Shown: piece by piece, positions 1 through 64,000 of the stretch
Position numbering within the stretch: the stretch's first letter is position 1
Layout: each line of letters opens with the position of its first letter
Source of the DNA: an uncultured Candidatus Saccharibacteria bacterium
GTDB lineage: Bacteria > Patescibacteriota > Minisyncoccia > Phycocordibacterales > UBA9973
DNA: 64,000 nt
Direction: 5' to 3'
NCBI GenBank assembly: GCA_964474375.1
Contig: CAYYSG010000001.1
Coordinates: 18,559 to 82,558, forward strand
Position numbers and translations under genes: made by a program
The notes under the pieces: generated by a model
Databases searched by the model: none
Told to the model about the DNA's origin: nothing
The model's input: the letters and a program-made list of their open reading frames with translations, nothing else

Positions 1-1340
1 TTACAGAATTCAATTCTAGCTGTACTCCTGATGGTAAAGGCAAGGAATGTTATTCACCAGATAACTTTGACGCCAAATTCAAAGGTCCAATGAAATTGCA
101 GAATGCTCTTGCTGAATCACGTAACATACCTGCAGTGAAACTTCTTTATTTAGCAGGTATTACTGATTCTATTTCTACTGCTCGTTCAATGGGGGTAACG
201 ACTCTGACTAACCCCAAAGATTATGGTTTATCTTTAGTTCTTGGAGCTGGAGAAGTTAAATTACTAGACATGGTCTCAGCTTATGGAGTATTTGCAACAA
301 ACGGTATTAAACACGACCCTACTGGAATATTGCGAGTAGAAGACAAATCTGGAAAGGTACTCGAGGAATTCAAAGATTCCGAGGGTGACCAGATTTTGCC
401 TGACTATGTAGCTAGCGCTATATCATCCATATTATCAAGCGAAGACCTAAGAGCTCCGACTTTTGGTCGTGGTTCATCACTAAATGTACCTGGTTACAGT
501 GTTGCAGTTAAAACTGGTACCACTAACTCTAACCGTGACGCCTGGATAGTCGGATATTCCCCAAAGCTTGCCGTTGGTGCCTGGGCTGGGAATAATGACA
601 ACACTCCTATGAAAAAAGGTGGGGCTCAACTAGCTGGTCCTTTGTTCAACAAAGTCATGGCTAAATATATGCAAAAAGTTGGCGACGAGTCATTTGCGAC
701 TATACCTTTCCCTGATTTCGGAGGTGCGCCTATACTGCGTGGACACTGGCAAGGTGGTGAGAGCTTTTTTGTAGACAGTATTTCTGGGGGCCTCGCAACA
801 GACTTTACCCCAAAAGAAGCTCTTGTGGAAAAAGTGTTAACAAATGTGCATAACATACTATATTGGGTAGACAAAAATAATCCTACTGGTAACCCACCGC
901 AAAACCCCGAAAACGATCCCCAATTCAAGAACTGGGAATACGGTATCAGAAACTGGCTATCTAGAAATGGAGCCCAAGTAGTAAATGAGTCCAACATCCC
1001 TACATATTATGACAATGTTCATACTTCTATAATAAAAATACCAGTCGTAATAGATGGTTTTATAGACGGAACCGAGATTAAAAATAATGATAAAATAAAA
1101 ATTACAGTCCTACCTGAATCAAGTACTCTAAAAAATATAGACATTTATGTTGATTCTCGAAAAGTTACAACTCTATATAATGCGCCTTATGAATACGAAA
1201 TAGACATAGAATCATTAAAATTGCGCTCTGGTGCTCATATAATACGAGCGGTGGCTTATGACACCCTGCTGTATTCAGGTGAAGACACTATATCGTTCAC
1301 CATTAAAAAAGAAGAAGTTGTTATTCCACTCGAAGAATAG
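1..1340 (+). CDS. Penicillin-binding protein (class A PBP) transpeptidase domain plus C-terminal extension; 5' end lies outside the window (reading frame open from position 3)
   Basis: No stop codon between window start and the ATG at 90. Motifs SPDNFDAKFKGPM, RNIPAVKLL and KTGTTN (KTG box) are typical of PBP transpeptidase domains. A ~190-aa C-terminal tail follows. Confidence 0.7.
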   Translation, partial: TEFNSSCTPDGKGKECYSPDNFDAKFKGPMKLQNALAESRNIPAVKLLYLAGITDSISTARSMGVTTLTNPKDYGLSLVLGAGEVKLLDMVSAYGVFATNGIKHDPTGILRVEDKSGKVLEEFKDSEGDQILPDYVASAISSILSSEDLRAPTFGRGSSLNVPGYSVAVKTGTTNSNRDAWIVGYSPKLAVGAWAGNNDNTPMKKGGAQLAGPLFNKVMAKYMQKVGDESFATIPFPDFGGAPILRGHWQGGESFFVDSISGGLATDFTPKEALVEKVLTNVHNILYWVDKNNPTGNPPQNPENDPQFKNWEYGIRNWLSRNGAQVVNESNIPTYYDNVHTSIIKIPVVIDGFIDGTEIKNNDKIKITVLPESSTLKNIDIYVDSRKVTTLYNAPYEYEIDIESLKLRSGAHIIRAVAYDTLLYSGEDTISFTIKKEEVVIPLEE

Positions 1341-1572
1341 TAATTCCTTGTTTAGATAAATCTTCAATTATTTGGTCTTGGAAAGATACAACTTTGTGTC
1401 TTTTGGGGCCAAATAATTTTAGTTTAACTAGATTGTTTTTAATAACAAAATCTTTGTCTAACAGATCTACAGAAGTTATTTTTTTAACAACATTAATAAT
1501 TACTTCTTTTTCTAATTTTTTCTCAATTAGTTTTTTGTTTACATTTAGAAAGTAACTGTTAACATGGTCCAT
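1321..1572 (-). CDS. Small conserved protein directly downstream of dnaN; possibly DUF721 (RemB/DciA-like) family
   Basis: 83-aa ORF in the position occupied by DUF721/S4-like genes in dnaA-dnaN-recF loci. Hydrophobic pattern NLVKLKLFG...QDQIIEDLSKQGITI weakly resembles the DUF721 core. The family call is tentative. Confidence 0.3.
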   Translation of the reverse strand: MDHVNSYFLNVNKKLIEKKLEKEVIINVVKKITSVDLLDKDFVIKNNLVKLKLFGPKRHKVVSFQDQIIEDLSKQGITILRVE

Positions 1573-1578
1573 AAGCTT

Positions 1579-2667
1579 CTATATTGAGATAGGCATCATC
1601 AAATACCTAAAACTGTCTCCTTGTGCGCTCTTTGCTATAAAAGGCTTGTTATCGCCAAAATATGAAATAGTTGCACTGTCTCCCGGCATAGAATTAACCA
1701 ACGTTTTCAAATGACTACCTAGTAGTATGCCTGAAAAATTATCCCCTTCTATTTTTGAGTTTATTATATATTCACTATCACCTCCAGTAGATGTTTTTAC
1801 AGAAAAAATAGTATTTTCTTTTTGGACACTGAAATTAATATGGTTATTATCACTACGAAGTTGCATTAGGAATTTAAGTGCAGCGTCTAGATCTGCTTTT
1901 AGGAAAAATATTTTACTTTTTTCTTCTTTAGGAATAATAGCGGTGTAGTCTGGAAATAGCCCCATTGTTAGTTTAGCTACTATGGTTGTTGTTTTTGTTT
2001 TTATTTCAAACAAAGTTTCACTATATGAGCCAATAAGAGCTCCGTCACTTTGTTCTATTATTTTTAGAATATCCGATGCTTCACGTGCTGGTAGTAGAAA
2101 AGATACTTCTTTTGTAGTTGTAACTTGTTCTTTATATTCGATTAGTTGAAATGCATCTGTTGAAACAGAAGTTAGGCTATTGTTTTTAAAAGTTATAAAA
2201 AGAGAAGCTAATTCTGGCTTGATATCAGTAGTACTAGCTCCTGGTATTGTAATTTGAAAAGCTCTTTTTAAATTACTTGCTGGCAATGTTATGTTTTCCC
2301 CTGCCACAGTTGGTATACTCGGCATGTCTTCACCATTCTGGTATGGTAATTTAGCTTTTGCTATTTTTGTTTTGATTTCTACAAAATTTTCTTTAAAAAT
2401 AAAGTTTACTTCATTTGCATTACTCACACCTGAGAGTATTCTCTCTAGTGTTTGAGTTTCTACAAAAAATTCACCTTGTTCTTTGTTTTGTATTGGAAAA
2501 TTAACAATTACAGCTAAAGATAAATTAGTTGTACTAATTGTAAAACTACCATCTTTGATAGTTATTCTTGATAACTTTAAAGCTGGATGAATTATTCCTT
2601 TTAGAGAAATTCTTCCTATTGCTCTTATGATGTCATCTATGTATTTTTTCTCTATGCACAGTTCCAT
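1579..2667 (-). CDS. dnaN: DNA polymerase III beta subunit (sliding clamp)
   Basis: 362 aa, immediately downstream of dnaA on the same strand. Three-domain beta-clamp-like layout with a typical N-terminus (MELCIEKK...LKLSRITIKDGSFTISTTNLSLAV). Confidence 0.8.
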   Translation of the reverse strand: MELCIEKKYIDDIIRAIGRISLKGIIHPALKLSRITIKDGSFTISTTNLSLAVIVNFPIQNKEQGEFFVETQTLERILSGVSNANEVNFIFKENFVEIKTKIAKAKLPYQNGEDMPSIPTVAGENITLPASNLKRAFQITIPGASTTDIKPELASLFITFKNNSLTSVSTDAFQLIEYKEQVTTTKEVSFLLPAREASDILKIIEQSDGALIGSYSETLFEIKTKTTTIVAKLTMGLFPDYTAIIPKEEKSKIFFLKADLDAALKFLMQLRSDNNHINFSVQKENTIFSVKTSTGGDSEYIINSKIEGDNFSGILLGSHLKTLVNSMPGDSATISYFGDNKPFIAKSAQGDSFRYLMMPISI

Positions 2668-2840
2668 ATATTATTTATGTTTAAAATCTTATTAGTTCTA
2701 TTAAGCCTGTGGATTATGGATAACTCTTTATTATTGATGTATATAAAGGTTTTAAAAATATTCTTTTACACAATCAATCTTGTTAGTAAGGGTATATTAA
2801 TTTTCATTTGTATTATTTATTGACTTATCCACATTTTTTC
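2668..2840. promoter_or_regulatory. Candidate oriC: AT-rich dnaA-dnaN spacer with DnaA boxes
   Basis: Perfect DnaA box TTATCCACA at 2825..2833. Near-consensus boxes tgtggatta (2708..2716) and tatggataa (2715..2723). AT-rich tracts at 2670..2700 and 2725..2820. Confidence 0.6.
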
Positions 2841-4196
2841 CTATTTGAATAACGACCTTATCCTCTCCATTTCAGACATTAATCCAGTGTTTGTTTCTAA
2901 TTCTTGTTTAATTTTTTCATAACTGTGTATAACTGTCGTATGATCTTTACCTCCCATTTTTTGACCAATCAAAGGAAAAGATAGATTAAAATCCTCACGC
3001 AAGACATACATTATGATTTGTCTTACATGCACTACTTCTTTACGACGAGTTTTTTCATAAATAGAAGCACTGTCTAAATGATAAAATGACGATATTACTT
3101 TAACAACTTCTTCAACAGATATTTGTTTTTGGGATTTAACACTGTTTTTAATGATATCTTTGATTTCTTGCAGGGTCAGGTTTCTCTTCTTTATATCGGC
3201 CTGCAACGCGATTGTTTTTACGTTGCCCTCTATCTCTCGGATATTACCTTCAACTGATGCTGCAATGTATTCTACACTCTCTGTAGGCAAACCTACTCCT
3301 AGCTTAGACAAATTAGACCGTATTATAGCTACACGTGACTCATAATCAGGTTCATGAACATCAACGATCATTCCTTGGGAAAATCGTGAGCGTAGTCTGT
3401 CTTCTAACCCTGGAATATAGTTCGGGTGCTTATCAGATGAAAATATTATTTGTTTATTAGCTTCGTATAGCATGTTAAAAAGATGAAAAAGCTCATCTTG
3501 AACCTTCTCCCCTTTTCCTATCATTTGGATATCATCCATAACAAGTACATCATAAACACGATATTTGTCTTTAAATGTACCCATAGCTTTATTTTGAATA
3601 GCACTGACGCATTCTATTACAAACTTCTCAGCGCTAGTGTAAAAAACCTTCTTTTCAGGAAAATGTTTTTTAATAGCATTACCTACTGCTTCGATCATAT
3701 GAGTTTTACCAAGACCCGTGTTCCCGTATATAAAATATGGGTTATATAGCATACCTGGGCTACGAACTACAGCTTGTGCTCCAGCGTTGGCTAGCTCGTT
3801 AAACGAACCGACTATCATATTGTCGAATGTATAACGAGGATTCAGTCCGTCCTCTTTGTTTACATACATGTCCTGTATAGGTAAAGAAGGATTAGTAACC
3901 TGTTTCGGGTTTATTATTCTAGGTAGCGCTTCTGCATCGTATTTTGCTACAGTAAATTCTACATTTTTAATAAATGAAGCTTGGTCAACTAATGACTTTA
4001 ATATAACTTTATGAAATTTATTATAAAGCCAATCCTTTGCGAATTCATTTGGTACCCCAATGAACACAACACCATCTTCAATTTTTACTATATGAGTTTG
4101 TTTGAACCAAGTTGTAAAATTAGGTCTTGATACTATCTTTTCAAGGTTACTTAGGCACTCTTCCCAGAGACTCTTTGGGTCAACATCAGTTTGCAT
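2841..4196 (-). CDS. dnaA: Chromosomal replication initiator DnaA
   Basis: Walker A GNTGLGKTHM, Walker B/sensor LVMDDIQMIGKGEKVQDELFHLFN, and a C-terminal DnaA-box binding helix-turn-helix (VVHVRQIIMYVLRE). 451 aa. Confidence 0.95.
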   Translation of the reverse strand: MQTDVDPKSLWEECLSNLEKIVSRPNFTTWFKQTHIVKIEDGVVFIGVPNEFAKDWLYNKFHKVILKSLVDQASFIKNVEFTVAKYDAEALPRIINPKQVTNPSLPIQDMYVNKEDGLNPRYTFDNMIVGSFNELANAGAQAVVRSPGMLYNPYFIYGNTGLGKTHMIEAVGNAIKKHFPEKKVFYTSAEKFVIECVSAIQNKAMGTFKDKYRVYDVLVMDDIQMIGKGEKVQDELFHLFNMLYEANKQIIFSSDKHPNYIPGLEDRLRSRFSQGMIVDVHEPDYESRVAIIRSNLSKLGVGLPTESVEYIAASVEGNIREIEGNVKTIALQADIKKRNLTLQEIKDIIKNSVKSQKQISVEEVVKVISSFYHLDSASIYEKTRRKEVVHVRQIIMYVLREDFNLSFPLIGQKMGGKDHTTVIHSYEKIKQELETNTGLMSEMERIRSLFK

Positions 4197-4249
4197 AGAA
4201 CCATTATACTTAATATAAGGAATACCAGTATATTGAAAAATCTTATTAT

Positions 4250-4271
4250 CTGTGGGTAAGTTGTGTATAAC
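4250..4271. promoter_or_regulatory. Two DnaA-box-like sites upstream of dnaA
   Basis: tgtgggtaa (4251..4259) and tgtgtataa (4262..4270), each one mismatch from TGTGGATAA, in the divergent dnaA/rpmH spacer. Confidence 0.45.
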
Positions 4272-4290
4272 TAGTTAAAACTGTGGAATG

Positions 4291-4319
4291 TTGCTATTTT
4301 ATAACTTTTCTGGTATTAT
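4291..4319 (+). promoter_or_regulatory. Sigma70-like promoter for rpmH operon (TTGCTA-17nt-TATTAT), with the -10 ending 8 nt before the ATG
   Basis: ttgcta at 4291..4296, a 17-nt spacer, tattat at 4314..4319, and the rpmH ATG at 4328. This implies a leaderless or near-leaderless transcript. Confidence 0.4.
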
Positions 4320-4327
4320 CACCCTGT

Positions 4328-4462
4328 ATGTCAGTCACTTATAACCCAAACAAGAGAAAGCGCGCAAAAACTCACGGTTTTTTGGTGCGTACTGCTTCCA
4401 AAAACGGACAGAAAATCATCCAAGCTCGTCGCCGAAAGGGTCGTGCTAAGCTTGCAGTATAA
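4328..4462 (+). CDS. rpmH: 50S ribosomal protein L34
   Basis: Not in the ORF track because it is under 60 aa. Translation MSVTYNPNKRKRAKTHGFLVRTASKNGQKIIQARRRKGRAKLAV matches the L34 consensus (..KRKR..THGF..R...G..VL..RR.KGR..L). Confidence 0.9.
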   Translation: MSVTYNPNKRKRAKTHGFLVRTASKNGQKIIQARRRKGRAKLAV

Positions 4463-4467
4463 TAATT

Positions 4468-4785
4468 ATGCTTAAAAAAGAGTCAAAGCTAAACGCCGAA
4501 GACCTTTTAAAGCTTAAAAAGCAAGGTAAAAGAGTGTTTTCCACTCTTTTTTCTGTTACATATTTACCCGAAAAAACTTCTAAATATGCAGTTACTTGCC
4601 CTAAAAAGGTCTATAAAAACGCTGTGGACAGAAACCGTGCAAAAAGACGGGTTTTTTCGGTTATTTCTAAAATAACCCCACAAAATAAAGGTTTTTATGA
4701 ATTTTTTGTTAAAAATGACATAAATTCTCTAAAAATTGACGAAATTAGGTCAGAAATAGTTAGAATCCTATGTCCAAAATCGTAA
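4468..4785 (+). CDS. rnpA: Ribonuclease P protein component
   Basis: RnpA signature AVDRNRAKRR, and its position between rpmH and yidD. Confidence 0.85.
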   Translation: MLKKESKLNAEDLLKLKKQGKRVFSTLFSVTYLPEKTSKYAVTCPKKVYKNAVDRNRAKRRVFSVISKITPQNKGFYEFFVKNDINSLKIDEIRSEIVRILCPKS

Positions 4786-4997
4786 TTTGGCTTATAAATC
4801 AATATCAAAAGTATCTTTCCAGGGATACTGGAGTTTTTCCGTCCAAAACCCCAGTTTGTGTCTTCTACCCTACTTGTTCAGAATATTCAAAACAGGCTTT
4901 TATGAAGTTTGGATTTTTCAAAGCACTCTTTCTTTCAGTAAAAAGAATCTCAAGATGTCACCCTTGGCAAAAGAATCACTTTGACCCTTTGCCTTAG
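4770..4997 (+). CDS. yidD: Membrane protein insertion efficiency factor YidD
   Basis: Motifs CVFYPTCSEY...RISRCHPW (the conserved Cys/His motif of YidD). Overlaps the rnpA 3' end as is typical. Confidence 0.85.
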   Translation: MSKIVIWLINQYQKYLSRDTGVFPSKTPVCVFYPTCSEYSKQAFMKFGFFKALFLSVKRISRCHPWQKNHFDPLP

Positions 4998-5016
4998 CTC
5001 TGGTAGAATGCAAGCT

Positions 5017-5763
5017 ATGTGGAATACATTTATATATACACCAATATTAAACATATTGGTATTGCTTCTCTCTTACGTAACATTCGGCGACTTAGGTTTT
5101 GCTATAGTTATAATAACTATTTTAATCAAAGCATTACTCTTCCCTCTTTCTAAAAAGGCTACAGTTTCTCAGATTGAATTATCTCGAATACAAAGCGATA
5201 TCAATGCAATCAAAGCTAAAAAGCTTTCCAAAGAAGAAGAAGCTCGCGAAACATTTGCTTTGTATAAAGAAAAGAAGGTTAATCCTTTTTCTGGATGTCT
5301 TATTATGATAGTGCAGTTGCCAATAATCTTTGGACTATATTATGTATTTGCTCGAGGTTTGGATTTTTCAGTTGCTCCACTTTATTCTTTTGTGGAAGCT
5401 CCCGCTTATATAAACTCAATGTTTTTAGGGTTTATTGATTTACTAGCTGTTAAGTCTTTACCAATAGCAATCTTTACTGGTTTGACTCAGCTCGTACAAG
5501 CACATCTTTCCCCTACTCAGAAAATCCAAGCCAAGTCTAATTCTGGACAAACAGGATTTTCTGCTGACTTACAAAAAAGCATGCAAACTCAAATGAAATA
5601 CGTATTTCCTGTAATTGTTGGGTTTATTTCATACAAAATTCAGGCGGCTGTGGGTTTGTACTGGATAGTAAACAACCTGATTACAATAGTACAAGAAAGA
5701 GCTATTGCTAGGTCTGTTCATAAAAAGGATAATCTTGTAATAAAGTCAGAAATAGTTAAATAA
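5017..5763 (+). CDS. yidC: Membrane protein insertase YidC (short Oxa1-like form)
   Basis: Multi-TM protein with an LLFPLSKK...KEKKVNPFSGCLIMIVQLPI region like the YidC C1 loop / TM2 region. The ORF is open from 4981, and the start may be 5008 or 5017. Confidence 0.8.
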   Translation: MWNTFIYTPILNILVLLLSYVTFGDLGFAIVIITILIKALLFPLSKKATVSQIELSRIQSDINAIKAKKLSKEEEARETFALYKEKKVNPFSGCLIMIVQLPIIFGLYYVFARGLDFSVAPLYSFVEAPAYINSMFLGFIDLLAVKSLPIAIFTGLTQLVQAHLSPTQKIQAKSNSGQTGFSADLQKSMQTQMKYVFPVIVGFISYKIQAAVGLYWIVNNLITIVQERAIARSVHKKDNLVIKSEIVK

Positions 5764-5831
5764 GCTTGATTTATAAGCCTTATAAAAGTTAAAAACTTGA
5801 ATAAGGCTTTTTCTTATGCTACAGTCTTAAT

Positions 5832-6317
5832 ATGGTCAAAACTAATGCTGAAGCACAAGAATTTGTTAAAAACCTGCTAAACACCATAGATGCTAGCTAC
5901 GATAGCATCGAAACAGTGTTTGATGAGGATAGCGGTCTTACTACTATTAGTGTTAAATCAAAAGATGGACGGCTGCTTATCGGTAAAGACGGAGAAACCC
6001 TAAATGCACTATCGACTTTACTCCATAGATATTTAGAATCTGGACTAAAGGAAAATGAATCCCCTATTTCTATATCACTCGACGTTAACGATTTTCAAAA
6101 AAAGCATATTGAAGATATAAAAACCAAAGCTCATATGATGGCTGAACGTGCTAAATTCTTCAAATCTAGTATCGAGCTTGATCCAATGAATGGGTACGAG
6201 CGCAGAATCATTCATACATTTCTTGAGAAAGATAAAAATATTTTAACTGACTCGACAGGAGAAGGTAAAAACAGAAGAATTGTTATAACTTACACAGAAG
6301 ACAAAACCGCTATATAA
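5832..6317 (+). CDS. khpB: KhpB/Jag RNA-binding protein (Jag_N, KH, R3H)
   Basis: C-terminal R3H motif GYERRIIHTFL, and its position after yidC. Confidence 0.8.
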   Translation: MVKTNAEAQEFVKNLLNTIDASYDSIETVFDEDSGLTTISVKSKDGRLLIGKDGETLNALSTLLHRYLESGLKENESPISISLDVNDFQKKHIEDIKTKAHMMAERAKFFKSSIELDPMNGYERRIIHTFLEKDKNILTDSTGEGKNRRIVITYTEDKTAI

Positions 6318-6325
6318 TAGCGGTT

Positions 6326-7414
6326 TTACTTTTTAGCGCACCCTGTCCATCCATATATGGAAAAATGTCTACCGGTAACCCAGCTGTATGTTCCGGCGCC
6401 TAGTCCTAGGTCTTTTGCTTTTTTGACCATTGCATCACCTGTTTGTCCTTCAAAGACAGTACACAGTTTAGATTTATTCGCTGATTGGTCTATATAAGTC
6501 AGGACATCGATATCGTTATACAAGTTACTATCAGTAAAAGCAAAGTCAACACATCTTCCAGTTTTGTGGCATGAGTTTTTGTGTTTTACGCTTTGAGGCA
6601 TTGCCTCGGTTATTCTATAGTTTCCTTTTATTTTAGAATTTTGGTCTAGTAGTTTTTTAAAAGCAGCCAGTCTTTCAGCTAGTTCTTTCGAAGCGTATTT
6701 GCCATTTTTTGTTTCCCATCCAGATATTGTTAAGTCGCTACAGTCCCCTGTAACTTTTTCATTAGGTTCTCCTTGGCAGGTATCCTTTACGCTTGTGGCT
6801 TTGTCGTAATTAAAGTCTTTTATGATATTTCCATCTTCACCATATGTAAAACTAACAACTGGCCAGGTTCTGGTATTTATTAAATTCCCCCCTATTCTTA
6901 TCTTCACTAAATCAGGATTAATAGTATAAAGTATCAAATAAGCACAAAACATGAGTATAAGTCCTGCTATTGCTGTAGTTATTTTACTTCTACTATCACT
7001 TTTCTTCCATACGGTATCTGACCCCATATACTGCACTCCATAAACCATGATCATGACTACAGTAATAGCACCTGCCATAGCTATAGCTAGCCTTATTATA
7101 AAGTTTACAAAGTCAGAGAAGCCGCCTGTCTCACCTTCTTCTTTTTCTTTGTCTGTTAGTTCTCTACAGCCACGGATACTACCATCAGCGTTGTATTCTG
7201 GTTTACCCGTATCACAAATCTTATCTATATTGCCTATTTTGTTTATTAGTTTGTATGAATCAGGTTTAAAATTTACATTATTTGTGTTTGTGGTGGCTTT
7301 GAGAGTTGTACTAGTATCAACATAGCTATTAGTTAGTACAGGAGTTTGAGCTACGGCTGCACTGCTTAGAATAAATCCCCAAAATAAAATAAAAATAAAT
7401 ACTTTATTCTTCAT
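6326..7414 (-). CDS. Fusion protein: signal peptide plus VirB2/TrbC-pilin-like two-helix membrane module, then a Cys-rich LAS/M15-type peptidase-like domain
   Basis: N-terminus carries a signal peptide and two hydrophobic helices (FVNFIIRLAIAMAGAITVVMIMVYGV; ITTAIAGLILMFCAYLILYTI). C-terminus has SCHKTGRCVDFA (SxHxxGxxxD, LAS metallopeptidase-like) and a later GRHFSIYGW His. Confidence 0.4.
   Translation of the reverse strand: MKNKVFIFILFWGFILSSAAVAQTPVLTNSYVDTSTTLKATTNTNNVNFKPDSYKLINKIGNIDKICDTGKPEYNADGSIRGCRELTDKEKEEGETGGFSDFVNFIIRLAIAMAGAITVVMIMVYGVQYMGSDTVWKKSDSRSKITTAIAGLILMFCAYLILYTINPDLVKIRIGGNLINTRTWPVVSFTYGEDGNIIKDFNYDKATSVKDTCQGEPNEKVTGDCSDLTISGWETKNGKYASKELAERLAAFKKLLDQNSKIKGNYRITEAMPQSVKHKNSCHKTGRCVDFAFTDSNLYNDIDVLTYIDQSANKSKLCTVFEGQTGDAMVKKAKDLGLGAGTYSWVTGRHFSIYGWTGCAKK
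6891..7123 (-). repeat. 233-bp direct repeat copy A (100 percent identical to 9403..9635)
   Basis: Read base by base: identical from cctattcttatcttcactaaatcagg to aagtcagagaagcc. Lies inside the pilin-like module coding region of 6326..7414. Confidence 0.85.
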
Positions 7415-8654
7415 AAGACCACAAGCTCATATTTTTTTTATTTATAAAGCTAATCAAATTACCGGAATTATTTATAGATGTTTTCCATACATCAATAGGA
7501 TTTTGGGCATCAGATGATATTTGGGACATTTCGCGAGCATTTAAATTCATAGTGGTATAACGAACGATTCCGTCATTTGTTTCTATTTCCCCGCTGTACC
7601 ATGCATCAGGATACAACACATTGTCGAAAGACTTTGGCACTGCACAAGTAAAAATAGTTTCATCAGAACTCCATGAACATTTTTCAACTAGACCCATTTT
7701 GCCTAACTGGCGCATTGTGCCATCTTTTAAATTATATGTAGACATAACCGGACCAGATTGCTCGGTCACTGCCCGCAGGATATAGTTTCCATCAGGTGAG
7801 ACTTTTGTGGTTAGGCCATTTAAATTCCCCCAGATTTTAGTTAGTTTTTTATTTTTTAGATCCAGGGTATAGGCAAACCCAGGTGCTAATTCTGTAGCTT
7901 TTGTTGTTAACAGTAGTTTTTCTTTGTTTATAAATTTAACGTGCCATTCACTAATAGGTGAAGAATAAACCAGCTCATCTTTAGCTGATTTTTCCATAAA
8001 TATACTAGAGCCATTTTGGTTTTTGCTAATGTATATAAATTCTCCGTCTTTAGCAAAGTCAAAAGAGATTATGTTGTCCGGCAATATTTTTACAGAATCC
8101 CTCCCTAGTGTTCCTAAGACTGATTTTTCTGTTATCATATCGGCATCTAAATATCTAAACAAAACCCTATTTCCATCTGGTGAAAAGTCAGCAAACAAAA
8201 CCCTAGGCAATGCCGTGTCGGATATTAAATAACTATTACTGTATTTAGGAATATAGTCATAAATATAACCATTTTCTCGGGATACATATCTAATAGCATC
8301 TATTTGGTCATATATTTTATTACCTTTTGCGTCGACGCCAGTTTCGCCGGCTATTTCGTCGTCTCTTCTTACTATAATAGAACCAGCTACGTTTTCAGCA
8401 ATGAGTTCTGGGTATCCAGTTGTATTTACTGCACTATCCCCCTCATCACCTCCACCAGGCAGTATGTCTCTTATAATGTCACCAATAGTACTGCCATCAT
8501 TATTACCAAAAGGTAAAAAATCTTTAGCTGTTATTTCAGTTATTTGGCCACTGTCTAGTTGTTTTTTTAGTGAGTTATTACGAATAACCATAAAACCAGC
8601 CATTCCTATTATTAGAATAACTAAAATTATTCGTATTAGTCTGCCTTTGTGCAT
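7404..8654 (-). CDS. Membrane-anchored beta-propeller protein (TolB/PD40-like repeats)
   Basis: N-terminal TM anchor (IRIILVILIIGMAGFMVI) and repeated SPDGNRVLF / SPDGNYIL PD40-like motifs. Confidence 0.5.
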   Translation of the reverse strand: MHKGRLIRIILVILIIGMAGFMVIRNNSLKKQLDSGQITEITAKDFLPFGNNDGSTIGDIIRDILPGGGDEGDSAVNTTGYPELIAENVAGSIIVRRDDEIAGETGVDAKGNKIYDQIDAIRYVSRENGYIYDYIPKYSNSYLISDTALPRVLFADFSPDGNRVLFRYLDADMITEKSVLGTLGRDSVKILPDNIISFDFAKDGEFIYISKNQNGSSIFMEKSAKDELVYSSPISEWHVKFINKEKLLLTTKATELAPGFAYTLDLKNKKLTKIWGNLNGLTTKVSPDGNYILRAVTEQSGPVMSTYNLKDGTMRQLGKMGLVEKCSWSSDETIFTCAVPKSFDNVLYPDAWYSGEIETNDGIVRYTTMNLNAREMSQISSDAQNPIDVWKTSINNSGNLISFINKKNMSLWSYEE

Positions 8655-8696
8655 AAAATTATTATAACATAGAGATGTCGTAATAATTAGTGTTAA

Positions 8697-9824
8697 TTAT
8701 TTGTCTTGCAAGACACAGGCATCGTATAGATTCTTACGGTTTCTTGATTCGGTTTTTGCAAAGTCACTAGCTGGTTTACAGCTACCTCCGCCATATGCTC
8801 GAAATGTATTTTCTATATCACCCTTACATTTTTCAAAATTATATTGCAGTAGCTCTGCTCCAGCTTTTATGGCTTTGGTTGCATCGTACATATCTTTTGG
8901 ACAGACCGTGGTTTTTGTTTTTGCTGTTAGTCTGCATCTAGGTTTGCCATCTTCTGGAAAAAATGTAAATTGCATAATCCCTACCCCATGAGAAAATCTC
9001 CAGTCTAGTCCTAAATCATCACGACTTGGATTACTGGCGGTGAATATACCGCCCGTTCCATGGTCATCATTTAAAAAACTAGAGTTAGTTCCTAATAGGT
9101 TATTGTTTGGGTTAAATGTAACGCCTTTGTATGTTTTACCTGATGCAATGAATTGCCTTCTGGCTGGTACGCTTTTAGGAATAGGTGCATTTTCATCGTG
9201 CCCTATTACGCTAGGGTTACCTCGGGATTCACGGAGAGCCACCACCTGCAACATGCAGTGATGTATACCATAAGATGGAGCAATGGATTTAATTTGGTTA
9301 TAATAAGCAGTCCTAGCGAATGTCGTTGTTACCTCTCTTTCTAGTCTGTATTGGCTGGCTGGGTTCCATTCGGACCATGTATTTTCTTCTATTTTGTTTC
9401 CTCCTATTCTTATCTTCACTAAATCAGGATTAATAGTATAAAGTATCAAATAAGCACAAAACATGAGTATAAGTCCTGCTATTGCTGTAGTTATTTTACT
9501 TCTACTATCACTTTTCTTCCATACGGTATCTGACCCCATATACTGCACTCCATAAACCATGATCATGACTACAGTAATAGCACCTGCCATAGCTATAGCT
9601 AGCCTTATTATAAAGTTTACAAAGTCAGAGAAGCCATTAGGGCTGACATCTTGCACTTCTTTTATATTACCTATTTCGTTTATTAGTTTGTATGACCCAG
9701 GCTTAAAATTTGCATTGTTTGTGTTTGTGGTGGCTTTGGGTAGGTTATCCGATTTTACTATTGTTGGGTAAACAAATCCTGTGGCAAAAATCAGAACCAG
9801 TATAAAAAGTGTTTTCTTTAACAT
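8697..9824 (-). CDS. Fusion protein: VirB2/TrbC-pilin-like two-helix module plus lytic-transglycosylase-like (VirB1-like) domain
   Basis: N-terminal ~130 aa are nearly identical to those of 6326..7414. C-terminal domain has LRESRGNP ... GVGIMQFT ... RAYGGG, resembling the SLT motifs ES / GLMQ / AYNxG but with a long insertion. Confidence 0.45.
   Translation of the reverse strand: MLKKTLFILVLIFATGFVYPTIVKSDNLPKATTNTNNANFKPGSYKLINEIGNIKEVQDVSPNGFSDFVNFIIRLAIAMAGAITVVMIMVYGVQYMGSDTVWKKSDSRSKITTAIAGLILMFCAYLILYTINPDLVKIRIGGNKIEENTWSEWNPASQYRLEREVTTTFARTAYYNQIKSIAPSYGIHHCMLQVVALRESRGNPSVIGHDENAPIPKSVPARRQFIASGKTYKGVTFNPNNNLLGTNSSFLNDDHGTGGIFTASNPSRDDLGLDWRFSHGVGIMQFTFFPEDGKPRCRLTAKTKTTVCPKDMYDATKAIKAGAELLQYNFEKCKGDIENTFRAYGGGSCKPASDFAKTESRNRKNLYDACVLQDK
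9403..9635 (-). repeat. 233-bp direct repeat copy B
   Basis: Identical to 6891..7123. Lies inside 8697..9824. The flanks are only ~85 percent similar. Confidence 0.85.
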
Positions 9825-9827
9825 AAG

Positions 9828-10775
9828 TTAAAAATTAAGCTCCAATGCAGATTTGAATTCTTGGTATAGTGATCGAGGATTATCGTAATTTAGATTCAGG
9901 CGAACAACTCCACTGTCATCGGGCCGAATAAACGAAATCAGTTCTGGAATTTTTTGGTTATTTACATCTTCCCCACTAAGGTTCCAGACAATATTTGGAT
10001 TCAGTGTTTTATTTATACCCAAAGGAACACCAAAAACTGAAATAGTATTGTCATACCCAGCAACTTCATTTTTTATAGTGGTCCCTAGATTAAGTCCAAC
10101 CAAAGGACTGTATTCGTAGAATAATATTTTGTTTCTAGTAAAAGGTATACTAATAGAAGAAGTTTTGGTTTCAGAATTGGGTTTTATTACAGATACTGTT
10201 ATGTTTTCGGATCTTTCTATTTCTGTGTTTTTAAAATCAACAAAATTATTAGCACTGCTAGATTTCGTTTGGAGTGATTTGCCATTTCTTGCCCAAGAAT
10301 ATGAAACTTGTCCCCCACTAGGGTTCAGGACAGCTACGCGCAAATCATTTTCTCTTATTGGTATACGCTTACCCATGTAAAAAGGAATACTTTTACTATT
10401 CATTGCTTCCCAGATTAAGTCATAAGACATAGATGAAAAAGTTATATTTTTAGTAACCTTAGACCCACCAACTAGTGTTATTTCAGCATCAATGTTATTT
10501 TGTGCTCCTGGAGTATTACTTGATTCTATTGTAAATTCTTTTTCACCATAGCCAGATTTAGTCACACTGCCGTATGACCATTTAATATAAGCTAAATCTA
10601 AGTTTGTTTCGTAGCTTGTTAGTGTTGCTGTTACCTCCTCGCCTTCTCTTGGATCTACTGGATTAATACTGATGGATATATTAGGTTCAGATTCAAAAGT
10701 ACCCTGCGCCAGAGCACTGCCAGTTATAATAAATATAAATAATGCTATACCTAACAGGTATTTTTTCATATACAT
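9828..10775 (-). CDS. Secreted hypothetical protein within the T4SS-like cluster
   Basis: Signal peptide MYMKKYLLGIALFIFIITGSALAQ. No recognisable motifs. Confidence 0.5.
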   Translation of the reverse strand: MYMKKYLLGIALFIFIITGSALAQGTFESEPNISISINPVDPREGEEVTATLTSYETNLDLAYIKWSYGSVTKSGYGEKEFTIESSNTPGAQNNIDAEITLVGGSKVTKNITFSSMSYDLIWEAMNSKSIPFYMGKRIPIRENDLRVAVLNPSGGQVSYSWARNGKSLQTKSSSANNFVDFKNTEIERSENITVSVIKPNSETKTSSISIPFTRNKILFYEYSPLVGLNLGTTIKNEVAGYDNTISVFGVPLGINKTLNPNIVWNLSGEDVNNQKIPELISFIRPDDSGVVRLNLNYDNPRSLYQEFKSALELNF

Positions 10776-10786
10776 ATTATAGCATA

Positions 10787-12649
10787 CTAGTTTTGCTGTG
10801 CTTTATTTTTTTCAGCTTGAATAGCCAGAACTTGAGCTGGGTCAGATGTGATTATTTGTTCCTCTGTATAAGACGAAACTATTTTGATGGCTACGTGTTT
10901 TAGTCCTGCGAAAAATATCCCTTCCCCTACGTTGGCTTCTAGTAGTGTGTATTTTTCCGCATCGGTTAGATTAAATGCATCTTTTAGGACATCAATAGTC
11001 GTTGGGGACTGTTTTAGAAGCAGTTGCATTGAAGAGTTAGTTAAAATAGGTCTACCATATGGTGATTTTAGGAAGTCCTCCACGTCTTGTGTAATTGTAG
11101 CTAATCCAAGGTAATATTTACGTCCACGTTTTGCAATACTGTATAGGAAACTAGCTGTGTCTTCGTTTTTCATCATCCACCAAGCTTCATCCACTACCAT
11201 TAGTCTCTTTTTTAGATTCTTACGGATTTCATTCCATATGAAATGAGTAATTATATACATTGCTACAGGTTTTAATTCATCTTCCATATCACGTATTGAA
11301 AACACAACGAACTTCCGGTTTATGTCGACGTTACTTGGTTTGTTTAAGAATCCTGACCATGAGCCGGTTGTGAACTTTTCTAGCTTTGTAAGTACTGAAG
11401 AAGTTCCGTCCATACCAGCTAACACAACTGCAAAGTCGGACAATAGTGGTGGTTCAATAGTACTAAAGTCTGAATCAACGGTAATGTCCTTTAGGGCATA
11501 AGTCTCGGTGATTGCACGGTCGATAATAGCGTCTTCTTCGGGAGTTAGCCCACCCAGCATTACGCGAAATAGCCCCACTAGATTGATTGTATTTTGGCGG
11601 AGTACGTCTGCATTTGTTTCGTCTTTACTTGGGATCGGTAAATCAAAAGGATTTATATGGTGGTCAGATGATAGTGATACATTAAAATATCGCCCCCCTA
11701 CTGCGTCGGACAGGTATTCGTATTCTTTTTCCGGGTCGATAACTATAACATCAGTATCGAACATGAGTGAACGCAGAATTTCTAGTTTGGTTGCGAAAGA
11801 TTTACCAGAACCTGATTTTGCAAATGTTACAGAGTTATAGTTTTCCAATGAAAATCGGTCAAAAATAATAAGTGAATTATTATGCTGATTGATTCCATAT
11901 AAAATTCCTTTGTTGCCTGTTAGGTCAAACGAAACAAAAGGAAAAGTACTGGACAATGGTTCTGTGTTCATTTTTTGCATTACACGCAAATTGTCTTTTG
12001 CCATCGGGATGCTGGACAGGAATGCCGTGTCTTGCTGAAAAGTCGCTGGTTTGATGAATATCATTTGTGAATCCAGCTGACCTTTTATTTCGTTCTCGGC
12101 CTTGAATAGATCGGATTCATTTTCGGCATATATGTTGATATATAGTCCTACTTCGAACATTTTTTCTTGTGCTTGCTGCAAAGAATCGCGCAGTTGCTCT
12201 AAATCTCTATATGCTGATTCTAACATTGGGTCACGAACCATACCCTTGCTCTCTCTTTCGGATATTTGACTTTGGACTTCAGCTACCTTTTTCTGGAATT
12301 GGGACATTATTTTACCAGTATCTACTGGGGTTATGTTTATGGAAATATCGAAAACCCTGTCCAAGTTTATTATAGGTGTTAGCCAGTTGTCAGTTAGTAT
12401 ACTAGGATATCCTACAATATAGAATGAACGTACTATCATGTCCCCTAGATTAAGAGCAGTAGGCATTATCTGCAGTGCTGATGGGGCTATAATGTCTTGT
12501 AGTTCGAGCTGAGCTGAACTAAAGATTTCTTCTGGTCTAACAGACAAAGAACCAAGAACACTAGATGATTCTTTTTTGTTTCCGCCACCAAATATTTTTG
12601 AAAATATAGACATATTATTGGTTACTTTGCTTAGGGATATGACCAGCAC
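10787..12649 (-). CDS. virB4: VirB4/TrbE/TraC-family conjugation-type ATPase, C-terminal ATPase portion
   Basis: Walker A FAKSGSGKSFATK. ..HHINPFDL, Walker B LMVVDEAWWMM, and RGRKYYLGLATITQ. Overlaps the upstream partner ORF by 35 nt. Confidence 0.7.
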   Translation of the reverse strand: MLVISLSKVTNNMSIFSKIFGGGNKKESSSVLGSLSVRPEEIFSSAQLELQDIIAPSALQIMPTALNLGDMIVRSFYIVGYPSILTDNWLTPIINLDRVFDISINITPVDTGKIMSQFQKKVAEVQSQISERESKGMVRDPMLESAYRDLEQLRDSLQQAQEKMFEVGLYINIYAENESDLFKAENEIKGQLDSQMIFIKPATFQQDTAFLSSIPMAKDNLRVMQKMNTEPLSSTFPFVSFDLTGNKGILYGINQHNNSLIIFDRFSLENYNSVTFAKSGSGKSFATKLEILRSLMFDTDVIVIDPEKEYEYLSDAVGGRYFNVSLSSDHHINPFDLPIPSKDETNADVLRQNTINLVGLFRVMLGGLTPEEDAIIDRAITETYALKDITVDSDFSTIEPPLLSDFAVVLAGMDGTSSVLTKLEKFTTGSWSGFLNKPSNVDINRKFVVFSIRDMEDELKPVAMYIITHFIWNEIRKNLKKRLMVVDEAWWMMKNEDTASFLYSIAKRGRKYYLGLATITQDVEDFLKSPYGRPILTNSSMQLLLKQSPTTIDVLKDAFNLTDAEKYTLLEANVGEGIFFAGLKHVAIKIVSSYTEEQIITSDPAQVLAIQAEKNKAQQN

Positions 12650-13262
12650 TGTCCCCTGGGTTAAATGTTTTGTAATAAAGCTCGATCAAGCCTTCGGTGT
12701 TTAAGGGTACTGACCGTACTCCACAGCGGCCCAGAGTTTGCATTACGATACCTAGTCTTTGTTCTAGCTGGTTTCTTTTTTCATTCCAGTCTACTTCTTC
12801 TTCGGATTCTATTTTTTTTAAGCCCCCAACAGACCCAAAAAATTTTGAGAAAAATCCCCCAGTACGTATTAATGACTGACTATATGGTACAACTATATAA
12901 AAATGTTTTGACATTATGTTTACCCTGCTAGTTAGTTCACGAATAAATTCGATATATTCTCTGGTTTGGAATTTGAGCAAAGGCTCGTCTATTTTGTCGA
13001 GTCTTTCTTCTAGTGTTAGTAGGTATGGTCTAATATCGAATTTTCTGGACTGGACGACTATTTGAGTATCAAAATCGAGCGAATTTAATAGTGATTGGAA
13101 TTGTAATATTATAGACTTTTGTTCGTCTTGTGAGCGCAAAGTAAAGTTAATAGCGGTACACAGTAGTACAGCTCTTAGTCCACCATCATTAAGTTCCACC
13201 ACCCCGTCACGGATGTGTTTTATCGGTACAAATGACTGACTGCTTGGTGCTTTGATTGACAT
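12615..13262 (-). CDS. VirB4-family N-terminal domain, encoded separately in a different frame
   Basis: PIKHIRDGVVELNDGGLRAVLLCTAINFTLRSQDEQKSII resembles the VirB4 N-terminal region. Together the two ORFs total 835 aa, close to a typical VirB4 (~800 aa). Confidence 0.5.
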   Translation of the reverse strand: MSIKAPSSQSFVPIKHIRDGVVELNDGGLRAVLLCTAINFTLRSQDEQKSIILQFQSLLNSLDFDTQIVVQSRKFDIRPYLLTLEERLDKIDEPLLKFQTREYIEFIRELTSRVNIMSKHFYIVVPYSQSLIRTGGFFSKFFGSVGGLKKIESEEEVDWNEKRNQLEQRLGIVMQTLGRCGVRSVPLNTEGLIELYYKTFNPGDSAGHIPKQSNQ

Positions 13263-13263
13263 A

Positions 13264-13692
13264 TTATTTTACTGATTGACCGCTAGATTGGTCTCGGTCC
13301 ATTACGTCTAGACTCCATGCCAATGCTTCTATCTTACCACGGTCTAGGTTTTTCGGTGTAGTTAGGACAGGCTTTTTTGTGGCTATTCCTTTGTTATCCA
13401 TGTCTTTTTTGTGTTCAGGTCTTTGCCAGACATACATACGGTTTTTTGTGTAGTGTGTTAAAAATGCTTGGAACATTAGAATAGCTGGACGAGAATTCGG
13501 CTTCCAGAATGAAAGACTAATAGCTAAGAATAAAAATAAAGCTATAAGTATAAAACCAAAAGTAAAACCCAGATATGTATATGTTACATAAGCCAGGCCA
13601 ACTCCCCCACCTAGATAAATAAATTGCTTAAAAGTCAAAGGCCCAATGACTTTGTCTTCTATGTCTAAAAATCTTGGCATTTGGAATTGCAT
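13264..13692 (-). CDS. VirB3/PrgI-like small membrane protein
   Basis: 142 aa. IEDKVIGPLTFKQFIYLGGGVGLAYVTY then a TM helix, matching the VirB3/PrgI-type pattern (..GLT.rQ...), and located immediately upstream of virB4. Confidence 0.45.
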   Translation of the reverse strand: MQFQMPRFLDIEDKVIGPLTFKQFIYLGGGVGLAYVTYTYLGFTFGFILIALFLFLAISLSFWKPNSRPAILMFQAFLTHYTKNRMYVWQRPEHKKDMDNKGIATKKPVLTTPKNLDRGKIEALAWSLDVMDRDQSSGQSVK

Positions 13693-13733
13693 ACTAATAT
13701 AAGTATATCATAAGAAAATCCCAGAATATATTA

Positions 13734-14405
13734 TTATTCTGGGATTTCGCGGTATAGATCATTTTTCCTGTCACCTGTGGTTACTTTGGGTAAACTAGTT
13801 TCTATTTTGGTGCGGTCTAGTACTTGGTTTTCGTTCTTACTTTTTAGTATATCTTCCCAGGAATCTGATTTTAGGGCAGGTATGGAATTGCTATTCATCT
13901 CTGCTACTTTTTCATGGCTTAACATGCCACTAGGTCTAATGTCGCTGGTTACTCTTGAAACTGGTGCTGGGGCTACCCCTTCAGGTCTTGGAACATCTTG
14001 CATTTCGATGTAGTCGGATAGCTCTTTCTCAATCATGTCGTCGTTTTTCCAGTTGTTCTCTAGTACTGCGACTCTTTCTTTGGTTAGAATATTGGCAAAG
14101 ATATAGTCATGTATACCACCACGGACAGAACTGTTTACATTTGGCAATGCCTGGGTTATTTCATCTTTAACTTCACTTGGTCTAATGAAACCCAGTAATG
14201 TCATTGTAGTTATGTATTCTATCTCACTAACATATTCAGGTGCTAAACTGTAATTTTTAACCATATTTAGAAAGTCATTTGCATAACTTTGACCTAGAAC
14301 ATAGTTCCGTAATTCCGGCTGAATATTTTTAAGCCTATCCATTATTTGAGAAACTTCTTCTTGGGATTCATTAGGTATTAAGTTGATTTTATTATTTTCA
14401 TCCAT
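13734..14405 (-). CDS. Hypothetical protein, T4SS-like cluster
   Basis: 223-aa ORF with no recognisable motifs, gene-dense context, same strand as the cluster. Confidence 0.4.
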   Translation of the reverse strand: MDENNKINLIPNESQEEVSQIMDRLKNIQPELRNYVLGQSYANDFLNMVKNYSLAPEYVSEIEYITTMTLLGFIRPSEVKDEITQALPNVNSSVRGGIHDYIFANILTKERVAVLENNWKNDDMIEKELSDYIEMQDVPRPEGVAPAPVSRVTSDIRPSGMLSHEKVAEMNSNSIPALKSDSWEDILKSKNENQVLDRTKIETSLPKVTTGDRKNDLYREIPE

Positions 14406-14408
14406 AAA

Positions 14409-17400
14409 TTATGCTTTAGGTGGTTGGTATTTGTCAGTTGTGTCGACCTTTGTGTCTTTGTCTTGCCAGCTTCTACCATAGTTTTCATAGAATTTTCTGT
14501 CATACTCTGCCATTCTTACTAGCCCTGTAGCTATTGCTGTTGGTGCTGCTACCCAGCCGAATGGAGCACCTAGTACTGATCCTTTTGCTACGTCGGTATG
14601 TAAGAATGAATCATTGAGTACTGCACCTAATTTGCTTCTTGTTCCTGACGGGCTACTTTTTAGTTGATATGTCATGTTTTCTATATCACGAGCTGCTTCG
14701 GCTACATCTTTCAGAGCCTTGTCTTTTGCTTCACCTTCCATGGAATCTATATCGATTGAATTATAGACTGCCTCGTAAATTCTATTTTTAGCATGTTTAT
14801 TGAGAATCTCGGTGTCTTTTTTATACTTTTTAATGATCTCTTTCTTTTTGTCTTCGTCGGCTCCTGCCCATTCTTTGTCAGTTTTTGCTTTGTTTTCAAC
14901 TTCATTCATTATTTCCATAATGTCAGACCTTTTTGCCATTTTCTCGTCGGTCTCTGCTTCTTCTAGGTCTTTTCCAATTTTTTCTTTATATACGTCAAGA
15001 CCAGTTTTACGTTGGAATATTTTACCAGATTTTTCTCTTTGGAATTGCTTATATCTATCTGCTCTGTCAGTTTTAACTTTTTCCATTGCTTCTTCTGCAC
15101 CTTTTATTCCGATTACATGCATAGCTTTACCTGTTTTTTCATCTACGTATGTATAGCCATCACCTTTTAAGGCATTTAGCTTGTCTTTCTCTATTTTAAT
15201 TTCTTTTCTAATTTCTTTTTCTGCGTTTCCTAGTTTTGTGGCTTCTTTGTTTGCGTCTGTTTGGCCGTCTTCGTGTTTCCTTATTTCTTCTTTTAAGGCG
15301 TTCTTATCTTCTTCCAGTTTAGCTTTTTGACCTTCAAGTAAGACTTTTTTAGCAGTATCTGTCTCAGCGTCTATTTCTTTTTGTTTTTCTTTAATAAGAT
15401 TTTCTTGTTCGTTGACTTTTCTTGTTTTTGTTGATATTTCAGCTGCGTGGTCTCTGGCTACTTGTTGGTAAGAACGCATTTCAGAGAATTTTTCATCAGC
15501 ACGTTCTTTTAGGTCATTAACTATGTCTTCTTGGTTATTTGCTGCACGTTCTGTTTTTTTCTTAACATCTTCCATTTTGTTGTACATTTCTTGGTCGAAC
15601 CCTAGAGAGTCTTCAAACTTTTTAATTCTCTCTGTTTTTCTTTGCATCTGTGCCATGTATCCCCCAGCAGTTGTAGCTGTTTGGAATTGTTTACCAAAGA
15701 AAGGTATATAGTTTGTACCAGCTTGCATATTAACCCCTGTGAATCCTGATACTGCGCTGGCAGCTTTGTTTTGACGTAAATCAAAGCTACCTTTACGTGT
15801 CATATCGAGTGCTCCTACTTTTAGTCTTGCCCATGTGTTGCCTTCGGCTGCTTTTGTCATTAGTTTTTCTCCTGCGGTACTTTGCATATAACGACTAGCT
15901 CTTTTACCTAGTGCATTTCTACCAGCCCAGGCTGCGCCACCTGTAGCTATTGCTGCACCAAATCCAGCTACGCCAGACGCTACTGCTACTAATTTATCCC
16001 CTGCTAGTTTAGCAATGCTCGAAGTCAGGCCTTCTGTCATAGATTTTATTAAATATAAGAATCCAATTATCAGCATAAAAGGTATGATCAAACTCATCCA
16101 CCATTCTATACCCACAACTCCGTCGCCAAATACCGCTTTAAAAGGATTGTTCTTTACAAATAGTACTAGTATCATCATTAAAACTAGGAATATTGGAGCC
16201 TTGAATGCATCTTTTAATAGTCCTTGCATCCATTCTTCAAAACCAACCATTTTTAGACCACTTCTTTGTCCTGATGATAACGACAATGAAAACACTGCTA
16301 AGGGTGAAAGTATAATTGCAAATATAAGCCCTATAATACGGTATATGAACTGCAAAGCTATTTTTAGGAATATCAGCATTGCTATGACGTTAAATATCAC
16401 ACCCATTAGGAGTATCATGAAGACCGTTCCTTTGTTTTCGTCTACTTTGAATGTAGCAGCGTTGTCATCAAGTCCATCTAAGATGATTTTTTGGGGGTCG
16501 TAACCTTCGGCGGCAGTAGATGAAAGACTAATAGCTTTACCATCTGCCCCGTCGGTACGACTAAACACGTTGTAGTATAGTTGGCGCGCAGTAATGTTCG
16601 ATATATCTATAACTATTGTTGTTAGCGGGAATGAAAAGTTAATAACCGTAGCCACTATCAGAGTGTTAACTATTAGTTGCTTAGTACCCTGCCCTATGTT
16701 TAAAACTAGTTTGAATGCTAAATATAGCAACATAAATATAAAGAACAAGTTACATACATCACGAATGAATCTCCAGCCGTCTTTTATATACTGTGCATTG
16801 TATGAATCTGGCTGGATACTATAAGCCAAAACAAAGTCCATGATGCTACCCGCTACACCCAGTAAGAATGCTGTTGGTACAAAAACCATATAGTAAAACC
16901 CAACAACAAGACATCCAGTAAACCAAGTGCCAATGTCTTTCGCATCACATTTAGGCATCCAAGCCGGACCACTACCAGCACTATTGCCTGAGCTTATAAG
17001 GACTGCCCCACCTCTGGATGTTTGTGTTATTTGATCTGGTATTGATACCGAAACAACAGGAGTATATCCATTGTCGTCAAACCAAGGGTCGTGTTCGTTA
17101 GCAAAAAGTCTAAAATAATAAGTTTTGTTTTTTTCAACTTGTAGTGGTTCTAGTCCAAAAACCATACCAGTTTTTGCATCGCTTATGATAGGTGAATCTA
17201 CTTTTTCACCGAATATATACGGGTTTAAGTTTATCTCTTTTACGTCATTACCTCCTACTTTTGGATCAGTGTTACTAGTTGAATATAAAAGATAAAATCC
17301 ATATCCACCCTCATTTGCTGTTCGGGTATCTATTTCTGGGTTATTAAAGCCTTTTGTAAAATTATCCCAGTCACCTCCTGGAATGTCTCCAGGAGATGCT

Positions 17401-18662
17401 TTGCGATTATTATCTACATCATTCCATGCAATAAAATCTGTACTATCTGGCTTGTCTATAAGCATAGCAATATCAATGTCTAAAACAGGCTGACTACCCG
17501 ACATTGCTGGTTCGAGTTTTTTAATTGAATAGTCTTCCATTACGTAATTTGCATTTGCAAATTTGTATTGAATATTTTGTTTAGTGCTTGTGTTTAACAA
17601 GGTCCATGTTACTTGAGTTCCAGAATTTGCATTTGGGTCAAAAGCCATTTGAGCTTTTGCGCTAGACCATTCTGTTGATAGCTGGTAGGATCCATCTGTT
17701 TTAGGTTCTGGGTCTGTTGTTTGTATCAATTCAGATCTAGACAATGTATACAGAGTTCGGTCGCTATTATCTTGAAAGTAATTTACTTTAAAACTCCCCT
17801 TTTTTTGTTTAGGTATGTCTGCACTCAAATGAAGGATGTTTTTATTTGTCTTACCTTCTACTTTTAATGTTCCAACCATATTCTGGGTTACATCAAAACT
17901 AGAATAGTCTTTTTCTCTAAATTGGCCCCATTCAACATCAAAACTATTACCAGTTCCTTTTTGTGCTTTTATAAAAACAACATGATCTTTTATGTTTTTA
18001 TAAATAGTTGTACCGATAACTGTATCAGCTAATTCTTCAACCGCATTTTTATCAGAAGTCTTTTCTGTCCGGATAGTCTTTACTCCTTGCCTGTCTTCTG
18101 TTGTATATGTAAATTTATAATGCCCCCACTCATCAAAACCACCATTATCCTCAATACATTTTTTAAAAAAAGTAGAAGGTATTGAAAATGTAAAATCTTG
18201 TTTTAAATACCCCCTTGCTTCGGTGTTCGCTAGATTTAGGCTGGCAATAGATGTTTTGTCGGGGCTTGTAAGACTAGGGTTAGATACGAGCGTTACATTA
18301 CTAGCAGAACAACCTGTTTCTATATCTCCTGGAACAAATCCATCTCTTATTTCGTATTCAATTTTATCAATAGAATTTATTCTATGGTTAGGGTCAGTAA
18401 AAGCTGAAACTTTTATATTAGTTCCATCAGTAATACCTGTGACAATAAGAAAAGCGTCTGCATTTTTAGCATCAACATATTCTCTTTTTTCTACTTTTGG
18501 TGTTTGTGCTGATACTGTATTAGCCCTGACACTGATTTTGTTGTCAGAAAAGTTTATTATGAAAGGTGAAAAAAGCTGGAAGATAACCAGAAAAATAGCT
18601 ATAAATCCAAAAGCTTTTTGCTTCATACTGTATGTATAAATTGTAACATATTTTTTAAACAT
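14409..18662 (-). CDS. Giant polytopic membrane protein, VirB6/TrbL-like core with ~560-aa N-terminal extracytoplasmic region and Gly-rich/coiled-coil Lys-Glu-rich C-terminal tail
   Basis: 1417 aa. N-terminal signal/TM, then a multi-TM block (~570-870, e.g. LFFIFMLLYLAFKLVLNIG, FMILLMGVIFNVIAMLIFL, WWMSLIIPFMLIIGFLYLI). Followed by a Gly-rich segment (GVAGFGAAIATGGAAWAG) and a long K/E-rich coiled-coil. Confidence 0.4.
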   Translation of the reverse strand: MFKKYVTIYTYSMKQKAFGFIAIFLVIFQLFSPFIINFSDNKISVRANTVSAQTPKVEKREYVDAKNADAFLIVTGITDGTNIKVSAFTDPNHRINSIDKIEYEIRDGFVPGDIETGCSASNVTLVSNPSLTSPDKTSIASLNLANTEARGYLKQDFTFSIPSTFFKKCIEDNGGFDEWGHYKFTYTTEDRQGVKTIRTEKTSDKNAVEELADTVIGTTIYKNIKDHVVFIKAQKGTGNSFDVEWGQFREKDYSSFDVTQNMVGTLKVEGKTNKNILHLSADIPKQKKGSFKVNYFQDNSDRTLYTLSRSELIQTTDPEPKTDGSYQLSTEWSSAKAQMAFDPNANSGTQVTWTLLNTSTKQNIQYKFANANYVMEDYSIKKLEPAMSGSQPVLDIDIAMLIDKPDSTDFIAWNDVDNNRKASPGDIPGGDWDNFTKGFNNPEIDTRTANEGGYGFYLLYSTSNTDPKVGGNDVKEINLNPYIFGEKVDSPIISDAKTGMVFGLEPLQVEKNKTYYFRLFANEHDPWFDDNGYTPVVSVSIPDQITQTSRGGAVLISSGNSAGSGPAWMPKCDAKDIGTWFTGCLVVGFYYMVFVPTAFLLGVAGSIMDFVLAYSIQPDSYNAQYIKDGWRFIRDVCNLFFIFMLLYLAFKLVLNIGQGTKQLIVNTLIVATVINFSFPLTTIVIDISNITARQLYYNVFSRTDGADGKAISLSSTAAEGYDPQKIILDGLDDNAATFKVDENKGTVFMILLMGVIFNVIAMLIFLKIALQFIYRIIGLIFAIILSPLAVFSLSLSSGQRSGLKMVGFEEWMQGLLKDAFKAPIFLVLMMILVLFVKNNPFKAVFGDGVVGIEWWMSLIIPFMLIIGFLYLIKSMTEGLTSSIAKLAGDKLVAVASGVAGFGAAIATGGAAWAGRNALGKRASRYMQSTAGEKLMTKAAEGNTWARLKVGALDMTRKGSFDLRQNKAASAVSGFTGVNMQAGTNYIPFFGKQFQTATTAGGYMAQMQRKTERIKKFEDSLGFDQEMYNKMEDVKKKTERAANNQEDIVNDLKERADEKFSEMRSYQQVARDHAAEISTKTRKVNEQENLIKEKQKEIDAETDTAKKVLLEGQKAKLEEDKNALKEEIRKHEDGQTDANKEATKLGNAEKEIRKEIKIEKDKLNALKGDGYTYVDEKTGKAMHVIGIKGAEEAMEKVKTDRADRYKQFQREKSGKIFQRKTGLDVYKEKIGKDLEEAETDEKMAKRSDIMEIMNEVENKAKTDKEWAGADEDKKKEIIKKYKKDTEILNKHAKNRIYEAVYNSIDIDSMEGEAKDKALKDVAEAARDIENMTYQLKSSPSGTRSKLGAVLNDSFLHTDVAKGSVLGAPFGWVAAPTAIATGLVRMAEYDRKFYENYGRSWQDKDTKVDTTDKYQPPKA

Positions 18663-18690
18663 ATGAGAAGCATTTTTTGTTTAAAAGTAT

Positions 18691-19545
18691 TTATTTACAA
18701 ATAGTTTCTTTGGCTTTGTGTATTATACATTCTATCGTGCCGTTTTGTATCGTGGTTATGGTTTTTATGTTGTACTTGTTTAGCACATTTAGTACTTCGA
18801 TGTGTGGGTGACCATAGCGGTTATTCTCCCCTGCGGAAATCAGTGCGTATTTGGGCGTGGTTAGCATGATTAGTCTTTCGCCGGTCGATGTGTTGGATCC
18901 ATGGTGTCCAACTTTTAATATGTCTATGTTGTTTAAGTATTTGCCATACTTTTTCAAGACCTCATCTTCTACTTCTTTTGGGGCGTCACCTGTTAGCAGT
19001 ATCTTTTTGCCTTCGTATTCTATCAGTCCTACCATTGAACCCGAATTCCTTTCCCAGTCAGCTACATTGCCTTCGGGCCAAAGAACTGTATAAGTCACGC
19101 CATGATTTTTGTCCAGAACCACTACATCCCCGCTTTTAGGCTTATAAATGTTGATTTTTTGCTCTTGGGCTAGTTTTTCTATTTCAGTATAGGCGCTGAT
19201 GGTGTGATTGGTGCCGGGGCTTAGTATTTGCCCTATTTTGTATTTTTCCATTACAAAAGGAAATCCTCCTATATGGTCCAAATCTGGGTTGGAAACCTCG
19301 ATGATGTCTATTGTCTCACCGGTATTTATATATTTGCCTAGCTCACTTAGCACGCTCCTGTCGCGGCCTGAATCTATCAGCATTTTCCTGCCGCCGGGGG
19401 TTTCTATTAGTGTTGCGTCGCCCTGGCCTATGTTTAGCATATATAGGCTCAAGCTATTTTCTTCAGGTTTTTGCCTAGTTAGTAGAAAAATAAGTATAAA
19501 AAAGACTAAAATTGTAATTATCCAGTAAATATTCCGTCTTTTCAT
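18691..19545 (-). CDS. ComEC C-terminal metallo-beta-lactamase-fold domain protein, encoded as a separate gene with its own TM anchor
   Basis: LNIGQGDATLIE, DHIGG, and KVGHHGSNTSTG are motifs of the ComEC/Rec2 MBL domain. The ORF is open to 19605, and the start is more likely Met at 19545 (MKRRNIYWIITILVFF). Confidence 0.7.
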   Translation of the reverse strand: MKRRNIYWIITILVFFILIFLLTRQKPEENSLSLYMLNIGQGDATLIETPGGRKMLIDSGRDRSVLSELGKYINTGETIDIIEVSNPDLDHIGGFPFVMEKYKIGQILSPGTNHTISAYTEIEKLAQEQKINIYKPKSGDVVVLDKNHGVTYTVLWPEGNVADWERNSGSMVGLIEYEGKKILLTGDAPKEVEDEVLKKYGKYLNNIDILKVGHHGSNTSTGERLIMLTTPKYALISAGENNRYGHPHIEVLNVLNKYNIKTITTIQNGTIECIIHKAKETICK

Positions 19546-19578
19546 GTATAAATTATAACATTTTGCTATAATACTCCT

Positions 19579-20184
19579 ATGATAGAAAAATACACTGCAA
19601 AACAATATGATTTGCCAGAACTAACTGGTATTTCCAAAAAAAGTATAGAAGAACATATGAAACTATACGAAGGCTATGTTAAACACGCCAACCTAATAAA
19701 AGAAAAGCTAGAATCAATCCCCGCGGACGATGCCTATACTCGCACCGAACTCATGCGACGGTTTTCTTTCGAGTTCTGTGGTATGCGTAATCACGAGCTT
19801 TATTTTTGGTCTCTTGTTGGTGGGGCTAGTACTATTCCAAATGGTTCAAAGTTAGAATCAGACATCATTCGTGATTTTGGTAGCATAGATGATTTTTTTA
19901 TAAAATTAAAAGAAATAGCTTTGACTCGGTCCGTTGGTTGGGCAATGTTGTCCTACGATGTAACATTCGACCACTTGACTTTGTCTTGGGTGGATGAACA
20001 GCATATAGGGCAACTCATGAACGTGTTCCCTGTTTATGCTATCGATATGTGGGAACATGCTTATGTTTACGACTATCAGCCTAGTGGTAAAAAGAATTAT
20101 CTTGAAGACTATATCAAAAATACAAATTTCGAATCTTTATCTAACCGCTACGAAGTTTTTTGCAGTAGCTTAAAACCTTTGTAA
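19579..20184 (+). CDS. sodA: Fe/Mn superoxide dismutase family protein
   Basis: NHELYFWS and AIDMWEHAYVYDY match the SOD metal-ligand motifs NHxxFW and DxWEHAYY. The N-terminal HH..HH motif is partly degenerate. Confidence 0.7.
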   Translation: MIEKYTAKQYDLPELTGISKKSIEEHMKLYEGYVKHANLIKEKLESIPADDAYTRTELMRRFSFEFCGMRNHELYFWSLVGGASTIPNGSKLESDIIRDFGSIDDFFIKLKEIALTRSVGWAMLSYDVTFDHLTLSWVDEQHIGQLMNVFPVYAIDMWEHAYVYDYQPSGKKNYLEDYIKNTNFESLSNRYEVFCSSLKPL

Positions 20185-21455
20185 AATAAAAATACATAAA
20201 TAGTCAGTACAATAACCAAAGGAAAATTTTCCACATAGTAGGCAGACCAAGTTGTCTCGCCTATTTTGTTTATTATATATATCATCAGGTTTGAAATATT
20301 TTCCGTAACAAAAGCCGGAATGAATCTGAGGAATTCAGGTGTGATACCTAGCACAAATCCAAACAGCATTAACACTGGTATCATTGGAACTATTATAATG
20401 TTAGCTATAATTCCAAGTGACGAAATTATGCCTATAGAATAAGCAATATATGGCAAAGTCATAATGCTAGCTGAAATAGTGCTACTCAATGTTTCGGACA
20501 AAAATTTGCCAAATCTTTTTTTAACAAAATATCCAGCGACTGTGCCCTGGTATGCTATTAGTCCAAAAGTTGCCAGTACTGAAAGATGAAAACCCACATC
20601 ATAGCGTAAAGACAAAGGTGAAATCAGTATCAGCAAGGAGGTTGCTAAAAATAAAGCATACAGGTTATTGTATTCTAGCCCTCTGGCTCGTGCATAAATC
20701 AAGACGAGCGACATTATGCTGGCTCTGACTGCGCTACTGGCTCCGCCAGCTAATACCAAAAAAGCCAATATACCAAGCGACCCAAACAAACTACGAACCA
20801 GTATACTAAACGAAGACAGTATCTTCATAATAGTTTCACTAACTATGGTCATGTTGTATCCAGAAAGCGCAATTATATGGCTAGTGCTCGATCGTGACAA
20901 ATTCAGCCTAAATTCATTTGTCATGTCAGACTTCTCCCCTAATAATATCCCGCGTGTTAACGAAGCGCTATTATAACTAAGTGACGCATTTATTTTATTT
21001 GCAAAACCAGTGCGTATTTTAAAAAGAAAACTTTTTATTTTGTTGGCTTGGTTTATACCCAGTACTTCTATTGTGGGTTCGCGGACTATGCCATATATTT
21101 TAGATAGTTTTAAATAATTATCATAATCAAATGTTTTACCTGAGTCGGTAATAAAGTCTTTTGGTTTTTCTATTGTGCTAGTTATTTTTAGCTCATCGCC
21201 ATAATGGTATTCAGTATAAGGTTCAGTTACTATTAGTAACCTGCTGTTATCATTCACATTTATTTCGTTTATGGATTTTATTTTTATTCTGTATCTATTT
21301 GAACTAATTCTTTTTTCTGGGTAATCATCCACTACTCCTATTATTGTAAATTCTTCGTCACCAAAATTAATTTCAATTTCTTCTTTTACAAAACAAAAAT
21401 ACATTCCGTATATTATAGGTATTATGACTATAATAATTCGGAATGTATTTTTCAT
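20148..21455 (-). CDS. comEC: ComEC/Rec2 competence channel (membrane domain only)
   Basis: Polytopic protein whose region LAFLVLAGGASSAVRASIMSLVLIYARARG is typical of the ComEC competence domain, with a DUF4131-like N-terminal part. Confidence 0.7.
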   Translation of the reverse strand: MKNTFRIIIVIIPIIYGMYFCFVKEEIEINFGDEEFTIIGVVDDYPEKRISSNRYRIKIKSINEINVNDNSRLLIVTEPYTEYHYGDELKITSTIEKPKDFITDSGKTFDYDNYLKLSKIYGIVREPTIEVLGINQANKIKSFLFKIRTGFANKINASLSYNSASLTRGILLGEKSDMTNEFRLNLSRSSTSHIIALSGYNMTIVSETIMKILSSFSILVRSLFGSLGILAFLVLAGGASSAVRASIMSLVLIYARARGLEYNNLYALFLATSLLILISPLSLRYDVGFHLSVLATFGLIAYQGTVAGYFVKKRFGKFLSETLSSTISASIMTLPYIAYSIGIISSLGIIANIIIVPMIPVLMLFGFVLGITPEFLRFIPAFVTENISNLMIYIINKIGETTWSAYYVENFPLVIVLTIYVFLFYKGFKLLQKTS

Positions 21456-21979
21456 TATGTAATTTTCAAACCTCGTAATTCTTCAAAACCAGCTCTGTCC
21501 CCAGAATACAAATTCATGGATTCTTCTTTAGCTAAGGTCCGGGCTATATAATCCACTGCTTCGTTACCACCTATACCCATATGGCCAGGTACGTATTTTA
21601 AATCTATTTCATGCTTTTTTAATACTTCTTCATAAAGAATATCTATTTCCTGCCAGATTTCCTTGTTCAGTACTGGTTTTTTGGCTGCGGTTTTCCAGCC
21701 ATTCTTTTTCCAGTTTTTAATCCAGCTGGTAATACCATTTTTTACATATTCGGAATCCAGGTGTATTACGACTGTTTCTTTTTCTCTATTTTTTATTAGC
21801 CAGTCTAGTGATTTCAGGAATGCCATTAATTCCATTTGGTTATTTGTAGCATGTTCTTTGTGCTCACCATGCTCTTCTATCCAGTCTTTCTTTTTGTCCC
21901 AAACTAGGAAACCATATCCGGCTTTGCCAGGGTTACCTAGTGCACTACCGTCAGTATATATAACTATATTGTGAGTCAT
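21455..21979 (-). CDS. rnhA: Ribonuclease HI
   Basis: VIYTDGSALGNPGKAGYGFLV is the RNase H catalytic N-terminal signature. Confidence 0.85.
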   Translation of the reverse strand: MTHNIVIYTDGSALGNPGKAGYGFLVWDKKKDWIEEHGEHKEHATNNQMELMAFLKSLDWLIKNREKETVVIHLDSEYVKNGITSWIKNWKKNGWKTAAKKPVLNKEIWQEIDILYEEVLKKHEIDLKYVPGHMGIGGNEAVDYIARTLAKEESMNLYSGDRAGFEELRGLKIT

Positions 21980-21980
21980 T

Positions 21981-23720
21981 TTATTTTAAAGTTATAACGT
22001 CTTTTAATCGTACTCGCACGGTGCCCTGCCATAGCTTTGAATCCAGTGTGCCGATGATATGCACTGTCTGCCCTATTTGGGGGCTACCTAGGTCATCGAT
22101 ACTTTTATAAAATGCATAAGTACTAGCCGAAGCCCCCGCTGTGTCACGAAATGTTATTTCTATATGGGCTCCACCTGTTCCGAAATTTCGAATGTCCAGA
22201 ATGGTTGCATTCTTAAAAGCAAAAATGGGCTCTTCAAAGCCTTGTCCAAAAGGCGCTAGTTTGGTCAGTGCTCGATGTAAATTCACATGTAGTAGTGATA
22301 TCGGTAGGACGGCATCTATGTTTTTTTCTATTACAAAATTAGTATCAGTGTTTTCATCCTTTTGTTTTTGGCTGGCTTTTACCAGAGCATCTTCTATGTC
22401 GTAAATCCTGTCCGGGTTTACGGAAAATCCACCAGCTTCGAAATGTCCACCGAATTCTAATAGTACATCATTCTCAACATTACTCATTAGTTCATGCATG
22501 TTGGTTTTACCGTTACCGCGGCATGATCCTTTGTAGCAAATACTGTCTTCTTTTTCGCTACGTCCCCAAACAAATGCTGGTTTGTCGTAGAATTCTACAA
22601 TCTTAGAAGCAACTAGTCCCAACAGCCCTACTTTCCATGATGGGTCGCCTACTATGATGATGTCTTTTTCATCTTTGTTCCATTTGGCAATATCGCGACG
22701 CGCTTCTTTAACCATAGCGGCTACTAATTTCCTTCTTTCGTTTGACAGGCTTACTAGTTTGTCTGATGCAATTTTGGCAACATCAGGATCAGTTTCTATT
22801 AGTAGTTTGTATGCATCATAAGGACTACCCATGCGTGATGCTACATTTAGTTTCGGTGCCAACATAAAAGTTATGTCGTCTTGGGTTAGGTCTCGCATGT
22901 ATACGCGGGACGCTTTGGCTAGTGCCATTAGTCCAGGGCGGGTTCTGTTCCGCATTTCATTCATACCTTCTTTTACCAAAGCTTTGTTTTCCGGAGTTAG
23001 TTCGACCATGTCAGAGAGTGTTGCAAATGCTGCCATGTCGACAACGCTTCTTATAAAATTATTATTTAAATCATATTCATTTCCGTATTTTGTAACAAAT
23101 GCTCTAGCTAGTGTATACACTACACCTGCGCCACATAGTTCTTTGTTCGGGTATAGCCCTGCGCCTATTTTAGGGTGAACAATAGCCAACGCATCTGGCG
23201 TATTTTCCCCTATTGTGTGGTGGTCGGTTATTATTACATCCATTCCATAACTGTTAGCTAGCTGGGTTGACGCAATAGCTGTAATTCCCATATCAATAGT
23301 TATTACCAAAGAAGTATTTTGTTTTTTAAAATTTTCTATATGGTTTTCGGCTAGTCCGTAGCCTTCTACATTTCTGTCGGGTATGGATACAATATAGTTT
23401 TTGAATCCAATTTTGTTAAATAATGATGACAGTATCACTGCCCCAGGAATGCCGTCACAGTCGTAGTCGGCATGAACTGCTATTTTTTCATCTTTGTCTA
23501 TGGATTCTTTGATACGAGTAATGGCTTTGTCCATGTCATTTATTAAAAATGGGTCACCATGTTCTTCGTCTAGTGTGCCGGACAGGTGCCGACGAGCTGT
23601 TTCTATGTCTTTAATACCTCGATATCCTAGAATATCGGCTATCAAAGTACCGTATTTAAGGTCTAGTTCTTGGATTCTTTCACCATCTCTCTTTCTTAGT
23701 GTGTACTTCCCGTTTGGCAT
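21981..23720 (-). CDS. recJ: Single-stranded-DNA-specific exonuclease RecJ
   Basis: DHH family motifs HADYDCDG and VIITDHH, plus a DHHA1 region. 579 aa. Confidence 0.85.
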   Translation of the reverse strand: MPNGKYTLRKRDGERIQELDLKYGTLIADILGYRGIKDIETARRHLSGTLDEEHGDPFLINDMDKAITRIKESIDKDEKIAVHADYDCDGIPGAVILSSLFNKIGFKNYIVSIPDRNVEGYGLAENHIENFKKQNTSLVITIDMGITAIASTQLANSYGMDVIITDHHTIGENTPDALAIVHPKIGAGLYPNKELCGAGVVYTLARAFVTKYGNEYDLNNNFIRSVVDMAAFATLSDMVELTPENKALVKEGMNEMRNRTRPGLMALAKASRVYMRDLTQDDITFMLAPKLNVASRMGSPYDAYKLLIETDPDVAKIASDKLVSLSNERRKLVAAMVKEARRDIAKWNKDEKDIIIVGDPSWKVGLLGLVASKIVEFYDKPAFVWGRSEKEDSICYKGSCRGNGKTNMHELMSNVENDVLLEFGGHFEAGGFSVNPDRIYDIEDALVKASQKQKDENTDTNFVIEKNIDAVLPISLLHVNLHRALTKLAPFGQGFEEPIFAFKNATILDIRNFGTGGAHIEITFRDTAGASASTYAFYKSIDDLGSPQIGQTVHIIGTLDSKLWQGTVRVRLKDVITLK

Positions 23721-23868
23721 ATTTATGGATTATATCATATGCTTCGCTAAACTAATCTTTTTAGAAAGTCCTCGGGTCTCCTCGCCAGCAAAAAAGAAGG
23801 CTCGGCCAGACATTTATAAAAAGATTGTTTAGCTACGCTAGTCTTTCATATTTTGTTATAATGTATAT

Positions 23869-24252
23869 ATGAACTGTATTTTTTGCAAAATCATAGACGG
23901 CCAGATTCCGGCTTATAAAACATACGAGGACGACAAATGTATTGCTTTTTTAGATATAAAACCAGTAGCATTGGGTCACATGTTGTTAATTCCAAAAGAC
24001 CATTATGAATGGGTCCAGGATACTCCGGATGAGCTAGTCTCGCATTGTTTCCTGTCAGCTAAAAAGTTAGTATCAAAAATCAAGGAAAAACTTGGTGCGG
24101 ACTATGTTCAGCTGTCAGTTGTAGGTAAAGACGTTCCTCATTTTCATATTCATTTAATTCCCCGCCAATTATCCGACGGTCTCGAAGGCTGGGCTGGCAA
24201 AGATGTCGACAAAAAAGACTTTGAAGAAATAATCCAAAAACTAAATAATTAA
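23869..24252 (+). CDS. HIT family hydrolase
   Basis: CIFCKI...HFHIHLIP histidine triad. Confidence 0.9.
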   Translation: MNCIFCKIIDGQIPAYKTYEDDKCIAFLDIKPVALGHMLLIPKDHYEWVQDTPDELVSHCFLSAKKLVSKIKEKLGADYVQLSVVGKDVPHFHIHLIPRQLSDGLEGWAGKDVDKKDFEEIIQKLNN

Positions 24253-24256
24253 AAAA

Positions 24257-24287
24257 AGCGGATGATTTTATATCATCCGCTTTTTTA
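24257..24287. terminator. Bidirectional rho-independent terminator
   Basis: agcggatgat-tttat-atcatccgct hairpin with flanking A and T runs, between convergent genes. Confidence 0.7.
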
Positions 24288-24297
24288 TAAAGTTGTC

Positions 24298-25161
24298 TTA
24301 CTGAGCATCTTGCTCGGTTTTTTTCTTGAAATATTTTTTGAATTCATCAAAAGGTATTTCATAGTTTTCACCGGGAGCAAAAAGTTTTTGAGTTGGTCCC
24401 CATGTTTCTTTGTCATAAGTAACCGGACTTTTAAGATAGTCATTAAATAAAACCAAGGACACTCTACCATTTTCAATTATTTCGGGTGTTGAAACAACTC
24501 TGTGGTTAACAGCTGGGATATGTTTTGTGCTCTGGCCATTATTATAGCTAAAATATTGAGCAAGTAATCCAAGAAAGAAAACCATTTCGTCATGATTAAA
24601 TCTCAGTGGCCTCCATTTCCCTTCCCAGAAATATTCAAATCCTGGAGTAGAATCATAAAGATGCTGAGTATTACCACCTTTGTCACAATGTTCATGTGCT
24701 GGAATGGAATCCATGTTGCCCGGGTGGTAATGAAGTAGTCTTAATACCCAAGAGTCACTATGCTTGGTTGCTAAGGTTACAAAATCAACTCCTGTTTCTT
24801 CGGATATGATTGATGTAATCTCAGTCAAACAACCACGCATCATTTTAAGTAATTTCTTGCCGGTAGATATCAAATCCAGATCTTCTTTTGTTGGTTTAAA
24901 ACCATCTGGGAATTCATAAATTAAGGTGATATGAAAATCCTCTTTATGGTCACGATTGCTCGGGTCTATTCGACGGTCTTTGTTTTCGTAACCTCCAGTT
25001 TTACCAAAATTAATAAGTTCTTTGTGTTCTCTTGGTTGTTTACAAAAATCTTCCCAAGCTTTCACCATTTTTTCTACCTGGAGTCTCACCGGTTCAGGGT
25101 ATTGCACCTTGGCATAACCCAATGTTCTTAGCATTACTGCTTGTTGTTCACTTTTGCTCAT
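24298..25161 (-). CDS. 2-oxoglutarate/Fe(II)-dependent oxygenase superfamily protein
   Basis: AHEHCD (HxD), distal HRVVS and GRVSLVLF (RxS) motifs. Confidence 0.5.
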   Translation of the reverse strand: MSKSEQQAVMLRTLGYAKVQYPEPVRLQVEKMVKAWEDFCKQPREHKELINFGKTGGYENKDRRIDPSNRDHKEDFHITLIYEFPDGFKPTKEDLDLISTGKKLLKMMRGCLTEITSIISEETGVDFVTLATKHSDSWVLRLLHYHPGNMDSIPAHEHCDKGGNTQHLYDSTPGFEYFWEGKWRPLRFNHDEMVFFLGLLAQYFSYNNGQSTKHIPAVNHRVVSTPEIIENGRVSLVLFNDYLKSPVTYDKETWGPTQKLFAPGENYEIPFDEFKKYFKKKTEQDAQ

Positions 25162-25217
25162 AATATTTTGATTATTTATTTTGACCTTATTTAACCTTTA
25201 TTGGACACAAAAGTCAA

Positions 25218-25243
25218 CACCCGAGTTTTTGGCTCGGGTGTGC
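25218..25243 (-). terminator. Terminator downstream of pgk
   Basis: cacccgag-tttttgg-ctcgggtg hairpin followed by a T-rich tract on the minus strand. Confidence 0.55.
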
Positions 25244-25246
25244 TAT

Positions 25247-26362
25247 TTATTTCAAAGCTTTTATTCCGGGTAGTGTTCCTGTGGCTAGGAATTCCAGTGT
25301 AGCTCCCCCGCCGGTCGATACAAAAGTAAAATCTTTTTCCATTTTACTCCTGTGAATTATTTCCGCAGTGTCACCTCCGCCTATTATTGTTTCAGCTTTG
25401 GACTTTGCTAATAGTTTTAATAATTCTTTTGTTCCAGCATCATCATTTAGTCCTGATTTTGACAACGGTCCATTCCATACAACTAGCTTGGCTTTGTCGA
25501 TCAGTGGTTTTATTCTGGTTAGTGTTTCGGTACCAGTGTCTACTATATTGTCGCCTTCTTCTACTTCTTCAATAGCAACTTCGACTAGTTTGTTTTTACG
25601 CAGCACTGTTACGTCCATTGGTAATAACATCTTTGAATTTTTTAATACAGCACTTGGTATTTTTGTTTCGTCATGTAGTGATACTCCAATTTCGAAACCT
25701 TTATTTTTTAGTAGTGTATTAGCTAATGCTCCTCCTACAAATACTGCATCCGCTGATGTTAGGTATTTTTTTAACAATGGTAGCTTGGTGTCGAATTTAG
25801 CACCACCCAGAATGAACAAAAATGGATGTTTGGGTTTCATTGCTTTGCTTAGCATTTTTATTTCTTCTTCCATTTGTATTCCGGCAAAGCTTGGTAATAA
25901 TTTTGGTACACCTACGATAGAAGCATGTTTTCTATGTGACACAGAAAACGCATCATTTACATACACGTCCGCCAGTCCAGCTAGGAATTTGGTGAATTTT
26001 AATTCATTCTTTTTTTCACCTGGCCATCTGCGCAAATTCTCTATCAGGAGTACTTCCCCCATGGATAAATCCATCACACTGTCTTTTACGCATTCAAAGT
26101 CTTCCCCGTTTTCAAAATAACCTTTGTATTTTTTCTTTGCCAAGTATTTTGCCACAGGTAGTAGCGACTCGTCTCCTGATTCGCCTATGTGTGCAACTAC
26201 AACTATTTTGGCATTTTTACTGACAAGGTAATCTATAGTTTTCAAAGTCTTGTCTATTCGAAAAGTATCAGTAACTATTCCTTTTTCTATCGGGACATTA
26301 AAATCAGCTCTTAGTAGTACTGTTTTGTTTTTTATATTTCCAATTTTTTTTATATTTAACAT
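25247..26362 (-). CDS. pgk: Phosphoglycerate kinase
   Basis: VLLRADFNVP N-terminal signature and GGGDT nucleotide-binding motif. Confidence 0.9.
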   Translation of the reverse strand: MLNIKKIGNIKNKTVLLRADFNVPIEKGIVTDTFRIDKTLKTIDYLVSKNAKIVVVAHIGESGDESLLPVAKYLAKKKYKGYFENGEDFECVKDSVMDLSMGEVLLIENLRRWPGEKKNELKFTKFLAGLADVYVNDAFSVSHRKHASIVGVPKLLPSFAGIQMEEEIKMLSKAMKPKHPFLFILGGAKFDTKLPLLKKYLTSADAVFVGGALANTLLKNKGFEIGVSLHDETKIPSAVLKNSKMLLPMDVTVLRKNKLVEVAIEEVEEGDNIVDTGTETLTRIKPLIDKAKLVVWNGPLSKSGLNDDAGTKELLKLLAKSKAETIIGGGDTAEIIHRSKMEKDFTFVSTGGGATLEFLATGTLPGIKALK

Positions 26363-26367
26363 ATGAT

Positions 26368-27144
26368 TTATTTGTTTATTATTTCAATAATTTTTTTTAT
26401 TTCTTTCGGGTCTAAACTAGCGCGTCCTAGCAGGAATCCGTTTATATTATGAACCGCCATTATTTCTTCGCAGTTTTTTGAATTTACCGATCCCCCGTAT
26501 AGTATAGGTATGCTCATTCCATTATTTTTACCGAACAACTCAACTAACTTTTTACGAATCGCAATACTCATTTCATAAATTTCATTTTCGTTAGCGCTGC
26601 GTGTTGCATTTTTGCCAATAGCCCATACTGGTTCATAAGCTATAGTTATATTTTTTAAATCCTGTCTCTTTGCATACAGCAGTGCTGTTTCTATTTGTTC
26701 ATCTACTATTCGTAAATGCCCCATGTCTTCGTGCCGTTCTCTTTCGCCAACGCATAAAACTACATTCATTTTTTTTGTTAGTGCATTTGCGACTTGTTTC
26801 TGGATGTCAGTATTGTTTTCACCACCTCCGTTTGCTGGATACCTTCTTTCGCTATGGCCAATTATTACATTTTTTATACCGATGGAATTTACTTGCTCGG
26901 CACCGTATCCCCCAGTATAGGCACCGGTGTTTTCGCTACTTATGTTTTGTGCATAAACATTAATACTTTTTCCATACTTTTTATTTACTTCAGATAGAAA
27001 AACCGCTGGTAGCGCAATACCAAAAACCACATCTTTGTAGGATTTTTTAAGATTCACATATTCTTTTGTTAGATTAAGCGCCACAGTTAGAGTGTTCGGG
27101 TTCTGTTTTAGATTGCCAATGATTATTTTGTTGCCTTCTTTCAT
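26368..27144 (-). CDS. tpiA: Triosephosphate isomerase
   Basis: IIGNLKQN, VIIGHSERR, AYEPVWAIG and YGGSV motifs. Confidence 0.9.
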   Translation of the reverse strand: MKEGNKIIIGNLKQNPNTLTVALNLTKEYVNLKKSYKDVVFGIALPAVFLSEVNKKYGKSINVYAQNISSENTGAYTGGYGAEQVNSIGIKNVIIGHSERRYPANGGGENNTDIQKQVANALTKKMNVVLCVGERERHEDMGHLRIVDEQIETALLYAKRQDLKNITIAYEPVWAIGKNATRSANENEIYEMSIAIRKKLVELFGKNNGMSIPILYGGSVNSKNCEEIMAVHNINGFLLGRASLDPKEIKKIIEIINK

Positions 27145-27195
27145 AACACTATTCTACCACAAAGTATTTTTCTTTAGAAAATAAATGCTCTTTAA

Positions 27196-27219
27196 AACAC
27201 AAAACCCCGCAAAGCGGGG
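27196..27219 (-). terminator. Rho-independent terminator ending the type IV pilus operon
   Basis: ccccgc-aaa-gcgggg hairpin. On the minus strand it is followed by ttttgtgtttt. Confidence 0.65.
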
Positions 27220-27311
27220 CATGTGTTAGGCATTTGTTTGTATTAATAACACCGTTAGGTATCTATACTCACAAAGCTAGTATAGCAAATTTGATATCAT
27301 TTGTCAAGCTT

Positions 27312-27872
27312 TTAGTATAGAAATACCGGATTTTCCCTATTTGAGCCATTATCGGGACCTTCTGTGTCCCTTTCTGGGTTATCAACTGTGACTGTTATCG
27401 GGCTTAAATCTATGGATTTTCCGTCTTGTTTTGTAACTTTTATATATAGGACATTTACTCCATCTTTGGTCTTACTGCTATCCCAGATGCTGTTATAAGG
27501 AGCATTACTGTCGGATTCTATCAGTGTTTTACCGACATAAAAGTCTATTTTTTTAACAAGCATTCCGTCTTCGGGGATTATGAATACCGGGACTATCCCT
27601 GTTACTGTTTGACCATCTTTTACTCCATCGACGGTAAAACTCTCCCCTGTTTCGGTCTTTACTTGGTTTACGAGGTCAAATATATTTTCCTCGGGGACGG
27701 GTGTAGCATCTTGGATGGATGTGATGTTTTGGTTTAAGTAGTTTACATTACGATTCACAAACAAATATATAGATATTGTTGTTAGTAATCCTACTAAGAA
27801 TACGAATGTAATTAATTTATTTATTTTGTGTGGTTTGTTTTCTATCATATTTTTTCTTAAAGTTCGTCCCAA
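27312..27872 (-). CDS. Membrane-anchored hypothetical protein, last gene of pilus operon
   Basis: N-terminal TM (LITFVFLVGLLTTISIYLFV). Overlaps the upstream gene by 16 nt. Confidence 0.5.
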   Translation of the reverse strand: MGRTLRKNMIENKPHKINKLITFVFLVGLLTTISIYLFVNRNVNYLNQNITSIQDATPVPEENIFDLVNQVKTETGESFTVDGVKDGQTVTGIVPVFIIPEDGMLVKKIDFYVGKTLIESDSNAPYNSIWDSSKTKDGVNVLYIKVTKQDGKSIDLSPITVTVDNPERDTEGPDNGSNRENPVFLY

Positions 27873-29323
27873 GATATTACGGAATATTTATCTGATGTTA
27901 GTGGAAATGATGGTGGTGGTCCATATAGCAAGTTAGCGTCATAGGTAATGGTTCTGTCTTCATATCCAGTTCCGTTTGTATAAGCAAAACCATAACGCTG
28001 GTTAGTACCTATCATACCGTACAGTGTTATGGAATCTCTTTCGTGGTATGGGGAACAACTTGAACTATAGTAATGTCTACCTACTCGCCCATTGATTGCC
28101 ATTAGTGCTGCATCTATTCTTAAATCTGTATCACTCACCATGCCTATGTTTATGTCGTCTTGTGCAATTAGAGCTAGGACATCTTGTCCGTCATAGTTTG
28201 TATAGCTGATGTCGTTATTTATTGTTATGTTTTTTCTTTGGCTGGCATTGTCCGGGAATCTACCCGCGGCGATTGTTATCCTTGCTGTGTTTATTGTTCC
28301 TTCTACCCAAACATTGTCTTCTACGAATATTAATCCATTAGCTGGGTTTGCATAGTTTGCAATAAAAGTTTGGCCATTGTTTGACCGGATGCTCCATGTC
28401 CCCCAAGAAGAATCATATCCACTAGAATTACTAGAACAAGAGTTAGATGCTGATGTTAGGTTAGTTACACGATATAGGTCAAAAGTATCATTGGTTCGCA
28501 AGACTATTCTGTAGCCAAGTTGTCCAGATGCTGCAAAATATCTACCATTAGATTGTGCGTCAGCTTTTATATTGGAAAGATCACTGGTAATACCTGTAAA
28601 GTCAGCTTGAGGTACTGGGAATTGCCTACCGGCCATAAATACATCTGTTCGGTTAGGTACCGGACTTGTCGGTGGTGCTTCACTCGAGCGGAAAGAACTG
28701 TTTACTCCAGACGAAGGCGGTGCATTTACATGAGTATGAACCCCAAATTCACTATTACCTGTATGGTCAGGGTCGTTATATGATGATACTGCACTGGTTA
28801 CTAGATTATGAGCGATACCATCGAACCGAATACCACCATTGGAATGTAGTGGTCCAAATACTTCGGTACCTTCACCAAAACGCATCTCATCGTTTGCTAC
28901 TACTGAATAACGCGCAAAAGAAGGAATAGCTAATCTTACTTGAACAGTTCTTCTTATTGTTGGTGAAGCGGTAATTCGTCCTTCGGAAGTTACTGTTACA
29001 ATTGTCGATCCAGTAATCGGTGGTGTAATCGTTAGGCTGAATGTACCTACTTGGTTTCCATCTTTGTCGTAAAAATTATGAATATATGGACCCGATTGCC
29101 CTGTACCATCTTGAAAATCACTTGGTGCATGAGCCAGGTGCCATCTGTAGTATTCGACGCCGGCTTCAGCTATCTGCAATGCCTGTTCCTTGTAAAGAGA
29201 TCTTCTGGCTAATTTGATACTTGACCCAGACCAAGCCACAAAGAAACTTAAGAAAGCCAAAGCCACACTTAGGAAGACAAGTGTATTTATTAGAATTATT
29301 CCAGTGTGTTTTGTTTTTGGCAT
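27857..29323 (-). CDS. PilX-like type IV pilus minor component
   Basis: Hydrophobic N-terminus followed by QALQIAEAGVEYYRWHL, resembling the PilX_N pattern. 488 aa. Confidence 0.45.
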   Translation of the reverse strand: MPKTKHTGIILINTLVFLSVALAFLSFFVAWSGSSIKLARRSLYKEQALQIAEAGVEYYRWHLAHAPSDFQDGTGQSGPYIHNFYDKDGNQVGTFSLTITPPITGSTIVTVTSEGRITASPTIRRTVQVRLAIPSFARYSVVANDEMRFGEGTEVFGPLHSNGGIRFDGIAHNLVTSAVSSYNDPDHTGNSEFGVHTHVNAPPSSGVNSSFRSSEAPPTSPVPNRTDVFMAGRQFPVPQADFTGITSDLSNIKADAQSNGRYFAASGQLGYRIVLRTNDTFDLYRVTNLTSASNSCSSNSSGYDSSWGTWSIRSNNGQTFIANYANPANGLIFVEDNVWVEGTINTARITIAAGRFPDNASQRKNITINNDISYTNYDGQDVLALIAQDDINIGMVSDTDLRIDAALMAINGRVGRHYYSSSCSPYHERDSITLYGMIGTNQRYGFAYTNGTGYEDRTITYDANLLYGPPPSFPLTSDKYSVISWDEL

Positions 29324-29324
29324 T

Positions 29325-29930
29325 TTAATAATTATCTTTTAGGTTCCGTAGGCTAATCTGGGTCGTTATGACTGTTGCATCTGGCGCTACTTCTGTATTC
29401 GCATCTAATAATAGTTCTATTTTAATTAAACGAATGGTGGATATGTCTACAGGTTGCGACAATGCAGCGGATGATCCCGTGTAATTAGTATCGTAGTATG
29501 TAAAAATTGGGTTAGCAGCGGTGTTTCTTACATTATAAACTACATCAGTCAAAGTCTCCGTAGTATTATAACTTAGTGGGTTGCCTATCGGTGTGATAGT
29601 GCCTCTTCTTAGAGTTGTACCAGACAGGAAGTATCTTATGCGTTCCCGAATGCCATCACTATTTGTATCAGCGTAAAATATAAAGCTAGTCGTCCCTGCT
29701 GATTCTATTGGATAAGTACCTGTACTAGACGTTGTGGCTGATCTTATTTCGGATGAAATAGGATTTAGAATTGTTCTGGAGTTATCAGAAATACTGAGTG
29801 AATTTGAAAACCCTTTGTTGTAAGAAAAAATATTACTCGCAAAAGAACTAATAATAACGATCATTGTACCTAGTACAAAAAGACTTATTAGTAATTCTAT
29901 TACAGTGAAACCCTGGGATTTTTTTTTCAT
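29325..29930 (-). CDS. Type IV (pseudo)pilin with class III signal peptide
   Basis: KSQGFTVIELLISLFVLGTMIVI places a prepilin peptidase site G/F with Glu at +5. Confidence 0.75.
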   Translation of the reverse strand: MKKKSQGFTVIELLISLFVLGTMIVIISSFASNIFSYNKGFSNSLSISDNSRTILNPISSEIRSATTSSTGTYPIESAGTTSFIFYADTNSDGIRERIRYFLSGTTLRRGTITPIGNPLSYNTTETLTDVVYNVRNTAANPIFTYYDTNYTGSSAALSQPVDISTIRLIKIELLLDANTEVAPDATVITTQISLRNLKDNY

Positions 29931-29937
29931 CTAGTAT

Positions 29938-31740
29938 TTATTGTGCGATTGTAACTTCTTCGCTTTGCCAATTACTACTAATGTTTATGATTCGACTCAT
30001 ATCTTGATAACCGCTCTTTGTTACAGTTAAAGTATAATCCCCTGTGCTAAGTCCCGCAAATGAAATTTGACCTGGTGGTATACATGATGATGTATAAGTA
30101 ACTGATATGTCTGATACTGATGGCGTATAGTCAGTATCATCAGTCTCTAGAAATATTCTATATCTTAAATATTGGTTACCGTTATGAGATGCACCTATGT
30201 TTTGGTCGGCTGTTGTAAAATAAGTCGAAGACGTATCATCTGGTCCAACAAAATCCCAAGTTAAATTATCATTATTTGTAGCTATTTGGAATTTCACAGA
30301 ATCTGCTCCTGTTTGTACTGGCTGAACACTGGATTCCCATAATATTTGTTTAAAATTTCCTGGTGCTCCTATGTCAAAAGTTGATGATGTTAAATAACCA
30401 TTTTGGATATAACTACTACCACTACTACTTAGTTCAAGCAACCCAGGGTTACTGCCCGTGTCTACGTTTCCGTCAGAATCAAAATACATAGCGCTATCCC
30501 CTATATCTGTTTGACCGGAACCACCTGACCAGTCGGTTTGTGTTATGAACCCTTCGTCTGTTATTTTTGTTGAGTTGTATCCGCCAGATGAATCAAGAGT
30601 TACGCTAGCATCTGTTACAGGTAATCCTGTTGATTGGTCTCGAACTATTACCACTAACCTGCGACCATTTTTAGCAGCTAATGTTAGTTGCATGTTTTGA
30701 GTTGTATCTGGCGGTACTCCTAGTGATAGTAGTGGGTTTGTACCTATTATGTCGTACGTCCCGTCGGTACCCAGTATGTTATAAGTGTCCCATTCAAGGT
30801 TACTAAGTAGTGCCTGCCCTGACCCATCAGTAATGAACGACTGCGAATATTTTATTGTATCAGGATCTGTGCCTATTAATTTAAGACCTACCGCATCAAA
30901 ATCGAATCCAGAAATTGGGCTACACTGTGAATTAACCGCGGTTACCGGCACAGTACTGACTTTATCGATAGCGAAAGATACTTGTGTGATTTGTTGAATA
31001 ACCACAGTTAGGTCTGGTTTCAAAGGATTAGGGTTAGCTTGTTCGCCTGGTAGGTATGTTCTTTCTGTAGAATAGCCATTTTTACTAACGGTTATTCTGT
31101 ACCCATTAACTGATGGGGGTGCGTCGACTATAGTCAGTGTGCCATCGACTCCTGTTACATCAGTTATATTAATTGCAGGGCTTAGACTAGAGTTTGCAAT
31201 GTTTACAGTAGCTCCTGATACAGCAACTCCTGACCCATCGAATACTCTTACTACTAATGCTCCATTAGTAGAAGCTGTTTCAAGATTTTTAGGGGCTATA
31301 GTACTGGTTAGTGTCACTGGTGCAAAATTAGTACAAGCATTACATGAAACGATTATTTCCATTAATTTCATGTCTGCTGGAGACAAGTCGTTAGGAGACC
31401 CACCTAGAGTTCCATCAAAAGGATCATCGATATTACGTATTGTTATGCTTACATCAAATGTCCTAGTATCACGTGTTATAGTTTGGCTTTGAGGAAAAAC
31501 CCCAGCCGGAATACCATTTATGGTTCCAACGCTAGCATAAGGTAGATTCCGAGCTATTTCGAATTGTTCGTTAGCTAAGTTTGTTGCTATTTCTTTTAGC
31601 TTAATTAAATTCATTAGTCTTAGTGTATTTCCGAAACCTTGATATAGCGCTACAGATACACCTAAGAATATCGCCATTGCTACTAGCGTTTCCATTAGAG
31701 TAAACCCACCTTTTTTAATTATTTTTTTTATTTTAAACAT
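29938..31740 (-). CDS. Large type IV pilin-like protein (600 aa), possible tip/adhesin pilin
   Basis: KKGGFTLMETLVAMAIFLGV prepilin N-terminus, then a large Thr/Ser/Gly-rich domain. Confidence 0.6.
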   Translation of the reverse strand: MFKIKKIIKKGGFTLMETLVAMAIFLGVSVALYQGFGNTLRLMNLIKLKEIATNLANEQFEIARNLPYASVGTINGIPAGVFPQSQTITRDTRTFDVSITIRNIDDPFDGTLGGSPNDLSPADMKLMEIIVSCNACTNFAPVTLTSTIAPKNLETASTNGALVVRVFDGSGVAVSGATVNIANSSLSPAINITDVTGVDGTLTIVDAPPSVNGYRITVSKNGYSTERTYLPGEQANPNPLKPDLTVVIQQITQVSFAIDKVSTVPVTAVNSQCSPISGFDFDAVGLKLIGTDPDTIKYSQSFITDGSGQALLSNLEWDTYNILGTDGTYDIIGTNPLLSLGVPPDTTQNMQLTLAAKNGRRLVVIVRDQSTGLPVTDASVTLDSSGGYNSTKITDEGFITQTDWSGGSGQTDIGDSAMYFDSDGNVDTGSNPGLLELSSSGSSYIQNGYLTSSTFDIGAPGNFKQILWESSVQPVQTGADSVKFQIATNNDNLTWDFVGPDDTSSTYFTTADQNIGASHNGNQYLRYRIFLETDDTDYTPSVSDISVTYTSSCIPPGQISFAGLSTGDYTLTVTKSGYQDMSRIINISSNWQSEEVTIAQ

Positions 31741-31743
31741 GGT

Positions 31744-32964
31744 TTAACTTACGTTTTCCATCATTTTGTACATCGGTGTCATCATAGCAACAGCAAAGAA
31801 TCCCACAGCTCCCCCGATTAGCAGCATCAGCATTGGTTCAACTATTGTGGACAAGTTCTTTGTTTTTTGGTCAACTTCGTCTTCATAAAAATTTGCTACA
31901 TCTATTAGCATATCGCCGACTTTTCCGGATTCTTCACCTACTTCTATCATGTCCCCCATCATAATTGGGTATAAATTAGAATGGTTTTGAAATGCACTAG
32001 ACAGAGGACTACCTTTTTGAATATCACGCAGAGCTTCTTCCATTACAGCTTTGTATTGCAAATTCCCAATAACGTCACGTGTAATTTCTAGACTCCTTGT
32101 TACACTAACCCCTGATTTTAGTAGTGACGCCAGGGTACGCGCCGTTCTAGCTGTTAGAGTTTGTTTGGCTATAGTGCCAATGGCTGGCAGTTTTACTATA
32201 GCAATACTAAGAAATTGTTTAACTTTAGGAAGTTTTGTTACTTTGTATATTGTAAAAACTATAACAACAATCCCTACAACAAGAGCAATGAAATTATCAT
32301 TGATAGTATTAGCTAGCCAAAGAACTATTTTAGTTGGTAGTGGCATATCTACATCAAATTCCACGAATACTTTTAAAAGGTTCGGTACGACGAACTTCAT
32401 CATTAGTATCCCAATGATACCCATAGCACCAATAATAACCATTGGGTAGGTCATAGCACCTTTTATTTTTCTTTTTAGATTGTAAGATCTTTCGAGATGT
32501 GTCTCGACTTCGCGCAATGTTCCTACCAGGTTTCCGGATTCTTCACCTGCGCGCATCATTGAAATAAATAAATTATCAAAAACTTTTGGGTGTTTAGCTA
32601 ATGCATCAGATAAATTGCCTCCAGCCTTTATGTTTTCAAATATACTATGAAAAATAGCTTTCATTTTTACGTTGGTACTTTGTTTTTCTAGTATTTCTAT
32701 ACTACGAGCCAGTGCCACACCAGCTTGCATAAGACCCGCCATGTTTCGGCACATATTAATAAGGTCTGTTGTTTTGATACGTGTTAGGAATGAAAAACTC
32801 ATACCATCTTTTTTCTTTTCTTTGACGGATATCAAAATATCACCTTGTGTTCTAAGACTTCTAGCCAGAGTAAGTTTATCCGGCGCTTCCATTTGTCCGT
32901 CGTACTTTTCACCATTTTTGCGAGCTGCTTTGAATTTGTATAACATATTATTCGTTAATAACAC
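31744..32964 (-). CDS. pilC: Type IV pilus assembly platform protein PilC (GspF family)
   Basis: Duplicated GspF domain architecture with three TM segments. 406 aa. Confidence 0.8.
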   Translation of the reverse strand: MLLTNNMLYKFKAARKNGEKYDGQMEAPDKLTLARSLRTQGDILISVKEKKKDGMSFSFLTRIKTTDLINMCRNMAGLMQAGVALARSIEILEKQSTNVKMKAIFHSIFENIKAGGNLSDALAKHPKVFDNLFISMMRAGEESGNLVGTLREVETHLERSYNLKRKIKGAMTYPMVIIGAMGIIGILMMKFVVPNLLKVFVEFDVDMPLPTKIVLWLANTINDNFIALVVGIVVIVFTIYKVTKLPKVKQFLSIAIVKLPAIGTIAKQTLTARTARTLASLLKSGVSVTRSLEITRDVIGNLQYKAVMEEALRDIQKGSPLSSAFQNHSNLYPIMMGDMIEVGEESGKVGDMLIDVANFYEDEVDQKTKNLSTIVEPMLMLLIGGAVGFFAVAMMTPMYKMMENVS

Positions 32965-34705
32965 GCAAGACTTCGTCTATTGTTGTTTCACCTTTTGCGG
33001 CTAAGAATATTCCGTCTTCAAGCATAGTCATCATACCTTCAACCTTAGCTTGCTTCTCTATTTCATCGTCTGTTGCTCCTTTTAGAATGAGCTCTTTTAT
33101 TGTCGGTGACATTACCAGAGCTTCATGTAGTCCAACACGTCCTTTGTATCCAGTGTCGGATTCTGTTGGGTTTAGTGGCCTATAAAAAGGTATTTCTCTC
33201 CATGTATCATTTGGGCCTATTATGTTTTCTGCTTTTAGGAAGCCGAGCATTCTGTCGAGGTCTACGAATTTAGAAAGTTCCATTAGTTCCGCATCATTCA
33301 TGATGTACTTTTCTTTTTCTCCACCAAGTCTTCGTACTAGTCTTTGAGCAATGATGATTTTTAAAGTTGAAACTAATAGAAATGCTGGTATTCCCATATC
33401 TAAGAATCTCGGAATAGCCCCAGCTGCACTATTGGTGTGGATAGTTGATAGTACAAGGTGTCCAGTCAATGCAGCATTCACGGCGATACCGGCTGTTTCT
33501 CCATCACGAATTTCCCCTACCATAACAATGTCCGGGTCTTGACGAAGAAGAGTTCTTAGTCCGTTAGCAAAAGTCAGCCCAATTTCTGATCTTACTTGAG
33601 TTTGGTTTATGCGAGGCATTTGGTATTCTACCGGGTCTTCAACTGTCGAAATATTTACTTCCGGAGTATTTACCATGTCGAGCATTGTATATAGTGTGGT
33701 TGATTTACCGGATCCTGTTGGTCCGGCTGCTATGATCATTCCGATGTGTTGCTTTAGAGCATTGTGAGCTCTTTCCAGTGAATTTCCATGGAAACCAAGC
33801 CCTTCGAGAGTAAATCCTTTGGAATTTTCTTTCAGAATACGAATAACGACTTTTTCTCCATAGTACACAGGCAAGGTTGATACACGAAATGATACTTTCA
33901 TTCCGTCTTGTTCTATTTTGAACCGCCCGTCTTGTGGCAGTCTTTTTTCATCAAGTTTAAGGTTAGACAAGACTTTGATACGAGCAACTATACCATTGGC
34001 GGTTTTCTTCGGAAGAACCATGGCATCACGCAAGAGTCCATCGATACGGTACCGTACGTAGAATGCATCCTCGTGGGGTTCCATATGGATATCACTGGAT
34101 CCTTGGAGTATAGCGTGGGATACTAGCGAATCCACGATTTTTACTATTGGTAGGTCCTCGGCTAATTCCTTTAAATCCTTTTCGTTTTCAACAATTTCAC
34201 CATCTTTGGAGACTTTTAAAGATTTTACATTGCCGGATTCTTTGTCGATTATGTCTTGGAATTCATCATGTAGTGTTTTTTTATATAAAGTCAGTGCGTG
34301 TGTGATAGAAGCACTGTCGGTTAGTCTTGGCAATAGTTTGACACCTAGTTTTTTCTTTATAGAGTCCAGCACCACTAGGTCGTCCACATCAAGCATCGCG
34401 ACTTCTAGTCCTTTGTCTTGCTTTTTATAAGCCACAATGTTGTGTGTTCGGACGATTGGCTCTGGAATAAGAGACAAGACTTCGATGTCGATATCGACAT
34501 TTTCAAGTGAAAGAAAAGGTATACCCAGTACGTAACCAACTGATTTTTGGAGTTCATCTTCTTTTATTTTACCTTGCGAAACTAGAACTTTTCCCAGAGT
34601 ATCCCCTGTTTTTTCAGATTGTTTCTCGGCTTTTTCTATATCGCCGGGTGTAACAAGATTTGATTCAAGTAGAAATTTTTTTAAAGCTTCTGGTGATACG
34701 TACAT
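32948..34705 (-). CDS. pilB: Type IV pilus assembly ATPase PilB (GspE family)
   Basis: Walker A GPTGSGKSTTLY and RQDPDIVMVGEIRD, plus an N-terminal GspII_E-like domain. Confidence 0.9.
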   Translation of the reverse strand: MYVSPEALKKFLLESNLVTPGDIEKAEKQSEKTGDTLGKVLVSQGKIKEDELQKSVGYVLGIPFLSLENVDIDIEVLSLIPEPIVRTHNIVAYKKQDKGLEVAMLDVDDLVVLDSIKKKLGVKLLPRLTDSASITHALTLYKKTLHDEFQDIIDKESGNVKSLKVSKDGEIVENEKDLKELAEDLPIVKIVDSLVSHAILQGSSDIHMEPHEDAFYVRYRIDGLLRDAMVLPKKTANGIVARIKVLSNLKLDEKRLPQDGRFKIEQDGMKVSFRVSTLPVYYGEKVVIRILKENSKGFTLEGLGFHGNSLERAHNALKQHIGMIIAAGPTGSGKSTTLYTMLDMVNTPEVNISTVEDPVEYQMPRINQTQVRSEIGLTFANGLRTLLRQDPDIVMVGEIRDGETAGIAVNAALTGHLVLSTIHTNSAAGAIPRFLDMGIPAFLLVSTLKIIIAQRLVRRLGGEKEKYIMNDAELMELSKFVDLDRMLGFLKAENIIGPNDTWREIPFYRPLNPTESDTGYKGRVGLHEALVMSPTIKELILKGATDDEIEKQAKVEGMMTMLEDGIFLAAKGETTIDEVLRVINE

Positions 34706-34763
34706 ATGTGTAAATTATAACATAACAAATGTAACCTATCACCTAATGTGATATAATATTTGT

Positions 34764-35675
34764 ATGAAAGTCTCAAAGAAAAATTTTTGGTTTGCTTTGT
34801 TTTTTGGTTTGATATTAGGTACTACATTTATTACTTCAGCATTTAGTGAACCAACGAGTCTGCCATCTAGCACTACGTCATATCCTCCGGTTAACTTAGG
34901 TAGTGAAACACAAATAAAAGAAGGGTCACTCGGTCTTGGTGATGGTACTGCAGTAGCTAGTTCTACACTAACAGGTGCTAATAGTCTTTATGTGACGGGT
35001 AACTTGGCTGCAGATGCAGTAAACGTTCGCAAAAACGCAACACTTGTTGGTAATGTAAATGTAGGCGGTCGTTCTATCATCGCCGGAGCCCTTCGCGCAG
35101 GTCAGGTTATCGTAAGTAACAGTACTAATTCTGTTCCAGCATATAACAACACTGGCGAAAAACTTTTTTTCCCCAACGGTACAACTACTAATTTGATTCG
35201 AGGTAACCATTGTACTTTTTCTAACAATACTGCTTGTCCACCAGGAACAGTCTTAGCTACTTATAACACTAACGGCACTGGAACTTGTAGACTAATCAAC
35301 CCTGTATCAGGAACACCTTCGTCTATTGGGGCTTGTTCTACATCAGGATATCCAAGTATTTCTTTAGGTTTAACTAATACTATTAATAATCAGGGTGCAT
35401 GTAAGGCTACACGGTACTACGCTGCTACTGGCACTGGTACAGTGTATTGGCAACTAAAAGGAGTCTCTGATACAGAATGGACTAGCTTTGGATCCGGCAC
35501 TACATCTCAAGTTGTTGTGGGTATGAACGGAACCAGTGCCAAACTGTATGATTTACGAGCTACTATAGTTAATAATGGATTGTCTAAGAGTCAAACAATT
35601 GAAGTTTATAATGTTGTAGATACTACTTGTGCATCACAATCTGGTGGAACAGGAGCTGGAGCTACAGGTCAATAA
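34764..35675 (+). CDS. Secreted protein, member of local paralog family (EPxGxxPxSNT N-terminal motif)
   Basis: Signal peptide then SAFSEPTSLPSSTTSYPPVNLGS...LGLGDG. Paralogous N-terminus to 35999..36718 and 38349..39437. Confidence 0.55.
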   Translation: MKVSKKNFWFALFFGLILGTTFITSAFSEPTSLPSSTTSYPPVNLGSETQIKEGSLGLGDGTAVASSTLTGANSLYVTGNLAADAVNVRKNATLVGNVNVGGRSIIAGALRAGQVIVSNSTNSVPAYNNTGEKLFFPNGTTTNLIRGNHCTFSNNTACPPGTVLATYNTNGTGTCRLINPVSGTPSSIGACSTSGYPSISLGLTNTINNQGACKATRYYAATGTGTVYWQLKGVSDTEWTSFGSGTTSQVVVGMNGTSAKLYDLRATIVNNGLSKSQTIEVYNVVDTTCASQSGGTGAGATGQ

Positions 35676-35688
35676 TAATAAATAATTT

Positions 35689-35997
35689 ATGGAAAACACA
35701 GAAAACAATACACCTATAGTAAACAAAATGCCGGAATTTAATAACGATACTATTTTAGTTAGTGGTTCCAAAAAACTAACAAAGAAAAAAAGAATCATTA
35801 TAATAATTGCTATTTTTGTACTTATTTCATTACTTGTAACTTATTTATTTTTGGACAATATTAAGCCAGCTGAAAGAATTCCAACTCTTGAAGAAAAAAT
35901 CCAAAACATTGAAAATGTTGTAAATGAAACAGCTCAAATAGGTTTGCCTCCTGAAAATACACAATTAGACATTATGAATTATAACCAAGCTGAATAA
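35689..35997 (+). CDS. Small membrane-anchored protein
   Basis: One TM helix (IIIIAIFVLISLLVTYLFL). Confidence 0.4.
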   Translation: MENTENNTPIVNKMPEFNNDTILVSGSKKLTKKKRIIIIIAIFVLISLLVTYLFLDNIKPAERIPTLEEKIQNIENVVNETAQIGLPPENTQLDIMNYNQAE

Positions 35998-35998
35998 T

Positions 35999-36718
35999 AT
36001 GAAAAAAATTCTCTCTATTTCATTTATAATAGTTTTAACTATTTTTATATCCGGAACCCTTTCTTATATAAAAGCCGCTTTCGTCGAGCCAGCTGGTAGT
36101 CCCCCGAATTCTAATACACCAGCCCCTGTTTTGCTTGGTGATAGTAATCTTTTTGCTTTTGTAAAACTTGGTAAATTAGGTATAACACGTGATGCATCTA
36201 CTGCCCCAGTTGAAAATGCAGCATTTGATAAAAACGTACTAGTTGTTGGCGGTCAATTAGCAACGGATTCATTAGCATCAAATGGTAATCTGACTATAAA
36301 TGCCGAACTTGAAACCAGCTCATCTTTAAAGGCATTGTTTGTGGGTGACCCTACACAGAATTCATTTATGCAAGTGAACCCTGATTCTAGTCCTAGAACA
36401 TTCTTAGTATCTTCACATACTCGTGCCCCAAGACTGGTCGCAGGCTCCAAAGGTGCTCCAGCTGGAGCGTATAACTTGTATTTAGCCGAAGGCAGTAATG
36501 CAACGAACCTTGGTAAAAATAATGACTACTGTGTTTTAACCAAAGATGAGCTTCAGAACAAAGGTTGTCCACATAATTATTCATATCGTAATGTGAATGT
36601 GGGTACATATTTAGGGCAAGTTATAGTTACCAGTAGTAGTGCTTCAACTGACGAGGTTGCATCTTGTTATATGGTTACACCATCAGCTACCCCTCGTAAC
36701 CTTAACCGATGTTATTAA
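35999..36718 (+). CDS. Secreted protein, paralog family member
   Basis: AAFVEPAGSPPNSNTPAPVLLGD...KLGKLG after the signal peptide. Confidence 0.55.
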   Translation: MKKILSISFIIVLTIFISGTLSYIKAAFVEPAGSPPNSNTPAPVLLGDSNLFAFVKLGKLGITRDASTAPVENAAFDKNVLVVGGQLATDSLASNGNLTINAELETSSSLKALFVGDPTQNSFMQVNPDSSPRTFLVSSHTRAPRLVAGSKGAPAGAYNLYLAEGSNATNLGKNNDYCVLTKDELQNKGCPHNYSYRNVNVGTYLGQVIVTSSSASTDEVASCYMVTPSATPRNLNRCY

Positions 36719-36732
36719 AATAAAAATACAAA

Positions 36733-36765
36733 ATCCCCTGACTTCATTGGTCAGGGGATTTTTAT
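36733..36765 (+). terminator. Rho-independent terminator (plus strand)
   Basis: atcccctga-cttcattgg-tcaggggat hairpin plus ttttt. Confidence 0.7.
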
Positions 36766-36795
36766 AAATAAAAAGTCCGGACATTTGTCCGGACT
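36766..36795 (-). terminator. Rho-independent terminator (minus strand)
   Basis: agtccggac-attt-gtccggact hairpin. The minus strand is followed by tttttattt. Confidence 0.7.
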
Positions 36796-36815
36796 AGTCT
36801 ATAAGTTTAGGAATT

Positions 36816-38240
36816 TTATTCTACAACTAGTTTTGTTGGCGTGTAGCCAGCTAGCTGTATAAAATAAATCCCTTTGTTTAAGAACGATACATCTACGATT
36901 TGGTTTGTAATACCAGTCAGTACTATTTTACCGGTGATGTCTATTACTGTAAAAGTAAAGTCTTCCGGAGTACTAACGGTTACAAAACCAGTCGCAGGAT
37001 TTGGGTAAACAAGCAGTTTTGCTAATGACACATCATTAATACCAACATTTCTATCAGCAATTTTGCATATCATGTTGTCACCGAATGCAAATGTGTCAGT
37101 ACCAATACCGACGATCCTTTTAGGTGACCATGTGTAACCAAACTTTTGATAGTATTGGATACTATGCTCATCTTTTAATGGGGGCCATCCGTCTTCTGTT
37201 AAACGATAAACGGTAAAGAATTCATTTAACATTTCTCCTTTTACTGCGTCAAAGTATTGACCTTTCTGGTTTTTCCAATCAACCCAATAATAATGTCTGC
37301 CATGTTGATCAGTGGTGGGAAATCCGTATCCAATAATAGGTAAACTATCTATACTTTCCCATGTTGTGCCAGAAACCCATTTTTTGAGTTTGTTGGCTGA
37401 GCTTGTTGCATAGATTTCCCCATCAATATTCCGAACATAGATTCTATTAAATCCATCTTCTACTCCAGATAAATAAGACGTGTCATTATCGACATCAAAT
37501 ATAAATGAAGCTCCAGACATAGATGGTGAATGTCGCCCACCAAGGAAGAATTTACCATCTTTGTAAGCAATAGTCCCCATGGACATATGCCTATAGCCAG
37601 CAAAAGGTGTCATCGTCTTAATGTGCTGATACGTTTTGGCATCGTACACATAAGCTGAATCAAAGTAGTACCAATCATCTACTCCCACAGTTTTAATGAA
37701 TTTAGATGTAATAGTGATTATGTATTTGTCACTTTCACAAACTAACCTCATCATATCTTTGGGATTTTTGTAAAAATTAAGTTTTGTGTAGTTTATGTTG
37801 TCGTCAACAATAACTGCTTTGTAAATTACATTACTGTAACTTTCAACCACAAAAAATGTATTTCTATCATAACCTTTGTAGAATATTGGAGATAACAATG
37901 GTCCTTGGTTCCAGTTAGATTTCAATATGAAATCCTTGGTTTTTTTAGACCAGAGTACAATTGGGTCCCCTTTTTCTTTGTTGGAAAATACGAGTTCATT
38001 ATACACAGGGTTTGGTTCAGAAAATAAATTAGACTGAGCCCCTATAATAATAAAATCATTTCTCTCTTCGAATAAAGTTGTACCCCAGTTTTGGTCATCA
38101 CATGACAAGATGTACTCACCCATAGAATAGCTCTGCCATTCTTTGGTGTAGTCTTGTGCTGTTGCTTGTTTACTTGTTAAAGTGCTCAGGATGAACAGTA
38201 TTAATACTGCTACAAACCTGAATTTGTATAAGTTTTTCAT
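36816..38240 (-). CDS. Secreted protein with C-terminal T9SS-type (Por_Secre_tail-like) sorting domain
   Basis: Signal peptide. C-terminus LLVYPNPATGFVTVSTPEDFTFTVIDITGKIVLTGITNQIVDVSFLNKGIYFIQLAGYTPTKLVVE matches the TIGR04183-type pattern (VYPNPA...V.D..GK.V......VDVS.L..GIYF..L...TKLV). Confidence 0.6.
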   Translation of the reverse strand: MKNLYKFRFVAVLILFILSTLTSKQATAQDYTKEWQSYSMGEYILSCDDQNWGTTLFEERNDFIIIGAQSNLFSEPNPVYNELVFSNKEKGDPIVLWSKKTKDFILKSNWNQGPLLSPIFYKGYDRNTFFVVESYSNVIYKAVIVDDNINYTKLNFYKNPKDMMRLVCESDKYIITITSKFIKTVGVDDWYYFDSAYVYDAKTYQHIKTMTPFAGYRHMSMGTIAYKDGKFFLGGRHSPSMSGASFIFDVDNDTSYLSGVEDGFNRIYVRNIDGEIYATSSANKLKKWVSGTTWESIDSLPIIGYGFPTTDQHGRHYYWVDWKNQKGQYFDAVKGEMLNEFFTVYRLTEDGWPPLKDEHSIQYYQKFGYTWSPKRIVGIGTDTFAFGDNMICKIADRNVGINDVSLAKLLVYPNPATGFVTVSTPEDFTFTVIDITGKIVLTGITNQIVDVSFLNKGIYFIQLAGYTPTKLVVE

Positions 38241-38348
38241 GATTCTGTATATTTTAAATTTATTAATTACATTATACCATTTGACAGGCTGTCAAACCAG
38301 TCCTATACACACTATGTGGATATCCTATATACGTGATATAATATAGGT

Positions 38349-39437
38349 ATGAAACATAAAGCTTTTCTTATAGTGTTACTACTTTTGGTTACTTTTGGTA
38401 CAGCTGTATTGGCTGACTATGTCGAGCCTACTGGTACCGCTCCGGCATCGAATACCGGTGAAGTTTTAAAAACAGGCCCGAAGAATACTAATTCCATGAC
38501 CTATGAAAAAATAGGTATTGGTGATGGAACCAGTGCTACCATTTCTAACATTGCGTCTCAGGGCTGGCTTTATCTTACTGCTGGTTCGTATGCTGGGTCT
38601 GGTGTTGGAGATAAAGGTGTAAAGCCTGATAGACTAGTAGTAACAGGTGCCACAGGTGTTGTTTCTGGTAAAGACTTTATTGTACGAGTTGACCCTATTA
38701 CCGGTAATGAGTTTGATCAATTCAAAAATAATAGCTCTTTTAAGTATGATAAGTTTATAAATAATAATGTTAACCCTGCTCCTACTACCCCAAAACCATT
38801 AGAAGCTTTTGTTGCAGGGCGTTATATTTCAAATTTTGCTATAACTAATTCTTCAGATATTACTACAAATTCTAGCCCAAACACTTATTCTTTAGAGCTT
38901 CGTGAAGCTGGTTCTTTTGACCCTACTACTAACATTGGCCTAGGTAACAGTTGTAACTTGTACCCTGCTGATTTAGGTAACACTATTGGTGATGGCGGCG
39001 GATGTCCTGCTGGTACATATATGACGCGTTATATTGGTCCAAGTTATTCCGGAACATTAAGTTCTACTAATAACACAAACACTCAAGTCGTTGCTACCTG
39101 TACAGAATTTAATCCATCTATTAATCCTACAAGTGGTCCACATTGTAGCACCGGTCGCACTTTTAGTAATGCTATTCGTATTGGTAAAGATATTTCTTCC
39201 GGTAGTGTGTGTCTATTTACTATTTCATCTGGAACAAGCTTTACGAATTCTAATGTTCCTGCAAATTTCAATGGTAAAAATGTAAAAATACGCTGGTATG
39301 CATTAGGAGGTAATCCAGCAAGGGCTTATATTAATACGTTAGACAATCAAAAAACTTTTACTTATGGCTGTGCTCAGGATTCATGGGAAGCAGAAGTATA
39401 TGATGACTATGGTCAGTATTTCAATATAACAAGATAA
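38349..39437 (+). CDS. Secreted protein, paralog family member
   Basis: LADYVEPTGTAPASNTGEVLKTG...IGIGDG after the signal peptide. Confidence 0.55.
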   Translation: MKHKAFLIVLLLLVTFGTAVLADYVEPTGTAPASNTGEVLKTGPKNTNSMTYEKIGIGDGTSATISNIASQGWLYLTAGSYAGSGVGDKGVKPDRLVVTGATGVVSGKDFIVRVDPITGNEFDQFKNNSSFKYDKFINNNVNPAPTTPKPLEAFVAGRYISNFAITNSSDITTNSSPNTYSLELREAGSFDPTTNIGLGNSCNLYPADLGNTIGDGGGCPAGTYMTRYIGPSYSGTLSSTNNTNTQVVATCTEFNPSINPTSGPHCSTGRTFSNAIRIGKDISSGSVCLFTISSGTSFTNSNVPANFNGKNVKIRWYALGGNPARAYINTLDNQKTFTYGCAQDSWEAEVYDDYGQYFNITR

Positions 39438-39451
39438 TAAATATTTAAAAT

Positions 39452-39483
39452 ATAAAAACCTCGGGAATATCCGAGGTTTTTAT
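39452..39483. terminator. Bidirectional terminator
   Basis: aacctcgg-gaatat-ccgaggtt hairpin with a flanking A run and T run. Confidence 0.7.
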
Positions 39484-39484
39484 A

Positions 39485-41272
39485 TTACATTTTTTCTACC
39501 GGTTCTATGCCTAGAATATTTAGTCCGTGTTTGATAGTTTTAGCTGTTGCTTCTAGTACTGCTAATTTCTCACTTACATTCGGGCTGTCGTCCAGAATTT
39601 TTTCATCGTTATAGAATTTGTTAAATGCTGATGCTAACCCCAGTAAATAATGTGCTATTCCGTGTACGGAAAGATGTTCTCTTGCTGAACCCAGTGTTAT
39701 TGGGTAAGCATTAATAGTTCGCAGTACATCGTGTGCAGTATTACCCGCTTGGGCTACTACTTCTATTCCTCGGTTTTTTGCTTCGCGGAGTATCGACTGA
39801 ATACGTGCATAAGTATACATTACATATACACCACTATCCCCTGATATGCTAATGGATTCATTTATATCGAATGCCATGTTCATATTCTTTTCGCATTTTA
39901 GGATACTGAATTTTGTTGCACCTAACGCTATTTTTTCAGCTAAATCAGGTTCATCTGTCGCCTGTAACCTATTCCCTGTAACTTCTAAAACTTTTTCTTT
40001 TACTATATCAAGCAAATCGTCTATTAGTAGTACAGTCCCTGCGCGTGATGACATTTTTTTAAAGTTGCCGTCAATGTCTTTTAGTCCCATGTATCCATAT
40101 GGAATATGAATAAAGTCATCGTATTTGCCTATGCCTAGCTGTTCACAAACTGCAAAAAGTTGCTTCATTGCTAGACTTTGTTCGGGTCCTATAACCCAAA
40201 TCAATTTGTCAGCATTGTAGGTTTTCTTTTTTAAATCTGTTAATGCTATGTCTTGGGTTATATATAGTGCAGTTCCATCGTTCTTTAACAGTATTGTTTC
40301 TGGAATGTTGTAGTTCTCTTCTATCTGAGTCAGGATTGCTCCATCTTCTAATTTTTTAAAAATACCTTTTTCTAAACCTTGCTCTACATAGTCTTTGCCT
40401 TTTTGGTAATGTTCATGTTCATGCCAGACCTTGTCCCATTTGTTACCTAATCTACTCAGGGTCATTTCCATACCAGCGTATGAATAGTCCAAGATGTGTT
40501 GCCATAATTTCCATGTATCTTCATCTTTGTTTTCCCAGTCTAGTACCATTTGGCGAATTATCTTATCGATTTTCTCGTCATTTTTTCTTAACTCTTCCCC
40601 GCCAGTGTAGCAAGCGGTTACGAATACATCTGGCCTTAAATTTTTATCTTCGGGGGTGTGCCAAGCATCTTTATTTTTAACCCAGTATTTTGTATCAATA
40701 GGTGTTTCATTATTTTTTCGCTCTAGTGCTAGGAAGCCATACATTGCTTTGGCTATAGCTATTCCCCTGTTGTTGTCCACCGCATCGCGTGTCACCCGAG
40801 CGCCAAAATTTTCCATCAAGTTCGCCAGACTCATTCCAACCAAGTTGTTACGCAAATGCCCTAAATGCATAGCTTTGTTTGGGTTCGGACTGGTGTGTTC
40901 GATTACCCAATGAGTGTCAGTGTCTTTATTTGATTTAAAAATCTCCTTATTATTTAAAATACTATTTAATACATTTATTCTAGCGTTATCGTTAATAAAT
41001 ATATTAATTAGCCCTGGACCAGCTACTTCTATTTTTTCTACTAGGTCTCCTATTTTTTCATCTAGAAATGTTTTAATTTCTTTAGCTAATTCTGTTGGGT
41101 TTTGTTTTGCTATTTTTGCTACACGCAAGGCTATATTTGTAGTTAGGTCACCGTGCTGAGTATAAGCCGGTATAGACAAAGAGCTTGGTTCGTTATAACC
41201 AAGTTCTTTTATGTGTGCATCTAGAACCTCTTCTATTTTAAAAAGAGGAAAATTATCAGGACTATTTTTCAT
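39485..41272 (-). CDS. argS: Arginine--tRNA ligase
   Basis: HIGH-like MHLGHLRNN and a C-terminal DALK-type anticodon-binding domain. 595 aa. Confidence 0.85.
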   Translation of the reverse strand: MKNSPDNFPLFKIEEVLDAHIKELGYNEPSSLSIPAYTQHGDLTTNIALRVAKIAKQNPTELAKEIKTFLDEKIGDLVEKIEVAGPGLINIFINDNARINVLNSILNNKEIFKSNKDTDTHWVIEHTSPNPNKAMHLGHLRNNLVGMSLANLMENFGARVTRDAVDNNRGIAIAKAMYGFLALERKNNETPIDTKYWVKNKDAWHTPEDKNLRPDVFVTACYTGGEELRKNDEKIDKIIRQMVLDWENKDEDTWKLWQHILDYSYAGMEMTLSRLGNKWDKVWHEHEHYQKGKDYVEQGLEKGIFKKLEDGAILTQIEENYNIPETILLKNDGTALYITQDIALTDLKKKTYNADKLIWVIGPEQSLAMKQLFAVCEQLGIGKYDDFIHIPYGYMGLKDIDGNFKKMSSRAGTVLLIDDLLDIVKEKVLEVTGNRLQATDEPDLAEKIALGATKFSILKCEKNMNMAFDINESISISGDSGVYVMYTYARIQSILREAKNRGIEVVAQAGNTAHDVLRTINAYPITLGSAREHLSVHGIAHYLLGLASAFNKFYNDEKILDDSPNVSEKLAVLEATAKTIKHGLNILGIEPVEKM

Positions 41273-41281
41273 TGATTTGTC

Positions 41282-43219
41282 TTAGAACTCTTTAAATACA
41301 GGGCCTTTACCTGGACATCTTGTTCCGACACATGTGGTGTTTGTGCTACATGTGTTTTGTACTTCCACGTCTACTGATTGAGTCAACGGTGTACCACTAG
41401 GGTTTGATGATTCCTGACATCCAGAAACAGTATATGTGTATGTTTGCCCTACTGTTAGATTACTTGCTGAACGAATATAATGCAAGTTAAAGTTATTTTG
41501 GTTTATTTTTGCACTATTACCACTTAGCCAGCTACGTTCACATGATCCTGATACTAAATTGGACCCAATATAATGTATGTCTATATTATCCGCTGGTGTT
41601 ACACAAGCATTAGCCGCTGTTACAGACAATGCTCCTGATGCACATGATCTACTCATTGCTTTACCAGCAGTCCATAGGCTACCATCAAGCTTTTGGCATT
41701 GCAGTTGGTATATAATACTACCTGTTTGAGTTACTGCACCTGTAGTTTCGTCGTGTGTTGTTGGTCCATCATTTTCAGTTATGGTTGTACTACTACCCCA
41801 GTCTGGGTTATTAGTATTACCATCTATCATAGCCCGGCAAGTTCCGGATTTAACATTTTTTGTACTATAAGTAATAGTTACACCTGTATTACTACAAGGA
41901 ATTATACTTGTGCTGTTTGTACTGTTGTCTTTTACACTAAATGTAACTGTTGGTGTTGGTACTGTAACTGTAGTTTTAGCTGTAGCACTACCAGTTCGTA
42001 CTGGGGTTGGTGGAGTACTGTCAGTACATCGCAATTCCCAGTTAGCTGTAGCGGTCAGGTTGTTTACTGTAATAGTATCTTCGAATATATCTTCTTTTGT
42101 ACCATCGCTAGTTACACTAATGCCGCTTTGTACCACGTTGCCGTTGTTTAGCAGTGTTGCGCTACATCCATAAGGTATGTTTGTTACGGTGTAGTCTAGC
42201 GCAGCGCTTTCACCGTATATTTTATTTGCTGGTGCACTAAGAGTAACTTGTGGAGTAAAGTTTGATAGATTTACCAATACATCCCCTGTACCTTTTTTGC
42301 CACTGTATTCACATGTCAGAGTAAATGTCGTTGGGCTACTAATGACGCCTACATTCAAAGTACCGCTGTCTATGTCAGTTCCTGTTGGTGTATAAGCATC
42401 CCATGTAGAATTAGCTGGACTTGATGATGTTGTTGCTGTACAGCCATTTGGTTTATTGGTTACTGTCCAAGACAATGTAACGTCCCCTGTATGTGAAACT
42501 GGGTTTGGGCTAGCAGTTATAGTAACTTTTGGCTTGTCGTTGTCATCTATACAGTCAGCTCCTTGTGCTACTGCACACGATACTCCTCCACCTGTCGGGT
42601 TCATTTTTATCCAGCCGGCACCTTCAGCATAATTACTGTCACCTGGCGCCCTGTTTCCTCCACCCCAAGCAAATCCTGTAAAAGCGTTAGAAGTACTGTA
42701 TGCTACGCCGAAATTACTACCCTTAAACCCTATCCAGCCATCGTATCCGCCCAGTTCAGATGCTGGTCTTAAATTTCCAGAACAGCCTGATTGGTATACA
42801 AAACAAAACCTTGCATAGCCGACTAGTTTATAGCCACCATCGTCAACTAAATGCACATTACAAGGTCCATCTTGGCTTTGGTTGTTAGGATTTGTTTGAC
42901 AAGCGGTCTTAGCACTTGGAAATTCACTATCGTCGAATCCTCCGAATTTTATATAGCCATATCTTTCGCTCCAAGCATATCCATTTAATTCCCAGCTGGT
43001 GCGGTCAAAAGTAACTTTGTATTCAGTATTACTAACAGCAGTATTTGACCCGGTTGAAGTATTGTTAAAGTTAATCCAGCCAACTCCCCCGAATGGGGTA
43101 TTGTCTGCTCCCCATGCGTAACCCTTGAGGTCAACAGTTGCCGCGGACATTATGTTGGTTATTCCGAAGAATAAAAATATAGCAAAACTAAAGATCTTGA
43201 AAAAAGATTTCATATACAA
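41282..43219 (-). CDS. Large secreted Cys/Thr/Gly-rich surface protein
   Basis: Signal peptide MYMKSFFKIFSFAIFLFFGITNIMSA. Repeated Cys pairs and Thr/Ser-rich segments. Confidence 0.5.
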   Translation of the reverse strand: MYMKSFFKIFSFAIFLFFGITNIMSAATVDLKGYAWGADNTPFGGVGWINFNNTSTGSNTAVSNTEYKVTFDRTSWELNGYAWSERYGYIKFGGFDDSEFPSAKTACQTNPNNQSQDGPCNVHLVDDGGYKLVGYARFCFVYQSGCSGNLRPASELGGYDGWIGFKGSNFGVAYSTSNAFTGFAWGGGNRAPGDSNYAEGAGWIKMNPTGGGVSCAVAQGADCIDDNDKPKVTITASPNPVSHTGDVTLSWTVTNKPNGCTATTSSSPANSTWDAYTPTGTDIDSGTLNVGVISSPTTFTLTCEYSGKKGTGDVLVNLSNFTPQVTLSAPANKIYGESAALDYTVTNIPYGCSATLLNNGNVVQSGISVTSDGTKEDIFEDTITVNNLTATANWELRCTDSTPPTPVRTGSATAKTTVTVPTPTVTFSVKDNSTNSTSIIPCSNTGVTITYSTKNVKSGTCRAMIDGNTNNPDWGSSTTITENDGPTTHDETTGAVTQTGSIIYQLQCQKLDGSLWTAGKAMSRSCASGALSVTAANACVTPADNIDIHYIGSNLVSGSCERSWLSGNSAKINQNNFNLHYIRSASNLTVGQTYTYTVSGCQESSNPSGTPLTQSVDVEVQNTCSTNTTCVGTRCPGKGPVFKEF

Positions 43220-43315
43220 TTATTATACCAATTTGCAGTATTATTTTGCAATAAAATAATGTTTGTGGTAAAGTCATTACATTATTACAAGATAATATTT
43301 GAAGTACAAATTAAT

Positions 43316-44623
43316 ATGTTAGACCTCAAAACCATGAAAACGGCTCTTGAAGCCCTGGGTGAAGAGCGCAAAATCCCAAGAGATAAGATTATTGACGCCA
43401 TTGAGCAAGCTTTTGCTGCCGCTTATAAGAAAGATTACGGTAAAAAAGGCCAAATTGTTCGCGCCCATATGGACGTGGACACTGGAAAACTCGATTTTTA
43501 CCAAGTAAAAATCGTAGTTGACGATACATTGGTTCGTATAGTTAACCAAGAAACAGAACACGAAGACTATGATGAGTCAGATACTCGCGTGCGTTACAAC
43601 GAAGAACACCATATCTTTATTCAAGATGCGGAAATGATCAAATCTGGTGTAAAACTAGAAGATGAAATCGTTTTTGCTCTTGAACCACAGGATGATTTTA
43701 GTCGTATTGCTGCCCAAACCGCAAAACAAGTCATAATGCAAAAAATCCGCGAAGCGGAACAAGCTGTTATTTTAGAAGAATTCGGAGCTAAAGAAGGTGA
43801 CATTATAACAGGTACAGTAGACAAGATAGAACGCGGAATGGTTTCTATTTCTATTGGTAGAGCTTTTGCTATCCTAAGTCCAGAAGAACAAATCCCAGGC
43901 GAATTCTATCGTCGTGGTGAAAGAATCCGTGCTTATTTATACAAGGTAGAACAAGGCCCAAGAGGTATTTCTATTCGAGTATCGCGTACTCACCCAAAGC
44001 TAATTGAAGCTTTGTTTGTAATGGAATCCCCTGAAATCGCTAGCGGTACAGTGGAAATTCGTGCTATTGCTCGCGAAGCCGGTGCTCGTACAAAAATTGC
44101 TGTAGTCTCACATGACCCAAGTATTGATCCGGTTGGATCATGTGTAGGACAAAAAGGTGTCCGTGTTACTGCTGTTATGAGTGAAATTCATGGCGAAAAA
44201 ATAGACATTATTCCATGGGATGAAGACCCTGCAGTATTTGTAGCAAATGCTCTAGCCCCAGCACGCGTCTTTGATATTTTGATTGATGAAAACGAACATA
44301 CTGCCGAAGTAGATGTTCCTGAAGATCAATTGTCATTAGCTATTGGGCGTGGCGGACAAAATGTACGTCTTGCTGCAAAGCTAACTGGCTGGAAAATCGA
44401 CATAAAAGGAAGTGAAGCTCAATACACATCCCCAGAAGAAATCCTAGAAGAAACATTTGAAGAATTTTCAGAAGAAGCTCAAGAAATTGCGAATGTTAGT
44501 ACAGAAGAACTAAATTCTCTTGAAGAAGTTAGTGATGCAGTAGAAGCATATGAAACACAAGAATTACCTGCCGACAAAGAGGTTACCGAAAACAATTTGG
44601 AAGACAGTGAATTAAAAGATTAA
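43316..44623 (+). CDS. nusA: Transcription termination/antitermination factor NusA
   Basis: N-terminal MLDLKTMKTALEALGEERKIPRDKIIDAIEQAF, S1 and KH domains (GRGGQNVRLAAKLTGWKIDI), and an acidic C-terminus. The ORF is open from 43259. Confidence 0.85.
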   Translation: MLDLKTMKTALEALGEERKIPRDKIIDAIEQAFAAAYKKDYGKKGQIVRAHMDVDTGKLDFYQVKIVVDDTLVRIVNQETEHEDYDESDTRVRYNEEHHIFIQDAEMIKSGVKLEDEIVFALEPQDDFSRIAAQTAKQVIMQKIREAEQAVILEEFGAKEGDIITGTVDKIERGMVSISIGRAFAILSPEEQIPGEFYRRGERIRAYLYKVEQGPRGISIRVSRTHPKLIEALFVMESPEIASGTVEIRAIAREAGARTKIAVVSHDPSIDPVGSCVGQKGVRVTAVMSEIHGEKIDIIPWDEDPAVFVANALAPARVFDILIDENEHTAEVDVPEDQLSLAIGRGGQNVRLAAKLTGWKIDIKGSEAQYTSPEEILEETFEEFSEEAQEIANVSTEELNSLEEVSDAVEAYETQELPADKEVTENNLEDSELKD

Positions 44624-44646
44624 TTAATGGATATTATCGTTATATA

Positions 44647-44674
44647 ACCTATAACCTAATACCTATAACCTAAT
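44647..44674 (+). repeat. Perfect tandem duplication of 14-bp unit acctataacctaat immediately upstream of ppa start codon
   Basis: 44647..44660 equals 44661..44674. Contains four TAACCT-like heptamers, and related TAACCT repeats sit upstream of tig (45353..45378). Confidence 0.8.
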
Positions 44675-44675
44675 A

Positions 44676-45266
44676 ATGGCTAATATAAACATAAAACCAA
44701 GTAAATACATGTACAATTTACAACATGTATTACCTGCTTTTGCTGATGAGGACAAAAAAATAGTAAATGGACTTATTGAAATTACTCCAAATACTATTAA
44801 TAAATACGAATATATTACCGAAGCCGGTATTTTAAAACTCGACCGCGTAGGATATTCATCATTGGCTTACCCTATAACGTATGGACTTATTCCAAGAACT
44901 TGGGACGAAGACAGTGATTTGCTAGATGTAGTAGTGGCAAATGTTACAGAAGAATTAATACCAGGATCTTTAGCAGAACTGCGTGTTATCGGTATTATGA
45001 AGTTCGAAGATGGTGGCGAAAGAGATGACAAAGTCATAACAGTGTTAAATGATGACAAAAGAGTTGAACACATCACCAAAGTCGAAGACCTGGGTGAACA
45101 CTGGAAAAAAGAAATAGAACACTATTTCGAATACTACAAACATCTTAAAAAGCCTGGTACTTGTAAGCCCCTTGGTTTCTTTGATGCGGACGAAGCCGTA
45201 AAGATTATAAAAGAGTGCGAAGAAAGATACGAAAAAGATTACGCACCGAAATTAGAAGCAAATTAA
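44676..45266 (+). CDS. ppa: Inorganic pyrophosphatase (family I)
   Basis: EIPKGS-like core with DEDSDLLDVVV and YGLIPRTW-type motifs. 196 aa. Confidence 0.75.
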   Translation: MANINIKPSKYMYNLQHVLPAFADEDKKIVNGLIEITPNTINKYEYITEAGILKLDRVGYSSLAYPITYGLIPRTWDEDSDLLDVVVANVTEELIPGSLAELRVIGIMKFEDGGERDDKVITVLNDDKRVEHITKVEDLGEHWKKEIEHYFEYYKHLKKPGTCKPLGFFDADEAVKIIKECEERYEKDYAPKLEAN

Positions 45267-45383
45267 TATTGTTTTTAATACATATCAATACTCCGCTCGC
45301 CAGTCCTCGCTATGCTGCGGAACCTCGCTTTGTATTATATGTATTTTAAAACTATAACCTGTAACCTTTAACCTAATAAATAT

Positions 45384-46466
45384 ATGTCAGCACAATATAC
45401 AAAAAAAGATTTAGAAAATTCCCAAATTGAAATCACTGGAGTTCTTCCTTATGAAGATTTTATAACTCATGAAATAGCTGCTTTGGAAAGAATCGCAAAA
45501 ACTTTGAAAATAGACGGTTTCCGCGAAGGCTCTGTGCCTCCTCATATTGCGAAACAACACATTCAAGATTTAGCATTACTTGAAGCTATGGCTGAAGAAG
45601 CAATGATGAAAGCCTATGGTGACATTCTTACTACTTATGCTCCGGACGCAATTGGTCGCCCAGACATACGTATTACTAAAATAGCTCGGGACAATCCTTT
45701 GGAATTCAAAGTCACTGTTACTGTAATGCCTGAAGTCAAACTACCAGACTATAAAAAAATAGCTAAAGAAGAATGCAAAGATAAAAAAGAAGTTTCTCTT
45801 ACGGAAGAAGAAGTAGACAAATCAGTAGAAGAGCTTCGCAAATTACGTGCTCGAAGTTCTATGAGTCACACACATGACGATGGTACAGTCCACGAAGGTC
45901 CGGACCACGATGCCGAAGGGAAAGAAAAAGAACACGAGTTACCAGAATTACCTGAACTAAACGACGAATTTGCGCAAAGTTTTGGTGACCAGTTCAAAAC
46001 CATGGATGATTTGCGCAGTAAAGTTCGCGAAAACATGCTCATGGAAAAGAAAATCATTGAAGAGGATAAAATCCGTGTAAAAATAGCTGAAAGAATAACT
46101 GACGATACCAAAGTCAAACTACCGGACATGCTGATCGATGGTGAAGTTGAAAGAATGGCTTACCAAATGGAGTCAGACTTAGCTAACAGCGGACTAACTT
46201 TGGAAGACTATGCAAAGAACATCGGCAAAACTCTGGAAGATTTGAAAAAAGACTGGCGCCCAAATGCTGAAAAAAGAGTAATCATGCAGTTGGTTCTAGA
46301 CGAAATAGCTAAAAAGGAAGACCTAAAGCCTGAAAAGGAAAAAGTTGACCTAGAAGTTGCCCAGCTAAAAGCCCACTATAAAGATATTGACGAAAATCGC
46401 GCTCGTATATATGTAGAATCCCAGCTCAAGAACGAACAAGTCTTTAAATGGCTAATAGAGCAATAA
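45384..46466 (+). CDS. tig: Trigger factor lacking the PPIase domain
   Basis: N-terminal ribosome-binding signature DGFREGSVPPHI (GFRxGxxP) and C-domain start ELPELNDEFAQSFG, separated by only a ~60-aa acidic/His-rich linker. Followed by clpP. Confidence 0.7.
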   Translation: MSAQYTKKDLENSQIEITGVLPYEDFITHEIAALERIAKTLKIDGFREGSVPPHIAKQHIQDLALLEAMAEEAMMKAYGDILTTYAPDAIGRPDIRITKIARDNPLEFKVTVTVMPEVKLPDYKKIAKEECKDKKEVSLTEEEVDKSVEELRKLRARSSMSHTHDDGTVHEGPDHDAEGKEKEHELPELPELNDEFAQSFGDQFKTMDDLRSKVRENMLMEKKIIEEDKIRVKIAERITDDTKVKLPDMLIDGEVERMAYQMESDLANSGLTLEDYAKNIGKTLEDLKKDWRPNAEKRVIMQLVLDEIAKKEDLKPEKEKVDLEVAQLKAHYKDIDENRARIYVESQLKNEQVFKWLIEQ

Positions 46467-46485
46467 AACTAAAATGACAAAACAA

Positions 46486-46520
46486 AATTCCCCAGTGTAT
46501 AGCTGGGGAATTTTGTTTTG
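46486..46520 (+). terminator. Rho-independent terminator after tig
   Basis: aattccccag-tgtatag-ctggggaatt hairpin plus ttttgtttt. Confidence 0.7.
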
Positions 46521-46560
46521 TGCTATACTAGTTTAGTTAACCAATAAAATATACATATAT

Positions 46561-47148
46561 ATGAGTTATTTAATCCCAACAGTTATAGAAAAGTCCCCTC
46601 AGGGCGAAAGAGCCTACGACATATATTCACGTCTTTTGAACGACAGAATCGTGTTTCTAGGGGGTGCTATTAATGACGAAGTAGCCAATGTGGTCATTGC
46701 TCAGCTACTGCACTTGGCACACCAAGACCCAAAAAAAGACATTTCTCTATATATTAACTCCCCTGGTGGCCACGTTTCAGCGGGGCTAGCTATTATGGAC
46801 ACTATGAACTTTATCAAGCCAGATGTGTCTACTATTTGTGTAGGCATGGCGGCATCTATGGGGGCAATGCTACTGTCAGCGGGAGCAAAAGGTAAAAGAT
46901 ACGCCCTGCCGAATAGTGAAGTTATGATACACCAAGTTCTGGGCGGCACCGAAGGTCAAGCTAGTGATATTGAAATAGCAGCCAAGCATATCATAGCTAC
47001 CAAGCACAATTTGATTAAAATACTCTCTAAAAATACCGGAAAATCAGCCTCTCAGGTGGAAAAAGACATGGACAGAGACAACTGGATGGGGTCCGATGAA
47101 GCCAAAAAATACGGTATCATCGACGAAGTCATAACTAAAAGTAAATAA
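46561..47148 (+). CDS. clpP: ATP-dependent Clp protease proteolytic subunit
   Basis: Catalytic Ser (GMAASMGA) and His (MIHQ) motifs. 195 aa. Confidence 0.95.
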
Positions 47149-47168
47149 TATTCCTGTTTTTTGACAAA

Positions 47169-47194
47169 AAGCTCGCAAAATTGCGGGCTTTTTG
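47169..47194 (+). terminator. Terminator after clpP
   Basis: agctcgcaa..ttgcgggct imperfect hairpin plus ttttt. Confidence 0.5.
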
Positions 47195-47254
47195 TTACTA
47201 TGCGTATAGACAGTTTCGACAGATACATTATTTATTTAATTAAAAGAGTACAGT

Positions 47255-48784
47255 ATGGGAGTAATTACAGTCATCATACTTGTGTTTCTTGGTGTGGCTA
47301 TAGGCTTTGGTTTCGGGTATTTTATCCGCAGAGCCGTGTCATTAGGCAAAAAAGGATCAATCGAGCTTGAAATCAAGCAAATGATGATCGCCGCTAAAGA
47401 AGAAGCACAAAAGCTCATTGATGCCGGTAAGCGCGATGCTGAAAAGATTCGCGACGAAATCAAAAATGAGGATCGCAAAATGCGAGAAGGTTTAAAAGAA
47501 GAAGTGGACCGTTTGCACAAAAAAGAATCACTTCTAGACGAAAGAGCTCGTGATATGGATAACCAAACCATCGAGCTAACAAACAAAAGTGAAGAGATTC
47601 ACAAAATCAAAATGTCGCTCGAGGCACTAAAAGTAGAGCAAGATAAAAAAATAGAAGAAATTGCAAAACTAACAATAGACGAAGCTCGCGGGGAAATAAT
47701 AAAACGCGCCGAACTAACTAGTGAAGAAGATTTGATGGTTCGCCTACAAAAGCTTGATAAAGAAAATCAAGAAAAGCTAGCGACTCGTGCAAAAGAAATT
47801 CTGGCTACATCTATTCAAAGACTGGCATCTTCTACAGCTAGTGAAATGATGACAACTAACGTTGCAATACCGAATGATGATATCAAAGGTAAAGTTATCG
47901 GTAAAGAAGGTCGCAACATTCGTGCATTCGAACAAGCTGCCGGTGTTGAACTAATAGTAGACGATGCACCAGGCGTAATAGTTGTTTCATCGTTTGATCC
48001 AGTTCGTCGTCAAATCGCACGCATTGCACTTGAAAACCTTATTCTAGATGGGCGCATTCAGCCAGCTAAAATAGAAGAAGAAATAGAAAAAGCTAAAAAG
48101 GACATTAACAATATAATAAAACAAAAAGGTGAACAAGCTGTAATGGAACTAGGTATCCATAATCTTGATCCACGTATTATAGCTATAGTAGGTAGGCTTT
48201 ATTTCCGAACTAGTTATGGTCAAAATGTTTTGCAACACAGTATTGAAATGGGTCACGTTGCTGCAATGATAGCTAGTGAAATCGGCGCCGATGTGCAAAT
48301 AGCCAAAGCCGGTGCACTAGTGCACGATATCGGTAAAGCGCTCGACCACGAAGTCGAAGGTACACATATACAAATAGGTATGCGTATACTGGAAAAATTC
48401 GGCGCTGACAAACGTATCATTACTGCTATGAAGTCACACCATGATGACTGGCCTCATGAAACAGTAGAAGCAGTGATAGTTCAAACAGCTGATATTATTT
48501 CTGGGTCTCGCCCTGGTGCACGTCGCGACACAGCAGAAAATTATTTGAAACGTTTGCAAGATTTAGAAGCTACTGCAATGTCATTCGATGGTGTAGAAAA
48601 AGTTTGGGCATTGTCCGCTGGACGTGAAGTACGAGTATTCGTTTCACCTGCTAACGTTACTGATGTTGCAGCCCGCAGTATGGCACGCGACATAGCAAAA
48701 AAGATCGAAGCTGACCTAACCTACCCTGGTGAAATTCGCGTAGTCTTGATTCGAGAAAATAGAATAGTAGAATTTGCTCGGTAA
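47255..48784 (+). CDS. rny: Ribonuclease Y
   Basis: N-terminal TM, coiled-coil, KH motif GKVIGKEGRNIR, and HD domain (HSIEMGHVAAMIA...VHDIGK). Confidence 0.9.
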   Translation: MGVITVIILVFLGVAIGFGFGYFIRRAVSLGKKGSIELEIKQMMIAAKEEAQKLIDAGKRDAEKIRDEIKNEDRKMREGLKEEVDRLHKKESLLDERARDMDNQTIELTNKSEEIHKIKMSLEALKVEQDKKIEEIAKLTIDEARGEIIKRAELTSEEDLMVRLQKLDKENQEKLATRAKEILATSIQRLASSTASEMMTTNVAIPNDDIKGKVIGKEGRNIRAFEQAAGVELIVDDAPGVIVVSSFDPVRRQIARIALENLILDGRIQPAKIEEEIEKAKKDINNIIKQKGEQAVMELGIHNLDPRIIAIVGRLYFRTSYGQNVLQHSIEMGHVAAMIASEIGADVQIAKAGALVHDIGKALDHEVEGTHIQIGMRILEKFGADKRIITAMKSHHDDWPHETVEAVIVQTADIISGSRPGARRDTAENYLKRLQDLEATAMSFDGVEKVWALSAGREVRVFVSPANVTDVAARSMARDIAKKIEADLTYPGEIRVVLIRENRIVEFAR

Positions 48785-48824
48785 TAGAACTCAAAATACA
48801 ATTTTTACTGGTTACAAATCAAAA

Positions 48825-48860
48825 CACCCGCAAAGTTTACAAAACTTTGCGGGTGTTTTG
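48825..48860 (+). terminator. Rho-independent terminator after rny
   Basis: cacccgcaaagttt-aca-aaactttgcgggtg hairpin plus tttt. Confidence 0.7.
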
Positions 48861-48876
48861 TCAATACATAAATTCC

Positions 48877-48906
48877 TTGCATCCAGAAAAAGCCTTGCGG
48901 TATAAT
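48877..48906 (+). promoter_or_regulatory. Candidate sigma70-like promoter for hup (TTGCAT-18nt-TATAAT)
   Basis: ttgcat at 48877..48882 and tataat at 48901..48906. The 18-nt spacer is slightly long. Confidence 0.35.
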
Positions 48907-48975
48907 GGTACTTAAGAAGATCTTTCATCTTGTCGCACAGGGTCGTATTTTTAATAGTCAATTATATACATACAC

Positions 48976-49251
48976 ATGAACAAGCAAGCACTTGCTGATT
49001 ATGTGCATTCTAAAATTGGTGGTACCAAAGTTGCAGCTGAAGAGCTAGTCAACGGTATCATTGACGAGATTGTAGGCACTTTGAGAAAAGGTGACGAAGT
49101 CTCAATAGCTGGACTCGGTATTTTTTCAGTAAAAGACCGCCCAGCTCGTAATGCACGTAACCCAAAGACTGGGGAAACTGTAAAGGTTCCTAAGACTCGC
49201 GTTCCAAAGTTCCGAGCTGCAAAAGCTCTAAAAGACGCAGTCGCTAAATAG
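48976..49251 (+). CDS. hup: Nucleoid-associated protein HU
   Basis: 91 aa. GLGIFSVKDRPARNARNPKTGETVKV is the HU/IHF beta-arm signature. Confidence 0.9.
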   Translation: MNKQALADYVHSKIGGTKVAAEELVNGIIDEIVGTLRKGDEVSIAGLGIFSVKDRPARNARNPKTGETVKVPKTRVPKFRAAKALKDAVAK

Positions 49252-49376
49252 TCTTGTGTTTAATAAAGAAATTGGAACCTCTATCACCAATTTCTTCCTC
49301 AAAACCCCCTTTCTCTGCCCACCTGGCAGATAAAGGGGGTTTTGTTATATAATAAATTAAACACATCATTATTTTT

Positions 49377-49799
49377 ATGAAAAAACATCCAACGCTTGGT
49401 AGAAAAACCATACATCATTTGGTCCCCCAGGCACGAATAAGCGATTTTTATGAAACAAGGTTTCATTTACCTAAAAATAAGTTAAAACTATGGGAACTAA
49501 AGCACGCAGCATGGCACGTACTTTTTAAACTCAAGACTATTAGTGAGATAATTAATTACCTCGACAAGAATAAAAACCCTTATGGTTTCGGAGGTGAAGC
49601 CTGGAACCTGCTTTTTAAGTCTAAAACCGCCAAACAAGCTAAAAATTTACTGATTCGTGTTAGACGGGCAGTTCGCAAACATTATCTAGGTCTTGAGTTT
49701 GACTTACTTTTAAAGGAGAAAGTTAAAAGGTATCACAAAAAGTCTGGCAAGAAAAGAATTGATCTTTATTTGAACTATAAATTCAAAAAAACAGCTTAA
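49377..49799 (+). CDS. Hypothetical basic protein
   Basis: 140-aa ORF, Lys/Arg-rich, no recognisable motif, followed by a strong terminator. Confidence 0.4.
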   Translation: MKKHPTLGRKTIHHLVPQARISDFYETRFHLPKNKLKLWELKHAAWHVLFKLKTISEIINYLDKNKNPYGFGGEAWNLLFKSKTAKQAKNLLIRVRRAVRKHYLGLEFDLLLKEKVKRYHKKSGKKRIDLYLNYKFKKTA

Positions 49800-49802
49800 A
49801 TC

Positions 49803-49834
49803 TAAAAAAAGACCCTGCATTGCAGGGTCTTTGT
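49803..49834. terminator. Bidirectional terminator
   Basis: agaccctgca-t-tgcagggtct hairpin. An A run upstream gives a T run on the minus strand. Confidence 0.6.
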
Positions 49835-49854
49835 CGGTATAAATCTTTATTAGA

Positions 49855-50040
49855 CTATTCATCTAGCTCGTATTTGTCCTTGTTTCTGTCATAAATAGTT
49901 TTGGGTTTGTGGATTAACCTCCTTCTTCTGTCGCTGGTAAAATGTTTTCTGGAGGATGATTTTATTCCTTTGGCTTTGAGTTTGTTTCTTTTTCTTTCCA
50001 TTTTGTAGATTATTTTGATTCTAGAATAGCATAAATACAT
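49855..50040 (-). CDS. Small highly basic protein, ribosomal-protein-like composition but family unrecognised
   Basis: ...MERKRNKLKAKGIKSSSRKHFTSDRRRRLIHKPK; the likely start is an internal Met. Confidence 0.25.
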   Translation of the reverse strand: MYLCYSRIKIIYKMERKRNKLKAKGIKSSSRKHFTSDRRRRLIHKPKTIYDRNKDKYELDE

Positions 50041-50072
50041 AAAAAAATAACCCTCTCGGGCTATTTTTTATG

Positions 50073-50143
50073 TGCAGGATAGGAGAATCGAACTCCTGTG
50101 TACTGCTTGGAAGGCAGTCATTCTACCACTAAATTAATCCTGC
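50073..50143 (-). tRNA. tRNA-Gly (anticodon TCC)
   Basis: Reverse complement GCAGGATTAATTTAGTGGTAGAATGACTGCCTTCCAAGCAGTACACAGGAGTTCGATTCTCCTATCCTGCA. 7-bp acceptor stem. Anticodon loop CTTCCAA. T-loop GGAGTTCGATTCTCC. Confidence 0.85.
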
Positions 50144-50198
50144 ATTGTTGCCAGTCTAATTTATATAGCTTATTGCTGCTTTTGCGGCGAGACAATAA

Positions 50199-50217
50199 AC
50201 CACTAAATTAATCCTGC
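50199..50217 (-). repeat. 19-bp exact duplicate of the 5' end of tRNA-Gly(TCC) (acceptor stem plus D-arm), 55 bp beyond the intact gene
   Basis: accactaaattaatcctgc at 50125..50143 (within the tRNA) and again at 50199..50217. Flanking bases differ. Confidence 0.8.
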
Positions 50218-50283
50218 GTGATTGGAACGTATTCGTATATTACCCTAAATAAACAAAAAAATAAAGCCCCCTAACCTATTTAA

Positions 50284-50309
50284 ATAAAAAAGCCCCATTT
50301 CTAGGGCTT
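50284..50309 (-). terminator. Terminator downstream of 50328..50780
   Basis: agccc-catttcta-gggct hairpin. The minus strand is followed by a T-run. Confidence 0.5.
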
Positions 50310-50327
50310 TAGTAAAAAATATTGTAC

Positions 50328-50780
50328 TTATTGAGTTTTTTCCCTGGAACGAAGGATTCTTAAGAATTCTTCGTATCTACCATCCTGTTTACCAGGACGG
50401 TCGATTGCCCGACCTTCTGATTTAAAATATGGGTCAAGCAGGTACTCATGTTTTTGATTTAAAATACCAAATAATTTCCCTACCCATGTTCGACTTTGCC
50501 TGACACGGATCAAATAAAGACTTTTCATGGTTTCTTTATCCAAAGGCCTATTTACAGTTTTTATTAGGATATTTACTCCCTCACTGTGCCTGTGGCAGTC
50601 TATTATTTCTGCAAAATACTCCTTTTGGGTAGTCTTCGTGTCATATTCGCAAGAGGTTTCTTCTATTACAATGTTGTAAAAAAAATCCTCTTCTTGGTAG
50701 CTTCGTATCGTTAAGGAATCTTTTCTTAGGTCGTGCCTAATTAGTTCTTTTGCTTCTTTGATTTCTTGTTGTGTACTCAT
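50328..50780 (-). CDS. Hypothetical protein in tRNA island
   Basis: 150-aa ORF, no recognisable motifs. Confidence 0.4.
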   Translation of the reverse strand: MSTQQEIKEAKELIRHDLRKDSLTIRSYQEEDFFYNIVIEETSCEYDTKTTQKEYFAEIIDCHRHSEGVNILIKTVNRPLDKETMKSLYLIRVRQSRTWVGKLFGILNQKHEYLLDPYFKSEGRAIDRPGKQDGRYEEFLRILRSREKTQ

Positions 50781-50847
50781 GTTGATAATTTTTTAAAGGT
50801 TAAACCCAGGTTTCCCTGGGTTTTGAAAATGTTTAGTGGTTGTTGAT

Positions 50848-51408
50848 TTAGCTACTCGCCATCTCGCGAGGATCGTTTTTAGGGTTTAATGCCCCAGTTT
50901 CGTTTTCATGTGCGGGTAGTCCAAGGATTTCTACGATTTCATCTTTTGTAGCATAGAGCTTTAGCTTTTCTGCGATTTCGTCGTTAGAAAGATTTACTTC
51001 TTGTCCAGTCACTTTTCGCCATAGCTTTATTCGGAAGTCTGGGTCACCATTCTTTCGGCTTGTTGCTTTGGCTAAGAAATTTGGGTCTACTACGTAGTCG
51101 CCTTTTTTCCTTTTGTTTTTTGCATTAAATCCATCTGTGCCCCAAAAGGGTATCAGTTTGAATTTTTCTGTAATTTCTGTCGACAAATCATTTTTTGCTT
51201 TCACAAAAATGTTTCTTTCTACTCCATTACTTTTACCGATTTGCATAATTATCGGTACTTCTTCGGGTATGGTACCCATGTTTACCTTTGTTTTGCCTGG
51301 TCCGATGACTTTATAGCTCTCGCTAACAAGCATTTCCTCGGCTTTGTTTGTTGTTGGATTTGGGAACATTATCCCCAATTCTGCTGATTTTTTTTGACTT
51401 TTTCTCAT
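50848..51408 (-). CDS. Hypothetical protein in tRNA island
   Basis: 186-aa ORF, no recognisable motifs. Confidence 0.4.
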   Translation of the reverse strand: MRKSQKKSAELGIMFPNPTTNKAEEMLVSESYKVIGPGKTKVNMGTIPEEVPIIMQIGKSNGVERNIFVKAKNDLSTEITEKFKLIPFWGTDGFNAKNKRKKGDYVVDPNFLAKATSRKNGDPDFRIKLWRKVTGQEVNLSNDEIAEKLKLYATKDEIVEILGLPAHENETGALNPKNDPREMASS

Positions 51409-51502
51409 ATATGTTTAAAACTTGTTTGTATATTAACCTATTTTTAGAATTTTGTCAAAAATGCAAAAAGTCACATAAAATGTGACTTTTTGCATAATAT
51501 TG

Positions 51503-51573
51503 TCGGGGTGCAGGGAATCGAACCCTGATCTCACGGTCCCAAACCGCGTATACTACCACTGTACTACACCCCG
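51503..51573 (-). tRNA. tRNA-Pro (anticodon TGG)
   Basis: Reverse complement CGGGGTGTAGTACAGTGGTAGTATACGCGGTTTGGGACCGTGAGATCAGGGTTCGATTCCCTGCACCCCGA. C1-G72 pair typical of tRNA-Pro. Anticodon loop TTTGGGA. Confidence 0.85.
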
Positions 51574-51688
51574 ATAGTTATAGCAGTTTAGCATACTTTC
51601 CTATTTTTTCAATGCCTATTTGTTTTTGGATTTATTTATGGTATAAATAAGATTAATTTCAACACAATTTCAATATAATATTCAGCTT

Positions 51689-52138
51689 ATGGTAAACAAT
51701 TTCAACTATCAGACCAATGTTTCCTTTATTCTTTTAGAGGACAAAAAACCAAAAAACAAAGAGCTATTTGCTATTTGTGAAGTCAAAGACATTGCTAATT
51801 ATGGCAATTCTTTCAATTATGCACCGGTATTCTGGTTCCCTAATTGCAAGATTACTGAAAAAGAAGCTAAAATCTTGAGACTAGAGAAGTACGTCAATGA
51901 GTCCAGAAAACATCCCGACGGTTATATAATTTCGGGATCTAAGTCAACTCGTCAGAGTTTTGCAAGAGCGGTAGTTTTTGCGATTAGATGGTTTGAAAAA
52001 ATTCATCGAGAAAAAAAACCGGTAATTGCTAGTCAGCCTAAACAAAACCAACGTTTCCCTGGCCCAGCGTCTCAGGCTTTTGTTTCAGGAAAAGCCCAGT
52101 TTTCAAGAAAAAGAACTTCTTCGTCTAAAAAGAAGTAA
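51689..52138 (+). CDS. Hypothetical protein
   Basis: 149-aa ORF with a basic Ser/Lys-rich C-terminus, followed by a terminator. Confidence 0.4.
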   Translation: MVNNFNYQTNVSFILLEDKKPKNKELFAICEVKDIANYGNSFNYAPVFWFPNCKITEKEAKILRLEKYVNESRKHPDGYIISGSKSTRQSFARAVVFAIRWFEKIHREKKPVIASQPKQNQRFPGPASQAFVSGKAQFSRKRTSSSKKK

Positions 52139-52155
52139 ACTTTAAATCATTTTTA

Positions 52156-52183
52156 AAAACGCCATGTTTGTGGCGTTTTTTTA
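52156..52183 (+). terminator. Rho-independent terminator
   Basis: acgcca-tgtttg-tggcgt hairpin plus ttttttt. Confidence 0.65.
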
Positions 52184-52714
52184 TTAGACACATCTTTTCT
52201 GCTCTAACAGACATATTTTCTATTAGACATTTATAAAAGACATTAGTAAATGTCTGATATAAGCTATTGCGTCTTTTATTAAATTAATGTCCTATATACC
52301 CTAAAAATACCCTTATTTTTTAACAAAACTGTGCATAAAGTTGGGGATTAAGGGTATAACTGCCCTATTTTAATGTCTTTTATAATGGACAAAGTATGTT
52401 TTTTATGTCTTTTATAACGGACATTGATGTCTATTAGTTCTATAAAAAGCTTATAAAATAAGGCTTTTATAACGGACATTATCTTTTTGTATAACAAAAC
52501 AATATTTTAATAATGGAAATGGGTCTTTTTTTGTGTCAAATGTGTTTCACGTGAAACATATTTATCTGTTACACACCTGCCTTGCCGGTAGGCAGGTGAA
52601 ACTTTAGCTAAAATGGCATAAAACCAGTTATTTGTTTCATGTGGAACATTGATATACGGCAAGTATGGTCTATTTATAAGCTGTGTATTGTGCCACGTGT
52701 AACACCAGTATATA

Positions 52715-53125
52715 ATGGTTTGGATGCCAAAGGTATTTACTTCAAATACTCAAAAAATAGGTAAACTAGGTGAAGAATTAGCCAAAAGGTTTCTCATGAA
52801 ACACGGTTATTCTGTCTTAGAGGAAAATTATACTAAAAAGTATGGTGAAATAGACCTAATAGCTAAAAAGGATGGAATAACACATTTCATAGAGGTTAAA
52901 AGCATCGTTTCACATGAAACTAGTAATGCTGTGCCACGTGAAACATCTAACTATGATCCTTTGTCGAATGTGCACCCAGGTAAATTACGAAGATTATCCA
53001 GGGTTATACAGGTGTATCTAGTTACACATGAAACACTCAATTGGCAATTTGATGTAATTACTGTAAAAATTGATGAAAAGAATAGGGTAGGTCGAGTTAC
53101 TCATATAAAAGATATTGTTATATAG
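52715..53125 (+). CDS. yraN: YraN/UPF0102 family endonuclease-like protein
   Basis: GEELAKRFLMKHGYSVLEENY..GEIDLIAKKDGITHFIEVK...QFDVITV, the conserved UPF0102 core. Contains peptide repeats HETSN/RETSN/HETLN encoded by a repeated DNA motif. Confidence 0.7.
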   Translation: MVWMPKVFTSNTQKIGKLGEELAKRFLMKHGYSVLEENYTKKYGEIDLIAKKDGITHFIEVKSIVSHETSNAVPRETSNYDPLSNVHPGKLRRLSRVIQVYLVTHETLNWQFDVITVKIDEKNRVGRVTHIKDIVI

Positions 53126-53181
53126 TTGTTACGCATGAAACAGAAAATCCCCGTAATAGGGGATTTTCTTAATGGTTTTTG

Positions 53182-53252
53182 TGCGGGTAAGGAGAATCGA
53201 ACTCCTGTCTCATCCTTGGCAAGGACGTGTCCTACCACTAAACGATACCCGC
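53182..53252 (-). tRNA. tRNA-Gly (anticodon GCC)
   Basis: Reverse complement GCGGGTATCGTTTAGTGGTAGGACACGTCCTTGCCAAGGATGAGACAGGAGTTCGATTCTCCTTACCCGCA. Anticodon loop TTGCCAA. Confidence 0.85.
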
Positions 53253-53341
53253 ATGGTTACACAAGAAAATAATAGCATAAATATTTAAAAAAACAAATAT
53301 AACTGTATTTTTTAACTATTATTTGCTATAGTCTAGTCTGA

Positions 53342-53413
53342 GCATCCGTCGTTCAACGGATAGGACATCGGTCTTCGGAACCGAGAATGTGGGTTCGATT
53401 CCTGCCGGATGCA
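53342..53413 (+). tRNA. tRNA-Arg (anticodon TCG)
   Basis: GCATCCGTCGTTCAACGGATAGGACATCGGTCTTCGGAACCGAGAATGTGGGTTCGATTCCTGCCGGATGCA. GCATCCG acceptor as in bacterial tRNA-Arg. Anticodon loop CTTCGGA. Confidence 0.8.
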
Positions 53414-53437
53414 CAATTATAAATTCATTATACAAAT

Positions 53438-53671
53438 ATGAAAAGACTATATAGAAGCGATAAAAATAAAGTAATTGCTGGAGTAATGGGTGGAATAGGT
53501 GAATATGCAAATGTTGACCCTGTAGTTATTCGTGCATTTTATTTGGCTATTACTATCTTTAGTGCAGTTTTCCCTGGGATAATTGTTTATTTATTGCTTA
53601 TACTAGTAATACCTAAACATCCTAATTTCAAGGAAGCTCATGCTGAAGAAGTAAATAATGCAAATCAATAA
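53438..53671 (+). CDS. PspC-domain membrane protein
   Basis: KRLYRSDKNKVIAGVMGGIGEYANVDPVVIRAFY is the PspC family signature, followed by a TM helix. Confidence 0.8.
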   Translation: MKRLYRSDKNKVIAGVMGGIGEYANVDPVVIRAFYLAITIFSAVFPGIIVYLLLILVIPKHPNFKEAHAEEVNNANQ

Positions 53672-55229
53672 TTCTCAAATCCCAGAATTTGTGCGATATG
53701 TTTCCGAGACTTTAGAGTCTGCGGGTTTTTCGGCATATTTAGTGGGCGGGTGTGTTAGGGATTTGTTAATAGGCCGAATTCCTAAAGACTTTGATATTAC
53801 GACAAGTGCCACGCCGGAAGACATTATAAAAATATTCCCAAAGACTGTATATGAAAATGTTTTTGGGACTGTTCTCGTGGTGGATGAAGATTTGAAAGAC
53901 TACGCAGATTCTAAAAAAACAGAAGGTCCTCGGGTCAGTTCACCAGACCATTCTGTTGTTTTTAAACCTGCTTCGTCTGATTTTGGTAATAATGATAGTG
54001 TTTTTAGTGTTGAAGTTACTCCTTTTCGCAAAGAAGGCAAGTATACTGACAGGCGTCATCCTGACAATGTAGTTTTTAGTAAAGATATAAACGATGATTT
54101 GTCTCGTCGCGATTTTACTATTAACGCCATGGCCTATAGGTTAGCTACTAATGAGTTAATTGATTTGTTTAATGGTCAGCCTGACCTAGATTCAAAGACC
54201 GTGCGTACTGTGGGTGACGCCGATGAAAGATTCAATGAAGACCCACTGCGTCTAATGCGAGCGGTTAGGTTTGCTACCGAGCTTGGTTTCAGTATAGAAG
54301 CAAATTCTATGATGGCTATTGCTGAAAATTCAGAATTACTCAAACATATTTCTATCGAAAGAATACGTGACGAGTTTATAAAAATAATAAATTCAGATTC
54401 TCCAGCCAGCGGCATTGAAATGCTTCGCAGGTTTAGTCTTTTGCCTTATATAATACCTGAATTACTAGACGGTGTAGGTTGTGTTCAGGGCGGGGCACAC
54501 AAATATGATGTTTACGAGCATTTGTTACATGCACTCCAGCATGCATCTGACAAAAAGTTTAGTTTTCATATTAGACTCTCCGCACTATTTCATGACATAG
54601 GTAAGCCTAAGAGTCGTAGAGAATCTAATGATAAGAATAAAAAACAATATACTTTCTATGGTCACGAAGTCATCGGTGCCAAAATGGCCAAGAAGATAAT
54701 GGAAAGAATGAAATTCCCTAAGAACGATGTGGATTTAGTTTATAAATTTGTACGTTATCATATGTTTTTCTCTGATACCGAAGTCATAACTCTTTCACCA
54801 GTTCGTCGTATGATAGCTAACGTTGGTGTGGATCATATTTGGGAACTCATGCAAATTAGGGAATGCGACCGTGTTGGTATGGCTAAAAATGAAGCCCCGT
54901 ATCGTCTGCGTAAATACCACGCCATGATTGAACAGGCTCTGCGTGACCCAATATCCGTAAAACAACTAAAAATCAATGGTGATAGTTTAAAAGACGCTGG
55001 TATTAACCCTGGTCCCAGAATGGGCTGGATACTATTGGCACTGCTAGAAGAAGTAATCGAAGACCCATCATTAAACACCGAAGAATATTTGCTAGGCAGG
55101 GTAGCAGTGTTAAACAAACTAACCGACATAGAGTTACGCAAATTAGGTGACGAAGCCCGCAGTAAAAAAGACGAACTAGAAGAAGAAGAAGTTTCCAGAC
55201 TACATGCGAAACATAATGTAAAAAAATAA
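53658..55229 (+). CDS. cca: CCA-adding tRNA nucleotidyltransferase with HD domain
   Basis: GGCVRDLLIGRIPKDFDITTSATPE (class II nucleotidyltransferase head) and HD motif LFHDIGKP. Confidence 0.85.
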   Translation: MQINNSQIPEFVRYVSETLESAGFSAYLVGGCVRDLLIGRIPKDFDITTSATPEDIIKIFPKTVYENVFGTVLVVDEDLKDYADSKKTEGPRVSSPDHSVVFKPASSDFGNNDSVFSVEVTPFRKEGKYTDRRHPDNVVFSKDINDDLSRRDFTINAMAYRLATNELIDLFNGQPDLDSKTVRTVGDADERFNEDPLRLMRAVRFATELGFSIEANSMMAIAENSELLKHISIERIRDEFIKIINSDSPASGIEMLRRFSLLPYIIPELLDGVGCVQGGAHKYDVYEHLLHALQHASDKKFSFHIRLSALFHDIGKPKSRRESNDKNKKQYTFYGHEVIGAKMAKKIMERMKFPKNDVDLVYKFVRYHMFFSDTEVITLSPVRRMIANVGVDHIWELMQIRECDRVGMAKNEAPYRLRKYHAMIEQALRDPISVKQLKINGDSLKDAGINPGPRMGWILLALLEEVIEDPSLNTEEYLLGRVAVLNKLTDIELRKLGDEARSKKDELEEEEVSRLHAKHNVKK

Positions 55230-55273
55230 CCGGACACATTAACTGTGTCCGGTTTGTTTACATAGTAATTTTT

Positions 55274-55792
55274 TTAATAGGCGTATCCTTTCCTGTTTAG
55301 ATAGATTTCTCTCCGCATTATAGAAAGTAAATTTTCTCTTTCTTTGGATTTAATCTTAGATGTTACCCATTCTTGAATAATACTTTTGTATGGTGAAATT
55401 CGGAACACCATACAGCTTGGATTTGTGGAATCTTCGTAGTAGTAAAATCTTCCAATTTTGAAGACATCAATGTCATGAGCTTTTCTCATTTCAGACATTT
55501 TTCTCATTTCTTTAACATCACTGTCTACTACGGTTTGTAATCGTAGTTCATTAAATAATGAGTCAATGAGCTGAACATCTTCTTCAAGGTAGATTTTTTT
55601 ACGAAAGTTCTTGTTCTTTTGCAGGTTTTCGATTCCTGCGACCAGAACCCATTCATTTTTGTTGCCATTACAGGCTGGTTGGTACGTTATTTCTCGAGTG
55701 TTAGACAACTCTTCTTCTGTTAGGTGATCCTTGCTTCTTTTAAGGAATATTTCCCAAATAACGTTAATAATGATTAGTTCATTTTTTTTCAT
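55274..55792 (-). CDS. Hypothetical protein (tandem paralog A)
   Basis: 172 aa. N-terminus NVIWEIFLKRSKDHLTEEEL resembles the neighbouring ORF. Confidence 0.4.
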   Translation of the reverse strand: MKKNELIIINVIWEIFLKRSKDHLTEEELSNTREITYQPACNGNKNEWVLVAGIENLQKNKNFRKKIYLEEDVQLIDSLFNELRLQTVVDSDVKEMRKMSEMRKAHDIDVFKIGRFYYYEDSTNPSCMVFRISPYKSIIQEWVTSKIKSKERENLLSIMRREIYLNRKGYAY

Positions 55793-55885
55793 ATTTTTAT
55801 CAATTTATTTTAAATAGTACATTTTATATGGAACTTTGTCAAATCAAAAGGCTCTTCGTTTATGAAGAGCCCTTAGTATCATTGT

Positions 55886-56431
55886 TTAATTTGAAACAGC
55901 CCCGGGCTCTTCAACTAATTTTTCATTTTGTTTTATTAGATGGTGAACATTATCCACCTCGAACCCGATCAAGGGAACTTCTGGTAAATACTTTTTCCCA
56001 TCATTTTCTTTCAATCCCAAATAATGAGACTGGATTTTTTCATGGTATATTCTCAGCCACTCTAACATTACGGCAGTGCTTTGGGTAACCCGGATTTCTT
56101 CTTCTTTGTTTGTTTTTGACAGGTTTATATAAAAGCCTTCTCTGTTTTTGTAAACCCATACATACACAGGCAGTGTCTCGAATCCTTTTAGGGTGTAGAT
56201 GTTTTCGGTTCCTGATTTTTCAGGATTCTCAATGGCTTTACTAAGAATACTTCTTAGTGCTTGAGACGATTTTACCGGTTCTATTTTGTCGAACTTTTCA
56301 CTGCTTTTTGTTCTGTAGTAGACAGCATCCTTTTTGCTGTTAAACACTGCTTCTACAAGATTTTCGGTACTTGATTGTGTTAGGGCTAGTTCCCAAACAT
56401 TTTTTTCGATTGTGAGATTTTGATTTTCCAT
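55886..56431 (-). CDS. Hypothetical protein (tandem paralog B)
   Basis: 181 aa. N-terminus NVWELALTQSSTENLVEAV. Confidence 0.4.
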   Translation of the reverse strand: MENQNLTIEKNVWELALTQSSTENLVEAVFNSKKDAVYYRTKSSEKFDKIEPVKSSQALRSILSKAIENPEKSGTENIYTLKGFETLPVYVWVYKNREGFYINLSKTNKEEEIRVTQSTAVMLEWLRIYHEKIQSHYLGLKENDGKKYLPEVPLIGFEVDNVHHLIKQNEKLVEEPGAVSN

Positions 56432-56491
56432 GATATATTTTCATTTGATATTAATAATATAATACACTTTATATTCAGTTTTGTCAAATAA

Positions 56492-57262
56492 CTATTTATT
56501 CTTCATCTTGATTTCAATAGGGCAGTGGTCGGACCCTACTACATCGGTATGGGTGGTAAACCCAGTTATTAGCTTCATTGCTTTGTCGTTAGCAAAGAAA
56601 TAGTCTATTCTCCATCCGACGTTGCGAGTTCGGGATGCTGTTTTTTGGTCCCAGTAAGTATAAACATCTTTTTGATTCGGATGAAAATGACGAAACACAT
56701 CAGTAAACCCAGATTTTATGACTTTATCAATCCAAGCTCGCTCTATTGGTAGGAATCCAGTATTCGTTTCGTTTGCTTTGGGGCGAGCCAGGTCTATCTC
56801 TGTATGGGCTGTGTTTACATCGCCGCAAAATATCACCGCATAGCCGGCTTTGTTTAGCTTTTTTATCTTTTTTAAGAAGGCGTCATAAAACTTTAGTTTG
56901 TACTCCAGTCTGTGAGGACCTTGGCCACCATTTGGGAAATAACCTGTAATTAATACAGTTTTACCAAAATAAGCAAAAATAGTCCGGCCTTCGGTATTGA
57001 ACTCAGCTTCATCCATTTCGGTTACTTTGTCCGGCAGGGTTTTGGAATACATGGCTACTCCGCTATAGCCTTTTCTGGCACGGGACGACACAAAATGACA
57101 GTAATATTCACCCAATTCCCTTAAATTTTGAGGTAATTGTTCGATTTCAGCTTTTGTTTCTTGTAAAAATATAATATCCGGGGATTCATCTAGTACCCAG
57201 TCAAAATCACCTCTTTTGTGAATAGCCCTAATTCCGTTGATGTTCCACGATATAATTCGCAT
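56492..57262 (-). CDS. xth: Exodeoxyribonuclease III (AP endonuclease, EEP family)
   Basis: MRIISWNINGIRA and LQETK motifs, plus a C-terminal SDHCPI. The ORF is open to 57319; the start was chosen at MRIISWN. Confidence 0.85.
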   Translation of the reverse strand: MRIISWNINGIRAIHKRGDFDWVLDESPDIIFLQETKAEIEQLPQNLRELGEYYCHFVSSRARKGYSGVAMYSKTLPDKVTEMDEAEFNTEGRTIFAYFGKTVLITGYFPNGGQGPHRLEYKLKFYDAFLKKIKKLNKAGYAVIFCGDVNTAHTEIDLARPKANETNTGFLPIERAWIDKVIKSGFTDVFRHFHPNQKDVYTYWDQKTASRTRNVGWRIDYFFANDKAMKLITGFTTHTDVVGSDHCPIEIKMKNK

Positions 57263-57302
57263 ATATTTGTATAGTTTAACATACATAATGTATACTATAT
57301 AT

Positions 57303-58259
57303 ATGGAAACAACTAACAATCATCATCATCGTTACGCATTTCACTTGAATGCCATTGTTACTATTCTAGCTCTTGCTTTGATAGTGTTTGGGCTTTATGT
57401 GTCTGTATCTAGTCAAACAGGTGGCGACCCGTATGGATCGTATGATCCTGGTGTTGTAAATTCATCTCAATATGGTGTTCCGAATACTGGTGTCATTCCA
57501 GCTAATTATTCAGGTTATGGTTATAATACTTATAACAATACTCAAAACTTTGGTCAGCCTGTTTCTAATGCTACTGGGTCTGGGGCTTGGTGGGGTACTG
57601 GTAATGCTGACAGGACTGGTACTGGTACAAATACCGGTGGCTACGGTAATTCTGGAACTACTACCGCAGGTACTGCTACTGGTGGTAATTATTATTACAA
57701 TACAACCGGTGGTTATTATCCAGGTAGTGGGCTTATAGAATCAGGACCTAATGCTACCCAAGGTGGCTATATTAATTCGTCCGGTCAAGCTGTGTATAAT
57801 AACAATGGCTTGGTGGAAGCTGGTGCTACTCTTAATCAAGGCGGTTATGTAACTTCTTCTGGTTCTGCTACTTTTGAAAATAGATATATTAATGAATCTA
57901 TGGCAGCACCTACTCAGCAAAATACTCTTAGCTACAAACACTGTGAATTTATAACCAAATATCACAAATTCGGTGACCGTGGTGGTGATGTTCCGAAAAT
58001 CCAACAATTCTTAAAAGATCGTGGCTACTATAGTGGTCGAATTGACGGAGTATACGGCATATCTACATTCCGTGCTGTGCGATCATTCCAGCAAGACTAT
58101 AAGAAGGAAATCCTAGACCCTTGGGAATTCGATAACAAGTCAGCTACAGAAGGTACAGGTATTACTAATGTATCTACTAGGTACGCTATCAACAAACTAG
58201 TCGGTTGTCCTGACCCAGCCACAATAGTTCCTAAAACCGGCCGAGTACTAAACTACTAA
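57303..58259 (+). CDS. Membrane-anchored protein with Gly/Tyr/Asn/Thr-rich low-complexity region and C-terminal peptidoglycan-binding domain (PG_binding_1-like)
   Basis: TM helix IVTILALALIVFGLYV, low-complexity 60..215, then KIQQFLKDRGYYSGRIDGVYGISTFRAVRSFQQDY. Confidence 0.55.
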   Translation: METTNNHHHRYAFHLNAIVTILALALIVFGLYVSVSSQTGGDPYGSYDPGVVNSSQYGVPNTGVIPANYSGYGYNTYNNTQNFGQPVSNATGSGAWWGTGNADRTGTGTNTGGYGNSGTTTAGTATGGNYYYNTTGGYYPGSGLIESGPNATQGGYINSSGQAVYNNNGLVEAGATLNQGGYVTSSGSATFENRYINESMAAPTQQNTLSYKHCEFITKYHKFGDRGGDVPKIQQFLKDRGYYSGRIDGVYGISTFRAVRSFQQDYKKEILDPWEFDNKSATEGTGITNVSTRYAINKLVGCPDPATIVPKTGRVLNY

Positions 58260-58265
58260 ATTCCA

Positions 58266-58306
58266 AAATAAAAAATCCCCCTACGACATAGGGGGATTTT
58301 TTTTTA
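58266..58306. terminator. Bidirectional terminator
   Basis: aatccccct-acgacat-agggggatt hairpin flanked by an A run and T run. Confidence 0.7.
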
Positions 58307-59257
58307 TTTGCTACCTTTTGAATGGAATTTCTTATGGACGTCACGCAAATGAGCATCAGTCACATGGGTATATATTTGGGTTGTAGCAATATTCGCATGA
58401 CCGAGCATGGTTTGTACGGAACGAATGTCCGCACCGTTGGATAGTAAGTCAGTTGCAAATGAGTGACGCAGTACGTGCGGAGTAACGTGTTTCATTATTC
58501 CGGCTTTGGTAGCATAGTGTTTGATCATCCTTTGAATACTGCGCGGAGTTAAATCTTCTGCACCATTTTTACCAATAGGTTTTTTGTTCTTTGTTCCGTT
58601 TGACCTAACAGCAGTAAAAAGTCCACCACCTAAATCTTTTCTTTTTGCCAAGTATTCTTTTATGGCACTTCGGGCGTCAGGGGATATGAATACCACACGA
58701 ACTTTTTCACCTTTACCACGGATGGATATTTCATCTTTATCCAAATTAATATCTCTCGGCAAGGAACATAGTTCGGATACACGTAGCCCAGTTGAAAATA
58801 GCATTTCTAGTATGGCTTTATCGCGCAGGGATTTTTCATCTTTTTCATTTGGGGCTTCGAGGATTCTTTTTAGTTCGTCACCACTCAGGAAATCTATTTG
58901 TCTATCGCGCATTTTAGCTAAATCTATTTTGTCGCCAGCCATTGCACTAATTCCGCGCTTTCCCAAATATTTTAAAAACTGCCGAATAGCTATCAGGTAG
59001 TAATTCTGCGTGCTTTTTTTCATAGTATTACCGGCACTGCTACGTGGACCCATGCCTTTGGTTGACCCAGGTAGTCTATTTAAATATAAGCGAAATTCAC
59101 GAATCTTGTCTTCGGTAATGTCTGAAACATTTTTTAATTTACCCCAAGCTATGAATTTACCAATGTATCTATTATAGTTGTCGACTGTTTTTAGGCTGGA
59201 ACCACGTTCAATTTCCATGTGTTCCAAGAATTGTCTTAAAGCCGAATTTATTTCCAT
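58304..59257 (-). CDS. xerC: Tyrosine recombinase XerC/XerD family
   Basis: C-terminal catalytic region HVLRHSFATDLLSNGADIRSVQTMLGHANIATTQIYTHV (R..H..RH..Y). Confidence 0.85.
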   Translation of the reverse strand: MEINSALRQFLEHMEIERGSSLKTVDNYNRYIGKFIAWGKLKNVSDITEDKIREFRLYLNRLPGSTKGMGPRSSAGNTMKKSTQNYYLIAIRQFLKYLGKRGISAMAGDKIDLAKMRDRQIDFLSGDELKRILEAPNEKDEKSLRDKAILEMLFSTGLRVSELCSLPRDINLDKDEISIRGKGEKVRVVFISPDARSAIKEYLAKRKDLGGGLFTAVRSNGTKNKKPIGKNGAEDLTPRSIQRMIKHYATKAGIMKHVTPHVLRHSFATDLLSNGADIRSVQTMLGHANIATTQIYTHVTDAHLRDVHKKFHSKGSK

Positions 59258-59415
59258 CTTTCAATTATACTTTTATTCAATGCGTCGCACAATATCCTAC
59301 TAATTGCTATACTTCTTGGTGTTAGGTAAGATCCTAATTTAGGGATAAATACAACTTTAATCAAAGGTGGTCTTATACTTGCATAAAATGAATTTATGAT
59401 GTATATTATGCCAGT

Positions 59416-59781
59416 ATGTTAACACCAAAGAAAAAGCAAACTATTATCAAAAAGGCGCAAATGCATGATGGCGACACTGGTTCATCACATGTACAAGCTG
59501 CTGTTTTAGCTGAGCGCATTGAAATGCTTTCAGGTCATTTGAAAAAGCATCCAAAAGACAACCATTCACGTCGTGGTTTGATCAAGCTAGTATCAGAACG
59601 TCGCAAGCATGAAAAATATGCTGTTACGCAAAAGCCTGGTACAGGTGCTGGCACTAAGAAGCCTACTAAAAAAGCTAGTTCAAAACCAGCTCCTAAAAAG
59701 TCTGGTGCGAAAAAAGCTTCTACTAAAAAAGCTGCAGCTAAGAAATCAGCTGCTAAAAAAGCAGTTACTAAAAAGAAATAA
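59416..59781 (+). CDS. rpsO: 30S ribosomal protein S15 with Lys/Ala-rich C-terminal extension
   Basis: DTGSSHVQAAVLAERIEMLSGHLKKHPKDNHSRRGLIKLVSERRK is the S15 core, followed by a ~45-aa KKxxAKK-rich tail. Confidence 0.85.
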   Translation: MLTPKKKQTIIKKAQMHDGDTGSSHVQAAVLAERIEMLSGHLKKHPKDNHSRRGLIKLVSERRKHEKYAVTQKPGTGAGTKKPTKKASSKPAPKKSGAKKASTKKAAAKKSAAKKAVTKKK

Positions 59782-59789
59782 TTTCTAAA

Positions 59790-59827
59790 CAAAAAATCCC
59801 CTCTGATATATAAGAGGGGATTTTTTG
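59790..59827. terminator. Bidirectional terminator
   Basis: atcccctct-gatatata-agaggggat hairpin with an A run and T run. Confidence 0.7.
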
Positions 59828-60379
59828 TTATTGCTTTTTCTTCGCAACTTTTCTTTTGGATGCGCCATATGGGCCGCGCATCAAGTACTTGTTTGGGTTT
59901 TTACCTAGGTCTATGAATTTGTCGAGTCTTTCGATTAGCTTGGACGATGTAGACCGTGCAAAACATATTCCTTCGGTTGTTACGCCGTAGCGACTTTTCA
60001 GGTATTCGATTAGTGGTATAAAATCACCATCGCCTGATACTATAACCACAGCATCTACTTTTTCAGCTAGTTTGACTGCATCTATTGCTAGTCCTACATC
60101 CCAGTCGGCTTTTTTGGAGCCATCGACGAATATTTGTAAATCCTTGGTTTTGGTTTCTATGCCTACACGGGTTAGGGCTTCGAAGAATTGCTTCTCATCG
60201 CCAGCTTCGGTGGATATAACATAAGCCACAGCTTTGACTAATTGTCTTTCGCCGACGGCTTCTTTTAGTATTTCGCCAAAGTTTACTTTTCTTTTATATA
60301 AATGGCGTGCGCTATGGTATAGATTCTGCGCATCTATGAGTACGGCAACTCTTTGGTTTTTAGTTTGGATATTTATCAT
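59828..60379 (-). CDS. NYN/LabA-like (DUF88) domain protein
   Basis: VAVLIDAQNLYHSA...VIVSGDGDFIPLIEYL are the NYN motifs. Confidence 0.75.
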   Translation of the reverse strand: MINIQTKNQRVAVLIDAQNLYHSARHLYKRKVNFGEILKEAVGERQLVKAVAYVISTEAGDEKQFFEALTRVGIETKTKDLQIFVDGSKKADWDVGLAIDAVKLAEKVDAVVIVSGDGDFIPLIEYLKSRYGVTTEGICFARSTSSKLIERLDKFIDLGKNPNKYLMRGPYGASKRKVAKKKQ

Positions 60380-60512
60380 AATATGAACACATTATAGCAT
60401 TTTTGGGAATTCAGTGTTAGTTCAAATATTTTGACCATCAGGGTAATAACGGGTAATCTTTTTGTTGGTTTATAAAATATATTTGTGTATACTAAAATAA
60501 ATTTGCAGCATT

Positions 60513-60695
60513 ATGAATACAGGTAATACACAATCAAAAAGAGGTGAAGAAATAGAATCAAAAGAAAGCCTAAAACAAACCTACCCCAACGGTGACAAGG
60601 CAGAGTATAAAAAAAGTCTCAAATATGGAGTTATATCTTTTTTGTTGACTTTAGTTTTTTGGGGTTCTGTTATCTATCTAATTAGTTTAATTTAA
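60513..60695 (+). CDS. Small hydrophobic protein
   Basis: 60 aa, one C-terminal TM helix. Confidence 0.3.
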   Translation: MNTGNTQSKRGEEIESKESLKQTYPNGDKAEYKKSLKYGVISFLLTLVFWGSVIYLISLI

Positions 60696-60708
60696 ATATC
60701 TATACAAA

Positions 60709-60822
60709 ATGAATAATAAAAAAGAATTTATCTTGAGTAAAATGGGACTCCTTTTGTTGGGCTTTACTGTAATAGGTTTGTCTATTTTACTGCTTTGTAA
60801 GATTTTTGAAAATATCAAATAA
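60709..60822 (+). CDS. Candidate 37-aa hydrophobic peptide (below ORF-track cutoff)
   Basis: MNNKKEFILSKMGLLLLGFTVIGLSILLLCKIFENIK, followed by a terminator. Confidence 0.2.
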   Translation: MNNKKEFILSKMGLLLLGFTVIGLSILLLCKIFENIK

Positions 60823-60842
60823 TTTTATACTTTATTTATAAA

Positions 60843-60874
60843 GCACCGCGCAGAATTGCGCGGCTTTATTTTTG
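60843..60874 (+). terminator. Rho-independent terminator
   Basis: ccgcgca-gaat-tgcgcgg hairpin plus ctttatttttg. Confidence 0.65.
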
Positions 60875-60993
60875 TGTCCAGTGTGGTATAGTGCACATAT
60901 ACAAGTAGCGCAGTTATTTTCATAGGTAGTACTGAAAGCCAATTAGGTGTTTCAATACTAAAATGAGAATAACTGCAAAAATAAATAATAAGT

Positions 60994-63132
60994 ATGCAAG
61001 AAAGAAAATACACACTAAACATTGCTGGGCGTGAATTCGTAGCAAGTTTTAGTGATTTAGCTATGCAGGCCGGCGGGTCAGTTATGTTATCGTGCGATGA
61101 TACAGTAGTCTTAGCTACAGCGTGTATCAGTAGTAGCGACAGAAATAATCCAGGATTTTTTAACTTAACAGTTGAATACGTGGAACGTCATTATGCCGCT
61201 GGAAAAATCCTGGGTGGCCAATGGAACAAACGCGAAGGCCGTCCTAGTGACCAGTCAGTACTAGCATCTCGCGTTATTGACCGAACTATTCGTCCGCTTT
61301 TTCAGCATCATATTAAAAATGCAGTACAAGTGATTGTTACGGTTTTGGCTGTTGGTAAAATGGATCCAAAAATTCTTGCGGTTAATGCAGCATCTTTGGC
61401 TATCGCTACATCGAACATTCCTTGGAACGGGCCAGTAGGTGCAGTGTCTATTACAATACCCAAAGGTCAAAATGATTTACTTGTAAATAATTATTTGCCG
61501 ACTGTTACCGAAGCAACAAACAATCTTGATTTAGTTGTATGTGGTATGAAAAACAAAGTTTGCATGATTGAAGCTTTGTCTTTTGAACATTCAAATGATG
61601 TCATTGGTTCAGCGCTTGATTTAGCAATGGACAACATCAATAAAATCGAAAAATGGCAAAATGAAATAATCGCAAAAGAAGGCAAGGAAAAATTAGTTTT
61701 CGAAAAACCAGTTTGTCCACCCGAACTTCTGCAAATGTTCGACGAAAAAGTTTTACCTATTTTGAAGAATGATTTGTTCGGCGCAAACAGCAAAAAAACA
61801 ATAGCTGAAGCTGAAAAAGTTTTGGAAAATATAGTTTCCGAAAATTATGAGGGTGATGACAATGCTCGTAACTCAGTATGGGATCATATGCACCATACAC
61901 TTGATGCTTTGTTTCATGATGGCGCTATAGTGGAAAACCGCCGTGCAGATTTAAGAAATTTTGACGAAGTTCGCTCTCTCTTTGCTCGTGCCGGAGGTGT
62001 ATCACCAGTGTTACACGGCACAGGAATATTCTATCGTGGCGAAACACATGTGCTGTCAGTCTTAACTCTCGACGGCCCAGATGCAAGACAAGTCGTCGAC
62101 GGTATTGAAGCCAACGGTAAAAAAAGATTCATCCATCACTATAATTTTCCGCCATATTCAACTGGTGAAACAGGCCGAATGGGTGGTATGAATCGGCGTG
62201 AAATGGGTCACGGATTCTTAGCTGAAAAAGCATTAGTTCCTGTTATTCCAAGCTATGAAACATTTCCTTATACTATTCGTCTTGTTTCTGAATCAACTAG
62301 TAGTAATGGTTCCACATCCCAAGCCAGTATTTGTGCAGCAAGTATTGCAATGATGGACGGTGGTGTTCCTATATCAGCACCCGTGGCTGGTCTTGCTATG
62401 GGTCTAATGGAAGACGTAAATGACGAAAAAAATTACAAAATACTAACCGACATTCAAGGCCCCGAAGACCACTATGGTGACATGGACTTCAAAGTTGCCG
62501 GAACAAGAAAAGGTGTAACTGCAATTCAGCTGGACATCAAACTAACCGGAGTCGCGGTCAATGTATTGAAAGAAGCTTTGGTTGATGCCGAAAAAGCTCG
62601 TATAAAAATTCTGGACACAATTGAAAATGAAATCAAAGAACCAAGAAAATATTTAGCACCTAGCGCTCCACGAATTGAAATAACAAAAATTGCACCTGAA
62701 CAAATTGGTATGGTTATTGGACCGGGTGGTAAATCCATCAATGCTATGCGTGACGCAACTGGCGCTGAAATAACAATTGAAGATGATGGAACTGTTTTGA
62801 TAACTGGTCATGGTGATGGCCCTGAGCGTGCTAAAAAAATTATCGAAGACATGACTCATGTTTATAAAGTTGGAGACATAATACAGGATGCCGAAGTTAT
62901 GCGTGTCGCAGACTTTGGAGCTTTTGTAAAAATTTCTAGTTCAATGGAAGCCTTGATTCATATTTCTGAAATCGCACCGTTCCGTGTAGAAAAAGTTGAT
63001 GACTATTTAAAAGTCGGAATGAAATTCCCGGTACAAGTTATCAAAGTTGATGAAGGTAAAGTTGGGGTGTCTCTCAAAGCTTTGAATCCTGAACTTTTTC
63101 CAAAGCCTGAAATCAAGACAGATAAAAAATAA
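60994..63132 (+). CDS. pnp: Polyribonucleotide nucleotidyltransferase
   Basis: Two RNase PH domains, a KH (IGMVIGPGGKSINAM) and a C-terminal S1. 712 aa. rpsO lies upstream. Confidence 0.95.
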   Translation: MQERKYTLNIAGREFVASFSDLAMQAGGSVMLSCDDTVVLATACISSSDRNNPGFFNLTVEYVERHYAAGKILGGQWNKREGRPSDQSVLASRVIDRTIRPLFQHHIKNAVQVIVTVLAVGKMDPKILAVNAASLAIATSNIPWNGPVGAVSITIPKGQNDLLVNNYLPTVTEATNNLDLVVCGMKNKVCMIEALSFEHSNDVIGSALDLAMDNINKIEKWQNEIIAKEGKEKLVFEKPVCPPELLQMFDEKVLPILKNDLFGANSKKTIAEAEKVLENIVSENYEGDDNARNSVWDHMHHTLDALFHDGAIVENRRADLRNFDEVRSLFARAGGVSPVLHGTGIFYRGETHVLSVLTLDGPDARQVVDGIEANGKKRFIHHYNFPPYSTGETGRMGGMNRREMGHGFLAEKALVPVIPSYETFPYTIRLVSESTSSNGSTSQASICAASIAMMDGGVPISAPVAGLAMGLMEDVNDEKNYKILTDIQGPEDHYGDMDFKVAGTRKGVTAIQLDIKLTGVAVNVLKEALVDAEKARIKILDTIENEIKEPRKYLAPSAPRIEITKIAPEQIGMVIGPGGKSINAMRDATGAEITIEDDGTVLITGHGDGPERAKKIIEDMTHVYKVGDIIQDAEVMRVADFGAFVKISSSMEALIHISEIAPFRVEKVDDYLKVGMKFPVQVIKVDEGKVGVSLKALNPELFPKPEIKTDKK

Positions 63133-63146
63133 AATTAAATAAATTA

Positions 63147-63968
63147 TTGTATAATGGGTGTATGGAAAATCAGGATACACCCATTTTGCATTCTATGAAT
63201 CGTGACACTGTAACTGGCGCAAAGAAGTCAGTTGGTTCTTCGAACCTGCCGGAAGAAGAAGCCCTATTGCTAGCTAAAATGCAATCCGAAAATTCTAAAA
63301 AAAGAAAATTTAATTTCATTACCATGCTGTCACTAGCTGTGCTTGCTGTTTCTGTTAGTATGATTTTGATACCTGATAAATATTTTATTAAAAAAGACAC
63401 CGGTGTAAACGTAGCACAAACAAGTAAGAATTTTTTAAATACAAATTATTCTTATCAAATAAATAAACCAACTAGTTCTGAGCTGGAAGATTTCCGTAAT
63501 AAAAATTTTGCACAAATTACTGGTATAGCTGATATTGAAATTATCGACCAAAACAAAAAAGTATTTTTTGCCGAGCTTGCACCTTTTGTTGCCGATCGGT
63601 TCATCAGTTCAATTATTCCAGCAGTGGTTACGAATTATATTTATGGTTTTGTTGGTGTGGGTGACAGTAGTTTACCTTATTTGGTGCTAGTTACAGAAAA
63701 CCAAAATCTAGCATCTACGATCATGTCCGAATCTGAACGTACTTTGTACACTGATTTTTTGACTATAATGAAATTGCCAAATAGTACACAAAACGAATTA
63801 CTTGGTTTTGAAAATTACGACAGTGTTCGAACCCCGGTTCGATACCTGCGGGCGTTAAATGGTGACACATTGCTAGTATATGGTTTCCCTATGGACAATG
63901 TACTGCTTGTTACAAATAGTATTCCAGCTTATGAAACCATAAGGGACAGAATGCTACTAGGGTACTAG
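63147..63968 (+). CDS. Hypothetical membrane-anchored protein
   Basis: One TM helix (ITMLSLAVLAVSVSMILI), no motifs. Start codon uncertain. Confidence 0.4.
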   Translation: MYNGCMENQDTPILHSMNRDTVTGAKKSVGSSNLPEEEALLLAKMQSENSKKRKFNFITMLSLAVLAVSVSMILIPDKYFIKKDTGVNVAQTSKNFLNTNYSYQINKPTSSELEDFRNKNFAQITGIADIEIIDQNKKVFFAELAPFVADRFISSIIPAVVTNYIYGFVGVGDSSLPYLVLVTENQNLASTIMSESERTLYTDFLTIMKLPNSTQNELLGFENYDSVRTPVRYLRALNGDTLLVYGFPMDNVLLVTNSIPAYETIRDRMLLGY

Positions 63969-64000
63969 AAGCCATATTTAGGTATGCTATAATATATCCA

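Follow-up and report, generated by a model that had tools for sequence, protein, structure and literature searches.

The 576-bp non-coding spacer between a hypothetical 149-aa gene (51689-52138) and yraN is best explained as belonging to an origin-proximal centromere joined to an assembly platform for DnaA and an iteron-binding protein, that is, a chromosome-maintenance locus of Paceibacteria, a reading to which we assign a probability of approximately 0.6. It is based on the sequence identity of the parS sites, their clustering and conservation, DNA-level selection on those sites that lie inside a gene, and the lack of RNA signals.

The window, i.e., the whole 64,000-nucleotide stretch that was analyzed and to which all coordinates refer, is compact bacterial chromosomal DNA with approximately 37% GC and 93% coding content. 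The initial annotation described the spacer as non-coding, 575 bp long and unusually long for such a genome; it is indeed non-coding, with 576 bp in a window that is approximately 93% coding, but a second spacer in the same window is even longer (614 bp, 60380-60993). The genes dnaN (1579-2667) and dnaA (2841-4196) are encoded on the minus strand, and rpmH/rnpA/yidC/jag (4329-6317) on the plus strand. The locus is called origin-proximal because dnaA, dnaN, rnpA, yidC, and jag lie 48 kb from it. To the right of the spacer are yraN (UPF0102; 52715 or 52724 to 53125) and the gene of the CCA-adding enzyme (53658-55229), and the window also encodes type IV pilus genes, nusA, tig, clpP, rny, hup, four tRNAs, a XerC-like recombinase, rpsO, and pnp. 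The host was assigned to Paceibacteria (candidate phyla radiation, CPR), and the relatives recovered via the CCA enzyme are Patescibacteria metagenome-assembled genomes labelled Paceibacterota, Nomurabacteria, or "Saccharibacteria."

The centromere reading begins with parS1 (52543-52558), which reads TGTTTCACGTGAAACA and matches the 16-bp inverted-repeat consensus TGTTNCACGTGAAACA with 0 mismatches. TGTTTCACGTGAAACA is the consensus chromosomal parS used in structural and biochemical work on ParB. The 14-bp core, GTTTCACGTGAAAC, is invariant in six close genomes; this core is the perfect palindrome reported initially, which is present but lies at 52544-52557, two bases to the left of where it had been placed (the full 16-mer being 52543-52558). 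A scan of the 64 kb allowing up to three mismatches gave nine parS-like 16-mers (0.37 expected), eight of them within the 600 bp from 52543 to 53142, the sole cluster in the window, of which parS1 is the first. The seven others carry two or three mismatches. Three of the eight sites are in the spacer, four are in yraN, and one is just past the yraN stop codon (53127-53142). In the spacer, parS1 is followed by parS2 (TGTTTCATGTGGAACA, 52633-52648, two mismatches), in a variable stretch where relatives have other parS-like sites, and by parS3 (TGTGCCACGTGTAACA, 52689-52704, three mismatches), which is conserved in relatives. The intragenic sites are found at 52788 (encoding RFLMKH), 52906 (IVSHET), 52930 (AVPRET), and 53020 (LVTHET). 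Five of the eight sites have three mismatches, and such sites may bind weakly. The degenerate relatives of the palindrome, out to 53142, had escaped the initial annotation.

Clusters of parS are found at the same yraN/CCA-enzyme locus in most of approximately 40 related genomes (L003-L041), down to approximately 50% identity of the CCA enzyme; they often comprise 8-15 sites, including perfect ones, and in some lineages the sites are carried by the CCA gene. No parS cluster was found within 10 kb of dnaA in any of 55 related metagenome loci, and only L242 has a site there with at most two mismatches, located in dnaA itself. No ParA or ParB gene was found among the ORFs of the window or in the fetched loci, and the ParB signature motif is absent from the window and from L001-L064; the cognate ParB is therefore assumed. 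A partition site had been among the readings offered for the repeats at the outset, with no mention of parS, and it is upheld in that the palindrome is a consensus chromosomal parS heading a conserved array. Judged by its sequence, the identification of parS is secure. This part of the locus is of an already well-known kind, and what is unusual is the density of the sites and their embedding in coding sequence. A literature search found no paper combining parS, ParB, and Patescibacteria.

The in-frame intragenic sites encode V(S/T/P)(R/H)ET. These VSRET-type motifs occur in a linker of variable length that follows the EVK motif of YraN (one to four copies) and in a second place close to the C-terminus, while the further parS-like site that encodes RFLMKH is read in another frame. 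The yraN genes that carry no parS-like sites (L044, L029, and L013) have a short linker and no VSRET-type motifs. Codon use was counted over 37 VSRET-type motifs, which are not phylogenetically independent: Val is GTT in 33 of 37 (background 0.40), Arg is CGT in 21 of 23 (background 0.24), the second codon ends in A in 32 of 37, and Glu is GAA in 35 of 37. This skew towards parS, whose direction holds despite the non-independent counts, shows selection on the DNA and not only on the protein. YraN has been reported as a transformation D-loop nuclease acting with ComM, and so yraN looks like the carrier of parS rather than its partner.

To the left of parS1, the spacer is filled with short repeats. 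Ten exact copies of (A/G)GACAT are found on both strands at 52209-52479, together with two near copies, AGACAC (52186-52191) and GGACAA (52387-52392), in good agreement with the roughly eleven copies in 300 bp counted in the initial annotation. The next richest 300-bp stretch of the 64 kb has three copies (Poisson P for at least ten, 3e-11). The density test against other intergenic DNA that was named along with that count leaves the repeats standing, since none of the 15 other spacers of at least 100 bp has more than one copy (0-1 each). The repeat cluster is real and far above chance. An 18-mer, tgtcttttataaYggaca, is exact at 52374-52391 and 52406-52423 and is otherwise absent from the window (0.24 matches expected by chance); three copies had been claimed, but the third (52461-52478) has two mismatches, with AGGC for TGTC. 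For the 11-mer RTGTCYTTTAT, all three exact matches and eight of the 24 one-mismatch matches of the window fall in the spacer. Orienting the copies yields a 13-bp iteron consensus, TTATAAnRGACAT; the window has 12 such iterons, irregularly spaced and of mixed orientation, most of them with the core GACAT and one with GACAC.

The iterons form two blocks. The left block (52186-52292, both strands), whose positions are kept in six genomes, has forward copies with GACAT/GACAC cores starting at 52187, 52210, 52226, and 52239, reverse copies at 52250-52255 and 52287-52292, and a degenerate reverse iteron, GCGTCTTTTAT (52269-52279), that reads GTGTCTTTTAT in relatives. The right block (52373-52479) comprises ATGTCTTTTATAATGGACAA (52373-52392), ATGTCTTTTATAACGGACAT (52405-52424), ATGTCT (52427-52432), and TTTTATAACGGACAT (52465-52479), the last of which all six close genomes retain, L004 with a single substitution. 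A second conserved motif class (CCTTAT/ATAAGG) is represented by CCCTTATTTT (52310-52319, plus strand), the columns of which are invariant in the alignment, and by an inverted copy inside the short palindrome AGCTTATAAAATAAGGCT (52448-52465), where the arms CTTAT and ATAAG are invariant and the centre is variable. The CTTAT-N3/4-ATAAG element is also present in L018 and L023, and L059 has a degenerate CTTAT-N4-GTAAG. Across 12 genomes, the most strongly enriched k-mers derive from the iteron (20-30 fold), the DnaA box, and the CCTTAT motif, with CCTTATT and CCCTTAT enriched in 8-9 of the 12.

The iteron consensus is lineage-specific. Five genomes were found to have 12, 10, 7, 13, and 8 copies, and the A/T-rich half is TTATAA-nR, TTCAAA-AC, or TCTG- depending on the lineage, as expected from the co-evolution of a protein and its sites. 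The iteron-like repeats noticed in the initial annotation are real and conserved, with a 13-bp consensus that shifts in step between lineages. If such a co-evolving system exists, the orthologue of the binder in the L023 lineage would favour TTCAAAACGACAT. In this genome, the iterons are not weak DnaA boxes, with ATGTCCGTT matching four of nine positions; the TCTGGACAT of L057 is nearer (six of nine). No gene consistently adjoins the spacer as a candidate iteron binder, and the upstream genes vary even between close relatives. The neighbouring ORFs were also rejected for this role: the 149-aa ORF has no Pfam domain and is conserved in L005 and L008 only, and YraN is unlikely because of its reported function as a transformation nuclease.

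At the centre of the iteron array are three tandem DnaA-box-like 9-mers on the minus strand (52330-52359): TTATGCACA (52338-52330), TAATCCCCA (52350-52342), and TTATACCCT (52359-52351), with one, two, and three mismatches, respectively, which on the other strand are written TGTGCATAA, TGGGGATTA, and AGGGTATAA. These mismatches make DnaA binding at the spacer of this genome uncertain. The block is almost invariant in the six-genome alignment, and L018, L023, L039, and L059 have perfect TTATCCACA boxes at the corresponding place in the centre.

The six aligned genomes have CCA enzymes that are 65-76% identical to that of the window. Pairs of these genomes have on average 63% nucleotide identity over the spacer core and 67-70% over the adjoining coding DNA, and invariant columns make up 36% of the core. 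The invariant blocks follow one another in the order iterons, CCCTTATTTT, the three tandem 9-mers, iterons, the CTTAT-N-ATAAG palindrome, TTTTATAACGGACAT, and parS1. Comparable layouts were found in more distant relatives. For instance, L023 has on its left one reverse copy far out and then six forward copies (five of the AAAACGACAT type and one AAAAGACAT), in its centre GTTATACCC with a perfect GTTATCCACAG, and on its right one forward and then six reverse copies; in L039, eight iteron copies flank four DnaA boxes; L018 and L059 carry the same elements; and in L057, six DnaA boxes interspersed with TCTGGACAT come after five perfect parS sites.

Such an arrangement raises the possibility that the spacer itself is oriC, displaced 48 kb from dnaA, with DnaA on the central boxes, AT-rich iteron DNA that unwinds, an iteron binder acting as co-initiator or regulator, and parS alongside. 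We consider this unlikely, because the box and trio features of the dnaA-dnaN spacer stand against it and the skew analyses do not decide the matter. In its favour, conserved DnaA boxes lie in AT-rich non-coding DNA (24-30% GC) adjoining parS, the relatives L039, L057, L059, and L044 have three to six good boxes at the site, and in L044 the spacer adjoins dnaA. When an origin is taken as non-coding DNA with at least three DnaA boxes (TTATCCACA, at most one mismatch), the equivalent sites of L039, L044, L057, and L059 qualify, as does the dnaA-dnaN spacer of the window, but the spacer studied here has one such box. The densest DnaA-box cluster of the window is this 173-bp dnaA-dnaN spacer, with four boxes at up to one mismatch, nine at up to two, and 21% GC. 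Its minus strand, which is the coding strand of dnaA, reads TTATCCATAATCCACA-GGC-TTA ATA GAA CTA ATA just upstream of dnaN, in the order of box, GC cluster, and DnaA-trio that has been described for basal unwinding modules. A similar dnaA-dnaN arrangement (TAATCCACATAATCACAC-CC-ATAATAGTAATAATA) is found in distant relatives with a DnaA identity of only approximately 54%. Following TTATGCACA, the minus strand of the yraN spacer reads GTT TTG TTA AAA, which is weakly trio-like; the trio pattern is too permissive in AT-rich DNA, and it fits the dnaA-dnaN spacer better.

Gene orientation and base skew were also considered. Genes diverge from the spacer in many relatives, and the coding bases of the window are 71% co-oriented with replication when it is taken to start at 52.3 kb and 36% when it starts at dnaA. 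In 17 related metagenome loci, the dnaA island (jag-yidC-rnpA/dnaA-dnaN) lies between gene blocks converging on it, with 115 kb on the plus strand and 0 on the minus strand to the left and 77% on the minus strand to the right. This support was discounted, since gene orientation flips in long co-oriented blocks in these genomes and is a poor guide to the origin. Skew was analyzed by 1-kb profiles, at third codon positions, and by orientation-corrected regression, as well as in 14 spacer-centred and 17 dnaA-centred loci. The orientation-corrected GC skew climbs across the spacer in 11-12 of the 14 loci, but the step at dnaA is at least as large, both estimates being confounded, and the AT3 skew has no switch near 52 kb. 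Within the window, the cumulative GC-skew minimum at approximately 43 kb tracks gene orientation, and third-codon-position skew and the orientation-corrected regression give weak, conflicting signals. The skew results as a whole conflict and are confounded by gene orientation and orthologous gene content. The classical origin is probably elsewhere than in this spacer. A bolder version, in which Paceibacteria chromosomes replicate from the spacer and not from dnaA-dnaN, in a plasmid-like manner through an iteron-binding (co-)initiator and DnaA fused to a centromere, is improbable; if the spacer were the origin, the dnaA locus would be where transcription converges.

Another explanation, also among those offered initially, treats the iteron block as an ordinary multi-operator region, in which a factor on the GACAT sites controls yraN, a leftward transcript, or both, and parS is adjacent by chance. 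A promoter-like site on the minus strand is directed leftwards from parS1 (52510-52539; TTGACA, 18 nt, CATTAT; 10 of 12 matches; partly conserved), and parS3 is overlapped by the -35 element (TTGTGC, 52688-52693) of the likely yraN promoter, whose -10 element (TATAAT, 52711-52716) is conserved in relatives and precedes a probable ATG start at 52724. The factor could be WhiA-like, as WhiA homologues bind GACAC or GACACGCC and some iteron copies here and in relatives read GACAC; WhiA is also known to affect chromosome segregation in Bacillus. WhiA is only a lead as the iteron binder, because the dominant core is GACAT and the A/T-rich extension is essential to the consensus. An ordinary operator role is itself doubtful: at least 12 sites of mixed orientation over 300 bp go far beyond the usual need of an operator, no conserved ORF or RNA was found downstream of the leftward promoter, and even in genomes where yraN is inverted (L004, L006) or sits on the opposite flank (L023, L018), the module is still found alongside parS and the DnaA boxes.

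A structured non-coding RNA, offered initially as another possibility, is very improbable. The spacer is long and conserved and has stable hairpins, namely the intrinsic terminator of the upstream gene (52155-52180, plus strand; stem AAAAACGCCA/UGGCGUUUUU followed by a U run; -13.1 kcal/mol, z = -4.1), which adjoins the module and is not part of it, and the 8-bp GC-rich inverted repeat CACCTGCC-N9-GGCAGGTG, which is present at 52574-52598 just as first described, folds at -16.8 kcal/mol (z = -2.7), has no U tract, and is conserved in L004 only. A covariance-model scan against Rfam gave no family at the gathering score for the spacer (relaxed hits had E values of at least 0.06, far below threshold) and only the four tRNAs in the whole window. 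RNAalifold on the six-genome alignment returned a penalising (positive) covariation term on both strands, with at most two pairs showing compensatory change; its "pairs" are invariant and are formed by inverted iterons. The conserved blocks are invariant and repeat one another, as is characteristic of DNA that is bound by protein. Equally improbable is a plasmid, phage, or integrative-element remnant, with an iteron origin and par site or attachment-arm sites near tRNA genes, which the nearby tRNA genes and tyrosine recombinase and the differing upstream genes of relatives might suggest, but which has no Rep gene nearby, none of the regularly spaced direct 17-22-bp iterons of a plasmid replicon (the repeats being 13 bp, mixed, and irregular), no BLAST match among 72,556 plasmid and 50,697 phage records, no more than scattered single occurrences of the 15-mer iteron in viral contigs, judged to be chance, and a constant context (yraN, tRNA-Gly/Arg, CCA enzyme, and xerC-like gene) across genomes with 40-75% protein identity, so that the plasmid/phage iteron origin proposed at first is not sustained.

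In the favoured reading of a centromere with an adjoining DnaA/iteron platform, the centromere (52543-53142) would nucleate ParB at its eight parS sites, one of them perfect and part of the array written into the yraN frame as V(S/T/P)(R/H)ET codons. ParB clamps would then spread over the adjacent DNA and be moved by ParA, as in the standard ParABS mechanism, and ParB may also load SMC. The platform (52186-52480), which is AT-rich (24-30% GC) and sets the three DnaA-box-like sites among approximately 12 iterons and the CTTAT/ATAAG palindrome, would be occupied by DnaA and a sequence-specific iteron-binding protein, the specificity of which would have drifted together with its sites between lineages. 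By analogy, the resulting complex may serve to link partition with initiation or to organise the centromere. Initiator binding at centromeres is known in other bacteria. For instance, the parS region of Caulobacter binds DnaA (Mera et al. 2014, reviewed in PMC6399470), and the centromere locus of V. cholerae chromosome II (rctA/parS2) binds RctB.

The locus thus provides a concrete and conserved candidate centromere for a large clade of Paceibacteria, with an unusual packing of parS into a protein-coding gene through in-frame VSRET insertions under DNA-level selection. The 13-bp iteron array with its co-evolving specificity predicts an undiscovered DNA-binding protein beside DnaA and ParB and offers ready targets for DAP-seq or pull-down work, and the locus may serve as a landmark by which CPR genome assemblies can be oriented and checked. 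Hardly any members of the candidate phyla radiation have been cultured, and to our knowledge the replication and segregation of their chromosomes have therefore received practically no study.

Among known systems, the closest are the chromosomal parS/ParB (Spo0J) centromeres of B. subtilis, Caulobacter, and Thermus, which have the same 16-bp palindrome, present here in a perfect copy, and cluster several sites near the origin region, as the present array probably does, some of them in genes. In B. subtilis, for example, the first parS is located within spo0J. The present locus differs in having eight sites in 600 bp, no adjacent parAB, and in-frame VSRET-type insertions in yraN and, in relatives, sites in the CCA-enzyme gene too. 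The Caulobacter parS region and V. cholerae rctA/parS2 resemble it in being centromere loci with replication-initiator sites that link partition and initiation, whereas here the DnaA-box-like sites, to which DnaA is predicted to bind, are set in an array of a second iteron.

The platform also recalls origins at which DnaA boxes are interleaved, in AT-rich non-coding DNA, with many copies of another short motif. Such arrays of sites for a second regulator are known for CtrA in the Caulobacter Cori, for Spo0A (Spo0A boxes) in B. subtilis, and for HP1021 in H. pylori (review PMC4285127). In contrast to these, the spacer lies 48 kb from dnaA, the unwinding site seems to be in the dnaA-dnaN spacer, and the motif matches none of theirs. 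Plasmid iteron origins and centromeres (P1, F, and RK2 oriV; R1 parC) are similar in having repeats that flank a core, DnaA boxes, and an adjacent par site, and the L023 layout, with six forward copies to the left and six reverse copies to the right of the core, recalls R1 parC. They differ in that the repeats here are shorter (13 bp), of mixed orientation, and irregularly spaced, with no Rep or ParR nearby, in a chromosomal and syntenic context with no plasmid or phage sequence match. WhiA, a protein with effects on cell division and chromosome segregation in Gram-positive bacteria, recognises sites (GACAC; Streptomyces, Mycobacterium) that share the core pentamer GACAY, whereas here GACAT is commonest, an A/T-rich 5' extension is required, and the twelve-copy array is unlike the dispersed promoter sites of WhiA. 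The platform is a variant of the known themes of initiator sites at a centromere and regulator sites at an origin, and the locus as a whole is real, conserved, and mechanistically suggestive, with parts drawn from familiar classes.

In this clade, YraN contains one to four in-frame V(S/T/P)(R/H)ET insertions that are parS sites, as seen in the yraN gene of the window (52724-53125) and in those of the related metagenome loci L003-L059. Across this same set, the length of the YraN linker differs between genes, and the codon choice within the insertions is biased towards the parS sequence. The gene for the CCA-adding enzyme also has five to six parS-like sites in some relatives (L018, at 6001-7482, L032, L037, and L048); the CCA gene of the window has none.

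The likely yraN promoter lies within 52688-52726, where its -35 element appears to fall within parS3, a parS-like site with three mismatches to the ParB-site consensus, and its -10 element, TATAAT (52711-52716), ends only 7 nt 5' of position 52724, at which the ATG is probably the start codon. Such close spacing suggests that the yraN mRNA is leaderless or near-leaderless, and the promoter could possibly be occluded by ParB.

The region 7560-8235 of the related locus L057 shows tandem units of approximately 220 bp, each with two perfect parS sites. A string of N in the assembly marks a gap that interrupts these units, and after them comes a cluster of six DnaA boxes that alternate with TCTGGACAT.

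On the other side of the yraN-upstream spacer, the stretch from tRNA-Pro to the spacer (50328-52138) contains small hypothetical ORFs that vary between the window and the equivalent regions of close relatives that are otherwise syntenic (L003-L008), and it is a local hypervariable patch. A second long spacer of 614 bp with 29% GC is located upstream of pnp (60380-60993) and has no RGACAT copies. At 10787-18662 and 35689-35997, the window has genes similar to those of type IV secretion systems (a VirB4/TraG-like ATPase, a PrgI-family gene, and a TraL-like gene) together with a 1417-aa ORF without a Pfam domain, and they may be parts of a conjugative or DNA-uptake apparatus.

The genes of a 37-kb stretch of the window (6326-43219) are nearly all on the minus strand and directed at dnaA. 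In 17 related metagenome loci (within L188-L264), the genes to the left and right of the dnaA island likewise converge on the island, which is odd for an origin region. The two spacers flanking dnaA are likely the classical oriC: the dnaA-dnaN spacer (2668-2840) has the overlapping DnaA boxes TGTGGATTA/TATGGATAA, the perfect box TTATCCACA, and a trio-like run on its dnaN side, adjoining dnaN, while the dnaA-rpmH spacer (4197-4328) has three further DnaA boxes, namely, TGTGGGTAA, TGTGTATAA, and TGTGGAATG. A box-plus-trio layout resembling that of the dnaA-dnaN spacer is also present in the distant relatives L191 and L237.

Follow-up and report, generated by a model that had tools for sequence, protein, structure and literature searches.

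Organization of the yraN locus

The window, that is, the whole stretch of 64,000 nucleotides analyzed here, is chromosomal: it carries dnaA and dnaN (1579–4196), rnpA–yidC–jag, four tRNAs, rpsO, pnp, nusA, tig, clpP, rny, and hup. At 52724..53125 on the plus strand lies a coding sequence of the UPF0102/YraN family (Pfam PF02021, E = 7e-20 over the full profile). The predicted protein contains the GEIDLI and F-x-E-V-K motifs of the family, and G44, E45, and D47 as well as F58, E60, V61, and K62 are invariant in 25 homologs. Of the YraN homologs with a source name, some are labeled Candidatus Paceibacterota. The ATG at 52724 is likely the true start, because all orthologs begin with MPKVF.

Eight copies of a palindromic sequence, designated parS-1 to parS-8 for the reason given in the next section, are present in 600 bp in and around this gene (52543–53142), with 0 to 3 mismatches and a density of one per 75 bp. 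Three copies are located 5' of yraN, four within it, and one past its stop codon. parS-1 (52543..52558, TGTTTCACGTGAAACA), the "master" site, is a perfect 16-bp palindrome in intergenic DNA, 166 bp upstream of the yraN ATG. The other seven copies carry 1–3 mismatches in the 14-bp core. parS-2 (52633..52648, TGTTTCATGTGGAACA), also intergenic, has two, and parS-3 (52689..52704, TGTGCCACGTGTAACA), 20 bp upstream of the ATG, has three. Within yraN, parS-4 (52788..52803, GGTTTCTCATGAAACA) reads F-L-M-K-H where a well-folded helix ends and is retained via codon choice. parS-5 (52906..52921, CGTTTCACATGAAACT) and parS-6 (52930..52945, TGTGCCACGTGAAACA) read V-S-H-E-T and V-P-R-E-T, respectively, and form the first and second of two in-frame 24-bp tandem units. 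parS-7 (53020..53035, AGTTACACATGAAACA) reads V-T-H-E-T in the loop preceding the W-QFDV strand. parS-8 (53127..53142, TGTTACGCATGAAACA), with three mismatches, begins 2 bp past the yraN stop codon and abuts a terminator-like hairpin (53142–53169).

Two further elements can be read at the 5' side. At 52568..52602, the half-sites GTTACAC and GTGAAAC are separated by a GC-rich hairpin (stem ACCTGCC/GGCAGGT) and may represent a disrupted parS. Similar GC hairpins adjoin the second upstream parS in three relatives (L016, L075, and L005). Upstream of the array, alignment revealed an AT-rich conserved noncoding module (52325..52540) that contains the DnaA-box-like sequence TGTGCATAA (52330–52338) and ATGTCTTTTATAAYGGACAT repeats; we infer that it is a candidate origin-associated element.

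A preliminary description of this DNA had reported a CAC(G/A)TGAAAC motif repeated about seven times at 52540–53150, three times inside yraN. The repetition holds, and its coordinates are accurate to within a few bases; the motif is the core of the longer 16-bp palindrome. CACRTGAAAC has six exact matches in the 64 kb (five places, one of them palindromic), all inside 52544–53034, against a shuffle expectation of 0.19 per 64 kb, and none of 100 shuffles attained six. Two of the sites listed previously, at ~52692 and ~53136, turned out to be one-mismatch variants of the 10-mer (CACGTGTAAC and CGCATGAAAC). The three in-gene copies were correctly placed, and the peptides S-HETSN-A, P-RETSN-Y, and T-HETLN-W are all found in the translation, but the fourth copy at 52788–52803 and the hairpin-split copy at 52568–52602 had been overlooked. 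When the 14-mer GTTTCACGTGAAAC was searched with up to three mismatches, 8 of the 11 matches in the window fell inside 52544–53141 (whole-window expectation, 3.0); the other three (13948, 34500, and 55884; three mismatches each) correspond to the shuffle level. An independent repeat search grouped eight copies of 17 nt into a single family, at 52543, 52633, 52689, 52788, 52906, 52930, 53020, and 53127. The copies have in common the 14–16-bp core alone, and their flanks are unrelated.

Identity of the repeat with parS

The master site at 52543–52558 matches TGTTNCACGTGAAACA at 16 of 16 positions. This sequence is the consensus of chromosomal parS, the site of ParB/Spo0J (PMC7022226). In related genomes, the consensus of 104 intergenic sites is likewise TGTTTCACGTGAAACA. 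By its sequence, the array consists of canonical parS and belongs to a known system, not to a new one. Positions 1 and 6 of the half-site, which are G1 and A6 in parS, separate parS from the binding site of Noc (PMC7383237). In the sites of this lineage, G1 is invariant and A6 predominates, and the master site retains both. Noc is found only in Firmicutes, and its sites are spread over the whole chromosome (PMC7383237). Noc-binding sites were rejected as an identity for the array on these grounds: G1 and A6 are kept, and the sites are clustered, not dispersed. parS-4 has a T at the adenine-6 position and seven of the eight copies deviate from the core; some copies may thus be weakly bound or act as half-sites.

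Conservation in related genomes

A profile built from 22 YraN homologs yielded 80 loci, each with flanks of up to 10 kb on either side, from genomes of the Nomurabacteria/Paceibacterota type. The near zone was defined to begin 2700 bp upstream of the yraN start and to end 300 bp beyond the matched yraN region. With up to two mismatches allowed, the near zone contained 395 sites (1.6 per kb), whereas the rest of the sequence, 1.07 Mb in all, contained 7 (0.0065 per kb), which corresponds to a 245-fold enrichment. A typical relative has five sites at this threshold, or seven with up to three mismatches, over ~1.1 kb, and the arrays range from 5 to 14 sites across 0.5–2.6 kb. The perfect 14-mer occurs in 56 of 81 loci, and every such copy but one is located 16–180 bp upstream of yraN. 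An in-gene site at about +65 is kept in 65 of the 81 loci scanned. In 68 of the 80 related loci, cca, which encodes the CCA-adding enzyme, is situated divergently upstream of yraN. The cca gene of the relatives also carries sites: an N-terminal one, which reads K-E-V-S-H-V-T, is accompanied by at least one and up to several within a variable loop. The +65, cca N-terminal, and master sites are fixed in position across genomes whose YraN proteins are 44–73% identical.

The location of the strongest site, in the upstream region of yraN within 180 bp of the start codon in the relatives, would suit an operator array, in which a dimeric regulator acts on CACGTG-centered palindromes to control yraN or its neighbors. 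ParB-type complexes can moreover repress nearby promoters in some species (PMC7022226). However, the motif equals parS over all 16 bp, beyond the CACGTG core, most copies lie inside two unrelated genes or past a stop codon, and control of a promoter leaves 5–14 sites over as much as 2.6 kb unexplained. The preliminary description had suggested a regulator binding-site array and a search for a nearby HTH regulator that could recognize CACGTG palindromes. An array of protein-binding sites is indeed what the copies resemble, but the site is canonical parS, and no regulator gene is adjacent to it in the window. We consider operator control very unlikely.

Codon choice and the peptide repeats of YraN

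The consensus parS contains TGA in one reading frame, so that it can be read through only as V-S-R-E-T or F-H-V-K. Accordingly, all 149 sites inside yraN are in one or the other of these frames: 84 read V-S/T/P-R/H-E-T and 65 read F-L-V/M-K-H. Codon usage was tallied for motifs defined at the protein level; the counts are not phylogenetically independent, and their direction is uniformly toward parS. In V-(S/T/P)-(R/H)-E-T, Val is encoded by GTT in 44 of 50 cases (background, 34%), Arg by CGN in 26 of 26 and never by AGR (background AGR, 47%), Glu by GAA in 49 of 50, and Thr by ACA in 35 of 50 (background, 35%). For Leu in the F-L-V/M-K-H site near +65, CTC is used in 62 of 78 cases and CTT in 16 of 78, but TTR never (backgrounds, 12% for CTC and 45% for TTR), and Val is GTG in 40 of 40 (background, 21%). 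The restriction to stop-free frames, together with synonymous codons that are forced to parS, points to selection on the DNA, with the peptide repeats as a by-product. The enrichment at the locus and the direction of the synonymous codons both indicate purifying selection on the DNA itself across the relatives.

The structural context agrees with this reading. In the AlphaFold model of the 136-residue ORF (start at 52715), the mean pLDDT is 82, and residues 68–79 fall below 50. The segment VSHETSNAVPRETSN, in which V65–T69 and V73–T77 are parS-coded (numbering of the 136-residue ORF), is modeled in the coil after the EVKS strand, and the F-L-M-K-H site is modeled at the end of a confident helix. 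In the ortholog alignment, the loop varies from 0 to more than 60 extra residues built of such parS-coded units. The repeat-encoded residues had been placed in a variable region of YraN by the preliminary description, and the alignment agrees and shows the region to be insertion-prone. The repeats are probably a by-product of selection on DNA within a loop that is modeled with low confidence and is probably flexible.

The converse, that YraN itself needs V-S-R-E-T-type repeats and that the likeness at the DNA level merely follows, draws on the recurrence of the peptide motif in orthologs. This explanation is hardly tenable: synonymous positions are fixed to parS against the genomic codon bias, the motif also occurs in the second frame, in intergenic DNA, and in the unrelated protein encoded by cca, and the peptides are in a low-confidence loop of freely variable length. 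The view that the repeat is a DNA-level feature and does not reflect protein selection had been advanced from the window sequence, and both the codon choice and the intergenic copies bear it out. The same description had named orthologs with these residues and without the flanking copies as evidence that would count against it; the orthologs carry the residues together with flanking intergenic copies and thus do not refute it.

Copy-number dynamics and rearrangement of cca

The distances between sites peak at 16, 24, and 27 bp, the first of which corresponds to abutting sites. The copy number varies through tandem units that are 24 or 27 bp long and keep the reading frame. The window has two 24-bp units (IVSHETSN/AVPRETSN), L001 has three of 24 bp, L047 has four of 27 bp, and the cca loop of L010 has two of 27 bp. 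Such tandem units, the difference in copy number between close relatives, and the one copy interrupted by a GC hairpin are features that a mobile or recombinogenic short repeat (REP/MITE-like), spread in and around yraN, could also display. Propagation of a short repeat element into the gene had been one of the early suggestions, but the 14–16-bp palindrome alone is common to the copies, with unrelated flanks, the other 63 kb of the window contains only chance-level matches, and the relatives' flanks hold 7 sites in 1.07 Mb. The fixed positions of the +65, cca N-terminal, and master sites among YraN proteins of 44–73% identity are also at odds with it, and we regard such an element as highly improbable.

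Where cca adjoins the upstream module, the gene carries sites; taken over the loci, these make up at least 79 of those detected. In the window and in L001, its closest relative, the flanks have been rearranged, with cca now downstream and oriented like yraN, and HU and RNase Y have swapped sides. In L002, cca is still upstream, but it is more distant, with an extra ORF in between. No parS match was detected in the displaced cca of the window, even at four mismatches. In yraN and its flanks, six sites (two or fewer mismatches) are present in the window, nine in L001, and eight in L002, versus a median of three where cca adjoins the module. These numbers suggest, from rearranged genomes that are few and closely related, that site number around the upstream module is preserved.

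Context of the candidate replication origin

The cumulative GC skew of the window declines over the first ~43 kb, levels off until ~52 kb, and increases thereafter. Nearly all genes at 6–43 kb are on the minus strand, and the skew minimum and the strand flip both lie within 43–53 kb. The largest intergenic region of this interval (52139–52723) is directly upstream of the in-gene copies and contains the conserved module. In 36 of 45 relatives, the sign of the skew changes at the locus, from negative on its left to positive on its right. Of 74 related loci, 62 carry a perfect DnaA box, TGTGGATAA, in a fixed orientation 130–290 bp upstream of yraN, mostly 125–127 bp from the master parS (41-fold enrichment), and the block between the box and the master parS is conserved at the nucleotide level in the alignment. 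A search of the conserved upstream block against Rfam matched no family; only the flanking tRNAs were hit.

dnaA is 48 kb from the array in the window and within 10 kb of it in only 1 of 80 relatives. The dnaA–dnaN region of the window (1.6–4.3 kb) has DnaA boxes of its own. The basal unwinding system consists of a DnaA box, a spacer of 16 bp or less, and at least three NAN trios (PMC8287927). No canonical DnaA-trio unwinding element was recognized by eye next to the conserved DnaA box, and for this reason we keep the origin as a candidate. The skew, the strand bias, and one or two DnaA boxes make the array a candidate for a position at or next to oriC, and the conserved DnaA-box module at the GC-skew switch is probably the replication origin.

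Search for ParB and ParA

No ParB or ParA was found in the 64-kb window by Pfam analysis of essentially all larger ORFs, and regular-expression searches for GERRxRA and KGGVGKT gave spurious matches only, both in the window and in the loci of the 80 relatives. Within 10 kb of the array in these relatives, tblastn with Spo0J and Soj gave no match at E ≤ 1, and no match was obtained in any of the 80 with profile HMMs for ParB (109 sequences) and ParA (74 sequences). A protein database search with Spo0J retrieved Bacillus proteins only. A DNA-pattern scan of metagenomes for AT-rich ParB genes produced 120 loci with 109 ParB ORFs, none of which was attributable to Paceibacterota. The searchable literature yielded nothing on parS or ParB in CPR/Patescibacteria.

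A ParB that reads the sites in this lineage is therefore an assumption, although one strongly implied by the exact canonical palindrome and its preservation at synonymous positions. These negative results bear on another possibility, namely, that the parS-like sites are read by a different ParB-superfamily or unrelated protein, such as a Noc-like factor of nucleoid occlusion or an origin-binding protein. Across 81 genomes, no parAB lies near the array, a ParB of the lineage was not found, and the fixed DnaA-box spacing of 125–127 bp hints at an origin-linked role. The consensus, however, keeps the parS-specific G1 and A6, and a Noc-like reader is opposed by the confinement of Noc to Firmicutes and by its genome-wide rather than origin-clustered sites (PMC7383237). 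We judge a different reader to be unlikely.

Proposed function of the array

Here, we propose that the array is an origin-proximal chromosomal parS centromere that loads ParB in a Paceibacterota/Nomurabacteria-type CPR bacterium, a reading to which we assign, on sequence comparison, a probability of roughly 0.8. The proposal follows the ParABS mechanism as given in PMC7022226, PMC7053999, PMC8367383, and PMC8494293. By analogy, ParB dimers would recognize the palindromes, close into CTP-bound clamps, and slide onto the neighboring DNA. The clamps would build one partition complex, on which ParA and/or SMC would act, and the complex would mark the origin region for segregation and SMC loading. 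Multiple adjacent sites would be expected to raise the rate and the robustness of loading.

Intergenic DNA is scarce in these genomes, so parS sites would have been written into coding sequence. Where the protein is permissive, as in the YraN loop and the loops of the CCA-adding enzymes of relatives, whole parS units may have been inserted and tandemly duplicated in frame, which would account for peptide repeats of the HETSN type. At constrained positions of the protein, such as the helix end with F-L-V/M-K-H, the site would be approximated by codon choice.

A wider proposal is tentative, and we place it somewhat below even odds: the origin and the centromere of Paceibacterota may form one compact, co-inherited module composed of cca, tRNAs, the DnaA box, a conserved block of ~125 bp, the master parS, and yraN, unlinked from dnaA and parAB. 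The strength of the centromere would be kept by in-frame duplication of parS into flexible loops of the flanking housekeeping genes. In the lineage of the window, cca would have been displaced and its sites would have decayed, while yraN gained sites. If this holds, the module would clearly exemplify how a cis-acting chromosome element drives the evolution of protein length and sequence. A variant of this proposal in which canonical ParB is absent and another protein has taken over the sites is unlikely.

The array provides a testable centromere, and probably an origin landmark, for uncultivated ultrasmall bacteria that form a large group and whose cell cycle is essentially unstudied. Two codes would overlap in it, in that a binding-site array dictates codon choice and inserts peptide repeats into housekeeping proteins. 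In YraN and CCA-adding enzymes, annotation should not treat repeats of the V-S-R-E-T type as protein motifs. The cca–yraN module with its parS sites and DnaA box could help to orient and check metagenome-assembled genomes of this lineage.

Comparison with known partition systems

The 16-bp palindrome TGTTNCACGTGAAACA is common to the present array and the parS/Spo0J system of Bacillus subtilis, and the origin-proximal position of the B. subtilis sites is probably shared as well. The B. subtilis Spo0J sequence contains N-V-P-R-E-T, and parS-6 also reads V-P-R-E-T. We take this segment of Spo0J to be the position of the first-described parS, inside spo0J and in the same frame as here. Most B. 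subtilis parS sites are inside coding sequences. In B. subtilis, parAB is linked to the origin, whereas no parAB is present in the 52 kb upstream or the 11 kb downstream of the array. B. subtilis has 10 single parS sites, 8 of which are in the origin domain (PMC7022226). The present array differs from these in that its eight sites occupy 600 bp and some of them form in-frame tandem units, from which the peptide repeats arise.

In Myxococcus xanthus, 22 parS sites are located in ~3.1 kb (PMC3899335). This dense, near-origin array of canonical parS resembles the one described here, but it is within the parABS locus, beside parAB. The present array is about twice as dense and away from parAB, and two housekeeping genes accommodate most of it. 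In Pseudomonas aeruginosa, the small near-consensus cluster parS1–4 at oriC suffices for segregation, and degenerate and half-sites are bound (PMC4368675, PMC7022226). The binding of such sites is relevant to the copies with 1–3 mismatches in the window, but the half-sites of P. aeruginosa are scattered genome-wide, whereas the degenerate copies here are confined to the cluster.

Tandem iteration is likewise a feature of plasmid and phage centromere arrays, in which the iterated binding sites nucleate one partition complex. These arrays, which include F sopC and that of pSM19035, use other sequences and other reader proteins; they are noncoding and extrachromosomal, whereas the present locus is chromosomal, as its dnaA, dnaN, tRNAs, rpsO, and pnp attest. 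The parS of pSM19035 is a plasmid centromere repeat array (PMC2441792). The features that set the present array apart from the B. subtilis and M. xanthus systems are its density, its embedding in housekeeping genes with in-frame expansion, and its lack of linkage to parAB and dnaA, and none of them calls for a new mechanism.

Candidate origin upstream of the master parS

The master parS, a perfect 16-bp palindrome at 52543–52558 upstream of yraN, is preceded on its 5′ side by a conserved, AT-rich non-coding block (52139–52540), and an equivalent block lies at about −300 to −1 of yraN in the loci L010, L023, and L075 of related genomes, as well as in others. Within this block is a perfect DnaA box, TGTGGATAA, of fixed orientation (window form TGTGCATAA at 52330), which is separated from parS by 125 to 127 bp in most relatives. 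A second, degenerate DnaA box is located 12 bp beyond the perfect one. The sign of the GC skew flips at the locus formed by the block and parS. Based on the DnaA box together with this skew switch, the block looks like a replication origin that is not linked to dnaA. A DnaA-trio element was sought in the block, and no clear one was found.

A further repeat family, ATGTCTTTTATAAYGGACAT, a TGTC-N10-GACA dyad, has three to four copies in the upstream region (52223–52244, 52372–52393, 52404–52425, and 52459–52480); it does not fit a standard DnaA box. The shorter elements ATAAAGGACAT and AATAAAAGACAT are kept in the relatives, as seen in a nucleotide alignment of the conserved block.

The dnaN–dnaA region (1579–4470) is on the minus strand, divergent from rnpA–yidC–jag. 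DnaA boxes occur in the dnaA/dnaN interval (2708, 2715, and 2825) and upstream of dnaA (4251 and 4262). No GC-skew switch was observed at dnaN–dnaA, and the genes to its right are oriented against an origin at that position. The boxes here probably reflect autoregulation or a relic origin.

Repeats and hairpins around yraN

One parS copy is apparently interrupted by a 21-bp GC-rich hairpin, ACCTGCC-TTGCCGGTA-GGCAGGT (within 52568–52602), in otherwise AT-rich DNA. Similar GC hairpins adjoin the second parS upstream of yraN in several relatives (L016, L075, and L005). Within yraN, a 30-bp direct repeat at 52833–52892 (CTAAAAAGTATGGTGAAATAGACCTAATAG and CTAAAAAGGATGGAATAACACATTTCATAG, 70% identical) spans two successive β-strands bearing GEIDLIA and HFIEVK, and it may be due to chance or to an ancient internal duplication.

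Rearrangement and neighboring genes

Comparison of 43259–55229 with the relatives (L004–L080) indicated that the genes surrounding the module have been locally rearranged in the window lineage. In most relatives, cca is upstream of and divergent from yraN, with HU and RNase Y downstream on the opposite strand, whereas in the window it is HU and rny that are upstream, on the plus strand, while cca is downstream together with pspC and the tRNA-Gly/tRNA-Arg pair. Just upstream of the module, tRNA-Gly(tcc) and tRNA-Pro are interleaved with three ORFs of 150, 186, and 149 amino acids (50328–52138) that belong to no Pfam family; among the 80 relatives, a single one matches the 150-residue ORF and none matches the other two. 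This group may be a small inserted element. A tyrosine recombinase (58304–59257) with Phage_integrase and SAM-like N-terminal domains, probably of the XerC/D type, is encoded ~5 kb from the parS array.

A block at 8697–18662 resembles conjugation or type IV secretion genes, comprising an SLT transglycosylase, a TraG-type P-loop ATPase (10787–12649), a PrgI family protein (13264–13692), and a 1417-residue ORF without a family match. A ComEC competence protein and type IV pilus genes are encoded within 20148–21455 and 29938–34705, the pilus genes being the T2SSF platform (31744–32964) and the T2SSE ATPase (32948–34705). A DNA-uptake apparatus has been described in CPR bacteria, and one of this kind would be expected to involve ComEC and type IV pilus genes such as these.
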